Part shown: positions 1 through 64,000 of the stretch, piece after piece | How positions within the stretch are numbered: the first letter of the stretch is position 1 | How the letters are laid out: each line of letters begins with the position of its first letter | DNA from: Clostridia bacterium | GTDB lineage: Bacteria > Bacillota > Clostridia > Oscillospirales > Acutalibacteraceae | DNA length: 64,000 nucleotides | Reading direction: 5' to 3' | Assembly (NCBI GenBank): GCA_017468425.1 | Contig: JAFUIO010000020.1 | Coordinates: 93,185 to 157,184 of the forward strand | Program-made: the position numbers and the translations under genes | Notes under the pieces: generated by a model | Seen by the model: only the letters and a program-made list of their open reading frames with translations | The model's database searches: none | What the model was told of the DNA's origin: nothing

Positions 1-498
1 GGTTGCTGGGTTCCTTTCAATGAAGGTTGGGGACAGTTTGATGCAAAGAGAATTGCAGAAAAGGTTAAGGCAATTGACCCTTCTCGTATTGTTGACCATG
101 CAAGCGGATGGTTTGACCAGAAGGGTGGCGACCTTAGAAGTATGCATAGATACGTTGTTCCTGTTACAAAAGGTAAGCCTGATGACAGAGCATTTGTACT
201 TTCTGAATTCGGCGGTTATTCACGTATAGTGGCTGACCATACAATGGATGAAAATAAAGCTTTTGGTTATCTGATGTATAAGAATAAGAAATCTCTCACA
301 AAAGCGTACGAAAAATTGTTCAATAAACAGATAATTCCGCTTGTAAGTAAGGGATTGAGTGCAGTTGTTTATACACAGCTCAGCGACGTTGAAAACGAAA
401 CAAACGGCATTATGACATATGACCGTGATATTATGAAACTTGATAAAGAAACAATTATCAAGCTTAATAAACGATTGTTTTCAATTCTTGTAAGATAG
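1..498 (+). CDS. Glycoside hydrolase family 2-like protein, C-terminal fragment (5' end lies outside the window)
   Basis: Frame 1 is open from base 1. The translation (WVPFNEGWGQ ... LSEFGG ... YTQLSDVENETNG) resembles the catalytic TIM-barrel end of GH2 enzymes. Confidence 0.55.
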   Translation, partial: GCWVPFNEGWGQFDAKRIAEKVKAIDPSRIVDHASGWFDQKGGDLRSMHRYVVPVTKGKPDDRAFVLSEFGGYSRIVADHTMDENKAFGYLMYKNKKSLTKAYEKLFNKQIIPLVSKGLSAVVYTQLSDVENETNGIMTYDRDIMKLDKETIIKLNKRLFSILVR

Positions 499-509
499 GG
501 TGAAAAAAC

Positions 510-1508
510 TTGGCTATTAAATCAAGTTCAAAACAGAAGCTTTTAAGCCTTATTGATATTTTTGAAAAGTTAACAGATGAAAATAATATCATTTCAACAA
601 ACGAAATTGTTGAGGAATTGGCTAAACGTGGTATGACTGCGGAACGTAAATCTATTTATGCAGATATCGCTTTGCTCATAGATAACGGGTATGATATTAT
701 CAAAGTCAAAACTCCGAAATCAGGGTATTTTTTAGCTTCACGTAATTTTCAGTTTCCGGAAGTAAGGTTGATTGTTGATGCTGTGCAGTCAGCGGATTTT
801 ATTACACCGAAAAAAACTGAAGAATTGATTGAAAAAATCGGAACACTTGTCAGTGAGGATCAGTTCCAGATGCTTAAAAGTCAGTTAAGCATATCCAATC
901 GTGTAAAAACGATGAATGAAGAAATTTTCTACACAATTGATGTGCTTAACCGTGCAATAGAAGAAAAAAAGCAGGTGTCATTCAATTATATCAGGCATAA
1001 AATCGAAGCAGGAAAAAAGATAGTTATGGCATCGCGTGAGTTTGTTGTTAATCCGTACGCTCTTGTATGGTCAAATGACCACTATTACCTCATCTGCAAC
1101 AATCCGAAATATGATAACCTTATGCATACAAGGCTTGACAGAATGAGAAAAGTAAAGATTGTCAATACACCTGCGCGTTCATTTGAAGAGGTTTCTGAAT
1201 ATAAAGGCGAATTTGATGTTGCAGATTATTCCAACAAAATGTTCAATATGTTTTCGGGCAAGCTTTGCGAGATTGAAATTGTCTGTAAAAATGATATGCT
1301 GGAAGATATTGTTGACAGATTCGGTGAAAATGCAACAATACGAAATGAAGACAGTAACAGATTTTATTTAAGAGCTCAGGTTGCATTGAGTGAAGGATTT
1401 GTTTCCTGGCTTATGCAATACAGAAATTCTGTTTATGTCAGAAAACCTGAAGAACTCCGCAATCATCTTAAGGAGAAAGCTCAGGAGATTATCGATTTGT
1501 ATAATTAA
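510..1508 (+). CDS. WYL-domain transcriptional regulator (N-terminal HTH, central WYL, C-terminal WCX-like region)
   Basis: TTG start 7 nt after AGGGTGA. N-terminal winged-HTH-like segment (ISTNEIVEELAKRGMTAERKSIYADIALL). Central region VNPYALVWSNDHYYLIC is typical of WYL domains. Confidence 0.75.
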   Translation: MAIKSSSKQKLLSLIDIFEKLTDENNIISTNEIVEELAKRGMTAERKSIYADIALLIDNGYDIIKVKTPKSGYFLASRNFQFPEVRLIVDAVQSADFITPKKTEELIEKIGTLVSEDQFQMLKSQLSISNRVKTMNEEIFYTIDVLNRAIEEKKQVSFNYIRHKIEAGKKIVMASREFVVNPYALVWSNDHYYLICNNPKYDNLMHTRLDRMRKVKIVNTPARSFEEVSEYKGEFDVADYSNKMFNMFSGKLCEIEIVCKNDMLEDIVDRFGENATIRNEDSNRFYLRAQVALSEGFVSWLMQYRNSVYVRKPEELRNHLKEKAQEIIDLYN

Positions 1509-1518
1509 GTCAATTTTG

Positions 1519-1547
1519 TTGACTGAGTTAAAAAATGATGATATAAT
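1519..1547 (+). promoter_or_regulatory. Sigma-70-type promoter for the kinase/GH4 pair
   Basis: TTGACT (1519-1524), 17-nt spacer, TATAAT (1542-1547). Confidence 0.6.
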
Positions 1548-1584
1548 AATTTATTGAAATTTGGAAAAAGTTAGGAGAATGTTT

Positions 1585-2526
1585 ATGTCATTTTACATTG
1601 GTGTCGACGGCGGCGGAACAAAAACTGCTTATGCACTTTTCGACGAAGAAAAAAATATTGTTGCTGAAGTGAAAACTGAAGGCAGTAACCATGAAAATCT
1701 TGAAGGTAGTTTTGATGAAGCTGCAACAATTATCTGGAGCGGTATTACAAAGTTGCTTGAGGCAGGCAATGTAACACTTGATGACATCGGCTTCACACTT
1801 ATGGGTCTTGCAGGTATTGACCATCCTTATCAGCATGACGAAATGTGCGGACAGATGACCAAGAGAGGTCTTAAGAATTTTGAAATTTTCAATGACGGAT
1901 TTATAGTTGTAAAAGCAGGTGCAACAGGTAAAGCTGCTATAGGTTATAACTGTGGCACAGGTACATGCTGTAATGCTATTGACCTTGATGGTAAAATGGT
2001 TCAGCTTGGCGGTTTCAGTGAGTTTTCAGACGATAAAGGAAACGGCACATGGGTTGCAACAAAATCATTCAAGCTTATATATGATGAACTTGTGCTTGGT
2101 CTTGAAAAAACAGCAATGACTGAAATGTTCAAAAAAGAATTCGGCGTTAATACAAAAGAAGAATTTTTAGGTACACTTGCAATGGCTGAAAACGAAGAAA
2201 GAGGCAGATTTATTATGAATCTTATCGATTTCTTCTTTGCAGCTTCAAAAATGGGTGATAAACCTGTTCTTAAAGCTATTGACGAAATGTCAGAAAGAGG
2301 AGCTGACTACATAGTTTCTCACCTTAATTCTCTTAATTTCGGTGACGATGAAGTTGAAGTTGTTCTTTCAGGCTCAATCCATACAAAACTTCCGAACGAA
2401 GTTTATCTTGATTGCCTTAAAAAGAAAATTGCTGAACGTTCAGATAAAAAAATAAAATATATCAAGCTTACACAGGCTCCTGTTACAGGTTGTGTAAACT
2501 GGATTTTTCAGGAATATAAAAACTAA
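1585..2526 (+). CDS. BadF/BadG/BcrA/BcrD-type ATPase, N-acetylglucosamine-kinase-like sugar kinase
   Basis: Phosphate-1 motif FYIGVDGGGTKT at the N-terminus. AGGAGA RBS 6 nt upstream of ATG 1585; the TTG at 1561 given by the ORF track is unlikely to be the start. Confidence 0.7.
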   Translation: MSFYIGVDGGGTKTAYALFDEEKNIVAEVKTEGSNHENLEGSFDEAATIIWSGITKLLEAGNVTLDDIGFTLMGLAGIDHPYQHDEMCGQMTKRGLKNFEIFNDGFIVVKAGATGKAAIGYNCGTGTCCNAIDLDGKMVQLGGFSEFSDDKGNGTWVATKSFKLIYDELVLGLEKTAMTEMFKKEFGVNTKEEFLGTLAMAENEERGRFIMNLIDFFFAASKMGDKPVLKAIDEMSERGADYIVSHLNSLNFGDDEVEVVLSGSIHTKLPNEVYLDCLKKKIAERSDKKIKYIKLTQAPVTGCVNWIFQEYKN

Positions 2527-2538
2527 GGAGAATGCAAA

Positions 2539-3819
2539 ATGAAAGAAATTAATGTTGCAGTTATCGGTTCAGGCAGCACATATTGCCCCGAACTTCTTGA
2601 CGGCTTTATTAACGCACAGGATTCACTTAAACTTAAAAAAGTATCTTTTATGGATATTGACGTAAGAAAACGTACAATTGTTGGTGACCTCTGCGTTCGT
2701 ATGCTTAAAAAAGCAGGTATTGATTGTGAAACAGTTTTCACAGATGACCTTGAAGTAGCTCTCCAGGGTGCAGATTTCGTTCTTACACAGATGCGTGTAG
2801 GTAAACTTCCCGCAAGACATCTTGATGAAATTATCCCCGTTAAGTATGGTCTTATCGGTCAGGAAACAACAGGTATCGGTGGTTTCTTCAAAGCACTCCG
2901 TACTATTCCTGAAATTCAGAAAATCACTGATTGTATGGAAAGAATCTGTCCTGATGCATGGCTTATCAACTTCACAAATCCCTCAGGTATCATCACAGAA
3001 TTCCTTCTTAATCACACAAAGGTAAAAGCAATCGGTCTTTGCAATGTGCCCATTGATATGATTGACGATGTTAAGGAAATCACAGGTCCTGACTCTGAAG
3101 TTACATATGTTGGTCTCAACCATTTAAGCTGGATTACTTCAATCGTTAAAGACGGTGAAGAGCTTCTTCCCAAACTCATTGAAGAAGGTTTCTCACCCAA
3201 AGTTATGGCTAATATCAAGGATGACGGTTTCTCACTTGAATGCCTTAAAGCTATTGAAGGTATTCCTTCATCATATCTTCAGTATTACTATAACAGAAAC
3301 GCTAAAATTGAGCACCTTAAAGAAGATAAAAAGAGCCGTGCAATGGTTTGTATGGAAATCGAAGAAGATTTGCTTAAAATGTATAGTGATGAAGAACTCT
3401 GCATTAAACCTGCACTTCTCGACAAACGTGGCGGACATAAATATTCACTTGCTGCAGTTTCACTTATTGATTCAATTGCAAATGATAAAAGAGATGTTCA
3501 CGTTGTTAATATCAAAAATGACGGTACACTTCCCTTTATGGAAGATGATGACGTTGTTGAAATCAGTGCAGTAATCGGTGCTGACGGCGCAACTCCCGTT
3601 CCTGTTAAGAAAAAGACAAACAGACATATGCAGGGTCTTATGCAGTCTGTAAAAGCTTATGAAAAATATGCTGTTGAAGCAGCACTTAACGGTGACGACG
3701 AAGCAGCAATGAAAGCACTTATGGTTCATCCGCTTATCGGCGATTACGAAAATGCAAAAGCTTGCTACGAAGAAATGAAAGTAGCACACAGAAATTATCT
3801 TGACAGATTTTATAAATAA
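2539..3819 (+). CDS. GH4 family 6-phospho-beta-glucosidase (NAD/Mn-dependent, LicH/CelF-like)
   Basis: N-terminal Rossmann motif VIGSGSTYCPEL. GQETTGIGGFFKALRTIP and NFTNPSG...GLCNVP closely match B. subtilis LicH as recalled. AAGGAG RBS. Confidence 0.85.
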   Translation: MKEINVAVIGSGSTYCPELLDGFINAQDSLKLKKVSFMDIDVRKRTIVGDLCVRMLKKAGIDCETVFTDDLEVALQGADFVLTQMRVGKLPARHLDEIIPVKYGLIGQETTGIGGFFKALRTIPEIQKITDCMERICPDAWLINFTNPSGIITEFLLNHTKVKAIGLCNVPIDMIDDVKEITGPDSEVTYVGLNHLSWITSIVKDGEELLPKLIEEGFSPKVMANIKDDGFSLECLKAIEGIPSSYLQYYYNRNAKIEHLKEDKKSRAMVCMEIEEDLLKMYSDEELCIKPALLDKRGGHKYSLAAVSLIDSIANDKRDVHVVNIKNDGTLPFMEDDDVVEISAVIGADGATPVPVKKKTNRHMQGLMQSVKAYEKYAVEAALNGDDEAAMKALMVHPLIGDYENAKACYEEMKVAHRNYLDRFYK

Positions 3820-3830
3820 TTAAAATGAAA

Positions 3831-3865
3831 GGACTGTATCAATAAATTAAATCTTGATACAGTCC
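3831..3865. terminator. Bidirectional rho-independent terminator between convergent genes
   Basis: 12-bp stem GGACTGTATCAA / TTGATACAGTCC, flanked by A-run and T-run. Confidence 0.75.
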
Positions 3866-3870
3866 TGTTT

Positions 3871-4818
3871 TCAGTTTACAACGTTTATTGGTTTTCCTTG
3901 AATAAAAGCTTTTATATTTTGTTTTGTTACTTCCATAAGTCTTTCTCTTGTTTCTTTAGCAGCCCAGGCAATATGCGGGGTAACGAGAGCGTTTTCAAGG
4001 CTTGTGATTTTGTCATCTGTTGGTGGTTCATTCAGAAGCACATCAAGTCCTGCACCTGCAATTATTTTGTTTTCAAGTGCATATTTTAATGCATCTTCGT
4101 CAACGGTAGCACCACGGGAGGTGTTTATGAAGTAAGCAGTGTTTTTCATTTTTTTGAAAAATTCTTCATTTGTCATTCCTGTCGTTTTATCAGTAAGAGG
4201 GCAGTGAAGGCTTACAAAGTCTGATTTTTCAAGCAAAGTGTCAACATCGCAGAATTTTATGCTTTCCGTATCTTCACCGGGATGATTTGTATTAACAAGT
4301 ATATTCATTGAAAAAGCTTCTGCAATTTTTGCAACGGCTTTACCTATTGAACCATATCCGATAATTCCCAGTGTCTTGCCTGCAAGCTCTGTTAATGGTG
4401 CTGCCATATAGCAGAAATGTTTGCAATTCTGCCAATCTCCGTTATGTGTTGAAATTGTATGCTCTTTCACACGTGAAGCAAATTGCAGAATAAATGCAAA
4501 AGTAAGCTGTGCAACGGAGTTTGTGCTGTACGCAGGCACATTTGAAACGGGAATGTTTCTTTCACGTGCGTAGTAAATATCGGTTATGTTGTAGCCTGTG
4601 CTCAGTAAATCAATAAATTTAACGTCAGGCAGTTTTTCGAGAATATCCTTTCCTAAAGGTGTTTTGTTTGTAATTACTATGTCAGCGCCTTTGCAACGCG
4701 GAAGAATATCTTCTTTATCTGTTCTGTCGTAAACTGTATATTCGCCGTATTCACCAAGCCAATCCCAACTTAAATCTCCGGGATTTACGGTGTATCCGTC
4801 AAGAATAATAATTTTCAT
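3871..4818 (-). CDS. D-isomer-specific 2-hydroxyacid dehydrogenase (glycerate dehydrogenase-like)
   Basis: NAD-binding GIIGYGSIGKAVA. Catalytic region NTSRG...D and PHIAW, typical of the family. Confidence 0.8.
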   Translation of the reverse strand: MKIIILDGYTVNPGDLSWDWLGEYGEYTVYDRTDKEDILPRCKGADIVITNKTPLGKDILEKLPDVKFIDLLSTGYNITDIYYARERNIPVSNVPAYSTNSVAQLTFAFILQFASRVKEHTISTHNGDWQNCKHFCYMAAPLTELAGKTLGIIGYGSIGKAVAKIAEAFSMNILVNTNHPGEDTESIKFCDVDTLLEKSDFVSLHCPLTDKTTGMTNEEFFKKMKNTAYFINTSRGATVDEDALKYALENKIIAGAGLDVLLNEPPTDDKITSLENALVTPHIAWAAKETRERLMEVTKQNIKAFIQGKPINVVN

Positions 4819-4897
4819 AAAAAACCTCTTTTCTGCAAATTTTCACATATAATTATATAGGTTATATGTTTTAAATTCAATATTCAGGCGGTAATTT

Positions 4898-5647
4898 ATG
4901 CAGAAAAGTTTTTGTTTTAAAATAAAAAAACCGGATTTAATGACACTTACTGCGGTGTTGTTAATACTGATTGGTATTATCCTGTTCATATTTTTGATGT
5001 TTTTTAAGATATCAACTCTGGAAAATTGGTATGAACAATATCAGCATTTTCTTGATAATCTTGAAATGCGTGTTGTTGCTCTGGGTGGGAAACAGATAAT
5101 TATTGTTTCGGTATTATTCCTTTTTTCTTTGAAATCAGTTTTACCCATACCTGTTTTCCCCATTTCTTGTGTTTGTGTTATTTCGTCAATGGTCTTTAAT
5201 TCAGCGGCATCATTTTTTGTGAATTTATCAGGGTTTGCTTTGCTGTTTTCTTTAAGATATTATATCGGTCGGGGCGAAAAGACATTTTCATACAGATTTT
5301 TAAAGAGCTACGATGCAATATGGAAATTTCTTGAAAATGATTCAAAAGGAAATCCGTGGATTCTGCTCGGATGCAGAATGATTCCATTGTTTCCTGTAAA
5401 TACAGTCAGCAATATTTACGGCAGTATGAGATATGATTTTTGCAGATATTTGCTTCTGTCGTTGCTCGGATTTCTGCCTAAAATAATTTCATATACTATT
5501 ATAGGACGCAACGCGTTCAATCCTTTTTCAGCATCTTTTATTGTACCTCTGATGCTATCGTGTATGTTTTCGGGGGTTGGATTGCTGTTGACAAGAAGAA
5601 TAATTTTAATCATCAGGAAGAAAGGTGAAGAAGATGTTAAAATCTAA
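4898..5647 (+). CDS. TVP38/TMEM64 (VTT/DedA-like) integral membrane protein
   Basis: Five or six hydrophobic segments. RMIPLFPVNTVSNIYGS resembles the VTT-domain core. Confidence 0.55.
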   Translation: MQKSFCFKIKKPDLMTLTAVLLILIGIILFIFLMFFKISTLENWYEQYQHFLDNLEMRVVALGGKQIIIVSVLFLFSLKSVLPIPVFPISCVCVISSMVFNSAASFFVNLSGFALLFSLRYYIGRGEKTFSYRFLKSYDAIWKFLENDSKGNPWILLGCRMIPLFPVNTVSNIYGSMRYDFCRYLLLSLLGFLPKIISYTIIGRNAFNPFSASFIVPLMLSCMFSGVGLLLTRRIILIIRKKGEEDVKI

Positions 5648-6908
5648 AATTAATTCAGGTGCTTATGATAATGAACTCAAAAGAGTTTATGTAAGCGATG
5701 CTTCTGTGCTTGAACAGAGAGAAAGATATATAAATCTTGCAACTCTTTTTGAAGAAGAATACGGCAAGAATGATGCACTTTCTTTTTATAGTGCACCGGG
5801 CAGAACAGAGGTTTGCGGCAATCACACTGACCACAATAACGGCAAAGTTCTTGCTGCAGCAGTTAACCTTGATGCCGTTGCTGTTTGTGCAAAGAAAGAC
5901 GGTAATATAACAAGAGTTAAATCTGTAGGTTATGATATGGATACTGTAGACATTACAGATATGAATGTTCACGAAGATGCTTACGGAACTTCTTGTGAAC
6001 TTATCAGAGGTATGTATGCAGGCTTCATTGAAAGAGGTTACAATGTAGGTGCATTTGACGCCTATACTACTTCCTCGGTTCTTTCAGGTTCAGGTCTTTC
6101 AAGTTCTGCAGCTTTTGAAGTTCTCATCGGTACAGTGCTTAACCATATGTTTAATGACGGAAAAATATCTCCCGTTGAAATTGCACAGATTGCTCAGTTC
6201 TCAGAAAATAAATATTTCGGTAAACCTTGCGGACTTATGGACCAGATGGCTTCATCCGTTGGCGGTTTTGTTAAAATTGATTTCAAAGACACAAAAGAAC
6301 CTGTTATTACAAAACTTGATTTTGATTTTGCATCATGCGGTCACGCTCTCTGTATTGTAAATACAGGCGGTAGCCACGCTGATCTTACACCTGAATACGG
6401 TGCAGTAAGAAGTGAAATGGAATCTGCAGCTGCAGTTTTCGGTAAGAAAGTTTTAAGAGAAGTTTGTCCTGAAGAATTCTACAAAAATGTTGCACTTGTA
6501 CGTGAAAAAGCAGGGGACAGAGCTGTTCTTCGCGCAATGCACTTCTTCGCAGACAATGCACGTGTCGATTTTGAAGCAGATGCACTTAATAACGGTAATT
6601 TTGAATCATTCAAAAAAGGTGTTATCGAAAGCGGACGTTCATCATATATGTATAACCAGAATGTGTATCCTTCATCAGCACCTGATGATCAGCCCGTAAG
6701 CATCGGTCTTTGCGTAGCCGAAAGACTTCTTAAAGATGCAGGAGCATGGAGAGTTCACGGCGGAGGCTTTGCAGGCACAATGCAGGCTTTTGTTCCCGAA
6801 AACAAACTTGAAGAGTATTTATCAGAAATGAAGAGCATATTTGGCGAAAAAGCTTGTTATGTGTTGTCAATTCGTCCTTGCGGCGGTGTTAAAGTATTAG
6901 GAGAATAA
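5634..6908 (+). CDS. galK: Galactokinase (GHMP kinase)
   Basis: APGRTEVCGNHTDHNNG galactokinase signature and GSGLSSSAAFEV GHMP ATP motif. ATG 5634 preferred over GTG 5625. Overlaps the end of the upstream gene. Confidence 0.8.
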   Translation: MLKSKINSGAYDNELKRVYVSDASVLEQRERYINLATLFEEEYGKNDALSFYSAPGRTEVCGNHTDHNNGKVLAAAVNLDAVAVCAKKDGNITRVKSVGYDMDTVDITDMNVHEDAYGTSCELIRGMYAGFIERGYNVGAFDAYTTSSVLSGSGLSSSAAFEVLIGTVLNHMFNDGKISPVEIAQIAQFSENKYFGKPCGLMDQMASSVGGFVKIDFKDTKEPVITKLDFDFASCGHALCIVNTGGSHADLTPEYGAVRSEMESAAAVFGKKVLREVCPEEFYKNVALVREKAGDRAVLRAMHFFADNARVDFEADALNNGNFESFKKGVIESGRSSYMYNQNVYPSSAPDDQPVSIGLCVAERLLKDAGAWRVHGGGFAGTMQAFVPENKLEEYLSEMKSIFGEKACYVLSIRPCGGVKVLGE

Positions 6909-6912
6909 TGCT

Positions 6913-7737
6913 ATGAAGTGTGGAAGAATATATCTTTACGAAGACAGGCAAGATGTTTATCTTGATACATATGTAAGAGATACTTCACGTGAATATCCTA
7001 CAAATGTACGTCCCGGAATACTTGTTTTACCGGGTGGCGGATATGGGATGTGTTCTGACCGTGAGGCAGAGCCTATAGCTAACCAGTATCTTGCTGCAGG
7101 TTTAAGTTGCTTTGTTCTTCGTTATTCTGTTGGCGAAAACGCATCAAGAAAAATGCCTGAATTCAGCCAACCCTTACTTGATGCTTCTCTTGCAATGTCT
7201 ATTATCAGAAAAAACGCTGATGAATGGAATGTAGACTCAGATAAAATCGCTGTTATCGGCTTCTCTGCAGGTGGTCATCTGGCCGGAAGTCTTGCAACTA
7301 TGTGGAAGGATGAAGCAATCTGGAATGAACTTGATATTCCTGCAGAAAGTAATAAGCCGAATGCTGCAATTCTTGCTTATCCTGTTATAACGTTCGGTAA
7401 GCGTACTCACGGCGACACGAGAGATAATCTTCTCGGCAAATACTGTGATGATGAAGTTTTAGTTAAAAAATATTCACTTGAAAATAATGTAACTGCAGAT
7501 ACTCCGCCTACATTTATTATGCACACTGCAGAAGATGGTTCTGTTCCTGTTGTTAACTCGCTCAGCTTTGCAACAGCACTTTCAACAAATAATATTCCTT
7601 TCGAACTTCACGTGTTCCCGTTCGGCGGTCATGGAATGTCTACAGGCACTAAAGAAGTGTGCCATGAAGAGAATAAATATGCCGCAAGATGGGTGAAGCT
7701 TTCTGTAAAATGGTTAAAAAATACTTTTGATATGTAA
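6913..7737 (+). CDS. Alpha/beta-hydrolase esterase (acetyl-esterase/lipase-like)
   Basis: Oxyanion-hole LPGGGY and nucleophile elbow GFSAGGH. C-terminal FGGHG. Confidence 0.7.
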   Translation: MKCGRIYLYEDRQDVYLDTYVRDTSREYPTNVRPGILVLPGGGYGMCSDREAEPIANQYLAAGLSCFVLRYSVGENASRKMPEFSQPLLDASLAMSIIRKNADEWNVDSDKIAVIGFSAGGHLAGSLATMWKDEAIWNELDIPAESNKPNAAILAYPVITFGKRTHGDTRDNLLGKYCDDEVLVKKYSLENNVTADTPPTFIMHTAEDGSVPVVNSLSFATALSTNNIPFELHVFPFGGHGMSTGTKEVCHEENKYAARWVKLSVKWLKNTFDM

Positions 7738-7745
7738 TTATAAGA

Positions 7746-7777
7746 CCACTGATTTGTTTCCGAATCGGTGGTTTTTT
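7746..7777 (+). terminator. Rho-independent terminator after the esterase gene
   Basis: CCACTGATT / AATCGGTGG stem (one G-U pair) followed by TTTTTT. Confidence 0.7.
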
Positions 7778-7903
7778 CAGCTTTGTATAAAAAATAAAGT
7801 TTTTTTGATAAATTTTAATAAAAAAACATTGAAATTTTACTTAAATTGGTATATTATTATATGGGTATTTGTTTACCTAATTGAATCCTCTCGGAGGCAT
7901 GTT

Positions 7904-10900
7904 ATGAAATCAGTAAAATTCAAAAAAATTATCGTGTGCATTCTTGCACTTATTATGGCTATGAGCACAACTTCGGTTGTATCTCTCGCAGCAGATATCT
8001 GGTCAGGAGGTATATCTCAGGTTATACCTGCACAGACCAATGATGGATTTTATCTTATTCAGACAGCTGAAGACCTTGCGTGGTTTGCAAGTCAGGTTAA
8101 CGGTGATGCAGGTAATGCAACTATGAAAGCACGTCTGGTTAATGATATTTATCTTAATGATGTAGAGAATCTTGAAAACCCCAAAAGCTGGACTCCTATT
8201 GGTAACTATTCTGAAAACGGCAGAGTTTTTAGTGGCATTATTGATGGTAAAGGTTTTACCATTTATGGTTTGGTTATTGATAATACAAAAAATTATCAGG
8301 GCTTATGTGGTTATCTTGAAAACGGGCAGGTAAAAAATCTTAATCTTGTTTCAACTTATGTTTATGCCGAAAAGTTTGTAGGCGCTGTGTGTGGTTACGC
8401 GAATAACATGAGCTCAATTACTCAGGTTGTTGTAACAGACGGACACATCGTCGGCGGTGAAGATGTTGGTGGTATAGCAGGTTATCTCAAAGGTTCGGGT
8501 AATATCTCTTTCTGCGGTTTTGCAGGTGATATCAATGCCAGAGGTGTTCGTGTAGGCGGTATTGTCGGATGTTCATTTGACGAAAGTACAATTTCTCAGT
8601 CATATAATCTGGGTACTGTTTATTCTTCAACTAAGTTTGTTGGCGGTATTGCCGGTACAAACTCAGCAAGTAAAATTATCAGCTGCTATAACAGGGGTAA
8701 AGTTTCAGGTGATTTTCGTGTAGGCGGTATAGTCGGTAATAACGTTGGCGATATTGCTTCTTGCTATAATGCATCTGAGGTTGAATCAATTTCTGATCCT
8801 CCCGGACTTACAGGTGCTATTGCAGCTTACTACTATATGTCCAATATCACAGAATGTTATTATGATGCAGAACTTTTCACAGGTAAAGAAGATAATGGAT
8901 TACCTATGGCTTCTGATGAGATGAAACGTCATGGTTTTATTGCTGTACTCAATAGTTCGGCTGGTAACTTCTATTTTGACTATTTGCTGAAAAATAACGG
9001 ATATCCTATTATGTCATGGCAAGCTGACCAGAATTTGTGGGACGGCTCTGTTAAAGAACCGAAAAAATCAACTGATGGAAATTATTATCTTATCAATAAC
9101 GGACGTGAACTTGCATGGTTTGCAGGTCTTGTAAATGGTACACTTGAGGGTGTGCCGCAGAACACTGCTGCAAATGCTATGCTGCTTAACAGTATCGTGC
9201 TCAATGTTGGTAATTTAGGTGAGGATTCAAACATATGGACTCCTATCGGATCTGAATTCAGTGAATATACAGGTGAATTCTCAGGTAATGGTTTCAGCAT
9301 TCGTGGTATGTACATACCTGAAGGTGATGTAGTTGGTCTTTTCGGTGCCACAAGTGCAACTGCTGAAATTACCGATCTTACTATCACAGAATCAGTTATC
9401 AACGGCGGCAATGCGGTTGCTCCTGTTGTTGGTGTCAATTTTGGTACAATACGTGGTATAAAGGTTATTTATTCGACTGTAAACGGTGTTGAAAATGTTG
9501 GTGGTATCGTTGGTGAAAATGGTAACTTCGGACAGATTACCGAATCATCCAGCATTTATTCAGATATAACAGGTGAAAATAATGTAGGTGGCATTGTTGG
9601 TTATGCTCTGATTGACTCAGTTATTGAAACTTGTTGCTCATATAACGATGTTGCAGGACAGCAGGCGGTTGGCGGTGTTGTTGGTGAAACAGAAGCAAAT
9701 ATTTCACGTTCATTCAACGCAGGAAGTGTTGTTGCAGATGATACTTATGCAGGTGGTGTTGCCGGCAGAATAAGCGGCGGTGCAATTGTTTCCAACTGCT
9801 ATAATACAGGTTCTGTTTCAGCGGCATCAAGAGCAGGCGGTATTGCAGGTCAGCTCAGACAGCAGAGTACAATTGATTGTACTTATTCAATCGGCAATGT
9901 TTTAGGCATAGACGGCAGCACAGATAATATTAATGCTATACTTGGTAATCTTGTAAACGGTACAATTACCAACTCGTATTTTGATAAAGAAAGGTATGCT
10001 GTCACTGATTCATATGCAACCGGTCTCAGAACAAAACAAATGACAGGTTCCGGAGCAATGTCAAACCTTTCAGGCTTTTCTCATGAGTATTGGGTTCCTA
10101 CTGCAGACACTGAATTCTTTGTAAACTATCCTCAGCTTGATACTTTTAATTCATCTGCTGACTACGATTTGTATGATATTTCAGTTGAAAGTGTTCAGTA
10201 TCTCAAAGAGGGTCTTGTTTGTAAAGTTATCGGCGTTAATGAAACTTCATATTATAAAACTCTTGCTGAAGCTGCAGCAAAAATCGGTGCCGGTTCAGGT
10301 ATAGTTGAAGTAATGGCTGACCTTACAGTAGGCTCAGAGGTTGTTATTGAAGGTAATGTTACAATTATACCGTCAGGTGAAAATATCAAGGTTACAAGAG
10401 TGAAGCATTATTTTGGACAGGTATTTACAGTAAAAGATGGCGGTGTACTCAACTTCGGTGCAGATGATGATACATATGCAACACTTACGATAGACGGTAA
10501 TAATGTTACAGACATCACTAACAGTAATTTTGCAAGTTCTCTTGTTACTGTTGAGGATGGCGGTACATTTAACTGTTATGACATAAATACATACAACAAT
10601 ACTGCACTTAATGGTGGATTTGTATACAATCAGGGTACAACTAATTTCTATGGCGGAACTATAACCGATGGTACTGCTATTCAGGCAGGTGGCGTGATTT
10701 ACAACAAAGGTGATATGAATATCTATGCTGTTGAAATGTCAAATAACAGCGCTAAACTTGCCGGTGGTGTACTCTTTTCGGCAGGCGGCGTTGTGAATGT
10801 TGAAACAGGTGCCGATATTCATAACAATACATCAGGTGAAGGCGGCGCAATTTATGCCGGCGGTGGTACTGTAAATGTCCGCGGCGGCTCAATCTACCTT

Positions 10901-12562
10901 AACTCAGCTTCATATGGTGGTGCAATTTCAATTGCAAGTAACGGTAAAGTAATGCTTTATGATGGTTCTGTTTACAGCAATACTGCCACTGTCAGTGGTA
11001 ATGCTGTTTATACTGAAGGTACACTGAACTTCTATTCAGGTGGCTTTATTGATGCAACAAACGATGTTTTCCTGCCGACAGGTGAAACAATTACAATGAT
11101 GGCGAAATCAGTTTATTCGTCTCCTATAGTCACGATTACACCTGAAACATATTATGATGGTGCACAGATACTTAATGGCGATTTCACAGCTATGAACTCA
11201 AATCTTTGCACAATAACACCGGAAGCTGAAACTGAGTGGCATATCAATTCAGGTGGTAGGCTTACTTCAAGTGAGATAAAATATGTTCTTAAAGCAAGTT
11301 TCTTCCAGTCTGATGATGTTCCCTATACATCTATTGAAGAAGCAATGGCTGACATAGGAGAAAATCCCGCTATTATTGAACTTCTTGACGATATTACATT
11401 AAAAGAAACTCTTTTGATTAAGAGTGATATCACTATTCAGTCAGACGGTATTGCACACACAATTTCTGCTCCTGCCGGCTTTGAAGGTCCGATGTTTAAA
11501 GTAGTTAATGGTGCAGTTCTTTCTCTCGGAAGTATCGGCGATGATTATGATTCAGACGTTCTTTATGTGAATGGTTCAAATGTAACAGCGGATACAATTA
11601 TTGATGTTCAGGACGGTATTCTCAAAGTTTATTCCGGTACTGTAATATTTGGTGCCAATAAAATAGACAGTGCGATTAAATCTGTTGATGCTATTGAAAT
11701 GTACGGCGGTAAAATTACCGAAAACGCAGTAAACGTTGGTGCTGTTCACGTAGCAGATGGTTCATTTAATTTCTTTGCAGGTACAATCTTTGATAATACA
11801 GATGTTGGCGTTTATTCGAACGGAATATTCAATATTTATGACGGAGCCGGTGTTGATGAATCAAATATTGTTTATCTGACTGACGGAAAGGTTATCAATG
11901 TTCAGGAGCCTGACCCTGTTTATGATGAAGATGGTAATGAAATCGAACAGGAATATGTTATTCCTGATAAGATTGCTACCATTGATTACGAAAAATACTA
12001 TGTTGATACTCCTGTAATCTCTACCAAAGATGATATAAGCAAATATTCAGGTAAATTCAATGTGGTTGATCCGACATATTATGTTGATGAAAATAGTGTT
12101 CTTCGTGCTGATTACCATGAACTCAAAGACAATGCGACTATAAAACTTAGTGATGATTATACATATAATCTCTCAATTAATTCTTATACTGTCAAGAGTC
12201 TTTGCCTCCAGTATAAAAATACAAATATTGCTGTTGTTAACAAGAATTCTGTTGTTAAGACAGAGGATGAAAAGGTTGGTACGGGAGATAGAGTTGTATT
12301 GCTCGATTCAAGCGGTACTGTATACAGAGAGTTGTCTGTTGTAATTTACGGTGACGCAGATGGCGATGGTGACGTTAATGCCAACGACTCATTTGTTACA
12401 AAAATGTATGTTTACGGTTGGTTTAAAGACGATCAGTTTACAGCCGCACAACTTGAGGCGATGGATGTAAACCACGACGGAGTTGTTGATGAAATCGATG
12501 CTCTCATTATGGAAGATGTAGGTATTGGTACAGGCGTAATTGTACAGACACGTGTGTTTTAG
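7904..12562 (+). CDS. Large secreted protein: two tandem GLUG-repeat modules, Pmp-like (GGAIY) beta-helix repeats, C-terminal type-I dockerin
   Basis: GGAGG RBS then ATG 7904. Signal peptide MKSVKFKKIIVCILALIMAMSTTSVVSLAA. Many VGGI(A/V)G repeats and GGAIY/GGVIY/GGVLF repeats. The ORF-track start at 7727 would run through the terminator and an AT-rich promoter region. Confidence 0.8.
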   Translation: MKSVKFKKIIVCILALIMAMSTTSVVSLAADIWSGGISQVIPAQTNDGFYLIQTAEDLAWFASQVNGDAGNATMKARLVNDIYLNDVENLENPKSWTPIGNYSENGRVFSGIIDGKGFTIYGLVIDNTKNYQGLCGYLENGQVKNLNLVSTYVYAEKFVGAVCGYANNMSSITQVVVTDGHIVGGEDVGGIAGYLKGSGNISFCGFAGDINARGVRVGGIVGCSFDESTISQSYNLGTVYSSTKFVGGIAGTNSASKIISCYNRGKVSGDFRVGGIVGNNVGDIASCYNASEVESISDPPGLTGAIAAYYYMSNITECYYDAELFTGKEDNGLPMASDEMKRHGFIAVLNSSAGNFYFDYLLKNNGYPIMSWQADQNLWDGSVKEPKKSTDGNYYLINNGRELAWFAGLVNGTLEGVPQNTAANAMLLNSIVLNVGNLGEDSNIWTPIGSEFSEYTGEFSGNGFSIRGMYIPEGDVVGLFGATSATAEITDLTITESVINGGNAVAPVVGVNFGTIRGIKVIYSTVNGVENVGGIVGENGNFGQITESSSIYSDITGENNVGGIVGYALIDSVIETCCSYNDVAGQQAVGGVVGETEANISRSFNAGSVVADDTYAGGVAGRISGGAIVSNCYNTGSVSAASRAGGIAGQLRQQSTIDCTYSIGNVLGIDGSTDNINAILGNLVNGTITNSYFDKERYAVTDSYATGLRTKQMTGSGAMSNLSGFSHEYWVPTADTEFFVNYPQLDTFNSSADYDLYDISVESVQYLKEGLVCKVIGVNETSYYKTLAEAAAKIGAGSGIVEVMADLTVGSEVVIEGNVTIIPSGENIKVTRVKHYFGQVFTVKDGGVLNFGADDDTYATLTIDGNNVTDITNSNFASSLVTVEDGGTFNCYDINTYNNTALNGGFVYNQGTTNFYGGTITDGTAIQAGGVIYNKGDMNIYAVEMSNNSAKLAGGVLFSAGGVVNVETGADIHNNTSGEGGAIYAGGGTVNVRGGSIYLNSASYGGAISIASNGKVMLYDGSVYSNTATVSGNAVYTEGTLNFYSGGFIDATNDVFLPTGETITMMAKSVYSSPIVTITPETYYDGAQILNGDFTAMNSNLCTITPEAETEWHINSGGRLTSSEIKYVLKASFFQSDDVPYTSIEEAMADIGENPAIIELLDDITLKETLLIKSDITIQSDGIAHTISAPAGFEGPMFKVVNGAVLSLGSIGDDYDSDVLYVNGSNVTADTIIDVQDGILKVYSGTVIFGANKIDSAIKSVDAIEMYGGKITENAVNVGAVHVADGSFNFFAGTIFDNTDVGVYSNGIFNIYDGAGVDESNIVYLTDGKVINVQEPDPVYDEDGNEIEQEYVIPDKIATIDYEKYYVDTPVISTKDDISKYSGKFNVVDPTYYVDENSVLRADYHELKDNATIKLSDDYTYNLSINSYTVKSLCLQYKNTNIAVVNKNSVVKTEDEKVGTGDRVVLLDSSGTVYRELSVVIYGDADGDGDVNANDSFVTKMYVYGWFKDDQFTAAQLEAMDVNHDGVVDEIDALIMEDVGIGTGVIVQTRVF
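12350..12520 (+). other. Type-I dockerin module (two Ca-binding loop-helix repeats)
   Basis: GDADGDGDVNANDSFVTKMY ... MDVNHDGVVDEIDALIMEDV. Confidence 0.8.
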
Positions 12563-12567
12563 TTCTG

Positions 12568-12597
12568 AACTCCCTTGAGTTAGCTCAGGGGAGTTTT
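12568..12597 (+). terminator. Rho-independent terminator
   Basis: AACTCCCTTGAG / CTCAGGGGAGTT stem followed by a T-run. Confidence 0.7.
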
Positions 12598-12653
12598 GTG
12601 CTTGTAAAATTAATTAATGTTATTACGATAATATATAGGTTGCGAGGGGAGTT

Positions 12654-13067
12654 ATGTTGAAAATTAAAATATTACGGTTTTTCTCAGTTTTGTTATCTGT
12701 TCTGATGTTGTTTACGATAGGGCTTAATGCTTCTGCCGCTAAAGTAAGTGATAAAGCAAAAGTAGAAAAAGTTGAAATTGAAGATATGACAGTTCGTTAC
12801 AGAGGCAAACAAGGTGTTAATGTAACTCTCCACACAACAGATAAGAACCTTGGATACAAGGTTGAATATTTCTCATCTGATGAGAATATCTTTACTGTAG
12901 ACGAAGAAGGATATGTTATAGCAGGTGAAAGAGGAACTGCTGAAATTACAATAAAAGTTACGGATGACAATGGTAATGTGGTTACAGATACGGCTCAGGT
13001 AACTGTTAAATTCAGTTCACGTCAATGGGTGATATATATTTTCCTTTTCGGATGGATATGGTATTAA
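12654..13067 (+). CDS. Small secreted Big_2 (bacterial Ig-like) domain protein with an aromatic hydrophobic C-terminal tail
   Basis: Signal peptide ending NASAA. FSSDENIFTVDEEGYVIAGERGTAEITIKVTD is Big_2-like. Tail is WVIYIFLFGWIWY. Confidence 0.6.
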   Translation: MLKIKILRFFSVLLSVLMLFTIGLNASAAKVSDKAKVEKVEIEDMTVRYRGKQGVNVTLHTTDKNLGYKVEYFSSDENIFTVDEEGYVIAGERGTAEITIKVTDDNGNVVTDTAQVTVKFSSRQWVIYIFLFGWIWY

Positions 13068-13078
13068 TTTGATTTTAA

Positions 13079-13105
13079 GGCACTCTTGCAAAAGAGTGTC
13101 TTTTT
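13079..13105 (+). terminator. Rho-independent terminator
   Basis: CACTCTT / AAGAGTG stem followed by TTTTT. Confidence 0.6.
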
Positions 13106-13134
13106 ATAGTTCTATATGTTGAATAGTACATTTA

Positions 13135-13150
13135 TTACTATATCTTGTGT
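13135..13150. promoter_or_regulatory. NrdR box A
   Basis: TTACTATATCTTGTGT matches about 13 of 16 positions of the NrdR-box consensus acaCwAtATaTwGtgt (consensus from memory). Confidence 0.6.
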
Positions 13151-13156
13151 TTTTTA

Positions 13157-13172
13157 AAACTATATCTTGTAT
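13157..13172. promoter_or_regulatory. NrdR box B
   Basis: AAACTATATCTTGTAT, followed by a partial reiteration ATCTTGTGT. Confidence 0.5.
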
Positions 13173-13206
13173 CTTGTGTTAATTTTCTCCATAATTATAC
13201 TGTGAA

Positions 13207-13222
13207 ATACTATATCTTGTGG
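13207..13222. promoter_or_regulatory. NrdR box C
   Basis: ATACTATATCTTGTGG. Confidence 0.55.
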
Positions 13223-13352
13223 TATAAAGAAATTTATCGTTAAATGTCGTAAAACCTTGATGTTATGCGGTTTTTTACTGCATTTATATAAGAAAATCGG
13301 TTGTATAAATATTCAGAAACAATACAATATTTAGAAAGTAGCGAAAAAATAA

Positions 13353-13368
13353 CTACAAGATATTGTGT
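13353..13368. promoter_or_regulatory. NrdR box D (promoter-proximal)
   Basis: CTACAAGATATTGTGT; its reverse complement ACACAATATCTTGTAG matches about 13 of 16 consensus positions. Confidence 0.65.
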
Positions 13369-13376
13369 AAAATCTA

Positions 13377-13405
13377 TTGACAATTATAATATCTTGTGAT
13401 ATTAT
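13377..13405 (+). promoter_or_regulatory. nrdD promoter
   Basis: TTGACA (13377-13382), 17-nt spacer, TATTAT (13400-13405). Confidence 0.55.
13384..13399. promoter_or_regulatory. NrdR box E (inside the promoter spacer)
   Basis: TTATAATATCTTGTGA. Its centre is 31 bp from box D, the canonical spacing for tandem boxes. Confidence 0.6.
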
Positions 13406-13459
13406 AATCCAGCAATGTAGAAATAAAATAAGAAAATATTAAGTAATGGAGGAAGTAAT

Positions 13460-15826
13460 ATGTATCGCGTACAGAAAAGAGACGGCAAAATTGTAGATTT
13501 TGACATTATCAAAATCGCTAATGCGATTAAACAGGCATTTGAATCATGCGAAAAAGAGTATAACGACAGTGTAATTGATTTCCTTGCTCTCAAGGTTACT
13601 GCAGACTTTGAACCCAAAATCAAAGATTCACTTATTACAGTTGAAAACATCCAGGACAGTGTTGAATCTGTTCTTGTTCAGGCAGGCTATGCAGATGTTT
13701 CAAAATCATATATTCTTTACAGAAAACAGCGTGAAAAACTTCGTAATATCAAAGGCACACTCCTTGACTATAAAGATCTCGTTGATAACTATGTTAATGT
13801 TAATGACTGGCGTGTTAAGGAAAACTCAACCGTTACATATTCTGTAGGCGGTCTTATCCTTTCAAACTCAGGTGCTATTACTGCTAACTACTGGCTTTCA
13901 GAAATTTACGACAAAGAAATTGCTGATGCACACAGAAACGCAGATATCCACCTTCATGACCTTTCTATGCTTACAGGTTACTGTGCAGGTTGGTCACTCA
14001 AACAGCTTATTAAAGAAGGTCTCGGCGGTGTAACAGGTAAAATTACATCTGCACCCGCAAAACACCTTGCAACACTCTGCAATCAGATGGTTAACTTCCT
14101 CGGCATTATGCAGAACGAATGGGCAGGTGCACAGGCTTTCTCGTCATTCGATACTTATCTTGCTCCCTTTGTAAAGGCTGACAACTTGTCATACGAGCAG
14201 GTTAAAAAATGCATTGAATCATTTATTTACGGTGTAAATACTCCTTCACGTTGGGGTACTCAGGCTCCGTTCTCAAACATCACTCTTGACTGGACTGTTC
14301 CCAATGACCTTGCAGAACTCAATGCAATCGTTGGCGGTAAAGAACAGGACTTCAAGTATAAAGATTGTAAAAAAGAAATGGATATGGTTAACCGTGCATT
14401 CATTGAAATTATGATTGAAGGCGATGCTCACGGCAGAGGTTTCCAGTATCCCATTCCCACATACTCAATCACAAGTGATTTTGACTGGTCAGAAACAGAG
14501 AACAATAAACTTCTCTTCGAAATGACATCAAAATACGGCACACCTTACTTCTCAAACTATATCAACAGTGATATGGAACCCAGTGACGTAAGAAGTATGT
14601 GCTGCAGACTCCGTCTTGACCTCAGAGAACTCCGTAAAAAATCAGGCGGTTTCTTCGGCAGTGGTGAAAGCACAGGTTCAATCGGCGTTGTTACAATCAA
14701 TATGCCCAGAATCGCTTACCTTGCAAAAGATGAAGCAGATTTCTACAAACGTCTTGACAGAATGATGGATATTTCTGCTCGTTCACTTCATATCAAGAGA
14801 ACTGTTATCACAAAACTTCTCAATGAAGGTCTCTATCCCTACACAAAACGTTACCTCGGTACATTTGAAAACCACTTCTCAACAATCGGTCTTGTTGGTA
14901 TGAACGAAGTTGGTCTCAATGCTAACTGGCTCGGTAAAGATATGACTCACGAAGAAACACAGATTTTCTCACAGCAGGTTCTTGACCATATGAGAGAAAA
15001 ACTTTCAGACTATCAGGAAATGTACGGTGACCTTTACAACCTTGAAGCAACACCTGCAGAGTCAACATCTTACAGACTTGCTAAACACGACCTTAAGAGA
15101 TATCCCGATATTAAAACTGCTTCAGAAAAATGTGACGAAACACCTTACTATACAAACAGTTCACATCTTCCTGTTGGTTACACAGAAGACATCTTTGAAG
15201 CTCTTGATATTCAGGATGAACTTCAGACAAGATACACATCAGGTACTGTTTTCCACGCATATATCGGTGAAAAAATGCCTGACTGGAAATCTGCTGCAAA
15301 CCTTGTTCGCAAAATTGCAGAAAACTACAAACTGCCTTATTATTCAATTTCTCCCACATACTCAGTATGTAAGAGCCACGGATATATCGCAGGCGAACAC
15401 TTCACTTGCCCCGAATGCGGTGAATCAGCAGAAGTTTACAGCCGTATCACAGGTTACTATCGTCCCGTTCAGAACTGGAATGACGGTAAACTCCAGGAAT
15501 ACAAACACCGTAAGCTTTACGATGTAATGAATTCAAAAATTTCTGAAAAAGCTGAAGTTTGTGAATGTGAAACTGCAGAAGTTGCAGAAACAAACATTTC
15601 AAACAGAACAATCCTTTTCACAACAGCAACTTGCCCCAACTGCCAGGCAGCAGTATCTTTCCTCAACAAAGCAAATGTTGAATTTGAGAAAGTAATTGCA
15701 GAAGAAAATGCCGACCTTGCAAAAGAACTCGGTATCAAACAGGCTCCCACATTAGTAGTTGTTGATGAAAACGGTGTGGCAAAATATCAGGGCGTTTCTG
15801 ATATTAAAAAGTTTATTAAAGCATAA
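13460..15826 (+). CDS. nrdD: Anaerobic (class III) ribonucleoside-triphosphate reductase with a fused C-terminal glutaredoxin-like domain
   Basis: N-terminal ATP-cone (VQKRDGKIVDFD). Finger-loop SMCCRL. Zn site CKSHG...CPECG. Glycyl-radical motif RITGYYRP (G665, 15452-15454). GGAGG RBS. Confidence 0.9.
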   Translation: MYRVQKRDGKIVDFDIIKIANAIKQAFESCEKEYNDSVIDFLALKVTADFEPKIKDSLITVENIQDSVESVLVQAGYADVSKSYILYRKQREKLRNIKGTLLDYKDLVDNYVNVNDWRVKENSTVTYSVGGLILSNSGAITANYWLSEIYDKEIADAHRNADIHLHDLSMLTGYCAGWSLKQLIKEGLGGVTGKITSAPAKHLATLCNQMVNFLGIMQNEWAGAQAFSSFDTYLAPFVKADNLSYEQVKKCIESFIYGVNTPSRWGTQAPFSNITLDWTVPNDLAELNAIVGGKEQDFKYKDCKKEMDMVNRAFIEIMIEGDAHGRGFQYPIPTYSITSDFDWSETENNKLLFEMTSKYGTPYFSNYINSDMEPSDVRSMCCRLRLDLRELRKKSGGFFGSGESTGSIGVVTINMPRIAYLAKDEADFYKRLDRMMDISARSLHIKRTVITKLLNEGLYPYTKRYLGTFENHFSTIGLVGMNEVGLNANWLGKDMTHEETQIFSQQVLDHMREKLSDYQEMYGDLYNLEATPAESTSYRLAKHDLKRYPDIKTASEKCDETPYYTNSSHLPVGYTEDIFEALDIQDELQTRYTSGTVFHAYIGEKMPDWKSAANLVRKIAENYKLPYYSISPTYSVCKSHGYIAGEHFTCPECGESAEVYSRITGYYRPVQNWNDGKLQEYKHRKLYDVMNSKISEKAEVCECETAEVAETNISNRTILFTTATCPNCQAAVSFLNKANVEFEKVIAEENADLAKELGIKQAPTLVVVDENGVAKYQGVSDIKKFIKA
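15605..15823 (+). other. Glutaredoxin/NrdH-like thioredoxin-fold domain at the NrdD C-terminus
   Basis: RTILFTTATCPNCQAAVSFLNKANVEFEKV...APTLVVVDENG. CPNC is encoded at 15632-15643. Confidence 0.75.
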
Positions 15827-15871
15827 TTTATTTGCTTTTAATAGTTTAGCCTTACTAACAAAAAGGAACTG

Positions 15872-15899
15872 CCGGAAGTCGTACAGACTTTCGGTTTTT
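15872..15899 (+). terminator. Rho-independent terminator after nrdD
   Basis: CCGGAAGTC / GACTTTCGG stem followed by TTTTT. Confidence 0.7.
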
Positions 15900-15907
15900 C
15901 CTTTTAT

Positions 15908-15936
15908 TTGACAAAAAATTATTTATATGCTATTCT
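15908..15936 (+). promoter_or_regulatory. Promoter of the macro-domain gene
   Basis: TTGACA (15908-15913) and extended -10 TGcTATTCT (15928-15936). This implies a very short leader. Confidence 0.5.
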
Positions 15937-15952
15937 CGGAATGGTGATGAAT

Positions 15953-17044
15953 ATGCCTTTAAAGATAATAAGACAAGATATTACAAAAATTGAATGTGAT
16001 GCAATAGTAAACGCTGCAAACAAAACTCTGCTTGGCGGCGGGGGAGTAGATGGTGCAATTCACGATGCCGCCGGCCATGATTTGCTCGAAGAATGCAGAA
16101 CTTTAGGTGGTTGCAGAACAGGTCAGGCTAAAATAACAAAAGGGTACAGACTTCCTTGTAAATATATTATTCACACAGTAGGGCCTGTATGGAAAGGCGG
16201 TCTTTTAGGTGAGAAAAAACTTCTGTATTCGTGCTATGTTGAAAGTCTGAAGCTTGCAAAACAGAATAACTGTAAGTCTGTTGCCTTTCCGCTTATTTCA
16301 GCAGGTGCGTACGGATACCCGAAAGATAAAGCGTTTCAGGTAGCTATGGATGCCATCAGTTCGTTTTTGTTCGAAAACGATATGGAAGTTTTTATTGTGG
16401 TTTATGATAAATCGTCATTTGGTATAAGCGAAAAGCTGTTTAAAGATATCAAATCTTATATTGATGACAGATACGTTGATGATAGAAGTTATTATGCGAG
16501 AAACCGTACTATTGGGCTGGAACCTGATGATATGGATTTGTCGGCATCTGTAATTTCCTTCGAAGAAACGGAATTATATAATCTGTCTGATAATGCTATA
16601 GCTGACGCTTCATATACCCAGAGTGCACCGCCAATGCCGATGGCAAGTAAGTGCTGCAGCACTCCGCAGGATAAAAAATCTCTGAAAGACGCGTTGGGTC
16701 AGATTGATGAAAGCTTTTCGCAGATGCTTCTGCGCAAAATCGATGAAAAAGGTATGACTGATGCACAGTGCTACAAAAAAGCGAATATAGACCGCAAACT
16801 GTTTTCTAAAATACGTAAGGATATTAATTACAAGCCGAAGAAAACAACGGCCATTGCCTTTGCAGTTGCTCTTGAATTGTCGCTTGAAGAAACAAAAGAT
16901 ATGCTCATGAAAGCAGGTTTCGCCCTTTCACACAGCAATAAATTTGATATAATCATTGAGTATTTTATAGTCAATAAAAACTATAACATTTTCGAAATAA
17001 ACGAAGCACTCTTTGAATTCGACCAATGTTTATTAGGTGCTTGA
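15953..17044 (+). CDS. Macro-domain protein (ADP-ribose / O-acetyl-ADP-ribose hydrolase-like) with a C-terminal HTH-like domain
   Basis: [33 protein letters not shown] and [12 protein letters not shown] macro motifs. C-terminal [23 protein letters not shown] is a helix-turn-helix-like segment. Start is uncertain (ATG 15941, 15947 or 15953). Confidence 0.75.
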
Positions 17045-17089
17045 TTTTGTCGCTTTTCAAGCGACCATACTGCAATTAAATATCTTTAT

Positions 17090-17136
17090 AATATAGTCGT
17101 AAGGTGAAAACATCTTAGCGACTATATTATTTTTTT
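17090..17136 (+). terminator. Hairpin plus T-run between the macro and vWA genes (possible partial terminator)
   Basis: Perfect 10-bp stem AATATAGTCG / CGACTATATT, 19-nt loop, then TTTTTTT running directly into the vWA RBS GGAGG. Confidence 0.55.
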
Positions 17137-17149
17137 GGAGGTATTTGAA

Positions 17150-17773
17150 ATGAAAAACAACACAACAGAAATGGTATTTATCCTTGACAGAAGCGGCTCA
17201 ATGTACGGTCTTGAAAAAGATACAATCGGCGGATTCAATTCTCTCATAGAAAAACAGAAATTGATTGACGGCAAATGTTATGTATCAACAGTTCTTTTTG
17301 ACGATAAGAGTAAAGTAATTCACGACAGAATTGATTTAAGAAAAGTTCCGCAGATGACAGAAAAAGACTATTATGTGCAGGGCTGCACTGCACTGCTTGA
17401 TGCAGTTGGCGGTGCAATTCATCACATCGGCAATATTCACAAATACGCAAGACCTGAAGATGTACCTGAAAAAACAATGTTTGTTATCATCACAGACGGT
17501 ATGGAAAACGCAAGCCACTTATACAGTTCACATGATGTAAAGCGTATGATAGGCAAGCAGAAAGAAAAATACGGCTGGGAATTTCTTTTTATCGGCGCCA
17601 ATATCGATGCTGCCTGTGAAGCTGAAAAAATAGGCATTGACAGAAACCGTGCTGCTAATTACACTGCCTCTCCCAAATGTACTGCAAACCTGTATAATGT
17701 TGTTGAGAGAGCTGTCGGAAATTACAGAACAAGTGCGTGTTTCAATGAAAGCTGGTCGGATGATATCAGGTAA
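17150..17773 (+). CDS. Stand-alone cytoplasmic von Willebrand factor A (vWA) domain protein
   Basis: Intact MIDAS residues: DRSGS, GCTAL, ITDGMEN. No signal peptide. GGAGG RBS before ATG 17150. Confidence 0.75.
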   Translation: MKNNTTEMVFILDRSGSMYGLEKDTIGGFNSLIEKQKLIDGKCYVSTVLFDDKSKVIHDRIDLRKVPQMTEKDYYVQGCTALLDAVGGAIHHIGNIHKYARPEDVPEKTMFVIITDGMENASHLYSSHDVKRMIGKQKEKYGWEFLFIGANIDAACEAEKIGIDRNRAANYTASPKCTANLYNVVERAVGNYRTSACFNESWSDDIR

Positions 17774-17848
17774 AAACGATGGCTGAAAATCATCAGGAAA
17801 AAATGTGTAACAAAACAGTGAAAAATGTTTGCGAAATCGTTAATTTTA

Positions 17849-17877
17849 TTGACAAACAAACCTTAATTTGATATAAT
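17849..17877 (+). promoter_or_regulatory. pyr operon promoter
   Basis: Perfect TTGACA, 17-nt spacer, TATAAT. Confidence 0.7.
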
Positions 17878-17945
17878 AAAGAAAATCTTATGGCTTTGAT
17901 TTGCCGAGGGATTGAAAATATATTAAATTTGTTTGTATTTTTTGT

Positions 17946-17974
17946 ATCCCTGTCTTTCCGACAGGGATTTTTTT
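17946..17974 (+). terminator. Leader terminator (attenuator) upstream of pyrC
   Basis: ATCCCTGTC / GACAGGGAT 9-bp stem, 5-nt loop, TTTTTT. It lies between the promoter and the pyrC RBS. Confidence 0.7.
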
Positions 17975-17988
17975 AGGGAGAATGAAAA

Positions 17989-19287
17989 ATGAACTTTGTT
18001 TTAAAAAATGCAAAAGTCTATCGTAAAGGCAAGTTCATAAAAGGCGATATTCTTGTAAAAGACGGTCGCCTCAGTCATCTTTTCGGTTTTTCATCCGTAC
18101 CTTGTGATGCTATCGTTTATAACGCTGAAAATTGTATTATTATTCCGGGTCTTGTTGATGTACACGTGCATCTCAGGGAGCCCGGTTTTTCTTTTAAAGA
18201 AACGATAAAATCCGGAACGATGGCTGCAGCACGCGGTGGTTATACACACGTATGTTCAATGCCTAACCTGAATCCTGTGCCTGACACAATGAAGAATCTT
18301 AAACAGCAGCTTGATGTTATCAAAACCGATGCTGTTATCAAGGTTACACCTTACGGTTCAATCACAGTCGGTCAGATGGGCGATGAACTTTCAGATATGG
18401 ATGATATGAAAGATTATGTTGCAGGTTTTTCTGATGACGGTAAAGGTGTTCAGGAAGCTGAAATGATGATTATGGCAATGGAAGAAGCAAAGGCCTGCGG
18501 TAAAATGATTGTGGCTCACTGCGAGGATAACTCACTTCTTCACGGCGGTTACATTCACGATGGTGAATATGCACGTCTTCACGGTCACAGAGGTATCTGC
18601 TCTGAAAGTGAATATCTTCCCATTAAACGCGATATTCCGCTTGCTAAACGTACAGGCTGCGGTTATCATGTATGCCATATTTCTGCAAAAGAAAGCGTTG
18701 AAGCTATCAGACAAGCCAAAAAAGACGGCGTGGATATTTCTTGTGAAACTGCTCCTCATTACCTTGTTCTCAATGATATGGATTTACAGGAAAACGGCAG
18801 ATTCAAAATGAATCCGCCTATAAGAAGTGAAGAAGACAGATTAGCTCTTATTGAGGGTATAAAAGACGGCACCATTGAAATGATTGCAACTGACCATGCA
18901 CCTCACTCAGCAGAAGAAAAGAGCAGGGGTCTTGAAAAAAGCTTAATGGGTGTTGTAGGGCTTGAAACTGCATTCCCTGTTCTCTGGACAGAGCTTGTTA
19001 TGAAAAATATAATCACAGCAGAACACCTTGTGAAAATAATGAGCATCAATCCTGCAAAACGCTTCGGCTTCGAAAGCGGACTTGATAACGGAAAAATTGC
19101 AGATTTTGCTGTGTTTGATGTCAGTGAAGAATACGAAATAAATCCTGAAGAATTCCTTTCAATGGGCAGAGCAACTCCTTTTGAAGGAAGAAAGGTTTAC
19201 GGCAAATGTCTTATGACAGTTTGCGGCGGTGAAATAGCGTACAGCAATATCGAAAGGCGGAAAGAAAATGCTACAGACAGTATTTGA
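17989..19287 (+). CDS. pyrC: Dihydroorotase
   Basis: VDVHVHLREPG metal motif and ATDHAPH. Operon context. Confidence 0.9.
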   Translation: MNFVLKNAKVYRKGKFIKGDILVKDGRLSHLFGFSSVPCDAIVYNAENCIIIPGLVDVHVHLREPGFSFKETIKSGTMAAARGGYTHVCSMPNLNPVPDTMKNLKQQLDVIKTDAVIKVTPYGSITVGQMGDELSDMDDMKDYVAGFSDDGKGVQEAEMMIMAMEEAKACGKMIVAHCEDNSLLHGGYIHDGEYARLHGHRGICSESEYLPIKRDIPLAKRTGCGYHVCHISAKESVEAIRQAKKDGVDISCETAPHYLVLNDMDLQENGRFKMNPPIRSEEDRLALIEGIKDGTIEMIATDHAPHSAEEKSRGLEKSLMGVVGLETAFPVLWTELVMKNIITAEHLVKIMSINPAKRFGFESGLDNGKIADFAVFDVSEEYEINPEEFLSMGRATPFEGRKVYGKCLMTVCGGEIAYSNIERRKENATDSI

Positions 19288-19999
19288 AATAAAAGCAAAT
19301 GAAAAAATCGCAAAAGATGTTTACAAAATGGTACTTATCGGTGATACATCTGACCTGAAAAAGCCCGGTCAGTTCGTAAACATCAAGCTTGACGGATTCT
19401 TTTTAAGAAGACCGATTTCTGTATGCGATTACGACGAAAACGTACTTACACTCATTTACAAAGTTGTTGGTGCAGGCACAGAAGTTATGAGTAAAATGTG
19501 TGAAGGTGAAAAGCTTGACATTCTCACAGGTCTCGGCAACGGCTTTGACACTTCAGAAAGCGGTAATAATCCCGTTGTTATCGGTGGCGGTGTAGGCGTT
19601 CCTCCTATGTTCAACCTCGCAAGAAAGTTAATTGAAGAAGGCAAAAAGGTAACTGCTGTTCTCGGCTTTAACAAAGAAGAAGAAATTTTCTACAAAGATG
19701 AATTTGAAAAATTAGGTGCAGAAGTTTACATTACAACTGTTGACGGTTCAGTAGGAACAAAAGGTTTTGTTACTGACGCAATGAAAAATATTGATTTCTC
19801 TTACACCTATTGTTGCGGCCCTGAGCCGATGCTCAAAGCAGTTTACAATGCTTCAGACAAAGATGGTCAGTTCAGTTTTGAAGAAAGAATGGGTTGCGGT
19901 TTCGGTGCTTGTATGGGTTGCAGCTGCAAAACAAAATACGGCAATAAACGAATCTGCAAAGAAGGACCCGTACTCTGCAAGGAGGAAATAATATGGTAA
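19268..19999 (+). CDS. pyrK: Dihydroorotate dehydrogenase (class 1B) electron-transfer subunit
   Basis: FNR-like fold. C-terminal 2Fe-2S motif CGFGACMGCSC...C. Confidence 0.85.
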   Translation: MLQTVFEIKANEKIAKDVYKMVLIGDTSDLKKPGQFVNIKLDGFFLRRPISVCDYDENVLTLIYKVVGAGTEVMSKMCEGEKLDILTGLGNGFDTSESGNNPVVIGGGVGVPPMFNLARKLIEEGKKVTAVLGFNKEEEIFYKDEFEKLGAEVYITTVDGSVGTKGFVTDAMKNIDFSYTYCCGPEPMLKAVYNASDKDGQFSFEERMGCGFGACMGCSCKTKYGNKRICKEGPVLCKEEIIW

Positions 20000-20904
20000 A
20001 CACAAAAGTTAATTTATCAGGCGTTGAGCTTGATAATCCGATAATCCCTGCAAGCGGTACATTCGGTTTCGGTTACGAATTTGCAGAGCTTTATGATATA
20101 AATGTTCTCGGTTCACTTTCTTTCAAAGGTACAACCCTTGAACCTCGTTTCGGTAATCCTACTCCCAGAATTGCAGAAACAGAAAACGGTATGATTAACT
20201 CTGTAGGACTTCAGAATCCCGGTGTTGAAAAGGTAATTTCAGAAGAACTTCCGAAATTGCGTGCTTGTTTCAATAAGCCGATTATGGCAAATATCAGCGG
20301 TTTCTCAATCGATGAATACAGAGCATGCTGTGAAAAAATCGATAAAGAAGACCAGGTTGAATTCATTGAAGTCAATGTCAGTTGTCCCAATGTTCACAAC
20401 GGCGGAATGAGTTTCGGTACTTCTCCCGAAAGTGCAGCAGCGGTAACAAAAGCTGTAAAAGAAGTTACAACAAAGCCTGTGTTTATTAAACTCAGCCCTA
20501 ATGTGACAGACATTGTGTCAATTGCTAAAGCTTGCGAGGAAGCTGGTGCAGACGGTATCAGCCTTATAAACACGCTTCTTGGCATGAAGATAGATTTAAA
20601 AACAAGAAAACCTGTTATTGCAAATAAGATGGGCGGTTTTTCGGGTAACGCAATTTTCCCCGTAGCTGTAAGAATGGTGTATCAGGTTTATGAAGCTGTA
20701 AATATTCCGATCATCGGAATGGGCGGTGTATCAAAAGCAGAAGATGTTATTGAACTTATGCTTGCAGGTGCAACTGCAGTCCAGGTTGGTGCTGCAAACC
20801 TTACAGAGCCTTTTGCTTGTAAGAACATAATTGAAGATTTACCCCGCGTTATGGCTAAATACGGTATTAATAATTTAAAAGATATAATAGGAGGCGCACA
20901 CTAA
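19993..20904 (+). CDS. pyrD: Dihydroorotate dehydrogenase (class 1B) catalytic subunit
   Basis: [18 protein letters not shown]...GA motifs. GGAGG RBS. Confidence 0.9.
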
Positions 20905-21602
20905 TGGGAAAAGATGTAATTATCGCGTGTGATTTTGACGGTAAGGAGGAAGTGCTTAAATTTCTTGATAAGTTCACTGGAAGAAAACCTTTCGTGAAAA
21001 TCGGTATGGAGCTGTATTATTCAGCAGGTCCTGAAATCGTAAAAGAAATCAAAGCAAGAGGACATAAAATTTTCCTCGACCTTAAACTTCATGACATTCC
21101 GAACACAGTTAAAAAATCAATGGCAGTTTTATCAAAATTGGATGTTGATATGTGCAACCTCCATGCAGCCGGTACAGTTGCTATGATGGAAGCAGCAATT
21201 GAAGGTCTTACACGTCCTGACGGCACAAGACCCCTTCTTATAGCTGTTACTCAGCTTACTTCAACAAGCGAAGAAAGAATGAAAGAAGATTTGCTTATCG
21301 AAAAACCTATCGATGAAGTTATTATGCACTACGCATCACGTGCGAAAGTTGCAGGTCTTGACGGTGTTGTTTGCTCACCCCTTGAAGCAAGCAAGGTTAA
21401 AGATGTTTGCGGTAAAGAATTCCTTACAGTAACACCCGGCGTTCGTTTTGCAGACGGTGATGTAGGTGATCAGGTGAGAATTGCAACTCCTGCAAGAGCA
21501 AAAGAAATCGGTTCTGACTATATCGTAGTAGGCAGACCTATTACTCAGGCAGAAGATCCCGTTGCAGCATATGAAAGATGCGTAAACGAATTTGTTGATT
21601 AA
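20904..21602 (+). CDS. pyrF: Orotidine-5'-phosphate decarboxylase
   Basis: [10 protein letters not shown] and [10 protein letters not shown] motifs. Confidence 0.9.
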
Positions 21603-21629
21603 TAGTTTTATATAAAGGAGAAAGAAATT

Positions 21630-22259
21630 ATGGAAAAACTTATTGCACAGGATTTGCTCTCAATCAGAGCTGTATTTTTCAGACCGGACGAGCCTTTCAC
21701 ATGGGCAAGCGGAATCAAAAGCCCTGTTTATTGCGATAACAGACTTACTCTCACAGCTCCCAAAGTGAGAAATGATGTTGAAAACGCACTTGCAGAAACA
21801 ATCAAAAAAGAATATCCCGAATGTGAAGTTCTTATGGGAACAAGCACAGCAGGTATTGCTCATGCAGCTATCACAGCTCACATTCTTGACCTTCCTATGG
21901 GTTATGTCCGTTCAGGTTCAAAAGACCACGGCAGACAGAACCAGATTGAAGGCAAGCTTGAAAAAGGTCAGAAAGTAGTTGTTGTTGAAGACCTTATTTC
22001 AACAGGCGGCAGTGTTATCGAAGTTGTAAATGTTCTTCGTGAAGCAGGCGCAGAAGTTCTCGGTATCGTAAGCATCTTCACATACGGTATGCAGAAAGGT
22101 CTTGACAGACTTGCTGCTGCAGAAGTTAAAAATGTATCACTTACTAATTTTGACGTTATTGCTAATGTTGCAGCTGAAACAGGCTACATCAAAGCAGAAG
22201 ATGTTGAAAGACTTATTAAATTCAGAAATAATCCTTCAGACGAAAGCTGGATCGGGTGA
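21630..22259 (+). CDS. pyrE: Orotate phosphoribosyltransferase
   Basis: PRPP-binding [13 protein letters not shown]. Confidence 0.9.
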
Positions 22260-22264
22260 ATTAT

Positions 22265-23179
22265 ATGAGAAGTCTTATTGATATTAAAGACCTGTCCATC
22301 GAAGAAATCGATGAACTTATTGTAAAGGCAAACGATATCATAGAAAATCCGAAAAAATATGCACACGCTTGTGATGGTCTCAAACTTGCAACACTTTTCT
22401 TTGAGCCTTCAACAAGAACAAGACTCAGCTTTGAAGCTGCAATGTATGAGCTTGGCGGTAATGTTTTAGGTTTTTCTGAAGCACAGTCAAGTTCAGCTGC
22501 AAAAGGCGAAAGTGTATCTGACACAGTAAAAACAGTAAGCTGTTATGCTGATATTATCGCTATGCGTCATCCTAAAGAGGGTGCACCCTTAGTTGCTTCA
22601 AGAAAAGCATCTGTACCGATTATCAATGCAGGTGATGGCGGTCATAACCATCCTACACAGACTCTTACTGACTTGCTTACAATTCACCGCGAAAAAGGCA
22701 GATTTGATAATCTTACAATTGGTTTCTGCGGTGACCTTAAATTCGGCAGAACAGTTCATTCACTTATCGAAGCGATTTCAAGATATAAGAACATAAAAGT
22801 TGTGCTTATTTCACCGGTTGAACTTAAACTTCCCAGTTACATCAAACACGATGTATTGAGAGCACATAATATCGAATACGTTCAGACAACAAATCTTGAA
22901 GAAGTTATGCCAACACTTGATATTCTTTATATGACACGTGTTCAGCGCGAAAGATTCTTCAATGAAGATGATTACGTAAGACTTAAAGACAGTTATATTC
23001 TTACACCTGAAAAACTTGTGAATGCAAAAGAAGATTTATGCATTATGCATCCGCTGCCGAGAGTTAACGAGATTTCGACTGAAATCGATAACGACAGCAG
23101 AGCTTGCTATTTCAAACAGGTTCTTAACGGTAAATTTATAAGAATGGCTCTTATTCTTAAACTTCTGGGGGTGGAATAA
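22265..23179 (+). CDS. pyrB: Aspartate carbamoyltransferase catalytic subunit
   Basis: STRTR, HPTQ and HPLPR motifs. ATG 22265 preferred over GTG 22256. Confidence 0.9.
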
Positions 23180-23596
23180 TTGATAGTTGATGCAATAAAA
23201 AACGGTATTGTTATTGACCATATCACTGCAGGACATGCTATGGAGTTGTACTCAATTCTCGAACTTGACAAACTTGATTGCACAGTTGCAGTTTTAATCA
23301 ATGTACCCAGTAAGAAAAAAGGAAAAAAAGATATAATTAAAGTAGACACACTTCTTGATGTTGATTTTGATGTTTTGGGTTACGTTGACCCTAATATTAC
23401 TGTCAGCATTATAAAAGACAGTAAGGTTGAAAAGAAACTTGAAATGAAGCTTCCTTCAACTGTTACAAACGTAATTAAATGCAAAAATCCTCGTTGTATC
23501 ACTTCAACAGAGCAGGAGCTTGACCATATCTTCAAACTCACAAATGCTGATAAGAAAATTTACAGATGCATTTATTGCGAAAGTCAGGCAAAGTAA
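23180..23596 (+). CDS. pyrI: Aspartate carbamoyltransferase regulatory subunit
   Basis: AIKNGIVIDHI and Zn motif CKNPRC...YRCIYC. TTG start. Confidence 0.85.
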   Translation: MIVDAIKNGIVIDHITAGHAMELYSILELDKLDCTVAVLINVPSKKKGKKDIIKVDTLLDVDFDVLGYVDPNITVSIIKDSKVEKKLEMKLPSTVTNVIKCKNPRCITSTEQELDHIFKLTNADKKIYRCIYCESQAK

Positions 23597-23648
23597 TAAA
23601 ACTGATAAAATTCGAATCAAAAATGAACTTTTTTTGTAAGTATAACCG

Positions 23649-23677
23649 TTGACTATCTAATCGGCAAAAGGTATAAT
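23649..23677 (+). promoter_or_regulatory. pur operon promoter
   Basis: TTGACT, 17-nt spacer, TATAAT. Confidence 0.7.
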
Positions 23678-23696
23678 ATTTTTAAGTGAAAATTTA

Positions 23697-23775
23697 TGTG
23701 TTTCTGCAACTGACGGATAAGGTGATTAAACACCGGGGAGCAGAAAAACACAATTTTGTCGACCGTCTGGGCAGT
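23697..23775 (+). promoter_or_regulatory. ZTP riboswitch (pfl motif) aptamer
   Basis: P1 is TGTGTTTCTGC / GCAGAAAAACACA. P2 is GGTG / CACC followed by GGGGAGC. A linker leads to GACCGTCTGGGCA. The pseudoknot GACGG (23712-23716) / CCGTC (23763-23767) covaries relative to the consensus. Confidence 0.85.
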
Positions 23776-23814
23776 TCTGTTTCATTTTTGTGGGAGAGAA
23801 CTGCCTTTATTTTT
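23770..23814 (+). terminator. Riboswitch expression-platform terminator
   Basis: GGCAGTTCT / AGAACTGCC stem then TTTATTTTT. The 5' arm overlaps the aptamer's 3' GGGCA element. Confidence 0.8.
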
Positions 23815-23843
23815 AGATGACGTTGACACGAGGAGGATAAATA

Positions 23844-24338
23844 ATGAAAAAAGTTGCTATTATTATGGGCAGCGACAGTGACCTGCCTGTTATTGAAAAA
23901 GGTATTGCCAAACTTGAAGAATTCGGCATTGATTTTGAAGTCCATGTTTTTTCAGCTCACAGAACACCTGTTGAGGCTAAAGTGTTTTCAGAAACAGCCA
24001 GAGAAAACGGCTTCGGTGTAATTATTGCAGCAGCAGGTATGGCAGCTCATCTTGCAGGTGCTATTGCAGCTAACACAACACTGCCTGTTATCGGAATTCC
24101 CGTTAAATCAACAAACCTTGACGGTATGGACGCACTTCTTTCAACAGTCCAGATGCCAACAGGTATTCCCGTTGCAACAGTTGCTATCAACGGTGCGGCA
24201 AATGCAGCACTTCTTGCTATTGAAATTCTTGCTGTAACAGATGCTTCACTTGCAGAAAAACTTGATAAAATGAGAAAAGATGGCGCCGAAACGGTTCTCA
24301 AAAAGGATGCGGCAATTTCAGCAAAATACTCTAAATAA
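23844..24338 (+). CDS. purE: N5-carboxyaminoimidazole ribonucleotide mutase (class I PurE)
   Basis: SAHRTP and [10 protein letters not shown] motifs (class I signature). GAGGAGG RBS. Confidence 0.85.
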
Positions 24339-24350
24339 GGAATGATATAA

Positions 24351-25772
24351 ATGGGCGGCTTTTTCGGAGCGGTTTCAAAAAGAGATTGCGTAACAGATGT
24401 TTTCTTCGGAGTTGACTATCACTCACATCTTGGTACAAGACGTGGCGGTATGGCAGCATATGATGAAGAAATCGGTCTGCAGAGAGAAATTCATAACATA
24501 GAAAATTCACCTTTCAGAACAAAGTTTGAAGGTATAACTGAAGAAATGAAAGGTTGTTCATGCATCGGTTGCATCAGTGATAATGACCCGCAGCCGTTGC
24601 TTATGCGTTCAAGGCTCGGCACTTTTGCTATATGTACAATCGGTGCTGTAAATAATGCAAAAGAACTTGTAGAAAACTATTTGTCTGACGGCGGTCATTT
24701 CAGTGCAATGACAGGCGGCAGAATCAATTCAACAGAGCTTGTGGCTGCTCTTATCGGCACTAAAAAGAGCTTTGTTGAAGGTATAAAATTCGTGCAGGAT
24801 ATTGTTGTAGGTTCAATGTCTATTCTGATTCTCAAGGAAGGCGGAGAACTTATTGTTTCAAGAGATAAGCTCGGCAGAATTCCTGTACTTGTAGGTAAAG
24901 ATGATGAAGGCTACTGCGTAACTTTTGAAAGCTTTGCTTATGACAAATTAGGTTATTCTTTTGAAAAGGAATTAGGTCCGGGAGAAATTGTTTCAATTAC
25001 TTCTGATAAATTGGAAATACTCTCTGAGGCACAGAAAGAAATGAAAATCTGTGCATTCCTCTGGACTTATTACGGATATCCTACATCAACTTATGAAGGT
25101 GTTAATGTTGAAGCAATGCGTTGCCGTAACGGTGCAATCATGGCTGAAACAGATAAGAAAAACGGTATTGCACAAAACCTTGATTATGTTGCTGGTGTTC
25201 CTGATTCAGGCACTCCTCACGCAATAGGTTATGCAAACGTAAGTAACGCAGACTTTGCAAGACCATTTATCAAATATACACCCACATGGCCCAGAAGCTT
25301 TATGCCGTCAAGCCAGAACGAAAGAAACAGAGTTGCAAAAATGAAACTCGTTCCCGTTCATGAACTTATTGAAAACAAAAAGCTTCTCTTCGTTGACGAT
25401 AGTATCGTACGTGGTACTCAGCTTCGCGAAACTGTAGATTTTCTTTATGAAAACGGTGCAGACGAAGTTCATATCCGTTCGGCTTGTCCTCCTATTATGT
25501 ACAGCTGTAAGTACCTTAATTTCTCACGCAGTACATCTGAAATGGAGCTTATTGCAAGACAGACAATTATGGAACTTGAAGGCGAAGAAGGCTTTAAATA
25601 TATTGAAGAATACATCGACGGTGAAACTGAAAGAGGTAAAGCAATGCGAAAAGCAATCTGCGAAAAACTTCATTTTTCATCTCTTGAATATCAGTCACTC
25701 GATGGTGTTATAAAATCTATCGGATTGCCGGCATGCAAGGTTTGCACATATTGCTGGAACGGTAAAGAATAA
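24351..25772 (+). CDS. purF: Amidophosphoribosyltransferase homologue lacking the N-terminal Cys nucleophile
   Basis: PRTase motif [14 protein letters not shown]-terminal Cys ligands ([10 protein letters not shown]). The N-terminus reads MGGFFG where canonical PurF has MCG. Confidence 0.75.
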
Positions 25773-25810
25773 GTAAATTATTAATTTTTATATTGAAAGG
25801 AAGATTCACT

Positions 25811-26851
25811 GTGAACAATTCTAAATCTGACAGCTACGCATCAGCAGGTGTTGACATTACTGCCGGTTACAAAGCAGTTGAACTTATGAAACAGCACATT
25901 GCAAGAACAATTACTAAAGGTGCCGCATCCGATATCGGCGGTTTCGGCGGACTTTTTGAACTTGATTTAACAGGTATTTCACGTCCCGTGCTTGTAAGCG
26001 GTACAGATGGTGTAGGTACAAAACTTAAACTTGCATTTATTATGGATAAACATGATACAGTTGGTATTGACTGCGTTGCAATGTGTGTAAACGATATCAT
26101 TTGCTGCGGTGCAAGACCCTTGTTCTTCCTTGACTATATTGCATGCGGTAAGAACGTTCCTGAAAAAATTGCAAGCATTGTTTCAGGCGTTGCTGAAGGC
26201 TGTGTTCAGTCAGGTGCATCTCTCATCGGTGGTGAAACTGCAGAAATGCCCGGTTTCTATCCTGTTGATGAATATGACCTTGCAGGTTTCTCTGTAGGCG
26301 TTGTTGACAGAGAAAAAGTTGTTGATAATAAAACAGTTAAAGAAGGCGACGCAATTATCGCTCTTAAATCAAGCGGTGTTCACTCAAACGGTTTTTCACT
26401 TGTAAGAAAAGTTTTTGATGTTGAAAACAGCGATATCAAAACTCCCGTTGAAAAACTCGGCGGTAAATCAATCGGTGAAACACTTCTTACTCCCACAAGA
26501 ATTTATGTTAAACCTGTTCTTGCACTTCTTGAAGAAGTTAAAGTTAAGGCTATCTCTCACATCACAGGCGGTGGCTTCTACGAAAATATTCCAAGAAGTA
26601 TTCCCAAAGGCTTTGGTGCAAAAATCAAGAGAAGTGATGTTCAGGTTCTTCCGATTTTTGAACTCATTGCAGAAACAGGCAATATCCCCGAAAGAGATAT
26701 GTTCAATACATTCAATATGGGTGTTGGTATGAGCATTGTTGTAGCTAAAGAAGATGCTGATAAAGCACTTGAAATTCTCCGTGCAAACGGCGAAGATGCT
26801 TATATTCTCGGTGAAGTTGTTGCTTCTGAAGAGGGTGTTATCATTGAGTAA
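25811..26851 (+). CDS. purM: Phosphoribosylformylglycinamidine cyclo-ligase (AIR synthetase)
   Basis: [17 protein letters not shown] and GGETAEMPG motifs. GTG 25811 is preferred because of an upstream AAGGAAG. Confidence 0.85.
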
Positions 26852-27482
26852 AAAAAATATTGCCGTACTCGTTTCAGGCGGCGGAACAAATCTTCAGAGT
26901 CTTATTGATTGCCAGAAAAACGGATATTTCGGCAACAGTGAAATTACTCTTGTGGTTGCATCCAAACCCGGTGTTTATGCTCTTGAAAGAGCTGAAAACG
27001 CAGGTATAAAAGGCACTGTACTTGCAAGACGAGACTATGAAGATATTGCTTCTTATTCAAAAGCACTTGTTGAAACACTGCAGAATGCTGATATTGATTT
27101 AGTAGTTCTTGCAGGTTTCCTTACAATAATCGATGAACAGGTTTATGAAGCATATCCTAACAGAATCATAAACGTTCATCCTGCTCTTATTCCGTCTTTC
27201 TGCGGTAAAGGATTTTACGGTTTGCATGTTCACGAAGCAGCTTTGGCAAAGGGCGTTAAAGTTTCAGGTGCCACAGTTCATTTCGTAACACCTGAATGTG
27301 ATGCAGGCCCTATAATTCTGCAGAAAGCAGTTGAAGTAAAACAAGGAGACACTCCTGAAACACTTCAGAAAAGAATTATGGAAGAAGCAGAGTGGAAAAT
27401 ATTACCCCTTGCAGTAAAACTCTTCTGTGAGGACAGAATAACAGTTGAAGATAACATAGTTATTATAGACGAAAGGGAATGA
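26844..27482 (+). CDS. purN: Phosphoribosylglycinamide formyltransferase
   Basis: [13 protein letters not shown] and [10 protein letters not shown] motifs. TTG 26844 overlaps the purM stop. The ORF-track start at 26754 lies inside purM. Confidence 0.85.
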
Positions 27483-27486
27483 TGAT

Positions 27487-28203
27487 ATGGAGATAAAAAC
27501 TATAGCTAATGAACTTAATTCTCTTGCTTATCACGGCAGAGGTATTATTATAGGTAAAAGCGCTGACGGTAAAAAAGCCGTAACCGCTTATTTCATTATG
27601 GGCAGAAGCGAAAACAGCCGTAACCGTGTTTTTGTTGCAGAAGGCGATGCAATGAGAACAAAAGCTTTTGACGAGTCAAAAATGACAGACCCTCATCTTA
27701 TTATTTATTATCCTGTAAGAGTTCTCGGTAACAAAACAATTGTTACAAACGGTGACCAGACAGATACTATTTATGATCTTATGGATAAGCAGATGACATT
27801 TGAACAGGCTCTTCGCACAAGAGAATTTGAAGACGATGCTCCTAACTTCACTCCCAGAATTTCAGGTATTATCCGTCTTGAAAATGACGGTATGAATTAT
27901 GCAATGTCGATTCTTAAGAGCGCAGAAGGTGACGATTCTTCCTGTGAAAGATTTACTTATGCATACTCAAACCCCATCGCAGGTAAAGCAAAATTTATCC
28001 ATACATATAACTGTGACGGAAATCCGCTTCCCTCATTTGAAGGTGAACCGAAAACACTTGAACTTCCCGATGTTTCAATTGATGAACTCACAGACCTTAT
28101 CTGGACGAATTTAAACGAAGATAACAAAGTTTCACTTTTTGTAAGATATATTGATATCGAAAGCGGAGAAGCTGAAACAAGAATTGTTAATAAAAACAAA
28201 TAA
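27487..28203 (+). CDS. IMP cyclohydrolase, PurO-like (stand-alone)
   Basis: About 238 aa. Sits immediately upstream of an AICARFT-only PurH. The YHGRGIIIGKS...FIMGRSENSRNR region resembles the archaeal-type IMP cyclohydrolase family. Confidence 0.65.
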   Translation: MEIKTIANELNSLAYHGRGIIIGKSADGKKAVTAYFIMGRSENSRNRVFVAEGDAMRTKAFDESKMTDPHLIIYYPVRVLGNKTIVTNGDQTDTIYDLMDKQMTFEQALRTREFEDDAPNFTPRISGIIRLENDGMNYAMSILKSAEGDDSSCERFTYAYSNPIAGKAKFIHTYNCDGNPLPSFEGEPKTLELPDVSIDELTDLIWTNLNEDNKVSLFVRYIDIESGEAETRIVNKNK

Positions 28204-28217
28204 TCAGGAGGCAGATT

Positions 28218-29402
28218 ATGAAAGAATTTGAACTTAAATACGGTTGTAACCCTAATCAGAAACCTGCAAAAATTTTTATGTCAGACGGAAAAGATCTGCC
28301 TATTGAAATTTTAAACGGCAGACCCGGTTTCATTAATTTCCTTGATGCTTTCAACAGCTGGCAGTTAGTTAAAGAAATCAAAGAAGCTTTAGGCGAAGTT
28401 GCTGCTACTTCATTCAAACATGTAAGCCCCACTTCAGCTGCAGTTGGTACAAAACTTCCCGAAAGCCTTAAAAAAGCTTGTTTTGTAGATGATATCGAAG
28501 GTCTTGATGATTCTCCTTTGGCTTGTGCATATGCACGTGCAAGAGGCACAGACAGAATGTCATCATTCGGCGACTGGATTGCACTTTCAGACGTTTGCGA
28601 TGTAACAACAGCTAAACTTATCGCTCGTGAAGTTTCTGACGGTGTTATCGCTCCCGGTTATGAACCCGAAGCTCTTGAAATCCTTAAAGGTAAAAGAAAG
28701 GGTAGTTACAATATCGTAAAAATTGACCCTGACTATGTTCCAAATCCTGTTGAACACAAAGATGTTTACGGTATTACATTTGAACAGGGCAGAAACGAAT
28801 TCAAAATTAACGAAGAACTTCTTTCAAACCTTGTAACAGAAAATAAAGATGTTCCCGATAGTGCAAAAAGGGACCTTATTATCGCTCTTATTACACTTAA
28901 ATACACACAGTCAAACTCAGTTTGCTATGCAGTTGACGGACAGGCTATCGGCGTAGGTGCAGGTCAGCAGTCAAGAATTCACTGCACACGTCTTGCAGGT
29001 AACAAAGCTGATATATGGCATCTTCGTCAGCATCCCATGGTGCTCGATCTTCCTTTCCTTGATACAATCGGCAGACCTGATAGAGACAATGTAATTGATG
29101 TTTATATTTCTGATGATTATGAAGATGTTCTTGCTGACGGTAACTGGCAGAAATTCTTCAAAACACAGCCCGCACCTCTTACAAGAGAAATCAAGAAAGA
29201 ATATCTTTCTTCACTTTCAGGTGTTGCTCTCGGCTCTGATGCTTTCTTCCCGTTCGATGATAACATCGAAAGAGCAAAGAGAAGCGGTGTTTCTTATATC
29301 GCACAGCCCGGTGGTTCTATCAGAGATGATGTAGTTATTAACTGTTGTAACAAATACAATATGACAATGTCATTTACAGGAATGAGATTATTCCACCACT
29401 AA
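28218..29402 (+). CDS. purH: AICAR formyltransferase (PurH transformylase domain only)
   Basis: LKYGCNPNQ (compare LRYGENPHQ). 394 aa with no MGS-like cyclohydrolase domain. Confidence 0.8.
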   Translation: MKEFELKYGCNPNQKPAKIFMSDGKDLPIEILNGRPGFINFLDAFNSWQLVKEIKEALGEVAATSFKHVSPTSAAVGTKLPESLKKACFVDDIEGLDDSPLACAYARARGTDRMSSFGDWIALSDVCDVTTAKLIAREVSDGVIAPGYEPEALEILKGKRKGSYNIVKIDPDYVPNPVEHKDVYGITFEQGRNEFKINEELLSNLVTENKDVPDSAKRDLIIALITLKYTQSNSVCYAVDGQAIGVGAGQQSRIHCTRLAGNKADIWHLRQHPMVLDLPFLDTIGRPDRDNVIDVYISDDYEDVLADGNWQKFFKTQPAPLTREIKKEYLSSLSGVALGSDAFFPFDDNIERAKRSGVSYIAQPGGSIRDDVVINCCNKYNMTMSFTGMRLFHH

Positions 29403-29435
29403 TTGAATGTAACGTGCTAAGGAGATTATTATAAA

Positions 29436-30674
29436 ATGAACTTTTTCGATGAACTCGCAAATTATGACAGCGAAGTATTTTCAGCTTGTGACCTTGAACT
29501 GAAAAGACAGCAGCACAACATTGAACTTATTGCATCTGAAAACATTGTGTCAAAAGCAGTTCTTCTCGCTGCAGGTACAGTTCTTACAAATAAATACGCA
29601 GAAGGATATCCAACAAAAAGATATTACGGTGGTTGTGAAAAGGTAGACATCGTTGAAAATATCGCAAGAGAAAGAGCAAAAGAACTTTTTGGTGCAGAAC
29701 ACGCTAACGTTCAGCCTCACAGCGGTGCAAACGCAAACCTTGCAGCATTCTTTGCTTTACTTGAATGCGGAGATACTGTTATGGGTCTTAACCTTGCAAA
29801 CGGTGGTCATCTTTCTCACGGCTCACCCGTAAACATTTCAGGTAAATATTTCAACGTTGTTCCTTACGGTGTCGCAGATGATACTGAAATGATTGACTAT
29901 GAGGAAATGAGAAGAATTGCTATTGAATGCAAACCTAAAATGATTGTTTCAGGTGCAAGTGCTTATTCAAGAACACTCGACTTTGCTAAAATCAGAGAAA
30001 TCTGTGACGAAGTCGGTGCATATATGATGGTTGACATTGCACATATCGCAGGTCTTGTTGCTGCAGGTCTTCATCCCAGTCCGGTACCTTATGCAGATGT
30101 TGTAACTTCAACTACACACAAAACACTCCGTGGTCCTCACGGTGGTCTTATTCTTTGCAAAGAACAGTATGCAAAACAGATTGATAAGGCTGTTTTCCCC
30201 GGTACACAGGGCGGTCCGCTTATGCATATTATCGCTGCAAAAGCAGTTGCTTTCGGTGAAGCACTTAAGCCCGAATTCAAAGAATATCAGGCTCAGGTTG
30301 TTAAAAATGCTGCAACACTTTGTCAGGCAATGAAAGATGAAGGCTTCAGAATTGTTTCTGACGGCACTGATAACCACCTTATGCTTGTTGACCTTACTCC
30401 TTTTGATATTACAGGTAAAGAACTTGAGAGAAGACTTGACGAAGTTCATATTACAGTAAATAAAAACACAATCCCCAACGAAAAACAGAGTCCTTTTGTT
30501 ACAAGCGGTATCAGAGTTGGTACTCCTGCTGTTACTTCACGCGGATTCAAAGAAAAAGAAATGCTTCTTATTGCTAAATGGATTAAGCTTGTTGCAACAG
30601 ATTTTGAAAATTCAAAGGACAAAATTGCTGAAGAAGTAATGGCACTTTGTGAAAAGTTCCCGATTTACCAGTAA
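29436..30674 (+). CDS. glyA: Serine hydroxymethyltransferase
   Basis: LIASEN, YYGGC and TTHKTLRGP (PLP lysine) motifs. Confidence 0.95.
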
Positions 30675-30694
30675 TATAATTGGAGGTAGACCCG

Positions 30695-31966
30695 ATGAAG
30701 CTTTTAGTTGTCGGTGGTGGTGGACGTGAACACGCTATCATCAAAAAACTTAAAGAAAATAGAGATGTTGAGAAAATTTACGCACTTCCCGGTAACGGTG
30801 GTATTGCTGCAGATGCAGAATGTGTGGCTATCGGTGCTAAAGATATTGAAAAACAGGTGGAATTTGCAAAAGAAAACAGTATTGATTTTGCAGTTGTTGC
30901 TCCTGATGATCCCCTTGTTTTAGGTGCGGTTGATGCACTTAATGAAGCCGGAATCAAATGCTTTGGTCCGAAGAAAAATGCAGCTATTATTGAAGGCAGT
31001 AAAGTTTTTTCAAAAAATCTTATGAAAAAATACGGCATTCCAACTGCAGAATATGAAGTTTTTTCAGATGCAGAAGATGCACTTAAATATATTGAAACTT
31101 GCCCCATTCCCACTGTTATCAAGGCTGACGGTCTTGCACTCGGTAAAGGTGTTATTATTGCGATGAGCCGTCAGGAAGCTGTTGCTGCAGTAAAAGAAAT
31201 TATGGAAGATAAGGTCTTCGGTGAAAGCGGTAACAATATTGTTATTGAAGAATTCCTTACAGGTCCTGAAGTTTCCGTTCTTTCATTTACAGATGGTAAA
31301 ACAGTTGTTCCTATGATTTCATCAATGGACCACAAACGTGCACTTGATAATGATGAAGGTCTTAATACAGGCGGTATGGGCACAGTAGCTCCCAACCCTT
31401 ATTATACTTCTGATGTTGCAAAAGAATGTATGGAAAAAATCTTCCTTCCTACAATCAATGCAATGAAAGCAGAGGGCAGGGAATTCAAGGGTTGCTTGTA
31501 CTTCGGTCTTATGATTACTGAAAAAGGACCTAAAGTTATTGAATATAACTGCCGTTTCGGTGACCCTGAAACTCAGGTTGTTCTGCCGTTGCTTGAAAGC
31601 GATTTGCTTAACATTATGATTGCTTGTGCTGACGGTACACTTACTGAAGAAATGGTTAATTTTTCAGATGAAAACGCTTGTTGCGTTGTTATGGCATCTG
31701 AAGGCTATCCTAAAAAATATGCTACAGGTTTTGAAATTAAGGCTGAAGAATCAGATGATTACGAGCTTTACATTGCAGGTGCAAAACTTTCAGACGATGG
31801 CAAACTTTTGACCGGTGGCGGACGTGTGCTTGGCGTAGTTTCAAAGGCGGGCACGCTTAAGGGAGCTGTTGAAAAAGCATATAAGTCAGTTGAAAAAGTA
31901 AGCTTTGACAATGCTTTTTACAGAAAAGATATCGGCAGAAGAGCACTCTTGAAAACGGAGGAATAA
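30695..31966 (+). CDS. purD: Phosphoribosylamine-glycine ligase
   Basis: MKLLVVGGGGREHA and an ATP-grasp core. GGAGG RBS before ATG 30695. Confidence 0.9.
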   Translation: MKLLVVGGGGREHAIIKKLKENRDVEKIYALPGNGGIAADAECVAIGAKDIEKQVEFAKENSIDFAVVAPDDPLVLGAVDALNEAGIKCFGPKKNAAIIEGSKVFSKNLMKKYGIPTAEYEVFSDAEDALKYIETCPIPTVIKADGLALGKGVIIAMSRQEAVAAVKEIMEDKVFGESGNNIVIEEFLTGPEVSVLSFTDGKTVVPMISSMDHKRALDNDEGLNTGGMGTVAPNPYYTSDVAKECMEKIFLPTINAMKAEGREFKGCLYFGLMITEKGPKVIEYNCRFGDPETQVVLPLLESDLLNIMIACADGTLTEEMVNFSDENACCVVMASEGYPKKYATGFEIKAEESDDYELYIAGAKLSDDGKLLTGGGRVLGVVSKAGTLKGAVEKAYKSVEKVSFDNAFYRKDIGRRALLKTEE

Positions 31967-31969
31967 TAT

Positions 31970-34900
31970 ATGGTTTACAGAATTTTTGTAGAAAAAAAAG
32001 CAGGCCTTGAAAATGAAGCAAATGAACTCAAGCACGACCTTCGTTCACTTCTTTCAATTAAAGGTCTTGAAAAATTAAGACTTTTCAACAGATATGACGT
32101 TGAAAATATTGACGCAGATTTGTTTGAAAAAAGCAAAATGACAGTTTTTGCTGAACCTCAGCTTGATAATATCAGTGATGATTTTTCTGATGATAATGCT
32201 ATCATTTTTGCAACAGAATACCTTCCCGGTCAGTTTGACCAGCGTGCTGATTCAGCTGCTCAGTGTATTCAGATTATTTCACAGGGCGACAGACCCCTTG
32301 TGAGAACAGCAAAAGTTTACGCTCTCTACGGTGAAATTTCCGATGCTGAACTTGCTGAAATCAAAAAATATGTAATCAACCCCGTTGAATCACGTGAAGC
32401 TTCTCTCGAAAAGCCTGAAACTCTTGCTGTTGATTATGATATCCCCACAGAAGTTGAAACACTCGATGGTTTCCTTAATTTAGATGCAGACGGTCTCGCA
32501 CAGTTTGTTAAATCATACGGACTTGCAATGGATAATGATGATATTAAATTCTGTCAGGATTATTTCAAAACTGAAAACAGAAACCCTACAATCACTGAAA
32601 TCAGAATGATTGATACATATTGGTCTGACCATTGCCGTCATACAACTTTCCTTACAACTATTGATAACGTTAAATTTGAAGATAAGCTTATCGAAGATGC
32701 ATGGAAAGAATATATTGCAAAACGTGAAGAACTCGGCAGAACAAAGCCCATCAATCTTATGGATGTTGCAACTCTCGCAACAAGAGTTCTCAAAGCAAAC
32801 GGCAAACTCGAAAAGCTTGATGAATCTGAAGAAATCAACGCTTGCACAGTTAAAATGACAGTTGACGTTGACGGAGTAGATGAAGAATGGCTTCTTCTCT
32901 TCAAAAACGAAACTCATAACCATCCCACAGAAATTGAACCTTTCGGCGGTGCTGCTACTTGTATCGGCGGTGCTATCCGTGACCCGCTTTCAGGCCGTTC
33001 ATATGTTTACGGTGCTATGCGTGTTACAGGTGCAGGTAACCCCTTGAAGAGCGTTGCTGAAACAATGAAAGGTAAACTTCCTCAGAGAAAAATTGTAAGA
33101 ACTGCAGCTGCAGGTTATTCTTCATACGGTAACCAGATTGGTCTTGCAACAGGTCAGGTTGATGAACTTTATCACGATGGCTATGTAGCAAAGAGAATGG
33201 AAATCGGTGCAGTTGTTGCAGCAGCACCCGCTAAAAACGTTCGTCGCGAAAGACCTGAAGATGGCGATGTAGTTATTCTTCTTGGCGGCAGAACAGGCCG
33301 TGACGGTTGCGGTGGTGCAACAGGTTCTTCAAAATCACATACACTTGAATCTCTTGAATCCTGCGGTGCAGAAGTTCAGAAGGGTAATGCTCCTGAAGAA
33401 AGAAAGCTTCAGAGACTTTTCAGAAATGCAGAAGCATCTTACCTTATCAAACGTTGTAACGACTTCGGTGCAGGCGGTGTTTCAGTTGCTATCGGTGAAC
33501 TTGCTGACGGTCTTGAAATTGACCTTAACAAAGTTCCAAAGAAATATGACGGTCTTGACGGTACAGAACTTGCAATCAGCGAAAGCCAGGAAAGAATGGC
33601 TGTTGTTGTTGAAGAAAAAGATGTACAGAGATTCCTTGAACTTGCTTCTCTTGAAAACCTTGAAGCAACTCCCGTTGCAGTTGTTAAGGCTGAACCTCGT
33701 CTTGTAATGCACTGGAACGGCAAGAAAATTGTTGACCTTTCCAGAGAATTCCTCAACTCAAACGGTGCAGAAAAGCATATTGATATTGCGCCTGCTAAAC
33801 CTGAATGTTATAAGAAAATTGTTGAAGGCTCATTCAAAGATAACCTTGAAGCTCTTGCAGATGACCTTAATGTCTGCTCAAAGAGAGGCCTTTCTGAAAG
33901 ATTTGACTCAACAATCGGCGCTGGTACAGTTCTTATGCCTTTCGGCGGTAAGCATCAGCAGACTCCTATTCAGGCAATGGTACATAAAGTTTCAACTGAA
34001 AAAGCAAAAACAAACAGTTGTTCACTTATGTCTTGGGGTTATAACCCGTTCATCGCTTGTAAGAGCCCCTATCATTCAGCATATCTTGCAGTAATTGAAT
34101 CTGTTTCAAAACTTATTGCAACAGGTGCTAAATTTGAAGATGTATACCTTACATTCCAGGAATATTTTGAGAAACCTCTCAAATCTCCCACACGTTGGGG
34201 TAAACCTCTTTCAGCACTTCTCGGTGCATTCAAAGCACAGCTTGAACTTGAAATTGCTTCAATCGGCGGTAAAGACTCAATGAGTGGTTCATTTGAAGAT
34301 ATTGATGTTCCGCCTACACTTGTTTCTTTCGCTGTTACAACAGAAAAAGTTGACAGCATCGTATCTCCTGAATTCAAAGCAGCAGGCCACAATGTATGTC
34401 TTCTTAAGCCTGAATACGATGAAAACGGGCTTCCCGTAACTGCATCACTTAAGGCTAATTTCGATAAAGTTAATGAACTTCTTTCATCTGGTAAAGCTGT
34501 TGCAGCTTACACACCCACACTTGGCGGTGTAGCAGAAGCAGTTATGAAGATGTGCTTCGGTAATGATATCGGCTTTGAATATAACGCAGAAATTTCAAAT
34601 GATGAAATCTTCGGTTATAACTACGGTGCATTCGTTCTTGAAATGACTGATGATACACAGGTTGGCATTCTTCTCGGTAAAACTACAGAAGAAAAAGCAA
34701 TCGTTAAAGGTGACGAAAAAGTCTGCCTTAATAATCTTCTCAAGATTTATGAAGATAAACTTGAACCTATCTATTCTTGCAACATCGAAACAGAAGGCAA
34801 GGAAATTCCTGCATTCTCATTCGAAGCAAATGAAAGAAAAGCTCCTGCAATCAAGGTTGCAAAGCCGAAAGTTCTTATTCCCGTATTCCCCGGCACAAAC

Positions 34901-35659
34901 TGCGAATTTGACTCAGCAAAAGCTATGGAATATGCAGGTGCAGAAGCTGAAATTATTGTTCTTAATAACCTTACAGCAGACGGTATCACAAGAAGTGTTG
35001 AAAGATTTGCAAAATCTCTTGAAACAGCACAGATGATTTTCGTTCCCGGTGGTTTCTCAGGCGGTGACGAGCCCGACGGTTCAGGTAAATTCATCACAGC
35101 ATTTTTCCGTAACGCTGCAGTTAAAGAAGGTGTAACAAATCTTCTTGAAAACCGTGACGGTCTTATGTGCGGTATCTGTAACGGCTTCCAGGCTCTTATC
35201 AAACTCGGTCTTGTACCTTACGGTAAAATTATTGATACTGATGAAAATTGTCCCACACTTACATTCAATACAATCGGACGCCATCAGTCAAGACTTGTAA
35301 GAACAAGAATCGCTTCTAATAAGTCTCCCTGGCTTGCAGCTACAAACGTAGGTGACGTTTACACAGTGCCGATTTCACACGGCGAAGGTCGTTTCCTTGC
35401 AAGTGAAGAACTTGTCAAGAAACTTGCTGAAAACGGTCAGATTGCAACACAGTATGTTGACCTTGAAGGTAATCCCACAGATGATATCCGTTTCAATCCC
35501 AACAATTCTGTTTGTGCAATTGAAGGTATCACTTCACCTGACGGCAGAGTATTCGGTAAAATGGGTCACTCTGAACGTAAAGGTTACGGACTTTACAAAA
35601 ATGTTGACGGCGTTTACGATATGCAGATGTTCGAATCGGCAGTTAAATACTTTAAATAA
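31970..35659 (+). CDS. purL: Phosphoribosylformylglycinamidine synthase, single-chain large form (PurS/L/Q fused)
   Basis: 1229 aa. ETHNHPTEIEPFGGAATCIGG motif. C-terminal glutaminase with GICNGFQ and HGEG. Confidence 0.9.
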   Translation: MVYRIFVEKKAGLENEANELKHDLRSLLSIKGLEKLRLFNRYDVENIDADLFEKSKMTVFAEPQLDNISDDFSDDNAIIFATEYLPGQFDQRADSAAQCIQIISQGDRPLVRTAKVYALYGEISDAELAEIKKYVINPVESREASLEKPETLAVDYDIPTEVETLDGFLNLDADGLAQFVKSYGLAMDNDDIKFCQDYFKTENRNPTITEIRMIDTYWSDHCRHTTFLTTIDNVKFEDKLIEDAWKEYIAKREELGRTKPINLMDVATLATRVLKANGKLEKLDESEEINACTVKMTVDVDGVDEEWLLLFKNETHNHPTEIEPFGGAATCIGGAIRDPLSGRSYVYGAMRVTGAGNPLKSVAETMKGKLPQRKIVRTAAAGYSSYGNQIGLATGQVDELYHDGYVAKRMEIGAVVAAAPAKNVRRERPEDGDVVILLGGRTGRDGCGGATGSSKSHTLESLESCGAEVQKGNAPEERKLQRLFRNAEASYLIKRCNDFGAGGVSVAIGELADGLEIDLNKVPKKYDGLDGTELAISESQERMAVVVEEKDVQRFLELASLENLEATPVAVVKAEPRLVMHWNGKKIVDLSREFLNSNGAEKHIDIAPAKPECYKKIVEGSFKDNLEALADDLNVCSKRGLSERFDSTIGAGTVLMPFGGKHQQTPIQAMVHKVSTEKAKTNSCSLMSWGYNPFIACKSPYHSAYLAVIESVSKLIATGAKFEDVYLTFQEYFEKPLKSPTRWGKPLSALLGAFKAQLELEIASIGGKDSMSGSFEDIDVPPTLVSFAVTTEKVDSIVSPEFKAAGHNVCLLKPEYDENGLPVTASLKANFDKVNELLSSGKAVAAYTPTLGGVAEAVMKMCFGNDIGFEYNAEISNDEIFGYNYGAFVLEMTDDTQVGILLGKTTEEKAIVKGDEKVCLNNLLKIYEDKLEPIYSCNIETEGKEIPAFSFEANERKAPAIKVAKPKVLIPVFPGTNCEFDSAKAMEYAGAEAEIIVLNNLTADGITRSVERFAKSLETAQMIFVPGGFSGGDEPDGSGKFITAFFRNAAVKEGVTNLLENRDGLMCGICNGFQALIKLGLVPYGKIIDTDENCPTLTFNTIGRHQSRLVRTRIASNKSPWLAATNVGDVYTVPISHGEGRFLASEELVKKLAENGQIATQYVDLEGNPTDDIRFNPNNSVCAIEGITSPDGRVFGKMGHSERKGYGLYKNVDGVYDMQMFESAVKYFK

Positions 35660-35666
35660 TTAAAAC

Positions 35667-35698
35667 AGCGGAGACACTCTGATGTCTCCGCTATTTTT
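35667..35698 (+). terminator. Rho-independent terminator ending the pur operon
   Basis: AGCGGAGACA / TGTCTCCGCT stem followed by TTTTT. Confidence 0.8.
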
Positions 35699-35713
35699 CG
35701 GAAGGAAAATTTG

Positions 35714-37438
35714 ATGGAAAAATCTTTTGAAAATCTCTATTTGTCACCTGAACTCAAACGTGCAGTTGATGAAATGGGATTTAATGAAATGACTGATATT
35801 CAGTCACAGGCAATACCTCTTATACGCACAGGATGTGACGTTATCGGCCGTTCACAGACAGGTACAGGTAAAACTGTTGCCTTTGCAATTCCAGCCCTTG
35901 AAACTATAGATACAAGCCTTGAGAAAGTTCAGATTATAATTCTGTGTCCCACACGTGAACTTGCAATGCAGGGAGCAGGGGAAATTAAAAAACTTTCACG
36001 CTTTATGAATGGTGTAAGAGTATGCGATGTCTACGGCGGTGCTGCTATGGACAGACAAATCACAAAAATCAAGCGTGCAAATATAGTCATTGGCACTCCC
36101 GGCAGAATTATGGACCATATGCGCAGAAGAACACTTAAGCTTCACGATGTGAAAATGGTTGTTCTTGACGAAGCAGACGAAATGCTCAGTATGGGATTCA
36201 GAGAAGATATTGAAGAAATTCTTTCGCATACACCGGATGACAGACAAACCGTTCTTTTTTCTGCTACAATGCCCAGGGAAATTCTTGATATAACAGAGAA
36301 ATTCCAGCACGACCCCGTGATGATTGAAATTAAATCACGCAGCCTTACTGTTGAACATATCAGACAGCATTTTATTGAAGTGCCGATGGGCAAAAAGATG
36401 GATGCACTGAATATGCTTCTTCGTTATTTTTCACCTAAACGTGCTATGATTTTCTGTAACACGAAAGCGATGGTTGAAGATTTAGGAAAATACCTGAAAG
36501 AAAACGGATTTGATTCCGAAAGCCTTCATGGCGATATGCAGCAATCATCACGTACGCGTGTTATGGATTCTTTCAAAGGCGGTTTAAGTAATATCCTTAT
36601 TGCAACAGATGTTGCAGCACGCGGTATAGACGTAAATGATATTGACTTTGTGTTTAACTATGATATTCCGCAGAACAGAGAATATTATGTACACCGTATC
36701 GGCAGAACAGGCAGAGCAGGTAAAGACGGTACTGCAATTACAATCTGCAGCGGAAGACGTCAGATAACTGCGATTAAGGATATCGCAAAAAGCACTAAAT
36801 CTGAAATTGAACAGCTTGATTTGCCGAGCACAGAAGATCTGAGAAACAAGCTTATTGAAAGAGAGCTTACACTTCTTGAAAATCAGCTTGAAATCAATGC
36901 TGATGACAGATACAACAAGATTCTCAATGAACTGTTAAGTAAAGGTCTTTCACTTTACGAATTGAGTGCCAAACTTCTGCAGATTATTATGGGTGAAAAG
37001 ATTGAACAGATATCTTCTCTTGAATCTTTCGGCAAAAAGCAAAGAGGAAAAGATGAGGATTTTCAGAAAATCCGTATTTCAATCGGCAGAGCGAAAAAAG
37101 TTGCACCAAATCATGTTCTTTGTGCTGTTGCAGACAGAACGGGCATTTCAGGCAGAGAAATTGGTAAAATTGAAATTTACGATGAATATACTTTAGTTGG
37201 TATACCAAAAGATAAGGTCGATGAAATTATTCTGAAAATGGTCGGTTGCAAAATTAACGGATTCAATGTTGACACAAGAGTTTATCAGGATAAAAATGCT
37301 AAAGTCAAGCCTGAAAAGCATCAGAAAAATTCTGCTAAAGATAAATCTGAACCTTTCAAAAACGGCAAACGTGACAGAAATAAAGAAAAGTCTTTCAGAA
37401 AACAGAAAGAAAAATCTAAAAATAAGAAAAGAAGATAA
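35714..37438 (+). CDS. DEAD-box ATP-dependent RNA helicase (CshA/DeaD-like) with a DbpA-type RNA-binding region and a Lys-rich tail
   Basis: Q-motif, GTGKT, DEAD, SAT and HRIGRTGRAG motifs. Confidence 0.9.
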   Translation: MEKSFENLYLSPELKRAVDEMGFNEMTDIQSQAIPLIRTGCDVIGRSQTGTGKTVAFAIPALETIDTSLEKVQIIILCPTRELAMQGAGEIKKLSRFMNGVRVCDVYGGAAMDRQITKIKRANIVIGTPGRIMDHMRRRTLKLHDVKMVVLDEADEMLSMGFREDIEEILSHTPDDRQTVLFSATMPREILDITEKFQHDPVMIEIKSRSLTVEHIRQHFIEVPMGKKMDALNMLLRYFSPKRAMIFCNTKAMVEDLGKYLKENGFDSESLHGDMQQSSRTRVMDSFKGGLSNILIATDVAARGIDVNDIDFVFNYDIPQNREYYVHRIGRTGRAGKDGTAITICSGRRQITAIKDIAKSTKSEIEQLDLPSTEDLRNKLIERELTLLENQLEINADDRYNKILNELLSKGLSLYELSAKLLQIIMGEKIEQISSLESFGKKQRGKDEDFQKIRISIGRAKKVAPNHVLCAVADRTGISGREIGKIEIYDEYTLVGIPKDKVDEIILKMVGCKINGFNVDTRVYQDKNAKVKPEKHQKNSAKDKSEPFKNGKRDRNKEKSFRKQKEKSKNKKRR

Positions 37439-37442
37439 AAAT

Positions 37443-37471
37443 TCCCTCAACACTCATCGAATGTTGAGGGA
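37443..37471. terminator. Bidirectional terminator between helicase and lipase
   Basis: TCCCTCAACA / TGTTGAGGGA stem. Confidence 0.7.
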
Positions 37472-37476
37472 TAAAC

Positions 37477-38715
37477 TTATTTTTCAAGAGATATAAGCAT
37501 TGCGGTCAGATTATTATAGAAATTATGTACATATTCCTCGCTTGAGAAAAGGCCGATTGGTGTGCCGTGGTCACCTTCGAGAGTGGGCATAACATTCCAG
37601 ATTCCGGATTCAATTTTTCCGTCGTAATCTTTTGCAGGTTCATCTATGGGATTTTTTGCTGAAACGGTGTTTACAAGTCCGTCGTTTGCAAGCCAGGAAT
37701 CATCAAAATCAATTCCGAATGAATCATCAGGTGTGCCGTAAAATCTTATAAGCATGCTTGTAAAAGCAAGGAAGAAGAAATCAAAGTTTTTTGGAAGATT
37801 GAGTTTTTCAGATGTACAGTCATATGTATAACAGAAATAATTAATGTTATCGCTGATTTCAATTTTTTCATTTAATTTCTGTGCACCTTCAATTGATAAA
37901 TCAATAACTACACTGTCGTTAGCTTTTGAAAATTTATCTATTGCAGAAAAAAGCTCATCCTTTGCTACTCTTTCTCCGGGAATACATGTCATACCGAATT
38001 GCTCAAGATGGAAATCAACAAGTTTTCCGTTGAGAAAGCTTCTGCCCATGATGCCGGCATAAATGTTTACGACTGTTTCTAAAATCGGCTTAAGATATAT
38101 AGCATCTGCTACATCAAATGTAGTTGTTCCGTTATTAGGTGAACAGAGAGTTGTAACACTTTCAACGTAGTTTTCTTTACCGCCTGTAAAAAGTCCCGAA
38201 ATTTCATTGCCCGGTGTAGCATTTATTTCTTCACTGTCGCCATGTGTCAATAAATGAGCAAGAAGTCGTGCAACTTGTCCGCCGTGGCTGTGACCGATGA
38301 TATGTATTTTTCTGCCGTTACCCCAATCAGGTACAAGTGCTTCTTCGTATGTTCTGCCGTAGCGGTCGTGACCGTGTGCCTTGGAATGAGCTTCGCCGTA
38401 GTCAACTGTTGTGCCCGTAAGCTGAGCATAAACTTCGCATGCGTTGTCCCACGCACTTGAAATAGGTCCTACAGAAACATCGTAGCATTCCATATTGTTT
38501 TCGCGCAGATATTCCATAAGGCTTCCTGTTGTACCTCCCCAATAGGGGGCAATTTTGTTGATGCCTTCATCCTGACCCCATCCGAACATTCCGTGAACAA
38601 AAATTAACGGATATTTGTTTTCAGGTTCGGTATTTTTTGCATAAGAAATAACTGAAGTTGACAACACAATGGCAATGCATAAAATAACTGTAAAAAATTT
38701 TTTAGCAACTTTCAT
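37477..38715 (-). CDS. Secreted triacylglycerol lipase/esterase
   Basis: Signal peptide. PLIFVHGMFGWG...YWGG and nucleophile elbow GHSHGG, similar to Staphylococcus/Geobacillus-type lipases. Confidence 0.75.
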   Translation of the reverse strand: MKVAKKFFTVILCIAIVLSTSVISYAKNTEPENKYPLIFVHGMFGWGQDEGINKIAPYWGGTTGSLMEYLRENNMECYDVSVGPISSAWDNACEVYAQLTGTTVDYGEAHSKAHGHDRYGRTYEEALVPDWGNGRKIHIIGHSHGGQVARLLAHLLTHGDSEEINATPGNEISGLFTGGKENYVESVTTLCSPNNGTTTFDVADAIYLKPILETVVNIYAGIMGRSFLNGKLVDFHLEQFGMTCIPGERVAKDELFSAIDKFSKANDSVVIDLSIEGAQKLNEKIEISDNINYFCYTYDCTSEKLNLPKNFDFFFLAFTSMLIRFYGTPDDSFGIDFDDSWLANDGLVNTVSAKNPIDEPAKDYDGKIESGIWNVMPTLEGDHGTPIGLFSSEEYVHNFYNNLTAMLISLEK

Positions 38716-38904
38716 ATGATTTTCACTTCCCTTATCTTAAAAAATAATGTGTCATTATAACAAGATTATACTTTAGATATTAACTAATCTCAACAACAAA
38801 ATTCAAAACTTATGTTGATTTCATTATTTTTACTGAATTATACCATTGCATAAATTTATAATCAATAGTTAAAAAATTAAATAATATAAATTTTAATTGA
38901 AAAC

Positions 38905-38933
38905 TTGACTAAAATTGAATATTGTTATATAAT
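38905..38933 (+). promoter_or_regulatory. alaS leader promoter
   Basis: TTGACT, 17-nt spacer, TATAAT. Confidence 0.65.
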
Positions 38934-38939
38934 TTATCA

Positions 38940-39200
38940 GTAATATTTTAAAAGTTGTGATGAGTTTAGTTTTTTACTTGATGCTACAGAGAGGGGAGCC
39001 CGGGCTGAAAGCTTCCTGCTGAGAGGTATTAAACGTGCCAGCTCTGAACTGCCTGCGATGAGCAGTGCCGTATTTCTGCGTTAAAGATAAATTGAGTGGT
39101 GCTTTTTGCACAATTCGGGTGGTACCGCAGGACGTAGTCTTGTCCCGATTTGTAAGAAGGGGATTTTGTATCCTTTTCTGTGTGCATAAGGCATTTATTT
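38940..39200 (+). promoter_or_regulatory. T-box leader RNA upstream of alaS
   Basis: T-box sequence AATTCGGGTGGTACCGCAG (39112-39130). Antiterminator helices TCGGG/CCCGA and CAGGAC/GTCTTG flank a UGGUACC bulge. AGAGAG and GAUGAG stem-I elements lie upstream. Ala codons GCC (39051) and GCG (39055) are specifier candidates. Confidence 0.8.
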
Positions 39201-39243
39201 TTTTGTTTAAAATTTTCAGAATATATATTAAGGAGTAAAAACT

Positions 39244-41883
39244 ATGAAATGGACAGGTCTTAATGAACTTCGCGAGAAGTATCTCGCATTTTTTGAAAGC
39301 AAAGATCATCTTCGTTTGCCTTCATTCTCACTTGTGCCTCAGGGCGATAAGAGCCTTCTTCTTATCAACTCAGGTATGGCACCTATGAAAAAGTATTTCA
39401 CAGGCGAAGTAACACCTCCCAGAAACCGTGTTACTACTTGCCAGAAATGTATCAGAACACCTGATATTGAACGTGTTGGTAAAACTGCACGACATGGAAC
39501 ATATTTTGAAATGCTCGGTAACTTCTCATTCGGCGATTATTTCAAGAATGAAGCAACTGCATGGGCTTGGGAATTCTTTACAAAAGTTCTCGAAATTCCT
39601 GAAGACAAGCTTTATTGCAGTATCTATGAAGAAGACGATGAAGCATTTGATATCTGGACACAGAAGGTAGGCGTTGACCCCAGCCATATCGTAAGACTCG
39701 GTAAAGAAGATAACTTCTGGGAACACGGTGCAGGTCCTTGCGGTCCTTGCTCTGAAATCTATTTTGACCGTGGAGAAAAACACGGTTGCGGTTCACCTGA
39801 TTGTGCAGTAGGCTGTGAATGTGACAGATTTATTGAAGTATGGAACCTTGTGTTCACACAGTTCTCAAACGATGGCGAAGGAAATTACTCAAAACTTGAC
39901 CGTTGTAATATCGATACAGGTATGGGTCTTGAAAGACTTGCTTGTGTAATGCAGGATGTTGACAACCTCTTTGAAGTTGACACTGTACAGAACATTATGA
40001 AACACATAATGGAAATTTCAAAAATCAAATATCATGATAACGAAAAAACTGATATTTCACTTCGTGTTATTACAGACCACATCCGTTCAACAACATTTAT
40101 GATCGGTGACGGTGTAATGCCTTCAAATGAAGGCAAAGGTTATGTTCTTCGTCGTCTCCTCAGACGTGCAGCAAGACATGGCAAACTTATCGGTATTGAC
40201 AAGCCCTTCCTTTATGAAGTTTGTGATACTGTAATTAAAGAGAATGAATCAGCATATCCCAACCTTGTTGAAAAACGCGATTTCATCGTAAAAATTATCA
40301 AGATTGAGGAAGAAAACTTCAATAAAACAATTGACTCAGGTATGCAGCTTCTTAATACTATGATTGAAAACACTGAGAACAATATTCTTTCAGGTGAAGA
40401 TGCATTCAAACTTTCAGATACTTATGGTTTCCCCATCGACCTTACGAAAGAAATCCTTGAAGAAAAAGGTATGAGTGTTGACGAAGATAAGTTCAAAGAC
40501 CTTGTTCTTGAGCAAAGAAACCGTTCAAGGGATGCACGTAAAGATGCAGGTGCAGAAGCATGGAAAGACAGTGGTGTTGTAACAAAGGGTATTCCTGCAA
40601 CAGATTTTGTAGGTTATACAGAGTTTGAAAATGATGCTGAAGTTATCGCTCTTATTTCTGCAGGTGAAAGAAAAGAATTTATAGAAAACGGCGAAGAAGC
40701 TGTTTTAGTTCTCGATAAAACTTCATTCTATGCTGAAAGCGGTGGTCAGGTTGGCGACACAGGTGTGATTTCACTTGGCGAAACAGTGTTTGAAGTAATT
40801 GATACAAAGAAAACACACGATGGTGTATTCCTTCATTACGGTTCAATTGTTGAAGGTGACGGAATCAAACTTGGCGATAAAGTAAAGGCTGTTATCAACA
40901 AAGAAGAAAGACTTTCAATTATGCGTAACCACACAGCTGCTCATCTTCTTCAGGCTGCATTAAGAAAGACTCTTGGCACTCATGTTGAACAGGCAGGTCA
41001 GCTTGTAAACAAAGATGCGGTTCGTTTTGACTTTACTCATTTCTCAGCACTTTCAGCTGAAGAAATTGCAGAAGTTGAAAAGATTGTAAATGAAGAAATC
41101 CTTTCAGCAGCAGAAGTTTCAATGACAGAAATGCCCATTGAAGAAGCAAAGAAAATCGGCGCTATGGCATTGTTCGGTGAAAAATACGGTGATGTTGTAA
41201 GAGTTGTTAGAGCAGGTGAATATTCAACTGAACTTTGTGGCGGTACACATGTTTCTTCAACAGGCAACCTTGGCCTTTTCAAAATTGTAAGTGAATCTTC
41301 TGTTGCAGCAGGTGTAAGACGTATTGAGGCTGTAACAGGTAATGGTGTTCTTGAATTCATTACAAAGAAACTCGCTCTTATCGCTAACACTGCAGAGACC
41401 CTTAAACTTGCAAATGTAAACGACCTTGATAAACGTGCTGAAAGCGTTATGGCTGAAATGAAAGATAAAGACAGAGAAATTTCTAAACTTTCATCTGAAC
41501 TTTCATCAATTAAAGCAAACAGCCTTTCATCATCAGCTAAAGATGTTGCAGGCGTTAAACTTATTGCAACAATTGTTGAAGATATGTCAGCAGATGATCT
41601 TCGCTCTATGTGTGAAGCTCTTCGTGACACAAGCGATGACGCAGTTATTGTTGTAGGTAATAAAAACAAAGAAAAAGGTAATGTTAATTTCGCTTGCGGA
41701 TGTGCTAAAGGTGCAATTGCAAAAGGTATGAATGCAGGTAACATCGTGCGCGAAGTTGCTCGTCTTGCAGGCGGTTCCGGTGGCGGACGTCCTGATTTTG
41801 CAATGGCAGGCGGTAAAGATATATCAAAAGCTGAAGAAGCAATTGCAGGTGTTGAAGCAATTGTTACTTCAATGGCAAGATAA
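39244..41883 (+). CDS. alaS: Alanine--tRNA ligase
   Basis: 879 aa. FTNAGM-like SGMAPMKKYF, FEMLGNFSFGDYFK, and editing-domain HTAAHLL...CGGTHV. Confidence 0.95.
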   Translation: MKWTGLNELREKYLAFFESKDHLRLPSFSLVPQGDKSLLLINSGMAPMKKYFTGEVTPPRNRVTTCQKCIRTPDIERVGKTARHGTYFEMLGNFSFGDYFKNEATAWAWEFFTKVLEIPEDKLYCSIYEEDDEAFDIWTQKVGVDPSHIVRLGKEDNFWEHGAGPCGPCSEIYFDRGEKHGCGSPDCAVGCECDRFIEVWNLVFTQFSNDGEGNYSKLDRCNIDTGMGLERLACVMQDVDNLFEVDTVQNIMKHIMEISKIKYHDNEKTDISLRVITDHIRSTTFMIGDGVMPSNEGKGYVLRRLLRRAARHGKLIGIDKPFLYEVCDTVIKENESAYPNLVEKRDFIVKIIKIEEENFNKTIDSGMQLLNTMIENTENNILSGEDAFKLSDTYGFPIDLTKEILEEKGMSVDEDKFKDLVLEQRNRSRDARKDAGAEAWKDSGVVTKGIPATDFVGYTEFENDAEVIALISAGERKEFIENGEEAVLVLDKTSFYAESGGQVGDTGVISLGETVFEVIDTKKTHDGVFLHYGSIVEGDGIKLGDKVKAVINKEERLSIMRNHTAAHLLQAALRKTLGTHVEQAGQLVNKDAVRFDFTHFSALSAEEIAEVEKIVNEEILSAAEVSMTEMPIEEAKKIGAMALFGEKYGDVVRVVRAGEYSTELCGGTHVSSTGNLGLFKIVSESSVAAGVRRIEAVTGNGVLEFITKKLALIANTAETLKLANVNDLDKRAESVMAEMKDKDREISKLSSELSSIKANSLSSSAKDVAGVKLIATIVEDMSADDLRSMCEALRDTSDDAVIVVGNKNKEKGNVNFACGCAKGAIAKGMNAGNIVREVARLAGGSGGGRPDFAMAGGKDISKAEEAIAGVEAIVTSMAR

Positions 41884-41902
41884 TTGAAGGGAAGTTTAAA
41901 CT

Positions 41903-42244
41903 ATGGATTGCTTATTTTGTAAAATAATTGCAGCTGAAATTCCGTCAAAGAAAGCATATGAAGATGAACTTGTATATGCATTTCATGATATTGACCCTCA
42001 GGCACCTGTCCATATTCTCATTATCCCGAAAGAACATATTAAATCTGCTGACGAAATTACAGCAGAAAACAGTTCTGTTGTAGCTCACATTTTTGAGGTT
42101 GCTGCAAAATTAGCTAAAGAAAACAATTTGTCAGCTGACGGATACAGAATCGTTACTAACATCGGAGAAGCTGGCGGACAGACTGTAAAACATCTTCATT
42201 TCCATCTTATGGGAGGAAGAAACTTTACCTGGCCTGCAGGCTGA
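41903..42244 (+). CDS. HIT-family (histidine triad) nucleotide hydrolase
   Basis: HLHFHLMGG triad motif. Confidence 0.9.
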   Translation: MDCLFCKIIAAEIPSKKAYEDELVYAFHDIDPQAPVHILIIPKEHIKSADEITAENSSVVAHIFEVAAKLAKENNLSADGYRIVTNIGEAGGQTVKHLHFHLMGGRNFTWPAG

Positions 42245-42274
42245 TTCAAATTAGTTTATCGGAGCTGAAATCAA

Positions 42275-44449
42275 ATGGAAAAAAGACCGCTCGGAATTAT
42301 CGGCGCAATATTTTTCTTGACTATGGTCGTTTTATCGCGATTTGGTCTTGAAAAATCAATATATATTTTGCCGTTATTTCTCATTGCGGTCTTTTTCGTT
42401 TTTCTTAAGCAGAGTAAGATAAAGTATTTCATTCTTATATCATCAGCGATTTTTTGTGCGTGTATAATTTTTTCTGTTACTGACAGGAATTTTACAGTTA
42501 AAGAAGAATATTTTTCAGGAAAAAATATTTCAGTTGAAGGTGTATTATATCAAAAACCGTATTTTAACGGAGAGAATTATATACTTTATGTTGAAACTGA
42601 TAAAGTAAACAATCAGGAAGTATCAATGAAAATAAGAGTAAAATCGCTGACTTTGCCTGAAAAAGCGACTTTATATAATAAAGTAAAGTTAAAGGCGAAT
42701 TTATACAAAACAGATTCGCTTGATGATGGTGTTAAGTCCTCATACAGAGCAAAAGGCATAGTGTTAACCGGTAGCTGTGCAGGTAATTCATTATCGGCAT
42801 ATGAGAATCACAATAAACCTTTAAATTATCATCTGTTGTCATACAAATATAAACTGACAGATTTGTTGTGGAATATTTTGCCAAATGATGTCGGAGCTTT
42901 TATTGCAGGAATTGTTTTTGGTGAAAAGGATTTACTTTCCTCTGAACTGAATTCTGAATTCAGGATAACAGGCACTTCGCATATTCTTGTTGTATCCGGT
43001 CTGCATGTTGCAATATGGTCCGGCTTTATATATTATTTGCTCAAAAAACTTATGTCAGCAAAAGCAGCAACTGTAATTTCAATTGCATTTATTCTGTTGT
43101 TTATGGCTTTTACAGGATTTACTCCGTCTGTAGTACGAGCAGGTGTTATGATGATTATTCATTATCTTGCTGTGATGTGTGGTGAAAGACCTGATTCGCT
43201 GAATACTCTGGGAATTGCTGCTTTGATAATTTCTGTTTTATCTCCGTTTTCAGTGTATAGTGTAGGAACAGTATTTTCTTTCGCTTCGGTTCTTGGTATA
43301 CTGTTGATGAATGAATATATTAACCCAACAGTTAAAAGATTAATTTCGCATATAAAACCGAAGATTATAAGAAAAATTGTTGATTTTATAATCAGTACTG
43401 TTCTTGTTACATTGTCAGCGCAGATTTTTACATTTCCGGTATCGGTTTTGTATAATATTGATTTTTCTTTTATCAGTGTCATATCGAATTTCTTTATAAC
43501 AGTTTTTTCCACTATTGCAATGGTTTGCGGAGGTTTTGGCACAATATTATTATCTTTTGCACCGGATTTTTTGCTGACGAAAATTCTTTTAGGCACTTCA
43601 ATTATATCTTCTGAATTTATTTTACATATTATTGATAAACTGTCTGTTTACGATTTTCTTTATCAGAATGTTACAACGTTTGAGAATTATTTGTTTATAA
43701 TCTTAACCGGCACACTGCTGTTTTTGCTTCCGTTTATAAATATTTCTTCCAAAAAGAAATACAGTATTTTAGCAATGTTACTTGTGCCGATTGCCTTAAT
43801 TTCATATTTGTTACCGGCAGCGTATAAAAGTAATTCAGTAGAATTTGCAGTAATTGATGTCGGTGACGGTATGTGTGCAACTTTTACTCACAACGGTGAA
43901 ACGGTTATGCTCGGCTGTGGCGGTAATGATTATCAACTGCAGAATATTACTGATTATTTGGAAATACGAAAAGCAGACAAAATCAAAGCACTTTATCTAC
44001 CTGTTGACAAAAATGCAAAACTTGTGTCTTTTGCGGGTAAGATTAATGATGAAATAGATGTTGAATCTGTTGTGACTTCATCTGACTACAAATTTTCTTT
44101 TGTTTCGGAAAACTATACTTCTGCTGATTATGTTGCAGCTGAGTATTTTCTCGGCAAATTAAGAATTGATTATTTTACAGATAAAAATTGTTCTTTTGCT
44201 CTTGCAACGGTTGGAAAAACGAGAATTCTGATTAATTTTTACGGAAGTTTAAAAGAAGAAATTTTACCGTACAGTTGTATCAACCCTGATATTTATGTTA
44301 CAATGTATTCAAACACATTTAAAACTGATTTTTCAGCAACAGAGAAATATGTAGTTTCTTCTGAAAATTCAGGTTTTGTGCCTGAAAGTGCTGACAGTAT
44401 ACATTTCACAGCGAATGATTCTGATTATATCAAAGTATTAAAACCCTAA
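42275..44449 (+). CDS. comEC: ComEC/Rec2 DNA-internalisation channel protein
   Basis: Competence-domain motif ITGTSHILVVSGLHV and many TM segments. The C-terminal MBL-like region lacks the His motif. Confidence 0.8.
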   Translation: MEKRPLGIIGAIFFLTMVVLSRFGLEKSIYILPLFLIAVFFVFLKQSKIKYFILISSAIFCACIIFSVTDRNFTVKEEYFSGKNISVEGVLYQKPYFNGENYILYVETDKVNNQEVSMKIRVKSLTLPEKATLYNKVKLKANLYKTDSLDDGVKSSYRAKGIVLTGSCAGNSLSAYENHNKPLNYHLLSYKYKLTDLLWNILPNDVGAFIAGIVFGEKDLLSSELNSEFRITGTSHILVVSGLHVAIWSGFIYYLLKKLMSAKAATVISIAFILLFMAFTGFTPSVVRAGVMMIIHYLAVMCGERPDSLNTLGIAALIISVLSPFSVYSVGTVFSFASVLGILLMNEYINPTVKRLISHIKPKIIRKIVDFIISTVLVTLSAQIFTFPVSVLYNIDFSFISVISNFFITVFSTIAMVCGGFGTILLSFAPDFLLTKILLGTSIISSEFILHIIDKLSVYDFLYQNVTTFENYLFIILTGTLLFLLPFINISSKKKYSILAMLLVPIALISYLLPAAYKSNSVEFAVIDVGDGMCATFTHNGETVMLGCGGNDYQLQNITDYLEIRKADKIKALYLPVDKNAKLVSFAGKINDEIDVESVVTSSDYKFSFVSENYTSADYVAAEYFLGKLRIDYFTDKNCSFALATVGKTRILINFYGSLKEEILPYSCINPDIYVTMYSNTFKTDFSATEKYVVSSENSGFVPESADSIHFTANDSDYIKVLKP

Positions 44450-44460
44450 GGAGTTAAATT

Positions 44461-45516
44461 ATGCCTGAGATTTTTGAAAATGACATAAAACTTCATATCA
44501 AAAACCGCGAATTTTCAAATCTGTATTTTATCTATGGAAATGAACCGTATCTGAAAGATTTTTATGTAAATAAAATTATTGAAAAATCAGTCAACAAAGA
44601 TTTTTCAATGTTTAATCTCCATGTGTTTGACGGTGAAGAATCAACACTTGATGATGTTGCATCTTGCTGCGAGTCATTGCCGATGATGGATGAGCACTGT
44701 TGTGTTGTTGTTAAGGATTACAGGTTTGATAAATCCGGTGAGGAAGACAGAAAGCATATAGAAATGATAATTTCCGATTTACCTGAAACAACTGTGCTTG
44801 TTTTCTGGATGCAGAATACTGAAGTTGACGCAAAAAAGAATGATAAGTGGAAGAAAACACTTAATCTGATGAATAAATACGGGAGCACAATTTTACTTGA
44901 CAAGAAAACCCGTAGTGCACTTGTGAAACTTCTTGTATCAGGAGCAAACAAGAGAGATTGCACTTTATCTTCTCAGAATGCTGAATATCTTATTAATCTC
45001 GTCGGAGATGATATGAACAATCTTCTTAATGAGCTTGAAAAGCTTTGCTTCTTTGCAGATAAAAGTGAAATTACAAAAAATCATATTGAAACACTGGCTG
45101 TCAGATCGGTTTCTGTGCGTGTGTTTGACCTTGCAACAGATATTGTTCAGGGCAGAAATGAAAAGGCATTTGAAGTTCTTAAAACATTGCTTTCGCAGAA
45201 AGAAGAACCTATTAATATAAACAGTCAGCTTATAAATGCGTATGTCGACATTTACAGAGCAAAGGTTTTTATTGCTGCAGGTGAAAGAGCTGACGGTGCT
45301 GCGAAATACTATAACTATCAGAACAAGTCCTTCAGACTCAATAATGCTGCAAGAGACGCTTCGAAAATTGATATATCTGCAATCAGAGTATGTCTTGAAA
45401 TACTTGCACAGGCAGATAATAAACTCAAAAGTTCAGCTGTCAATAAAGGCTTGATTCTTGAACAGACAATAGTTAAACTTATTTTGGCTGCTAATGGCGA
45501 AAGGGTAACAATATAA
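44461..45516 (+). CDS. holA: DNA polymerase III delta subunit
   Basis: Size, position downstream of comEC, and an N-terminal YFIYGNEPYL-type clamp-loader region. Confidence 0.75.
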   Translation: MPEIFENDIKLHIKNREFSNLYFIYGNEPYLKDFYVNKIIEKSVNKDFSMFNLHVFDGEESTLDDVASCCESLPMMDEHCCVVVKDYRFDKSGEEDRKHIEMIISDLPETTVLVFWMQNTEVDAKKNDKWKKTLNLMNKYGSTILLDKKTRSALVKLLVSGANKRDCTLSSQNAEYLINLVGDDMNNLLNELEKLCFFADKSEITKNHIETLAVRSVSVRVFDLATDIVQGRNEKAFEVLKTLLSQKEEPININSQLINAYVDIYRAKVFIAAGERADGAAKYYNYQNKSFRLNNAARDASKIDISAIRVCLEILAQADNKLKSSAVNKGLILEQTIVKLILAANGERVTI

Positions 45517-46109
45517 TGATTAAAATTAAAGAGGCCGTTATTGTTGAAGGGAAATATGATAAAATCAAACTTTCTTCAATTATAGATGCACCTATAATTA
45601 CCACAGATGGGTTTTCAATATTCAAAGATAAAGAAAAACAGAAATTTATCAGAAATCTTGCTGAAAAGCGCGGTATTCTTATTCTTACAGACAGCGATTC
45701 TGCGGGTCTTATGATTCGTTCGTTTCTTGGCGGAAGTATAAAAAAAGAATATATCAAGCACGCATATATTCCGGAACTTTACGGTAAAGAAAAACGCAAA
45801 GCACAGGCATCTGCTGAAGGATTGCTTGGTGTTGAAGGTGTACGTGACAGTGTCATTATTGACTGCCTTGAAAGGGCAGGGGTAACCGCTGAAAGTTCTC
45901 AGAATACAGGAGAATCGATAACTAAAATTGATTTATATGATGATGGATTTTTCGGCAGAGAGAATTGTACTGAAAAAAGAAAATTGTTGCTTGAAAAAGT
46001 GTCTCTTCCATCGAAACTTTCAACAAATGCACTTGTACAGATGTTGAACGTATTTTTAACTAAAGATGAATATAAAAAAATTGTGAAGGAGATTGAGGAT
46101 ACTTTATGA
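45516..46109 (+). CDS. Toprim-domain protein (DUF4093 / RNase M5-like)
   Basis: VIVEGKYD ... ILTDSDSAG Toprim acidic motifs. Confidence 0.65.
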
Positions 46110-46573
46110 GAATCGGACACGGATATGATGTACACAAATTAACTGAAAACAGAAAATTAATTCTCGGCGGCGTTGAAATTGAATACGAAAAAGGTTTACT
46201 CGGTCACTCTGATGCTGACGTGTTACTTCACGCTATCAGCGATGCACTTCTTGGCGCTGCAGCTATGGGTGATATCGGAAAACTTTTTCCGGATAATGAT
46301 GAACGTTTTCATAATGCGGATAGCAGAAAGCTGCTTGAAGTTGTTGTATCAAAGCTTAAAGAAAACGGATATAAAATTATTAACATCGACTCAACAATTA
46401 TTGCACAGCGTCCGAAACTCGCTCCTTTTATCGACACTATGCGTGCAAATATTGCAGAAAGCTGCGGTATAGATGTTTCCTTTGTGAGTGTAAAGGCAAC
46501 TACTGAAGAAAAGTTAGGATTTACGGGTGAAGGTCTCGGAATCTCATCTCACGCTGTTGTTCTGATAGATTGA
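46106..46573 (+). CDS. ispF: 2-C-methyl-D-erythritol 2,4-cyclodiphosphate synthase
   Basis: [12 protein letters not shown] ... [11 protein letters not shown] motif. Confidence 0.95.
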
Positions 46574-46638
46574 CAGATAGCAAAATTCACTCATTTTAAT
46601 ATAATGATAGTGATATCATTATGAAGTGGGGTGAATTA

Positions 46639-46869
46639 ATGGACAAAGCCTACGTTAAGGTGAAATCTATAACACACGCTATAAAAGCTAAAGATATTTT
46701 GATTTCCAACGGTTTCAGAGCACAGGTTCTGCGAAATACTGTGCAGAATCCCGGAGAAAGCTGTGGTTATGCCGTAACTTTCAGTGGCGATATTAATATG
46801 GCTGAAACTATTCTCCGTAATAATCATATTAAATTTTCCGGCTCAGGCATAATCCGCAATACGCTATGA
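46639..46869 (+). CDS. DUF3343-like small protein (putative S/Se carrier-like)
   Basis: About 76 aa. The KSITHAIKAKDIL...GCGYAV pattern and position immediately upstream of a class-V desulfurase fit DUF3343. Confidence 0.5.
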   Translation: MDKAYVKVKSITHAIKAKDILISNGFRAQVLRNTVQNPGESCGYAVTFSGDINMAETILRNNHIKFSGSGIIRNTL

Positions 46870-48014
46870 TTTATCTTGATAACAGTGCCACGACTTATCC
46901 AAAACCGTTAGCTGTGCAAAAATCATTACAAACATCGCCGATGCTTTTTGGTGCAAATCCGGGCAGAGGCGGATATAAAATGAGTACTGATACTGCAAAT
47001 GAGATTTATAAAGTACGAAGTCTGATTGCTGAAATGTTTAATGCTGAAACTGAAGAAAATGTTGTTTTCACATCAAACTGCACACATTCACTGAATCTTG
47101 CTATTAAAGGTTTAGCCAAAACAGGTGGTCACGCGGTTACTTCTTGTTTAGAGCATAATTCTGTAATGCGACCTTTGAATAAACTATGTGAAAATGGTAA
47201 TTTCAGTTATGATGTTGCCAATGTTTTTTCGGATGAAAACAAAACCGTTGCAAGTTTTGAAAGTAAAATCCGCAGCAATACTGATTTTATTGTATGCACT
47301 TATGCATCAAATGTTTTTGGTGATATTCTCCCGGTAAGAAAAATAGGTGAACTTGCGGCAAAATATAATATTCCGCTGATTGTTGACGCTGCACAGGCAG
47401 CCGGAATAATTGATATAGATATTAAACGCGATAATATTTCGTGTCTTTGCATGCCGGGACACAAAGGGCTTTACGGACCTGCAGGGACAGGCGTTCTTTT
47501 ATTGTCAGATGATTGTTTGCCTGATACAATAATTGAGGGTGGCACCGGCAGCGAAAGTACAGATTTTTCCCAACCGATTTTTTTGCCTGACCGTTTTGAA
47601 AGCGGCACACAGAATACTTTGGGTATTATTGCTCTCGGCAAAGGTATTGAGTTTGTCAGAAGAAAAAAATTGTCGTATATTAGAGAGCACGAAAATGAAT
47701 TAATAAATATTTTTTATCGTTATTGTATTGATGCCGATTTTATATATGTCTATAACAGGTTCAACAGTGAAAATTTTGTGCCTGTTTTATCATTTAATTT
47801 AATTGGTATACCGTCAGAAAAAACTGCTGATATTCTTGCAGAGAACAATATTGCAGTCAGAGGTGGTTTTCACTGCAACATTTCAGCACATCAATATTAC
47901 AAAACGGAATTAACAGGTACTGTCAGAGTGTCTGTTTCTGCGTTCAATACAAAAAAAGACATTTTATATCTTACGAATTGTTTAAATAAAATTGCCAAAT
48001 TCAAAAAAGTGTGA
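46866..48014 (+). CDS. Class-V aminotransferase-fold cysteine desulfurase / selenocysteine lyase family protein
   Basis: YLDNSATTYPKP, PLP-lysine context PGHKGLYGP, and C-terminal GGFHC. Confidence 0.75.
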   Translation: MIYLDNSATTYPKPLAVQKSLQTSPMLFGANPGRGGYKMSTDTANEIYKVRSLIAEMFNAETEENVVFTSNCTHSLNLAIKGLAKTGGHAVTSCLEHNSVMRPLNKLCENGNFSYDVANVFSDENKTVASFESKIRSNTDFIVCTYASNVFGDILPVRKIGELAAKYNIPLIVDAAQAAGIIDIDIKRDNISCLCMPGHKGLYGPAGTGVLLLSDDCLPDTIIEGGTGSESTDFSQPIFLPDRFESGTQNTLGIIALGKGIEFVRRKKLSYIREHENELINIFYRYCIDADFIYVYNRFNSENFVPVLSFNLIGIPSEKTADILAENNIAVRGGFHCNISAHQYYKTELTGTVRVSVSAFNTKKDILYLTNCLNKIAKFKKV

Positions 48015-48054
48015 TATTATATAAGTACTTTAAAAAATATGGGAGTTAACAGTT

Positions 48055-48957
48055 ATGTTCTTGGAAACAATTTCTGAATATGCGTTAAAACTGAGAAATA
48101 TATTTTTGTCTTTTGACATCACAGATTTACTGGATATTCTTCTTGTTGCGTTTATTATATATCAGGCTATAAAACTTTTACGTGATACAAGGGCTTTTCA
48201 GCTTATTAAAGGTTTGCTGTTTGTGCTTGTGGCGTTTGGTATTATTATGGCTCTTGATATGCAGGCAAGTGAATATATTTTTAAAACACTTTTTTCAAAC
48301 CTTATTCTTGTGCTTATTATTCTTTTCAGCCCTGAAATCAGACATGCTCTTGAAACGGCGGGCAGAAACGGATTAAAAAGCTTTGCCAAACGTTTCTTTG
48401 TAAAGGGTGACAGAGTAGAAAGCAACAGTAAAATTAAAACTGCAGTATCTGAATTTGTAAAATCAGTTTCGAATATGAGCGAAAACAAAGTCGGTTCGCT
48501 AACTGTTTTTGAAAGAAAAACACTTCTTGGTGAAATTATAAAAACAGGTACTGTAATTGATGCAGCAGCAACTTCACAGATGTTTGGTAATGTGTTTTTC
48601 CCGAATTCACCATTGCATGATGGTGCTGCTATAGTGCGTGAGGGCAGAATACATGCTGCAGGCTGCATTCTTCCTCTTACGCAGAATAATAATGTGAATA
48701 AAGAATTAGGAACTCGTCATAGAGCAGCAATTGGTATGAGTGAGCAGAGTGATGCTTTACTTGTTATTACAAGCGAGGAAACAGGTATTATTTCTGTTGC
48801 AGAAAAGGGTAACCTTGTGCGTAACTTGACTCCTGAAGAACTTGAGGAAATTCTTATTAAAGGTCTCATAACGGAAAAGAAAGAAAAAGGTAATATTGAA
48901 TCTTTCTTGGAGTTTACAAAAAACAGAATGGGAGGTATGTTTGATGAAAAGAAATAA
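48055..48957 (+). CDS. cdaA: Diadenylate cyclase (membrane-anchored, CdaA-type)
   Basis: Three N-terminal TM helices. DisA_N motifs DGAAIV, GTRHRAA and SEETG. Confidence 0.9.
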   Translation: MFLETISEYALKLRNIFLSFDITDLLDILLVAFIIYQAIKLLRDTRAFQLIKGLLFVLVAFGIIMALDMQASEYIFKTLFSNLILVLIILFSPEIRHALETAGRNGLKSFAKRFFVKGDRVESNSKIKTAVSEFVKSVSNMSENKVGSLTVFERKTLLGEIIKTGTVIDAAATSQMFGNVFFPNSPLHDGAAIVREGRIHAAGCILPLTQNNNVNKELGTRHRAAIGMSEQSDALLVITSEETGIISVAEKGNLVRNLTPEELEEILIKGLITEKKEKGNIESFLEFTKNRMGGMFDEKK

Positions 48958-50260
48958 TCAGACTAAAAAGCCTTTCTTTCATAATTTGTTTTACAATAAT
49001 AAATATCTTGCTTTCTTTTCTTTTGTAGCAGCATTTATTATATGGATTGTTGTTGTTATGGCCTTCAGCCCTGAAACAACTTATAAAATAGAAGATGTCC
49101 CTGTAATTATCAATCTTGAAGACAGCACTGCTCAGAAACTTGATTTGCAGGCATTTACGGAAAAAGACTATAAAGTTGATGTTACTGTTGAAGGAAAAAG
49201 ATATTCAATTACACCAAATGATTTGTCTGCAGATGACATTACTGTTACTGCAAATCTCAGCTATGTTGATTCTGTTGGTGCTCATTCTTTAAAACTTGTG
49301 CCGACTAAAAATAACAGAAATGCTGATTATGAGATTGTTTCAATTTCAAGCGAAGAAATCGAAGTATATTTTGATGCATATAAAGAAATACAAGTCGACC
49401 TTAAAACTGAAAAATTACCCGGTAAATTGATTACAGACGGTTATTACAGTGATGGTCCTGTTCTTTCCGCTAATACCGTTGTTGTGGGTGGTGCTGCAAC
49501 GCAGATTAACAGATTAGATAAAGAGAATATTTTTGCGAAAATCGATGAAGATGAATTGAGGGGTGTTCAGAATCTTACAAAAACTACTCATTTTTCTTCA
49601 GTGATTGAACTTGTTGATAACTATGGTAATGAAGTCAAATATGTTGAAATTAAAGAAACAGCACCCGTGGTTATTACAGTTCCTGTTATGAAAAAGGCTG
49701 AATTTGCCACTACAGTTGAGTTTTCAAACACACCCGATAACTATAAGGATTTTATAGAAAACGTTGCTGTTACACCGGAAACTTTAAATGTTTGCGCAAC
49801 TGAAGATGTTATTTCTTCGCTTGAAAATGTTGTAGTAGGCACTATTGACTTTTCGTCACTTAAAAGCGGTGTAAATGTTTTTACCTTTAAAAAAGATGAG
49901 TTTTCTACAAACCTTAAAGTTCTTGAAAATATTGACGAAGTTACAGTAACTGTTACTGTGACTGACTTAGCTCAGAAAACAGTTGATGTTGATAAGAGCA
50001 GAATTTCTTTCACAAATGTGCCTGATAATTGCACAGTTTCTTTTGTAGATACACAGTCAACAATATCTGATGTTATTCTTTTTGGCAATCAGGATGAGCT
50101 TGATGCAGTGAATGCTGATGAAGTTTATGCAATTGTTGATATGACCGGTTACAAAGGAAAAACGGGCAGAGATATTGTAAAAGCAAAGGTATCTGTCAAT
50201 AGCCTTAATTGTTGGGCTTACGGTAGCTATGATTTACCTGTAAGCGTTGTTGTAAATTAG
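48944..50260 (+). CDS. cdaR: CdaA regulatory protein with YbbR-like repeats
   Basis: N-terminal TM anchor and repeated YbbR-type beta-rich modules. Overlaps the cdaA stop. GGAGG RBS before ATG 48944. Confidence 0.75.
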   Translation: MKRNNQTKKPFFHNLFYNNKYLAFFSFVAAFIIWIVVVMAFSPETTYKIEDVPVIINLEDSTAQKLDLQAFTEKDYKVDVTVEGKRYSITPNDLSADDITVTANLSYVDSVGAHSLKLVPTKNNRNADYEIVSISSEEIEVYFDAYKEIQVDLKTEKLPGKLITDGYYSDGPVLSANTVVVGGAATQINRLDKENIFAKIDEDELRGVQNLTKTTHFSSVIELVDNYGNEVKYVEIKETAPVVITVPVMKKAEFATTVEFSNTPDNYKDFIENVAVTPETLNVCATEDVISSLENVVVGTIDFSSLKSGVNVFTFKKDEFSTNLKVLENIDEVTVTVTVTDLAQKTVDVDKSRISFTNVPDNCTVSFVDTQSTISDVILFGNQDELDAVNADEVYAIVDMTGYKGKTGRDIVKAKVSVNSLNCWAYGSYDLPVSVVVN

Positions 50261-50271
50261 TGAAAATGTTA

Positions 50272-50309
50272 AACCTCGTAAGTTGGGATTATACTTACGA
50301 GGTTTTTTT
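50272..50309. terminator. Bidirectional terminator
   Basis: AACCTCGTAAGT / ACTTACGAGGTT stem followed by TTTTT. Confidence 0.8.
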
Positions 50310-50322
50310 AATAAATCAATTT

Positions 50323-50970
50323 TTAGCTTTTCTTTTTCTTGAACAAATCAAAGTTAAAAATCCACTTGAATAACTTTGCGTCACTCTTATAACAGATGTT
50401 CACGATAATAGCTGCGAGTAAGCCTGCGATGAAACCAATGATAAGACCACCTATAACATCTGAGGGGAAATGCACGCAGAGATAAATTCTTGTTATGCCC
50501 ATAACAATTGCAAACAGGAAGGCAGTCCAGCTGACTTTTTTGTTTGTTGTGAAGAACAGACCGGTCATTGCTGCCATTGCAGATGTTGTATGACCTGAGG
50601 GGAATGAGAATTCACTTTCTACGTGAGAGCCGGCATCTATCCACCATTGATGGAAAATGCTGAGTTCGTCATGATAAGGTCTCGGGCGAGCAATAACAGG
50701 CTTGATAGTTATGTTGGTGAATAATGCGCCGATTATGATAGCACCGAGCATTGCTGCGCCGACTTTTCTTGTTTTCTTGAATACCATCAGTAATAAAGAA
50801 AGTAAAATCAAAAAGATACCGTCATCGCCCAGCTTTGTGAAGTAACCCATAAAGAAGTCAAAAAAACCACTTGCGGGTCCGATGTTTAAATTGTGAAAGA
50901 ATTCAAGAAGAGCATAGTCAAAACTTGCAAAAGTTGAATTGATCCACTGTGCTGCTGCAGAAATTTCCAA
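50323..50970 (-). CDS. PAP2-family phosphatase (undecaprenyl-diphosphatase-like)
   Basis: PSGHT and SRIYLCVHFPSD motifs. TTG 50970 lies 8 nt after AAGGAGG. The longer ORF-track start (51027) falls in the predicted -35 element. Confidence 0.75.
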   Translation of the reverse strand: MEISAAAQWINSTFASFDYALLEFFHNLNIGPASGFFDFFMGYFTKLGDDGIFLILLSLLLMVFKKTRKVGAAMLGAIIIGALFTNITIKPVIARPRPYHDELSIFHQWWIDAGSHVESEFSFPSGHTTSAMAAMTGLFFTTNKKVSWTAFLFAIVMGITRIYLCVHFPSDVIGGLIIGFIAGLLAAIIVNICYKSDAKLFKWIFNFDLFKKKKS

Positions 50971-50998
50971 AAATTCCGCCTCCTTTAACTTTTTGTAT

Positions 50999-51027
50999 AG
51001 TATATCATATATTAAAAAATAATTCAA
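50999..51027 (-). promoter_or_regulatory. Promoter of the PAP2 gene (minus strand)
   Basis: On the minus strand: TTGAAT, 17-nt spacer, TATACT. Confidence 0.5.
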
Positions 51028-51045
51028 TCATTACTTATTATAAAA

Positions 51046-51079
51046 ATGACCTGATTTTCACAAATGAAAATCAGGTCAT
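51046..51079 (-). terminator. Terminator downstream of prs
   Basis: 14-bp stem ATGACCTGATTTTC / GAAAATCAGGTCAT. Confidence 0.75.
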
Positions 51080-51090
51080 AAAAATCTCAA

Positions 51091-52287
51091 TTATTTCTCT
51101 GAATGGTCAGGTACGTTAAAACCTTTAGAAGTGAGAAGTTTGTAGATTCTGTCAGCAGGATTGAGGAGTTTGCTTACAGACATATCATGGTTGAGAGTAT
51201 CAACAATATATGAAATGTATTTTGAAAGGTCAACTTCACAATACCATTCTCTCTCAAGAAGTTCAGGTGTTCTGTAAATAAGGTTAGTTGTAAATACTTT
51301 CGTAATCATTCCGTCAGCATATGCTTTGTCGAATGAATCAAGACCTTCACAGAAAAGACCGAAGCTTGAGCATACAAAAATTCTGTTCGCTTTGAGAGCT
51401 TTAAGCTTTTTAGCAACTTCAATCATTGATTCGCCTGAAGAAATCATATCGTCAACAATGATAACGTCTTTGCCTTCAACATTGTCACCAAGGAACTGAT
51501 GAGCAACGATGGGGTTTCTGCCGTTGACAACTACTGAATAGTCACGTCTCTTATAGAACATACCAAGATCAACGCCAAGAACCGTTGAATAATAAATACA
51601 TCTGCCCATACCGCCTTCGTCAGGTGAAATAACCATAAGGTGGTCTTTATCAATATTGATATCAGGAACATTTTTAACGATAGCTTTAATCATCTGATAT
51701 GTTGCCTGAACGTTTTCAAAGCCGTTAAGGGGAATTGCGTTCTGCACCCTGGGGTCGTGAGCGTCAAAAGTGATGATATTGTCAACGCCCATATAGGTGC
51801 AGAGTTCCTGAAGTGCGTTTGCACAGTCAAGTGATTCTCTTGAAGAACGTTTATGCTGTCTGCCTTCATAAAGCATGGGCATAATAACTGTAATTCTTCT
51901 TGCTTTACCTGCAATAGCACTGATAGCTCTTTTAAGATTAGCATAGTGTTCATCAGGACTCATATAATGAGTCTTGCCGTACATTTTATAACTCAAGCCG
52001 TGGTTGAACATATCGCATACGATGAAAATGTCAAAACCTCTTACTGTACCGCTGATAGTAGCTTTACCTTCACCTGTACCAAAACGGGGAAAGTGCATAT
52101 TAAGTAAATAAGTATCTCTCTGATAACCTGCGAAAGCAATAGTGGTTTTATGCTCACTATCACGTTCCTGTCTCCATCTTACAAGATATTTGTCAATTTT
52201 TTCTGCAAGTTCTTCACATCCCGGCAAAGCAATGATGCCAAGCTGACCTACAGGGATAGTTTCAAATTTTCCGTTCAAATCCGGCAT
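51091..52287 (-). CDS. prs: Ribose-phosphate pyrophosphokinase, long form (about 398 aa)
   Basis: PRPP-binding loop VIIVDDMISSGES and MPMLYEGRQHKR. GGAGGAA RBS before ATG 52287. Confidence 0.8.
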   Translation of the reverse strand: MPDLNGKFETIPVGQLGIIALPGCEELAEKIDKYLVRWRQERDSEHKTTIAFAGYQRDTYLLNMHFPRFGTGEGKATISGTVRGFDIFIVCDMFNHGLSYKMYGKTHYMSPDEHYANLKRAISAIAGKARRITVIMPMLYEGRQHKRSSRESLDCANALQELCTYMGVDNIITFDAHDPRVQNAIPLNGFENVQATYQMIKAIVKNVPDINIDKDHLMVISPDEGGMGRCIYYSTVLGVDLGMFYKRRDYSVVVNGRNPIVAHQFLGDNVEGKDVIIVDDMISSGESMIEVAKKLKALKANRIFVCSSFGLFCEGLDSFDKAYADGMITKVFTTNLIYRTPELLEREWYCEVDLSKYISYIVDTLNHDMSVSKLLNPADRIYKLLTSKGFNVPDHSEK

Positions 52288-52412
52288 ATTTTCTTCCTCC
52301 ACATCATTTAGTCGAATTCTGGACAAACTCGTATATATATTGTACTATTGTTTTTCAGTTTTGAAAAGGGGTAAAAGCAAAATTTACGAAAAAAAAAGTA
52401 AAAAAATTTTGA

Positions 52413-52440
52413 CAACTTTTGTAGAATGCTACAAAAGTTG
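52413..52440 (-). terminator. Terminator downstream of the CDF transporter gene
   Basis: 12-bp stem CAACTTTTGTAG / CTACAAAAGTTG, with a T-run on the minus strand. Confidence 0.75.
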
Positions 52441-52455
52441 TTAAATTGTTGCTTT

Positions 52456-53628
52456 TTAATGATTGGAATAATTTCTGTCAACAGTAATAACGCAGTTGAA
52501 ATTAGGCTTTCTTTCCTTGACTTTTCCTTTGATGATTTCAGTAAGTTGGTTTTCTGTCATTTCAGATTCGTATGGTAAAACAACGTCAAAAATCAGATTT
52601 GTGTGATTAGGGCCTGAAACAAGTCTGAAATCATGAATGCTCAGAGATGAGTCAATTCCATTGATTATTTCAATCAGTTCAGTTCTGTTTTCGGTTACTA
52701 TCTTATTGTCGGTTTCGATGGGGTCAGTATGTGCCACTATTTCGATGCCGAACTCTTTTTTTATCGCAACTTCAATGTCGTCCATAATTTCATGCACAAC
52801 AAGCACGTTTTCATTTGCAGGTACTTCAACATGAACACTTCCGAAGGTTTTTGCAGAGCCATAGTTGTGGATAATAAGGTCATGTATGCCTACAACCTTG
52901 TCATAAGACATAATCAGTTTTTCAATTCCATTGACTAATTCTTTTTCGGGCGATTGACCGAGCAGGGGATTGATTGTGTCTTTTACAATGTTAATGCCGG
53001 CAATAATTATAATAACTGCAACGATTATGCCGAGATATCCGTCGACATTCAGTCCTGCATAATGCGAAAGAAGCATTGATATAATTGTTACAACAGTCGC
53101 ACCGCTGTCACTGATACAATCGGTAAATACAGCAGTCATCGCTGCAGAGTTGATTGATTTACCGAGTTTTCTGTTGAAAAGCCCTAACCATAATTTTCCT
53201 GCGATAGACAAAATAAGTACAACAATCACCCATATGCTGTAAGTTATTTCAGTCGGATTAATTATCTTTTCAACCGAAGTTTTGATAAAATCAAATCCGA
53301 AAAGAAGAACGATAAAACCGACAATAAGCCCGGAAATGTATTCAATTCTGCCGTGACCGAACGGATGAGTAGTGTCTGCGGGTTTGTTGGACATTTTGAA
53401 ACCGATCAATGTAATTATTGACGAACCGGCATCAGAAATGTTATTCACAGCGTCTGCGGTTATTGAAATACTTCCTGAAAAAGTACCTATAATTAATTTT
53501 GCAGAAGCAAGAATAATATTTAATACTATTCCCACCATACCGGCGAGAACACCATATTTCTCGCGCACGATGTTATTTTGTGTGTCTTTGTAATTCTTTA
53601 CAAAAAGCTTTAGTAGAAGATTTGTCAT
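52456..53628 (-). CDS. Cation diffusion facilitator family metal efflux transporter
   Basis: Six TM segments, DA..N..D and HGH motifs, and a C-terminal cytoplasmic domain. Confidence 0.8.
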   Translation of the reverse strand: MTNLLLKLFVKNYKDTQNNIVREKYGVLAGMVGIVLNIILASAKLIIGTFSGSISITADAVNNISDAGSSIITLIGFKMSNKPADTTHPFGHGRIEYISGLIVGFIVLLFGFDFIKTSVEKIINPTEITYSIWVIVVLILSIAGKLWLGLFNRKLGKSINSAAMTAVFTDCISDSGATVVTIISMLLSHYAGLNVDGYLGIIVAVIIIIAGINIVKDTINPLLGQSPEKELVNGIEKLIMSYDKVVGIHDLIIHNYGSAKTFGSVHVEVPANENVLVVHEIMDDIEVAIKKEFGIEIVAHTDPIETDNKIVTENRTELIEIINGIDSSLSIHDFRLVSGPNHTNLIFDVVLPYESEMTENQLTEIIKGKVKERKPNFNCVITVDRNYSNH

Positions 53629-53699
53629 ATAAACACCCTATTTGTTAATTTTTTATAATTTAGAATAACATTATTTTAATTTACTGTCAATGAGTTACG

Positions 53700-53728
53700 T
53701 TGACATAAATTGCCTTATATAGTAAAAT
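53700..53728 (+). promoter_or_regulatory. Promoter of the ABC-F gene
   Basis: TTGACA, 17-nt spacer, TAAAAT. Confidence 0.55.
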
Positions 53729-53762
53729 ATAAAGATGAAATATGGTAATTAGGAGAAATAAA

Positions 53763-55361
53763 ATGTTAAGTACATCAAACATAGGATTACAGTATGGCGG
53801 AAGAACATTATTTGAACACGTATCACTTAATTTTTCACAGGGCAACTGTTACGGAATTATCGGTGCAAACGGTGCGGGTAAATCAACTTTTCTTAAGATT
53901 CTTTCAGGAGAAATTGAACCTAATAAAGGTGAAGTTATTATAACTCCCGGTGAAAGAATGTCAGTTTTAAAACAGGACCACTTTGAATTTGACGATTGTG
54001 ACGTTATAAGAACTGTTCTTCTCGGTAACAAAAAGCTTTGTGACATAATGGATGCAAAAGAAGAACTTTATGCAAAAGAAGATTTTACTGAAGAAGATGG
54101 TATCAGAATCAGTGAACTTGAAGAAGAATTTGCCGAAATGGACGGCTGGAGTGCCGAAAGTGATGCTGAAATTCTTCTCAACGGTCTTGGTGTTACAAAT
54201 GAATATCATTATATGAAAATGGCTGAACTTGATAATGATATCAAAGTTAAAGTCCTTCTTGCCCAGGCTCTTTTTGGAAATCCTGACATCCTTCTTATGG
54301 ATGAACCGACAAACCATCTTGATATTGATGCTATCCGTTGGCTTGAAGATTTTCTTATGGAGCTTGAAAGTGTTGTTATAGTTGTAAGCCATGACAGACA
54401 TTTCCTTAACAAGATATGTACACACACAGTTGATGTTGACTATGGTAAAATCACAATGTATGTGGGTAACTACGATTTCTGGTATGACTATACTCAGCTT
54501 GCACAGCGCCAGATGAGAGAACAGAATAAAAAGACAGAAGCAAAGATGAAGGAACTTCAGGAATTCGTTGCACGATTCAGTGCTAACGCTTCTAAATCAA
54601 AGCAGGCTACAAGCCGTAAAAAACTTCTTGAAAATCTTGTGCTTGAAGAAATTCCGGTTTCATCACGCCGTTTTCCGTATGTTGCTTTTAAGCCTGACAG
54701 AGAAATCGGTAATGAAGTGCTCACTGTTTCGAATATTTCAAAAACAGTCGGTGACAGAAAAGTTCTTGATAATTTAAGCTTTGTAATTACTCCCAACGAG
54801 AAGGTTGCCTTTATAGGCACTGATGCGGTTGCTAAAACTACTCTCTTTAAAATCCTTGCAGGTGAATTGGAATCTGATGAAGGTACTTTCAAATGGGGTG
54901 TTACAACTTCACAGTCTTATTTCCCCAGTGATAACTCTGAATACTTTGATGGTTGCGAAGATAATCTTCTTGACTGGATAAGAAGATATTCAGACCTCGT
55001 TTTTGAAACAGATGTCAGAGGATGGCTCGGAAGAATGATGTTCTCAGGCGAAGAAGCAACTAAAAAAGCAAGTGTTCTTTCCGGTGGTGAAAGAGTGCGT
55101 TGTATGCTTTGTAAAATGATGCTTTCAGGTGCTAATGTTCTTATTCTTGATGAACCTACCAACCATCTTGACCTTGAATCAATAGCTGCACTCAATGATG
55201 GCCTTGCAAAATTCCCCGGTGCACTTCTGTTTACTTCACACGACCATCAGCTCGTTCAGACCGTTGCTGACAGAATTATCAAAATCGATGAAGATGGTTT
55301 CTATGATAAGAAACAGACATATGATGAATATCTTGAAGAAAAGGCAAATGCTGAAAAATAA
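53763..55361 (+). CDS. ABC-F family ATPase (YbiT/YkpA-like, no TM domain)
   Basis: Two Walker A motifs (GANGAGKST, and one degenerate in NBD2), LSGGE signatures, and an inter-domain linker. The N-terminus closely parallels E. coli YbiT as recalled. Confidence 0.85.
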   Translation: MLSTSNIGLQYGGRTLFEHVSLNFSQGNCYGIIGANGAGKSTFLKILSGEIEPNKGEVIITPGERMSVLKQDHFEFDDCDVIRTVLLGNKKLCDIMDAKEELYAKEDFTEEDGIRISELEEEFAEMDGWSAESDAEILLNGLGVTNEYHYMKMAELDNDIKVKVLLAQALFGNPDILLMDEPTNHLDIDAIRWLEDFLMELESVVIVVSHDRHFLNKICTHTVDVDYGKITMYVGNYDFWYDYTQLAQRQMREQNKKTEAKMKELQEFVARFSANASKSKQATSRKKLLENLVLEEIPVSSRRFPYVAFKPDREIGNEVLTVSNISKTVGDRKVLDNLSFVITPNEKVAFIGTDAVAKTTLFKILAGELESDEGTFKWGVTTSQSYFPSDNSEYFDGCEDNLLDWIRRYSDLVFETDVRGWLGRMMFSGEEATKKASVLSGGERVRCMLCKMMLSGANVLILDEPTNHLDLESIAALNDGLAKFPGALLFTSHDHQLVQTVADRIIKIDEDGFYDKKQTYDEYLEEKANAEK

Positions 55362-55373
55362 CGGAGGGATATT

Positions 55374-56033
55374 ATGATAAAAGCTGTTATTTTCGATATG
55401 GATGGTCTGATGTTTGATACTGAAAAAATCGGCATCAGAACATGGAATAAACTTTCGGAAGAATTAGGATATCCGAAACTTCATAACTTGATTTATACCT
55501 GTTTTGGTACAAATCATAATTTCAAGAGAAAATATTTCGCTGAAGTTTTAGGAGAAGATTTTCCCTATGACCTTTTTGTAAAAAGAGAAATTGAAATTAC
55601 AGGTCAGACACTTAAAGATGAAGGTGTGCCTCACAAAAAAGGTCTTGTTGAACTTCTTGAATATCTGAAAAATAATAATATCAGAACTGCGGTTGCAACT
55701 TCAACAACATACGGACCGGCAGTTGAGCATATTAAAGATGCCGGTGTGTTTGATTATTTTGATGCAATTATTACAGGCGATATGACAGAAAAAGGTAAAC
55801 CTGAACCTGATATTTATCTTAAAGCCTGTGCGGAAGTAGGCGTTGACCCTGCTAATGCGATGGGTCTCGAAGACAGTTACAACGGTGTGCGTGCAATTTA
55901 TGCGGCAGGTATGAAGGCTGTTATGATTCCTGATATGGTAGAGCCTGATGATGAAATGAGAGAAAAAACTTATGCAATCAGGGAATCACTTCTTGATGTA
56001 ATTGATATTCTTGAAGAAATTAATAAAGTCTGA
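55374..56033 (+). CDS. HAD-superfamily hydrolase (beta-phosphoglucomutase-like subfamily IA)
   Basis: VIFDMDGLMFDTE motif I, ATST motif II, KGKPEPD and EDS motifs. Confidence 0.85.
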   Translation: MIKAVIFDMDGLMFDTEKIGIRTWNKLSEELGYPKLHNLIYTCFGTNHNFKRKYFAEVLGEDFPYDLFVKREIEITGQTLKDEGVPHKKGLVELLEYLKNNNIRTAVATSTTYGPAVEHIKDAGVFDYFDAIITGDMTEKGKPEPDIYLKACAEVGVDPANAMGLEDSYNGVRAIYAAGMKAVMIPDMVEPDDEMREKTYAIRESLLDVIDILEEINKV

Positions 56034-56150
56034 CGGCGGTAATTAGTCAAAAATTGCTCTGATTTTTTGTGTAAAACGTTAAGACGATTTTTTCTTAAAA
56101 ACATTGATTAAACCCTTCATTTATGATATCATATTCCTTAAGGAGATAAT

Positions 56151-56924
56151 ATGACAGAAGACAACATTTTACTCTCATTTGCGCACGACAGAATGTCAAA
56201 ATGCATAAACGATTATGTTGTTACATCAACAGCTTTTCTTGATGTCAGACAGCAATCACTTGTTTTATCTGAGTTTTCTTCAATACACGAAGCCAAAATA
56301 CTGCTTTATGGTGGCTTTGACACTGCTGAGCGGCTTGTTGCAGTTTTTGTTCCTTATTATTTTGAAGAAGAACCTGCGTCATATTTTTCTGAAAATCCTG
56401 ATGAAAATCCGCTTACGGTCATCCGTTTTACAAAAGATAGTTTTTCGCAGGCAGGACATCGTGATTATCTCGGTGCACTGATGGGACTTGGTATCAAAAG
56501 AGAAACAATAGGGGATATAATTGTTACGGACAAAGGTGCAGATATTATTGTTCTGAAATCAATAGCGCCATTTATTTTGTCTGAACTTAAATCTGCAGGA
56601 CGTGCAACTTTACAAGCCAAAGAAATCAGTTTTTCAGAAATTTCATCTTCTGTTTCTTCAGCAAAGGAGATTACAATTAATGTATCTTCAATGCGACTTG
56701 ATAATGTTATCGCAGCCTGTTATAAACTTTCCCGGTCAGACAGTTCGGATGCTATTTTGTCCGGAAGTGTTTTTGTTAATTCCCTTCAGGCTATTAAATG
56801 CGATAAAAAGGTGAGTGAAGGCGATAAAATAGTTTTCCGCACCAAAGGTAAGGCTGTTATCAAAGAGATTTCAGGCACTTCAAAAAAAGGAAGACTTTTT
56901 TTGAAAATTGATATATATAATTGA
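56151..56924 (+). CDS. ylmH: YlmH-like S4-domain RNA-binding protein
   Basis: Size and a C-terminal S4-like region (MRLDNVIAACYKLSRSD...V.VN). Confidence 0.65.
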   Translation: MTEDNILLSFAHDRMSKCINDYVVTSTAFLDVRQQSLVLSEFSSIHEAKILLYGGFDTAERLVAVFVPYYFEEEPASYFSENPDENPLTVIRFTKDSFSQAGHRDYLGALMGLGIKRETIGDIIVTDKGADIIVLKSIAPFILSELKSAGRATLQAKEISFSEISSSVSSAKEITINVSSMRLDNVIAACYKLSRSDSSDAILSGSVFVNSLQAIKCDKKVSEGDKIVFRTKGKAVIKEISGTSKKGRLFLKIDIYN

Positions 56925-56933
56925 TTTTATATA

Positions 56934-56961
56934 TTGACTTTTTGCTGATTTATGGTATAAT
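56934..56961 (+). promoter_or_regulatory. Promoter of the carAB leader
   Basis: TTGACT, 16-nt spacer, TATAAT. Confidence 0.6.
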
Positions 56962-56994
56962 TATTTGATTTGAATTGTGAGGAAGGTGTCAGAA

Positions 56995-57111
56995 GTGAAA
57001 CAAGCACGTATATTATACGCGTTGACAATTGAAAAGATGTCTTGTTTTACTGTTACATCGGCATTGTTATCTCAAAAATCTGAAAAATCATTTATCAACA
57101 AACGGCTATAA
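56995..57111 (+). CDS. Candidate 38-codon leader ORF (MKQARILYALTIEKMSCFTVTSALLSQKSEKSFINKRL)
   Basis: GAGGAAGG RBS 8 nt before GTG 56995. The stop TAA (57109-57111) lies inside the 5' arm of the first leader hairpin. The ORF is below the 60-aa cut-off of the ORF track. Confidence 0.3.
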   Translation: MKQARILYALTIEKMSCFTVTSALLSQKSEKSFINKRL

Positions 57112-57185
57112 TTGTTTATATAACAATAGCCAATATGTTATTTGTTAAGTATTGGCTGATTTTTTAAAATCGGCCATTTATTATA
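57104..57185 (+). promoter_or_regulatory. Three mutually exclusive leader hairpins ending in a terminator-like structure upstream of carA
   Basis: H1 is GGCTA..TTGTT / AACAATAGCC (57104-57131). H2 is GCCAATA / TATTGGC (57129-57156). H3 is TGGCTGATTTT / AAAATCGGCCA (57153-57176), followed by TTTATTATATTT. Confidence 0.45.
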
Positions 57186-57224
57186 TTTGCTTCGGGCAAA
57201 AATCTAAGTATGGGAAGTATGTCT

Positions 57225-58295
57225 ATGAAAAAGGTTTACATCGTCCTCGAAGACGGGCACATCTTTGAAGGCAAGGCATTCGGTGCAGAGGGAGAAACTC
57301 TGGGCGAACTTGTTTTCACAACAAGCGTGGTTGGTTATGTTGCAACACTTACAGACCCCCGCTACTACGGCCAGATAATTTTACAGACATTTCCGCTTAT
57401 CGGAAATTATGGCTATATCAGTGAACAACGTGAAAGTGATAAAGTATGGGCAAAGGCTTTCATTGCGAGAGAATGGTGTGAAAACCCATCAAACTTCAGA
57501 TGCGAAAAAACACTTGATGAATATCTTAAAGAACAGGGTGTTATCGGTGTTTATGATGTGGATACACGCGAAATCACTCAGCTTATCCGCGAAAATGGTG
57601 TGATGAATGCTAAAATTGTATCCAGCCTTGATGATATTGATTATGATGAAATCAAGAACTATAAAATTGAAAATGCCGTTGCTGCTGTTTCTGATGGAGA
57701 AACAAAAGTTTACGGTCAGGATAATGATGGTGCAGCAGTTACTGTTGTTAATTTCGGTTATGATAAAAATGCTGTCAAAGATTTGTTGAATCTCGGCATG
57801 AAAGTAACTTCAGTTTCCGCATCTTCAACTGCTGAAGAAATTCTCGCAACCAATCCTCAGGGAGTTGTTCTTTCTGATGGCCCCGGTAATCCTGCTGAAA
57901 ATGAATCAGCAATCGCTGAAGTTTCAAAACTTGTAGGCAAACTTCCGATTTTCGGACTTGGTCTCGGTCATCTTGTTCTTGCTCTTGCAAACGGTGCTGA
58001 AACTTCAAAACTTAAGTTCGGTCATCGTGGTTCTAACCAGCCTGTCAAGAGTCTTAAAACAGGTAAAACATATATCACAAGCCAGAACAGCGGTTATACC
58101 GTAAACGCTGAAAGTCTTGAAAAATGTGGCGGTGAAGTTGCGTTTATCAATGTTAATGACGGCACTTGTGAAGGTGTTGATTATAAAGATAAAAATGCAT
58201 TCTCTGTTCAATACCATCCTGAAGCTGGTTTACGCGACAGAGATGTGGATAAAATATTTGATCGTTTTGCAGCAATGTTGGGAGGTAATGACTGA
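57225..58295 (+). CDS. carA: Carbamoyl-phosphate synthase small (glutaminase) subunit
   Basis: Catalytic triad context GLGLGHL (the expected GICLGHQ Cys position should be checked) and YHPEA. ATG 57225 preferred. Confidence 0.85.
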   Translation: MKKVYIVLEDGHIFEGKAFGAEGETLGELVFTTSVVGYVATLTDPRYYGQIILQTFPLIGNYGYISEQRESDKVWAKAFIAREWCENPSNFRCEKTLDEYLKEQGVIGVYDVDTREITQLIRENGVMNAKIVSSLDDIDYDEIKNYKIENAVAAVSDGETKVYGQDNDGAAVTVVNFGYDKNAVKDLLNLGMKVTSVSASSTAEEILATNPQGVVLSDGPGNPAENESAIAEVSKLVGKLPIFGLGLGHLVLALANGAETSKLKFGHRGSNQPVKSLKTGKTYITSQNSGYTVNAESLEKCGGEVAFINVNDGTCEGVDYKDKNAFSVQYHPEAGLRDRDVDKIFDRFAAMLGGND

Positions 58296-61200
58296 TGCCG
58301 CTTAAAGAAAATATTAAAAAAGTACTCGTTATCGGTTCAGGCCCTATCGTTATCGGACAAGCTGCTGAATTCGACTATGCAGGTGCACAGGCTTGCCGTG
58401 TACTTAAAGATGCAGGTCTTGATGTTGTTCTTGTAAACTCAAACCCTGCTACAATTATGACAGATAAGGCTCTTGCTGATGAAATTTATCTTGAGCCGCT
58501 TAATGCTGAAACAATCAAGAGAATCATTGAAAAAGAACGCCCCGACAGTATTCTTGCAGGTCTCGGCGGACAGACAGGTCTTACTATTGCTATGCAGCTT
58601 AATAAAGAGGGTTATCTCGATAAAATGGGTGTTAAACTCATCGGTACAAATGCTGAAGCAATTGACAAAGCTGAAGACCGTCAGCTTTTCCGTGATACAA
58701 TGGTTAAAATCGGTCAGCCCTGTATTCCTTCTGATATTACTACAAATATGGAAGGTGCAAGAAAAATTGCAGCTGAAATCGGTTATCCCGTAATTATCCG
58801 TCCTGCTTTCACACTTGGTGGTGCAGGTGGCGGTGTTTGTAACAATCCTGAAGAACTTGAGGTTATTGCAAACACAGGTCTTATGATGTCTCCTATTTCA
58901 CAGATTCTCGTTGAAAAATACATCTATGGCTGGAAAGAAATAGAATTTGAAACAATGCGTGACAGCGCAGGTAACTGCATAGCTGTTTGTAGTATGGAAA
59001 ACGTTGACCCTGTCGGCGTTCATACAGGTGACAGTATTGTTGTTGCTCCTGCAGTAACTCTTTCAAGCAAAGAATATAATATGCTTCGTAATGCATCACT
59101 TGATATTATTACTGAACTTGGTATTGAGGGTGGTTGTAACTGTCAGTTTGCTCTTAACCCTGAATCATTTGAATATGCAGTTATTGAGGTTAACCCCAGA
59201 GTTTCACGTTCATCTGCTCTTGCAAGTAAAGCAACAGGTTATCCAATTGCAAAGGTTACAACAAAAATTGCTCTCGGTTATACACTCGATGAAATCCAGA
59301 ACGATATCACAAAGAAAACATGTGCTTGTTTTGAGCCTACTGTTGACTACCTTGTTGTTAAATTCCCCAAATGGCCTTTTGATAAATTTGTAAATTCAAG
59401 CAGAACTCTCGGCACACAGATGAAAGCAACCGGCGAAGTTATGTCAATCGGTACTTCATTTGAAATGGCCATTATGAAAGCTGTACGCGGTGCTGAAATT
59501 TCTATGGATACGCTTAACACAAAGCGTCTCGATGATGTTACTGATATTGAAGCTAAGCTTCACGATATGGACGATATGAGAATGTTCACTATCTTTAAAG
59601 CACTTAAAAACGGCTTCAGTATTGATAAAATTCACGAAATTACCAGAATCGATGAGTGGTTCCTTTATAAACTTAAAAATCTTGCTGATTATGAGCTTAT
59701 GCTTGAAAGCGGCGAGCTCACCGATGATTACTATGAAAAAGGTAAGAAACTCGGTTATACAGATGCTGCTATTGAACGTATTTCAGGTGTAAACATAATG
59801 GAAAGTAAGAAAGCAGTTTACAAAATGGTTGACACTTGTGCTGCTGAATTCAAGGCTGAAACACCTTATTTCTACTCAACATTTGATAATCATTGCGAAA
59901 GCCGTGCATTCAAGAGAAGCGGCAAAGATGTAATTATGGTTCTCGGTTCAGGTCCTATCAGAATCGGTCAGGGTATTGAGTTTGACTATTCATCAGTTCA
60001 CTGTGTATGGTCACTTAAAGAACTCGGCTACGAAGTTGTTATTATCAATAATAACCCCGAAACCGTTTCAACTGACTTTGATACTGCTGACAGACTTTAT
60101 TTTGAACCTCTCACCGAAGAAGACGTTATGAACGTTATTGAGGTTGAAAAACCCATTGGCGTTGTTGTTGCATTCGGTGGTCAGACAGCTATTAAGCTTA
60201 CAAAATTCCTTGATGAGCAGGGTATTAAGATTCTCGGTACATCTGCTGAAGGTATTGATATTGCTGAAGACAGAGAAAAATTTGATGCGCTTCTTGAAAA
60301 ATTCGGCATCAGACGTCCTCAGGGCAGAACAATTATGAACACTGATGATGCTCTTAAAGCTGCTGAAGAACTTGAATATCCTGTTCTTCTCAGACCTTCA
60401 TATGTTATCGGCGGTCAGAATATGCAGATTTGCTATAATCCTGATGATATCAGACAGTATATGCAGATTATCCTTGAACAGAAAATCGAAAATCCTGTTC
60501 TTGTTGATAAATATATGATGGGTGCTGAACTTGAAGTTGACGTTATCTCTGACGGCAAAGATGTTCTTATTCCCGGTGTTATGCAGCATATTGAACGTGC
60601 AGGTGTTCACAGCGGTGACTCTATTGCAGTTTATCCGCCTTTCAACCTTAACGATAAAATGCTTGAAACACTTATCGACTGTTCAGAAAAACTTACACTT
60701 GAACTCGGCACAAAGGGTCTTGTTAACATTCAGTATCTTATTTACAGAAATGAACTTTATGTTATCGAAGTTAACCCCAGAGCTTCAAGAACAATTCCTT
60801 ATATCAGTAAAGTAACAGGCGTTCCAATGGTTGAACTCGCAACTAAGATTATGGTTGGCGAATCTCTTAAATCATTGGGTTACGGAACAGGCCTTTACAA
60901 AACTCCGCCTTATTTCGCTGTTAAAGCACCTGTGTTCTCATTTGAAAAGCTTTCAGATGTTAACTCATCACTTGGTCCTGAAATGAAATCAACAGGTGAA
61001 GTTCTCGGTCTTGGTGAAAACCTTGAAGAAGCACTTTATAAAGCACTTACAAGTGCCGGCTTCAGACTTCACGACTATAGCAAGAAGAGCGGTGGTGTTC
61101 TCCTTTCTGTAAGTGATAATGATAAGCCTGAGGTTCAGGAACTTGCAAGAAAATTCAATGATTTTGGTGTTAAGATTTATGCTACAAAATCAACTGCAGA

Positions 61201-62332
61201 ACTTATTGAACAGCTTGGTATCAAAGTTCACGTTGTGAAGAAACTTCACGATGATGAAAACGATGAAGTTATGCAGCTTCTTGAGGACGGTAAACTCGAC
61301 TATATTGTTTACACAGGTGTAGGTAAGAAAAATACAATTGCCGACTATATCCGTATCAACCGCAGAGCAGTTCAGCTTGCTATTACATGTATCACATCAA
61401 TGGATACTGCAAATGCACTTGTTGATACTATTGCAAGCCGTTATAATCTTTATAATACAGAGCTTGTTGATATCAACAATATGCGTCTTGAAAAAGAACC
61501 TCTTGATTTCTATAAGATGCAGGGTTGCGGTAATGACTTTATTATTCTCAATAACTTCAAGAATGACATTTCTTGTCCTGAATCTCTTACAATAAGTCTT
61601 GTAGACAGAAACTACGGTATCGGCGCTAACGGTCTTGTGCTTGTAGAAGGTTCTTCAAAAGCAGATGCCAAAATGCGTGTGTTCGGTTCAAACGGTAAAG
61701 AATCAGACCTTTATGGTAACTGCATACACTGTGTTGCTAAATATCTCTATGACAGAGGTATGATTAAGAAGTCTTCATTCACAATTGAAACTTCACAGGA
61801 TGTAAGAAAAGTCAAAGTTCACAGAATTAATGATGAAGTTCGTTCTGTAACTGTTAATATGGGTCTTCCTGATTGGTCACCTGAATCAGTTCCTGCAGTA
61901 AGAGATAGTGAAATTAAAGATTATGCTATTTCTTGTGCAGGCAGAGACCTTAAAATCAACTGTTTCTCACTTAACAGCCCTCACTGCGTTGTTTTCTGTG
62001 ATAATGTTGATGTTTTTGACCTTGCAAAAGTCGGCTATGCTCTTGAAAACCATGAGATGTTCCCCAAGGGAATAAATACCGAACTTGTTCAGTTTGTAAA
62101 TAAACGTGAACTCAAACTTCGCGTTTGGAAATCTGACTACGGTCTCACGCTTTCAAGTGGTACAGGTGCTTGCGCTGCAGTTGCAGCAGCAGTTGCTAAT
62201 GGTCTTTGCGGTAAAAACGAAGATATAACCGTTAAAACAAAGGGTGGCGAACTTATTGTTAACTACACTGATGACGGAATTCTTCTTTCAGGTAACGTTT
62301 CTATGATTTTCAACGGTACAATTAACTATTAA
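58295..62332 (+). CDS. carB: Carbamoyl-phosphate synthase large subunit fused in frame to a C-terminal DapF-like (diaminopimelate-epimerase fold) domain
   Basis: 1345 aa. Two ATP-grasp halves (VIGSGPIVIGQAAEFDYAG and VLGSGPIRIGQGIEFDYS) and an MGS-like domain, followed by FYKMQGCGNDF...SPHCVVF...SGTGACAAVA. Confidence 0.9.
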   Translation: MPLKENIKKVLVIGSGPIVIGQAAEFDYAGAQACRVLKDAGLDVVLVNSNPATIMTDKALADEIYLEPLNAETIKRIIEKERPDSILAGLGGQTGLTIAMQLNKEGYLDKMGVKLIGTNAEAIDKAEDRQLFRDTMVKIGQPCIPSDITTNMEGARKIAAEIGYPVIIRPAFTLGGAGGGVCNNPEELEVIANTGLMMSPISQILVEKYIYGWKEIEFETMRDSAGNCIAVCSMENVDPVGVHTGDSIVVAPAVTLSSKEYNMLRNASLDIITELGIEGGCNCQFALNPESFEYAVIEVNPRVSRSSALASKATGYPIAKVTTKIALGYTLDEIQNDITKKTCACFEPTVDYLVVKFPKWPFDKFVNSSRTLGTQMKATGEVMSIGTSFEMAIMKAVRGAEISMDTLNTKRLDDVTDIEAKLHDMDDMRMFTIFKALKNGFSIDKIHEITRIDEWFLYKLKNLADYELMLESGELTDDYYEKGKKLGYTDAAIERISGVNIMESKKAVYKMVDTCAAEFKAETPYFYSTFDNHCESRAFKRSGKDVIMVLGSGPIRIGQGIEFDYSSVHCVWSLKELGYEVVIINNNPETVSTDFDTADRLYFEPLTEEDVMNVIEVEKPIGVVVAFGGQTAIKLTKFLDEQGIKILGTSAEGIDIAEDREKFDALLEKFGIRRPQGRTIMNTDDALKAAEELEYPVLLRPSYVIGGQNMQICYNPDDIRQYMQIILEQKIENPVLVDKYMMGAELEVDVISDGKDVLIPGVMQHIERAGVHSGDSIAVYPPFNLNDKMLETLIDCSEKLTLELGTKGLVNIQYLIYRNELYVIEVNPRASRTIPYISKVTGVPMVELATKIMVGESLKSLGYGTGLYKTPPYFAVKAPVFSFEKLSDVNSSLGPEMKSTGEVLGLGENLEEALYKALTSAGFRLHDYSKKSGGVLLSVSDNDKPEVQELARKFNDFGVKIYATKSTAELIEQLGIKVHVVKKLHDDENDEVMQLLEDGKLDYIVYTGVGKKNTIADYIRINRRAVQLAITCITSMDTANALVDTIASRYNLYNTELVDINNMRLEKEPLDFYKMQGCGNDFIILNNFKNDISCPESLTISLVDRNYGIGANGLVLVEGSSKADAKMRVFGSNGKESDLYGNCIHCVAKYLYDRGMIKKSSFTIETSQDVRKVKVHRINDEVRSVTVNMGLPDWSPESVPAVRDSEIKDYAISCAGRDLKINCFSLNSPHCVVFCDNVDVFDLAKVGYALENHEMFPKGINTELVQFVNKRELKLRVWKSDYGLTLSSGTGACAAVAAAVANGLCGKNEDITVKTKGGELIVNYTDDGILLSGNVSMIFNGTINY
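61502..62329 (+). other. DapF-like domain with both catalytic Cys positions substituted (Tyr1140, Ser1288)
   Basis: By-eye alignment to E. coli and B. subtilis DapF. NCGNGLRCVAKY aligns with LYGNCIHCVAKY (TAT 61712-61714). QACGTGACAA aligns with LSSGTGACAA (AGT 62156-62158). Confidence 0.7.
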
Positions 62333-62352
62333 TTTTTTGGAGTGTGAAAGAT

Positions 62353-62904
62353 ATGCATGATAATGTGATTTTCAGAAGTGCAGCATTCGGCTTTGATAAG
62401 AGAGAAGTAATGGAGTACATTTCTTCGATTTGTGAAGTTAATGCTGAAAATATCAGACGCCTTAACGGGGCTAATGCTGAAATCGCAAAATGCAGACAGG
62501 AAAGCGAAAACTTCCGTAATGAAAACGCTGAACTTGTGGCAAAAAATAAAGCTCTTGAAGAAGAAATTGCTGAAAATCAAAAACTGATTGAATCTCTCAA
62601 TGAGAAAATTACTGAATTAACAGAAAAAGCTGAAAAGGTTAATGAAATTGAGGGTGCTGAAGAAAAAGCCAATCAGTTGATGATGGATTCTTTGCGTTAT
62701 TCTGAATCCTGCATTAAAAATGCACAGAGAGTTTCTGAATCTCTCAATATTTCAACAAAAAATAAAATTGATAAAGCAAAGAGCTGTCTTAACACTGTTT
62801 CAAGTGATTTTAAGAGCCTTACAGGACAGCTGGAGCAGTCAATTTCTGAAATTTCACAGCGTCTTGCTGAGTTGTCGAAAGGTCTTGATGATTCAGGTAA
62901 ATAA
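62353..62904 (+). CDS. DivIVA-domain coiled-coil protein
   Basis: N-terminal FRSAAFGFDKREVMEYI (compare F..GYD..EVD.FL), then heptad-rich E/K/L sequence. ATG 62353 after GGAGTG. Confidence 0.6.
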   Translation: MHDNVIFRSAAFGFDKREVMEYISSICEVNAENIRRLNGANAEIAKCRQESENFRNENAELVAKNKALEEEIAENQKLIESLNEKITELTEKAEKVNEIEGAEEKANQLMMDSLRYSESCIKNAQRVSESLNISTKNKIDKAKSCLNTVSSDFKSLTGQLEQSISEISQRLAELSKGLDDSGK

Positions 62905-62920
62905 TTAATAGTCAGTGATA

Positions 62921-62952
62921 AAGCCGATAACTCAAAAGTTATCGGCTTTTTT
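62921..62952 (+). terminator. Rho-independent terminator
   Basis: AAGCCGATAAC / GTTATCGGCTT stem followed by TTTT. Confidence 0.8.
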
Positions 62953-62957
62953 GTATG

Positions 62958-62982
62958 AAAAAACAGCCGCAAGATGCGACTG
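62958..62982 (-). terminator. Terminator for the convergent DUF1846 gene
   Basis: CAGCCGCA / TGCGACTG stem with a T-run on the minus strand. Confidence 0.55.
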
Positions 62983-62991
62983 CTTTAAAAG

Positions 62992-64000
62992 TTATTTTCT
63001 TTTTTCGTACCTCGGTTCACATGTAACGTTTATGCCGAGTCGTTTATATGTGCGTTCATCGACTTCAGAAATAATTACAGAAAAGTGAGCGTCACATCCT
63101 CTTAATTTATCAAGCTGATTAAGCGCAGACTGAGCATCGCTGTTTGTTACAGCACTGACACAAAGAGCAAGCAGAACCTCATCTGAATGTAAACGTGGGT
63201 TTCTGTGATGAAGGTTAGTTGTTTTCAATTTGCAGATAGGTTCGATAACCTCAGGACTGATAATGTTTATGTTTTCGTCAATACCTGCAAGTTTTTTCAG
63301 CGCATTAAGAAGAAGGGCAGATGATGCGCCAAGAAGGTCGGATGTTTTACCTGTGATAATTATATCATCAGTAATTACCATTGCACCGGCAGGAGCACCT
63401 GTTGTTTCTGCTTTATTTATAGAAGCACCGATAGCAGGGCACATATCAGGTTTGATGCCTTCGCGTTTCATAACAATTTCTATTTTTCTTACTGTTTCTG
63501 CACTTCCTTTGCCTTTTGCGTAATCAGCCTGTGCAGCATAATATCTTCTCAGAATTTCCATTTTACAAGCATCGCATACAGCATCGTCATCAATAATGCA
63601 GAAACCTGCCATATTAACGCCCATATCAGTGGGGGATTTATATGGAGAAAATCCTTGTATTCTTGTGAACATTTCAGAAAGTACAGGGAAAATTTCAACG
63701 TCTCTGTTGTAGTTTACGCTTGTAATTCCGTATGCTTCAAGATGGAACGGGTCAATCATATTAACGTCGTTAAGGTCAGCAGTTGCGGCTTCATACGCAA
63801 GGTTAACAGGGTGGTTAAGCGGTAAATTCCAGATAGGGAATGTTTCGTATTTGGCATAACCTGATTTTATACCGCGCTTGTTGTCGTGGTAAATCTGTGA
63901 AAGACATGTTGCCATTTTTCCGCTTCCGGGTCCGGGTGCGGTAATAACAACAAGAGAACGATCGGTTTCAATGTATTCGTTCATACCGTATCCTTCGTCG
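62992..64000 (-). CDS. DUF1846 / UPF0371 family protein, C-terminal part (5' end lies outside the window)
   Basis: ITAPGPGSGKMATCLSQIYHD...SGYAKYETFPIWNLPLNHPVNLAYEAATADLNDVNMIDPFH closely parallels the streptococcal UPF0371 protein as recalled. The frame stays open to base 64000. Confidence 0.8.
   Translation of the reverse strand, partial: DEGYGMNEYIETDRSLVVITAPGPGSGKMATCLSQIYHDNKRGIKSGYAKYETFPIWNLPLNHPVNLAYEAATADLNDVNMIDPFHLEAYGITSVNYNRDVEIFPVLSEMFTRIQGFSPYKSPTDMGVNMAGFCIIDDDAVCDACKMEILRRYYAAQADYAKGKGSAETVRKIEIVMKREGIKPDMCPAIGASINKAETTGAPAGAMVITDDIIITGKTSDLLGASSALLLNALKKLAGIDENINIISPEVIEPICKLKTTNLHHRNPRLHSDEVLLALCVSAVTNSDAQSALNQLDKLRGCDAHFSVIISEVDERTYKRLGINVTCEPRYEKRK

Follow-up and report, generated by a model that had tools for sequence, protein, structure and literature searches.

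The first, committed reaction of purine synthesis is catalysed by PurF and depends on glutamine. Within the window, the whole 64,000-nucleotide stretch of DNA that was analysed, which comes from a Clostridia bacterium of the gut or rumen, a purine operon encodes a PurF homologue of 473 aa (24351..25772, + strand) in which the cysteine that attacks glutamine is absent. This raises the question of which nitrogen donor, if any, such a protein would use. An earlier note on this locus had put forward two options, namely an ammonia-dependent phosphoribosylamine (PRA) synthase or an enzyme served by a partner glutaminase.

The pur operon and the start of its purF gene

All genes of the operon lie on the + strand, and a ZMP/ZTP riboswitch aptamer on the same strand precedes the first of them (23696..23779; RF01750, 59.6 bits, gathering threshold 39, E 1.3e-7, full model 1-86), which bears out the ZTP control of the operon presumed in the earlier note. 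The first gene, purE (23844..24338), encodes an N5-CAIR mutase (TIGR01162, 198.8 bits against a cut-off of 149.6). Downstream of purF follow purM (25793..26851; TIGR00878, 447.8 bits), purN (ORF as listed 26754..27482; TIGR00639, 196 bits), a PurO-like IMP cyclohydrolase gene (27487..28203; NF003167, 54.4 bits, below the cut-off of 150), a gene for an AICAR formyltransferase-only PurH (28218..29402; NF005492, 693.9 bits), glyA encoding serine hydroxymethyltransferase (29436..30674; NF000586, 640.8 bits), purD, whose product consumes PRA (30680..31966; TIGR00877, 531.5 bits), and the gene for a single-chain PurL or FGAM synthase (31970..35659; TIGR01857, 1853.5 bits), the glutaminase domain of which is intact as judged by its motif (GICNGFQ, Cys1070). 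The true start of purN is probably located near position 26850, since residue 34 is the first to match the profile. No purC is found in this assembly, yet the gene is present in 10/10 same-genus genomes searched, so the 16 % gap in the assembly matters for single genes. The purine pathway of this organism is otherwise expected to be complete.

The 473-codon purF frame opens with ATG GGC GGC TTT TTC GGA (MGGFFG). In-frame TAA codons occur at 24336-24338 and 24348-24350, the second one abutting the ATG (upstream frame ...AKYSK-stop-GMI-stop-M), so that an upstream start supplying a cysteine is impossible. When compared by phmmer against all PDB chains, the first match was B. subtilis PurF 1AO0 (E 4.7e-42, 28 % identity), with G3-F-F-G of the query paired with G2-V-F-G of the mature B. 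subtilis protein; Gly2, encoded by the GGC of codon 2 (24354..24356, + strand), therefore takes the place of Cys1, the Ntn nucleophile. The entries 1AO0 and 1GPH represent the B. subtilis [4Fe-4S] PurF (TIGR01134; EC 2.4.2.14). Both the cysteine-free MGG start at 24351 and the stops which preclude an alternative start had been described in the earlier note, and both descriptions hold.

Only a single base separates GGC from TGC, and the missing cysteine could be ascribed to codon 2 having been misread or misassembled, or to a wrongly assigned start. The probability of such an artefact is negligible, considering the stops directly 5' of the ATG and the N-termini of 97 family genes from other genomes, which read MGGFFG in ninety-one cases, MGGYFG in four, and MGGIFG and MGGFCG in one each. 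Codon 2 of these genes is GGC (38), GGA (37) or GGT (22), and as all three glycine codons occur across independent assemblies, a misread of TGC as GGC, which the earlier note had named as a possible flaw in its claim, is excluded. The sequence MGGFFGAV is furthermore identical in twelve same-genus orthologues, and four more glutaminase residues are replaced as well.

The glutaminase-like and PRTase domains

The N-terminal Ntn domain, which resembles class II glutaminases, comprises residues 1-230 (24351..25040, + strand) and is supported by residue mapping, dN/dS values and a match to Pfam GATase_7 (PF13537; 28.4 bits, gathering threshold 25, residues 76-192). This profile alignment, which the earlier note had suggested, thus succeeds just above the threshold, and the match denotes fold membership only and says nothing of catalytic competence. 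Aligning the query to 28 close and 32 diverse relatives, together with 11 PurFs of the canonical type from Clostridia, revealed six substitutions in the glutamine site (canonical residues in E. coli numbering): Cys1 to Gly2, Arg26 to Leu27, Arg73 to Ser76, Tyr74 to Asp77, Asn101 to Ile97 and Asp127 to Ser127. The replaced positions are 100 % conserved in 11/11 canonical Clostridia PurFs. Gly98 (canonical Gly102) is retained beside Ile97, while a five-residue insertion precedes Ser127. In full-length members of the Cys-less family, down to 32 % identity, the sequence G-T-D-Y-H-S-H-L-G stands where canonical PurF has L-Q-H-R-G-Q. The divergence of the glutaminase half noticed previously is thereby confirmed, both in the replaced LQHRGQExG motif and in the substituted key residues.

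The same full-length members start with M-(G/S/T/A)-G-x-x-G, and position 2 is invariably Gly in the subclade of the query. An N-terminal Ser or Thr as a substitute Ntn nucleophile was rejected for the family, as members of a single clade have G, S, T or A at position 2. A second metal or Fe-S site formed by C69, C71 and C74 of the query (GCSCIGC) was likewise discarded, the first two being Asn and Ala in relatives and the third Val in the wider clade; C13 of the query is not conserved among relatives either.

In place of the lost residues, the N-domain carries a family signature (D22-Y23-H24-S25-H26, H48, S76-D77, D79 and N126), all of which is present in the query. The family-specific conserved polar residues among these, D22, Y23, H24, H26, H48, S76, D77, D79 and N126, fall in the canonical glutamine-binding elements, and Ser76 is 94-97 % conserved over the whole Cys-less clade. 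The exchange of two Arg for Ser and Leu, together with the gain of two Asp, is in keeping with a pocket that has ceased to hold the carboxylate of an amino acid and might accommodate a cation.

Selection was estimated from twelve same-genus orthologues, with a median dS of ~1, which is near but not beyond saturation. The N-domain has a dN/dS of 0.066, the PRTase domain one of 0.045 and the first 40 codons one of 0.047, while the former glutamine-pocket loops have the lowest value of the measured regions (0.032). Mean pairwise identities of the N- and C-domains are 0.69 and 0.77 among the Cys-less proteins, compared to 0.60 and 0.63 among canonical PurFs. These values indicate strong purifying selection on both domains, and the N-domain is not decaying, considering its low dN/dS and a ratio of N- to C-domain identity like that of canonical PurFs.

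Simple glutaminase loss alone leaves these strongly constrained, family-specific polar pocket residues unexplained, and they could point to a different ligand or a different chemistry. His24/His26/His48, Ser76, Asp77/Asp79 and Asn126 might constitute a new hydrolytic or metal-dependent centre, which would free NH3 from glutamine or from another amide or amine and feed it into the old channel, so that the enzyme would still be an amidotransferase with its catalytic apparatus relocated. Such a rebuilt site would account for the conserved polar residues in the canonical glutamine-site loops, for the dN/dS of 0.032 in these loops and for the clade-wide conservation of Ser76. However, both Arg for the alpha-carboxylate of glutamine and the Asp for its amino group have been lost, positions 2 (G/S/T/A) and 97 vary, and the old oxyanion geometry is therefore gone, and binding of ammonium or contacts between the domains may explain the conserved residues just as well. 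To our knowledge there is no precedent for a relocated catalytic site in class II amidotransferases, and this reading is considered unlikely.

The PRTase domain (25041..25769, + strand), recognised by alignment to B. subtilis PurF, by its near-invariant columns and by its dN/dS, retains the GVPDSG and DDSIVRGTQ motifs and the [4Fe-4S] ligands. The PRPP loop, GVPDSG and the basic residues of the flexible loop are near-invariant in the Cys-less family, as are D350, S351, V353, R354 and T356, while the PRPP loop ends in RGTQ as opposed to RGTT in the canonical enzyme. C234, C386, C462 and C465 pair with the B. subtilis [4Fe-4S] ligands C236, C382, C437 and C440, with C234 and C386 among the near-invariant columns of the family alignment. 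The intact PRTase motifs and C-terminal Cys ligands are thus as the earlier note had them. An AlphaFold2 model built with 45 sequences (mean pLDDT 93, pTM 0.91) was compared using Foldseek, where 1AO0 was matched with an E of 4.8e-36 and TM of 0.82/0.85. The top matches are the PurFs of B. subtilis, Arabidopsis and E. coli (TM 0.82-0.86), followed by GlmS and GFAT, which match over the N-domain only. As far as the predicted model goes, the two-domain PurF fold, Ntn plus type I PRTase, is kept in the Cys-less PurF.

Family, genomic context and co-occurrence with canonical PurF

The Cys-less PurF scores 174.4 bits against TIGR01134, half of the curated equivalog cut-off of 350, and diverse members of the family score between 151 and 232 bits; there is no NCBIfam or Pfam model specific to the family. 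A homologue search with the query returned at least 8000 clusters, and among the matches listed all share at least 73 % identity and the named homologues are annotated as amidophosphoribosyltransferase. An exhaustive representative search yielded 585 clusters at the 50 % identity level (E of 1e-30 or lower). The query is 55-93 % identical to hundreds of members of the Cys-less clade, while one member with 47 % identity derives from the Muribaculaceae (Bacteroidales). In a maximum-likelihood tree, 42 Cys-less PurFs are split from 13 Cys-bearing PurFs (SH-aLRT 98, with a narrow sample of canonical proteins), and on this sequence evidence the Cys-less proteins form one clade apart from the Cys-bearing PurFs. 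Full-text literature searches found no paper on the family. The Cys-less PurF is a real, conserved and uncharacterised variant of a known enzyme. Look-alike clusters in the ESM Atlas were assigned to Thermodesulfobacteriota, Bathyarchaeota and Methanobacteriota, and represent a lead only.

The phylogenetic distribution of the MGGFFG-type proteins, which the earlier note had proposed to establish, was determined in 300 Clostridia genomes, each at least 90 % complete, with family membership set at 55 % identity or higher and canonical PurFs defined as those above the TIGR01134 purF cut-off. The Cys-less PurF occurs in 84/300 genomes (28 %) and in 57/176 genera. Forty-five of the 84 carriers, from eighteen GTDB families, have no match above the purF cut-off, so that the Cys-less protein is their sole PurF. 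The cultured Evtepia gabavorous KLE1738 and a Lawsonibacter sp. isolate have the Cys-less type only, and it occurs alone in two GTDB families (f21, with 12/12 genomes, and f66). The remaining 39/84 carriers also hold a canonical PurF, sometimes in tandem as in an Agathobaculum MAG, and the two types are therefore not simply interchangeable.

The organism under study appears to belong to the sole-copy group. A canonical purF was not found in its 84 %-complete genome, where the other TIGR01134 matches are GlmS (starting MCGI) and AsnB. Fifteen of sixteen further same-genus genomes, some of them 98 % complete, have only the Cys-less type scoring ~170 bits, and one has a canonical copy. The earlier claim that this is the only purF agrees with both results, and, because the genome is only 84 % complete, the absence of a canonical copy here rests on the genus-wide pattern.

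Gene context was compared at 80 loci from named gut and rumen genomes. At 80/80 loci the Cys-less gene occupies the purF slot, in the order purE-(purC)-purF-purM-purN, preceded by purE or, more often, purC, and separated from purM by a median of 7 nt. A canonical purF adjoins it at 6/80 loci. No other conserved gene was found beside the Cys-less purF at these loci, and no neighbouring glutaminase.

These data bear on the possibility that a separately encoded glutaminase subunit docks onto the dead N-domain and delivers NH3. Split amidotransferases exist, PurL/PurQ/PurS and archaeal GuaA among them, and provide a precedent, and same-genus genomes contain stand-alone class I GATase ORFs of ~216-245 aa. 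However, no additional conserved gene adjoins the Cys-less purF at the 80 loci, where the neighbours are purM, at a median of 7 nt, and purE or purC upstream. The genome studied here has a single PF00117 domain, in a CarA-like ORF, and short GuaA is the likelier partner of the stand-alone GATases. The partner glutaminase offered as an option in the earlier note is thus unsupported by conserved context, and is highly improbable.

Under a further reading, the protein would have no PRA synthase activity and would be a pseudoenzyme, a regulator or a PRTase using another nucleophile, with PRA formed by another route, for example non-enzymatically from ribose-5-phosphate or PRPP and NH3. The score of 174 bits is far under the purF cut-off of 350, the PRPP loop closes with Gln where the canonical enzyme has Thr (RGTQ against RGTT), and PurF-independent formation of PRA is known in enterobacteria (PMC7668255). 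By contrast, the motifs for PRPP binding and catalysis and the Fe-S site are kept under a dN/dS of 0.045, and the gene invariably takes the place of purF, immediately ahead of purM, in operons which encode the rest of the pathway. A role other than that of PurF would leave the 45 sampled sole-copy genomes with full pur operons but without a dedicated first step, and appears improbable.

Ammonia as the putative nitrogen donor

The Cys-less PurF is probably a [4Fe-4S] PRPP amidotransferase homologue that makes PRA from PRPP and free NH3, rather than from glutamine. This reading is based on the dismantling of all key positions of the glutaminase site, the intact PRTase domain and Fe-S ligands, the invariable purF slot (80/80 loci) and the status of sole PurF in 45/84 carriers, and these comparisons favour ammonia dependence over a partner glutaminase. 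The protein has the two-domain fold (TM 0.82-0.85, 28 % identity), the PRTase motifs, the four Fe-S cysteines and the operon position in common with B. subtilis PurF. It differs in having neither propeptide nor Cys1, in the replacement of Arg26, Arg73, Tyr74, Asn101 and Asp127, in the 5-residue insertion and the RGTQ loop end, in a score of half the cut-off and in its separate clade.

A functional parallel is provided by Cys1 mutants of E. coli PurF, which, according to the account of Mei and Zalkin (1989) given in PMC3261824, lose glutamine-dependent activity and keep NH3-dependent activity. These mutants likewise have no Ntn nucleophile, and the NH3-dependent PRA synthesis attributed to them in that account is the activity proposed here. 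They are, however, laboratory point mutants of an enzyme without an Fe-S cluster, in which the glutamine site is otherwise intact, whereas in the Cys-less family the whole site has been remodelled and then conserved by selection. The family may represent a natural, fixed version of the state of these mutants.

NH3 or NH4+ would enter through, or be captured at, the remodelled former glutamine pocket, which would be lined by the conserved His24, His26, His48, Ser76, Asp77, Asp79 and Asn126, and ammonia would reach PRPP via the pre-existing interdomain channel. The N-domain may have been kept for its part in closing the PRTase site and in forming the regulatory and oligomer interfaces, and possibly for binding ammonium as well. 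A more specific and rather doubtful proposal from the conserved residues is that the dead glutaminase pocket has become either a site of ammonium capture and deprotonation with a physiologically low Km(NH4+), formed by Asp22, Tyr23, His24, His26, His48, Ser76, Asp77 and Asp79, or a re-invented hydrolytic centre for another nitrogen donor. In its aromatic, Ser and twin-His arrangement, the putative ammonium site would loosely resemble that of Amt channels, and NH3 would pass from it into the former PurF channel.

Retention of a Cys-less class II Ntn domain has precedents. In beta-lactam synthetase and carbapenam synthetase, which are homologues of AsnB, the Ntn domain is kept after the loss of Cys1 and of glutaminase activity, but these enzymes differ in their synthetase domain and in the reaction catalysed, and make no use of ammonia. 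Use of free NH3 where it is plentiful is shared with single-domain NadE and with AsnA, in which the glutaminase domain is absent or the fold unrelated, whereas the Cys-less PurF keeps and conserves this domain. The family can be regarded as a natural experiment, in which an amidotransferase domain has been repurposed after loss of its nucleophile.

Should free ammonia be the substrate of the family, a considerable proportion of the anaerobes in gut, rumen and sediment would couple purine synthesis directly to ambient ammonium. Cys-less PurFs are currently annotated as plain amidophosphoribosyltransferase (EC 2.4.2.14), and a metabolic model built on this annotation would be wrong to require glutamine at the PurF step. 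The cultured sole-copy hosts, E. gabavorous KLE1738 and the Lawsonibacter sp., make the question directly testable.

The loss of glutaminase function appears to be specific to PurF. The PurL of the same operon keeps the cysteine of its GICNGFQ motif, the catalytic Cys is likewise present in GlmS and AsnB, and 17/17 genomes of the genus have two copies of glutamine synthetase. A shortage of glutamine as the cause was rejected on these grounds, in addition to the presence of the CarA-like class I GATase ORF. Economy in ammonia-rich habitats would be the likeliest reason for the loss, in that the ATP cost of the glutamine route may be unnecessary in the ammonia-rich gut and rumen. A genome-wide shedding of glutaminase parts was also considered and is partly borne out, lending weak support at most, given that NH3-type NadE is common in Firmicutes and PyrG is simply absent: within the genus, GuaA is short in most genomes and NadE is of the short NH3-type (~245-260 aa).

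Gene order and late purine steps in the pur operon

In the window, only a 12-nt gap (24338-24351) separates purE from the next gene, the Cys-less purF, whose product is the PurF homologue with Gly2 at the position of the nucleophilic Cys1. In most relatives, as seen among the 80 Cys-less purF loci whose gene context was examined (L044-L123), purC lies between these two genes. No purC was found anywhere in the assembly of the genome carrying the window (G000). Since purC was found in 10/10 same-genus genomes searched, it is probably located in the 16 % of G000 that is unassembled. The final two purine steps are encoded on separate genes (window 27487-29402), namely a PurO-like IMP cyclohydrolase (54 bits, under the curated cut-off of 150) and a PurH with AICAR formyltransferase only (NF005492; 694 bits); glyA (29436-30674) is embedded within the operon.

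Glutamine amidotransferases, GMP synthase and CTP synthase

A single class I glutamine amidotransferase domain (PF00117) was detected in the 84 % complete G000 (window 57744-58271; G000:C16:150928-151455), in contrast to between two and four per genome in the same-genus genomes. It forms part of a 375-aa ORF, which is the size of CarA. In most genomes of the genus, GMP synthase is encoded by a 339-386-aa ORF without a fused N-terminal glutaminase domain (e.g. G004:C17:118298-118573). Separate GATase ORFs of ~216 aa are present in same-genus genomes, and these may represent the split subunit of the short GMP synthase. The fused GMP synthase, of the usual 521-532 aa, occurs in G003:C47 (L128) and G010:C26 (L129), and G003 is also the sole genome of the genus with a canonical PurF.

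CTP synthase (Pfam CTP_synth_N) was detected neither in the 84 % complete G000 nor in five same-genus genomes of 92-98 % completeness (G004, G007, G009, G012 and G013), and the domain is absent in 17/60 other genera of the same family, all represented by genomes at least 90 % complete. As pyrB/pyrI (window 22256-23596) and the CarA-like gene were all found in G000, the bacterium could form UMP de novo, but apparently not CTP.

Tandem purF copies and possible divergent and intermediate PurF types

In some genomes a canonical purF adjoins the Cys-less purF in one operon, in either order, including L022 (G201:C7:63505-66402), G394:C177:2235-4893 and six of the loci L044-L123. This arrangement points to isozymes that serve under different conditions, or to an oligomer containing both types. 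The clostridial genome G218 has two purF matches below the cut-off (best E-value 1.8e-44) and no match to the Cys-less PurF family at an E-value of 1e-90 or better; a further divergent form of PurF may be encoded there. Three Cys-less homologues among the library of cluster representatives (P0248, P0155 and P0165) retain LQHRG, part of the canonical LQHRGQ motif, and an Arg at the position of the glutamine-site residue Arg26 (E. coli numbering), with P0248 additionally retaining Asp127. Given that P0248 forms the first branch of the Cys-less clade in the tree and that parts of the canonical site are kept, these three proteins look like intermediates between canonical and Cys-less PurF.

Follow-up and report, generated by a model that had tools for sequence, protein, structure and literature searches.

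Carbamoyl-phosphate synthase (CPSase) is a textbook allosteric enzyme, and in a gut Clostridia bacterium the gene for its large subunit, carB, continues past the allosteric domain into a domain with the fold of the diaminopimelate (DAP) epimerase DapF, in which both catalytic cysteines are replaced. The question raised by this locus is how such a domain came to be attached to a CPSase and what retains it there. A preliminary description of the 64,000-nucleotide stretch of DNA analysed here, referred to as the window, had proposed that the domain was recruited as a pseudo-epimerase module for ligand sensing or scaffolding, or is an enzyme with altered chemistry. The reading favored here, with a probability of roughly 0.6, is that the protein represents the final state of a CarB-DapF that was formerly bifunctional, in which the epimerase activity would have been lost and CPSase would have retained the domain under selection as an appendage with a structural, oligomerisation or regulatory role.

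Organization of the carAB Locus

The carB open reading frame (58295..62332, + strand) comprises 1345 codons, and the junction between its two parts contains neither a stop codon nor a frameshift. Pfam assigns to the product the CPSase_L_D1, D2 and D3 domains, the MGS domain (aa 948-1034) and DAP_epimerase (PF01678, 4.9e-43; 146.5 bits vs 34.7). Among the NCBIfam models, the CarB equivalog NF003671 spans aa 1-1049 with 1468 bits (cut-off 599), corresponding to a full-length CarB, and TIGR01369 scores 1424 bits over the same residues (cut-off 1027), while the DapF equivalog TIGR00652 spans aa 1071-1343 with 221 bits (cut-off 114.65), covering profile positions 2-268 of 270, so that the two collections agree on a DapF domain following the MGS domain, as the preliminary description had stated. 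The stop codon of carA overlaps the carB ATG, which places the partner subunit upstream in a translationally coupled arrangement, and a Shine-Dalgarno sequence, GGGAGG, lies 8 nt upstream of the carB ATG. The MGS-like domain aligns to residues 915-1045 of E. coli CarB, with the positions of K954, T974, T977, K993 and T1042 kept and those of N1015, T1017 and Y1040 changed. The features of the locus are collected in Table 1.

Table 1. Features of the carAB locus and key residues of the DapF-fold domain (window coordinates).
Feature	Position	Strand	Basis or remark
Promoter-like site upstream of carA	56934..56961	+	TTGACT-16-TATAAT with TG extension, 11/12 matches; consensus only
carA, CPSase small subunit, 356 aa as called	57225..58295	+	PF00988 and GATase; alternative ORF start 57210
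carB proper, CPSase large subunit, aa 1-1049	58295..61441	+	NF003671, TIGR01369, Pfam domains
MGS-like allosteric domain of CarB, aa 948-1034	61136..61396	+	PF02142, 7e-16
CarB tail and linker, aa 1050-1070 (YNLYNTELVDINNMRLEKEPL)	61442..61504	+	Conserved; low pLDDT of 52-69 in two-domain model
DapF-fold domain, putative pseudo-epimerase, aa 1071-1345 and stop codon	61505..62332	+	Pfam and NCBIfam matches, residue alignment, AlphaFold
Arg1105 at DapF dimer-interface R36 position, kept	61607..61609	+	phmmer alignment
Gly1131 at DAP ligand Asn64 position	61685..61687	+	FNxDG aligns to FGSNG
Tyr1140 at catalytic Cys73 position	61712..61714	+	TAT; sCGNg aligns to LYGNC
Asn1227-Ser1228 at Gly156-Asn157 positions (GNPH motif)	61973..61978	+	GNPH aligns to NSPH
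Lys1279-Ser1280-Asp1281 at Glu208-Arg209-Gly210 positions	62129..62137	+	ERG aligns to KSD
Ser1288 at catalytic Cys217 position	62156..62158	+	AGT; aCGTG aligns to SSGTG
Phe1339 at dimer hot-spot Tyr268 position, aromatic kept	62309..62311	+	Alignment; PMC6061855
Coiled-coil gene, faint DivIVA-like, downstream of carB	62354..62904	+	Probably on carAB transcript

Promoter-like sites are no more numerous in the carA region than in shuffles, the carA leader gives no match to PyrR or any other Rfam family even at E <= 1, and a terminator-like hairpin (62920-62949) lies 3' of the coiled-coil gene. No arg genes, dapL or pyrG flank this carAB pair. A tblastn search for a canonical dapF, which the preliminary description had proposed to look for in the rest of the genome, finds no such second gene within the 64-kb window, and ddh is likewise missing there.

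An artefact, whether a missed stop or frameshift, a chimeric assembly, or separate translation of the DapF part starting at ATG 61481 or 61517, is an explanation to which practically no weight is given. Identical DNA encodes the same 1345-aa protein (NCBI entry MBQ7957381.1) in two independent assemblies, whose contigs derive from different metagenome samples, and hundreds of proteins conserve the fused length. The 90% cluster of this entry has 45 members, and among the 15 listed, 14 have 1345 aa and one has 1333 aa. Both internal ATGs lack a Shine-Dalgarno sequence, unlike the carB start, so separate translation was rejected, and a separately translated product would still be devoid of both cysteines. 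Nothing was found in support of an artefact; gene callers do split some relatives, only at scaffold N-gaps. One apparent standalone "Ala-type" DapF (P0014, 272 aa, 103 contigs) is such a gene-calling artefact, because N-gaps in the scaffolds split a fused ORF of 1337 aa.

Fold and Active Site of the DapF-Fold Domain

The AlphaFold model of the domain (pLDDT 88.9) adopts the two-lobed DapF fold, with TMt of 0.88-0.92 to DapF and DcsC structures in Foldseek (2otn_A, TMt 0.88, rmsd 2.3 Å; 7vdy_B, TMt 0.92). To the DapFs of B. anthracis (2otn), H. influenzae (1bwz/2gke) and E. coli (4ijz), TMt is 0.88-0.90 and rmsd 2.3-2.6 Å; in common with these enzymes, the domain has a full-length TIGR00652 match, the GNDF motif carrying N11, N190, the SGTGACA helix, and the equivalents of R36 and Y268. 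It differs from them in being attached to CarB and not free-standing, and in its active site.

Active-site positions were taken from phmmer alignments to the solved DapFs 2otn, 9mro, 2q9j and 3ejx. At the positions of the catalytic thiol pair Cys73/Cys217, the domain carries Tyr1140 and Ser1288, and the alignments likewise confirm KSD for ERG and NSP for GNP; every motif and coordinate in the preliminary description proved correct, as did its conclusion that a two-base Cys/Cys epimerase is impossible here. Residues N11, N64, N157, N190, E208 and R209 have been assigned roles in DAP binding (PMC8225329), and only N11 and N190 are kept, the others being changed (N64G, N157S, E208K and R209S); the Asn at position 64 is present in 100% of the 84 other sequences compared. 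Overall, the domain departs from 24 of 92 near-invariant DapF columns, with the departures concentrated in four active-site loops, and 18 of these 24 positions are invariant inside the window lineage. Judged by residue-level alignment, the domain has a true DapF fold and is unable to act as a two-base Cys/Cys epimerase.

Among its best sequence and fold matches is 2q9j, one of the H. influenzae single mutants C73S and C217S (2q9h, 2q9j), which resemble it in having Ser at Cys217 within an otherwise DapF fold. These are laboratory single changes with the DAP pocket kept, whereas the window protein represents a natural change of both bases and of the distal pocket. Relocation of the catalytic Cys to the +3 position (GNC; Cys1143) was considered and rejected, because this position is C, S, A or N among relatives.

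The CarB-DapF Fusion Family

The preliminary description knew of no described CarB-DapF architecture. No published description of the fusion, or of a relevant DapF pseudoenzyme, was found in the literature, and the family is apparently undescribed, but it is not peculiar to this gene: all of the 120 closest CarB homologues are fused (120/120; 1338-1350 aa, all with PF01678). More than 583 relatives were matched in GTDB genomes. Of the 80 best loci, about 60 carry the fusion, and these represent about 60 GTDB species, with Ruminococcus sp. FC2018 and Neglectibacter caecimuris among them; the window's own species is not among the matches listed, its TSMDTANALV lying outside the search pattern. 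The fusion is thus frequent among publicly available genomes of Clostridia of the Oscillospirales/Christensenellales type, whose annotations call it just CarB. Like the others, the window protein is a single ORF of about 1340-1360 aa in which CarB is followed by a tail (TANAL...NTELxDIN) and the DapF fold, and the NTELVDIN..R motif of this tail is conserved across fused proteins.

The members differ in the state of the active site. At Cys73/Cys217, the fused domains in the best GTDB loci are Cys/Cys in 21 cases, Ala/Cys in 29, Gly/Cys in 5, Ser/Cys in 2 and otherwise in 5, whereas standalone DapFs are Cys/Cys in 19 of 19 (Fisher p = 2e-7). Gene neighborhood follows the same division in these loci: 16 Cys/Cys fusions lie beside dapL/pyrG and none in arg operons, compared with 22 non-Cys/Cys fusions located after argD-argF-carA and one beside dapL (p = 4.5e-10). 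The complete gene order argC-J-B-D-F-carA-carB is seen at one locus (L091).

Known from database entries alone, the Cys/Cys fusions of Ruminococcus sp. FC2018 (L029), Neglectibacter caecimuris (L045) and a Christensenellaceae MAG (L044) share with the window protein the architecture, the length (about 1348-1360 aa) and the junction motif SxDTANAL...NTELxDIN. Unlike it, they keep all catalytic and DAP-binding residues and lie beside dapL/pyrG, and they are therefore presumably bifunctional. Nearer to the window protein are the arg-operon fusions (P0123-P0240, L009 and others), annotated as "carbamoyl-phosphate synthase large subunit", which are its closest CarB relatives (70-72% overall), with Ala, Gly or Ser at Cys73; an AGNC subgroup shares the +3 Cys. 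They differ in keeping Cys217 and the DAP ligands and in mostly following argF-carA, while the window protein, with Tyr/Ser, a remodelled pocket and none of these neighbors, belongs to neither subtype. Since some relatives combine a fused Cys/Cys DapF and all DAP ligands with a position beside dapL, the window protein is, on this sequence comparison, the most decayed form of a widespread fusion and the last stage of a progressive decay rather than an isolated case. The part of the preliminary claim that the domain was recruited as a pseudoenzyme is thus probably wrong. The order of events is drawn from an unsupported neighbor-joining tree; the Tyr codon TAT is one step from Cys and at least two from Ala, so the window lineage may have lost Cys73 independently of the Ala type.

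Redundancy has a precedent within the family. Neglectibacter (L045) carries a fused Cys/Cys domain and a standalone dapF, and in an Acutalibacter MAG with the same layout (L038) the fused copy is decayed (C73S, N64L, E208K, C217G) and the adjoining standalone dapF is intact, with a dN/dS of 0.16 for the L038 fused domain against L045; as read from their sequences, this pair is a direct precedent for redundancy. P0021, P0042, P0133 and P0123 were looked up for a standalone dapF in genomes that carry an Ala/Cys or Tyr/Ser fusion, and no link between the two was found; the equal GC content of L091 and L092 (44%) is only suggestive of such a link.

Selection and Alternative Fates of the Domain

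The DapF-fold domain is under strong purifying selection and is kept full-length with a confident fold. Its dN/dS is 0.047-0.054 at a saturated dS (about 1 or higher), and that of CarB proper is 0.016-0.032, as would be expected of a working enzyme. All of 16 distinct lineage variants have Y1140 and S1288, none of the 21 linker positions (aa 1050-1070) varies among them, and no stop, frameshift or truncation of the domain occurs in these variants or in the 120 closest homologues. Because of this selection, the remaining part of the preliminary claim, a pseudo-epimerase kept as a CPSase module, is reasonable. Neutral drift of the domain as a functionless relic, once the epimerase had been lost, is very improbable. 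The domain does diverge faster than CarB (90% vs 97% identity to P0121) and is about 50% identical to the Ala/Cys relatives, whereas these share 63-71% identity with one another at an equal CarB distance, but the low dN/dS, the intact frames and the high-confidence predicted fold contradict such drift.

Proline-racemase relatives have become dehydratases on replacement of one Cys, and an enzyme with new chemistry, in which Tyr, Ser and Lys or the nearby Cys1143 act on a new substrate, would parallel this conversion. The strong selection, the Cys at +3 and the one-base enzymes in the fold family (PhzF and 3-hydroxyproline dehydratase, both among the Foldseek matches) are compatible with it, but the general acid/base pair disappeared along with four substrate ligands, relatives do not conserve the +3 Cys, and no pathway partner genes lie nearby. 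Moreover, different active-site residues are eroded in many independent lineages (L027, L038, L053-L060, P0079, P0109), which argues for relaxed catalytic constraint and not for a new fixed mechanism. Altered chemistry gained no positive support, the distal DAP ligands being lost as well, and is regarded as improbable.

A further alternative is a retooled allosteric sensor, in which the remodelled pocket of the closed clamshell (Tyr, Lys, Asp, Ser, His) would have given up DAP in favor of another metabolite, and closure, transmitted to the neighboring allosteric domain, would tune CPSase. The substitutions are concentrated in ligand loops and nearly invariant in the lineage, the domain is directly C-terminal to the MGS-like effector domain, and E208K arose independently in L038. 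The Ala/Cys relatives keep every DAP ligand, which suggests that binding mattered after catalysis was lost. Against these points, no ligand can be named, position 1280, equivalent to R209, varies between S and A within the lineage, and the bulky Tyr at the center of the site may simply plug the pocket. Only one of 17 signature positions is variable where about 3.5 would be expected, by our own estimate in a low-power test (p ~0.1). Such a sensor is considered a less likely possibility. A broader proposal, considered rather unlikely, couples a rebuilding of the clamshell on CarB into a small-molecule sensor with a family-wide resolution of the bifunctional gene by complementary decay. The rebuilding would comprise Tyr1140, His1145, Asn-Ser1227/8, Lys1279, Asp1281 and Leu1284, all conserved in the lineage, and the decay would have left arg-operon copies with CarB and a dead DapF, and carA-dapF-pyrG-dapL clusters with DapF and no carB.

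Proposed Role in CPSase

Under the favored reading, loss of epimerase from a once-bifunctional protein with retention of the domain by CPSase, the fusion would be of ancient origin and widely distributed among gut and rumen Clostridia, with an original DapF domain that was catalytically intact and a gene located beside dapL/pyrG, which points to a protein that served as both CPSase and DAP epimerase. In a large sub-group, with carAB mostly closing an arginine operon, the first catalytic Cys would then have become Ala, Gly or Ser with loss of epimerase, and in the window lineage both cysteines (Tyr, Ser) and the far-end DAP holders (N64G, N157S, E208K, R209S) would have gone. We infer that the domain now serves CPSase without catalysis, that CPSase has come to depend on it, and that the cell either epimerises DAP through a separate dapF or bypasses this step. 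Counted against this reading are the conservation of the remodelled pocket in the lineage, which also fits a new ligand, the lack of both dapF and ddh in the 64-kb window, the failure to link a standalone dapF to a genome with an Ala/Cys fusion, the unsupported tree behind the order of events, and the Tyr codon, which may reflect an independent loss of Cys73.

The allosteric domain of E. coli CPSase forms a subunit interface. In the window protein, the two dimer residues listed in Table 1 are retained, and the substitutions R36A/Y268A disrupt the DapF dimer (PMC6061855). The most likely role would be that of a structural or oligomerisation appendage, forming a DapF-type two-fold dimer beside the allosteric domain, a proposal built on these two residues and on the quaternary structure of E. 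coli CPSase. Compared with E. coli CarB (1jdb, 1bxr, 1a9x), the protein has the same four CarB regions, several nucleotide-site residues of the MGS domain and carA immediately upstream; the E. coli subunit ends about 25 residues past the MGS core, whereas the window protein runs 275 residues further.

Both elements of this role have parallels. In yeast Ura2, a CAD-type CPSase fusion, an inactive DHOase-like domain links CPSase to ATCase, so that a CPSase polypeptide likewise carries a dead copy of a metabolic enzyme as a structural module; it differs in its amidohydrolase fold, pathway partner and kingdom. DapF is also documented to function apart from catalysis, as a protein partner in the E. 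coli RppH-DapF complex (6d13, itself among the Foldseek matches of the window domain; PMC6061855, PMC4227774), where it acts on another enzyme by contact while remaining a DapF-DapF dimer, although there DapF is free, active and unfused and its partner is an RNA pyrophosphohydrolase.

Significance

One protein context holds a natural series running from an intact epimerase domain, through loss of one Cys, to loss of both Cys and the ligand pocket, and gene neighborhood (dapL cluster or arg operon) tracks the state of decay. The family thereby offers a tractable model of how a fused enzyme turns into a pseudoenzyme and of what keeps a dead domain in place. If the sensor rebuilding were true, it would represent a regulatory input unseen in any characterised CPSase. 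For genome interpretation, automated annotation of the DapF domain could wrongly credit genomes with a DAP epimerase in reconstructions of lysine and peptidoglycan biosynthesis.

Structure of the fused gene

The carB gene of the window overlaps the carA stop at its start, which carries a strong ribosome-binding site (GGGAGG), and its frame, described preliminarily as 1345 codons including a DapF fold, is confirmed as uninterrupted. In a Pfam profile search, the complete set of CarB domains was found together with a DAP_epimerase domain, while NCBIfam equivalog models matched CarB at aa 1-1049 (1468 bits; cut-off 599) and DapF at aa 1071-1343 (TIGR00652, profile 2-268 of 270; 221 bits; cut-off 115). 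Expression of the C-terminal region as a separate protein from ATG 61481 or 61517 finds no support, as neither has a ribosome-binding site.

Compared with E. coli CarB, the MGS domain retains the positions K954, T974, T977, K993, and T1042, and carries N1015 to Y, T1017 to G, and Y1040 to C. These residues belong to the classical UMP/IMP and ornithine sites, which may be partially changed in the CarB-DapF family. Additionally, the carA leader holds a hairpin that resembles a terminator and has a T-run after it, a possible attenuator that matched no Rfam family, even at E ≤ 1.

Coordinates of features in the window
Feature	Position	Strand	Basis or remark
carB-dapF fusion ORF	58295..62332	+	uninterrupted frame, 1345 codons
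MGS-like domain of CarB	aa 948-1034; 61136-61396		Pfam
Gly1131 at Asn64	61685-61687	+	alignment to DapF structures
Tyr1140 at catalytic Cys73	TAT 61712-61714	+	alignment to DapF structures
Asn1227-Ser1228 at Gly156-Asn157	61973-61978	+	alignment to DapF structures
Lys1279-Ser1280-Asp1281 at Glu208-Arg209-Gly210	62129-62137	+	alignment to DapF structures
Ser1288 at catalytic Cys217	AGT 62156-62158	+	alignment to DapF structures
Promoter-like site (good)	56934-56961		5' of carA-leader hairpin
Hairpin and T-run, carA leader	57153-57176	+	terminator-like
Dihydroorotase-like gene, then five co-directional ORFs	17989-23179	+	probably the pyr operon
ZMP/ZTP riboswitch RF01750	23696-23779	+	59.6 bits
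ORF run including a 1229-aa ORF	24351 to ~37400	+	downstream of RF01750; presumed purine biosynthesis operon
Anaerobic ribonucleotide reductase NrdD	13460-15826	+	N-terminal ATP-cone; fused C-terminal glutaredoxin domain (aa 718-767)
1611-aa ORF	7727-12562	+	

Authenticity and selection

The gene is not an artefact, an explanation made unlikely by identical DNA for the exact 1345-aa protein on contigs of different metagenome samples and by the absence of any break in frame at the junction. The GenBank accession of the protein is MBQ7957381.1 (a 'Clostridia bacterium' MAG), and the protein's 90% cluster has 45 members, those named coming from Ruminococcaceae/Oscillospiraceae MAGs. Across 16 distinct lineage variants, each of 1345 aa, Tyr1140, Ser1288, and the 21-residue tail are constant. 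When the window was compared with the DNA of two diverged relatives, L003 (96% amino acid identity) and L004 (94%), dN/dS was 0.047-0.054 for the DapF-like domain, with dS of about 1 or more, and 0.016-0.032 for the CarB part. Such ratios indicate strong purifying selection on the DapF-like domain, and its neutral decay is unlikely.

Active site and predicted fold

The preliminary observation, with the replacement of both catalytic cysteines, proved correct in every detail when residue equivalences were taken from alignments to solved DapF structures and the coordinates were rechecked; the ligand roles of the listed DapF residues follow PMC8225329. AlphaFold modelled aa 931-1345 confidently (pLDDT 88.9), with uncertainty only in a 20-residue tail between the domains, and Foldseek matched the C-terminal part of this predicted model to DapF 2otn_A (TMt 0.88, rmsd 2.3 Å) and O-ureidoserine racemase 7vdy_B (TMt 0.92). 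In an 85-sequence alignment, 24 of 92 near-invariant DapF columns are altered in the window, grouped in four active-site loops, and 18 of these 24 positions are invariant within its lineage. The domain keeps the DapF fold and lacks both the acid/base pair and the distal DAP ligands; that it has acquired a new chemistry is unlikely.

Distribution of the fusion and graded loss of catalytic residues

A literature search for a CarB-DapF fusion found no paper. The architecture is, however, widespread and present in databases, the window's gene being an extreme variant. All 120 best matches to the whole protein are 1338-1350 aa long and contain PF01678; they come from Eubacterium sp., Ruminococcaceae, and Clostridia MAGs, and their annotation is simply 'carbamoyl-phosphate synthase large subunit'. 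Scanning GTDB species genomes by sequence pattern gave more than 583 relatives, a lower bound; of the 80 best loci, which were examined, about 60 are fused, among them the cultured Ruminococcus sp. FC2018 and Neglectibacter caecimuris, a closed Christensenellaceae MAG chromosome, Acutalibacter, and a few Treponema and Selenomonadaceae bins. The Ala/Cys-type fusions (residues at Cys73/Cys217) in bins outside Clostridia (Treponema MAGs L031, L036, and L062; Selenomonadaceae bin L019) could reflect horizontal transfer or binning contamination.

Active-site signatures read off the alignments revealed Ala at Cys73 with Cys217 kept in 117 of the 120 closest full-length homologues, 115 of which have N64, GN(PH), N190, and ERG all unchanged. 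At the GTDB loci examined, 21 fused genes have the Cys/Cys signature, 29 Ala/Cys, 5 Gly/Cys, 2 Ser/Cys, and 5 another one, and standalone DapFs are Cys/Cys in 19 of 19 (Fisher p = 2e-7). Further erosion occurred in several separate lineages (L027, L038, L053/55/57/60, P0079, P0109). The Tyr/Ser pair in combination with G64, NS, and K(S/A)D is limited, among the matches listed, to the window and two close relatives, P0121 and P0122. Tyr1140 may have arisen from Cys directly, in one codon step, or via Ala, in at least two. Identity between the window's domain and those of Ala/Cys relatives is about 50%, against 63-71% among these relatives at equal CarB distance. In an unsupported NJ tree, Cys/Cys fusions adjoin standalone DapFs, and the window is a long branch within the Cys73-less group. 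The domain is derived, in a family whose basal members appear bifunctional; its suggested role as a pseudo-epimerase module of CPSase stands, but its recruitment as a dead domain is probably wrong.

Other arrangements were also observed. Two Clostridia MAGs (L069, L071) encode fused Cys/Cys proteins that share only 32-33% identity with the window's protein in the MGS and DapF-like query region and 49% in CarB; in the NJ tree, their DapF part clusters with standalone DapFs of Bathyarchaeota MAGs, and they may represent an independent fusion event. In P0280, P0341, and P0363 (687-692 aa), P0295 (1046 aa), and L077 (471 aa), DapF is the C-terminal domain and the N-terminal region is unrelated, which places DapF in further fusion architectures.

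Gene context and coexisting dapF copies

The catalytic state of the fusions is tracked by gene context. Cys/Cys fusions lie beside dapL and/or pyrG at 16 loci and after argD-argF-carA at none, with neither detected at 3; the corresponding counts for the remaining fusions are 1, 22, and 13 (Fisher p = 4.5e-10, leaving out loci with neither detected). The dapL/pyrG clusters frequently start with glnA-ANTAR-carA, the same neighbourhood as standalone dapF, and the arg-operon locus L091 has the complete argC-J-B-D-F-carA-carB order. The window's carAB has neither neighbourhood and lies apart from the pyr-like run, and is therefore in neither a pyr nor an arg operon.

No separate dapF or ddh was found in the 64-kb window. 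Fused and free DapF occur together at two loci. At the Neglectibacter locus (L045) the two appear intact; at the one from an Acutalibacter MAG (L038), a canonical standalone dapF lies next to a fused copy with C73S, N64L, E208K (also seen in the window), and C217G. The fused domains of this pair have a dN/dS of 0.16, similar to 0.15 for the standalone pair. This pattern is the clearest evidence that, when another dapF is present, a fused domain can give up catalysis and yet be retained.

At both loci (L038 2078-7703; L045 3196-9920) the order is fused DapF domain, conserved small ORF (~156 aa, MKLLFKQR.FSWFDSYDIYDEAGN...), standalone dapF, pyrG, and dapL. In several Clostridia (L073 4859-6828; L092-L101, e.g. 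L092 3935-5837), a carA-like gene whose stop overlaps the start of a standalone Cys/Cys dapF, with no carB between, is followed by pyrG, a DapL-type aminotransferase gene, and glnA; glutamate synthase genes and ANTAR regulators lie on the flanks. These clusters may be remnants of a carA-carB::dapF operon after carB loss, or a nitrogen-regulon arrangement.

Proposed role of the domain

The fused domain lies C-terminal to the CarB allosteric domain and is conserved under selection; we infer that it now serves CPSase non-catalytically, with a structural or oligomerisation role favoured. DapF forms a tight two-fold dimer, and R36 and Y268 are needed for its interface (PMC6061855); it also moonlights as a protein partner of RppH (PMC4227774; structure 6d13). 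Equivalents of both dimer residues are retained in the window by alignment (R1105 and F1339). The main rival, a domain retooled as a ligand sensor, is less probable but credible. As regards the structural role, one tetramer interface of E. coli CPSase lies between its allosteric domains, and it is there that the window's CarB would place a C-terminal dimerising domain.
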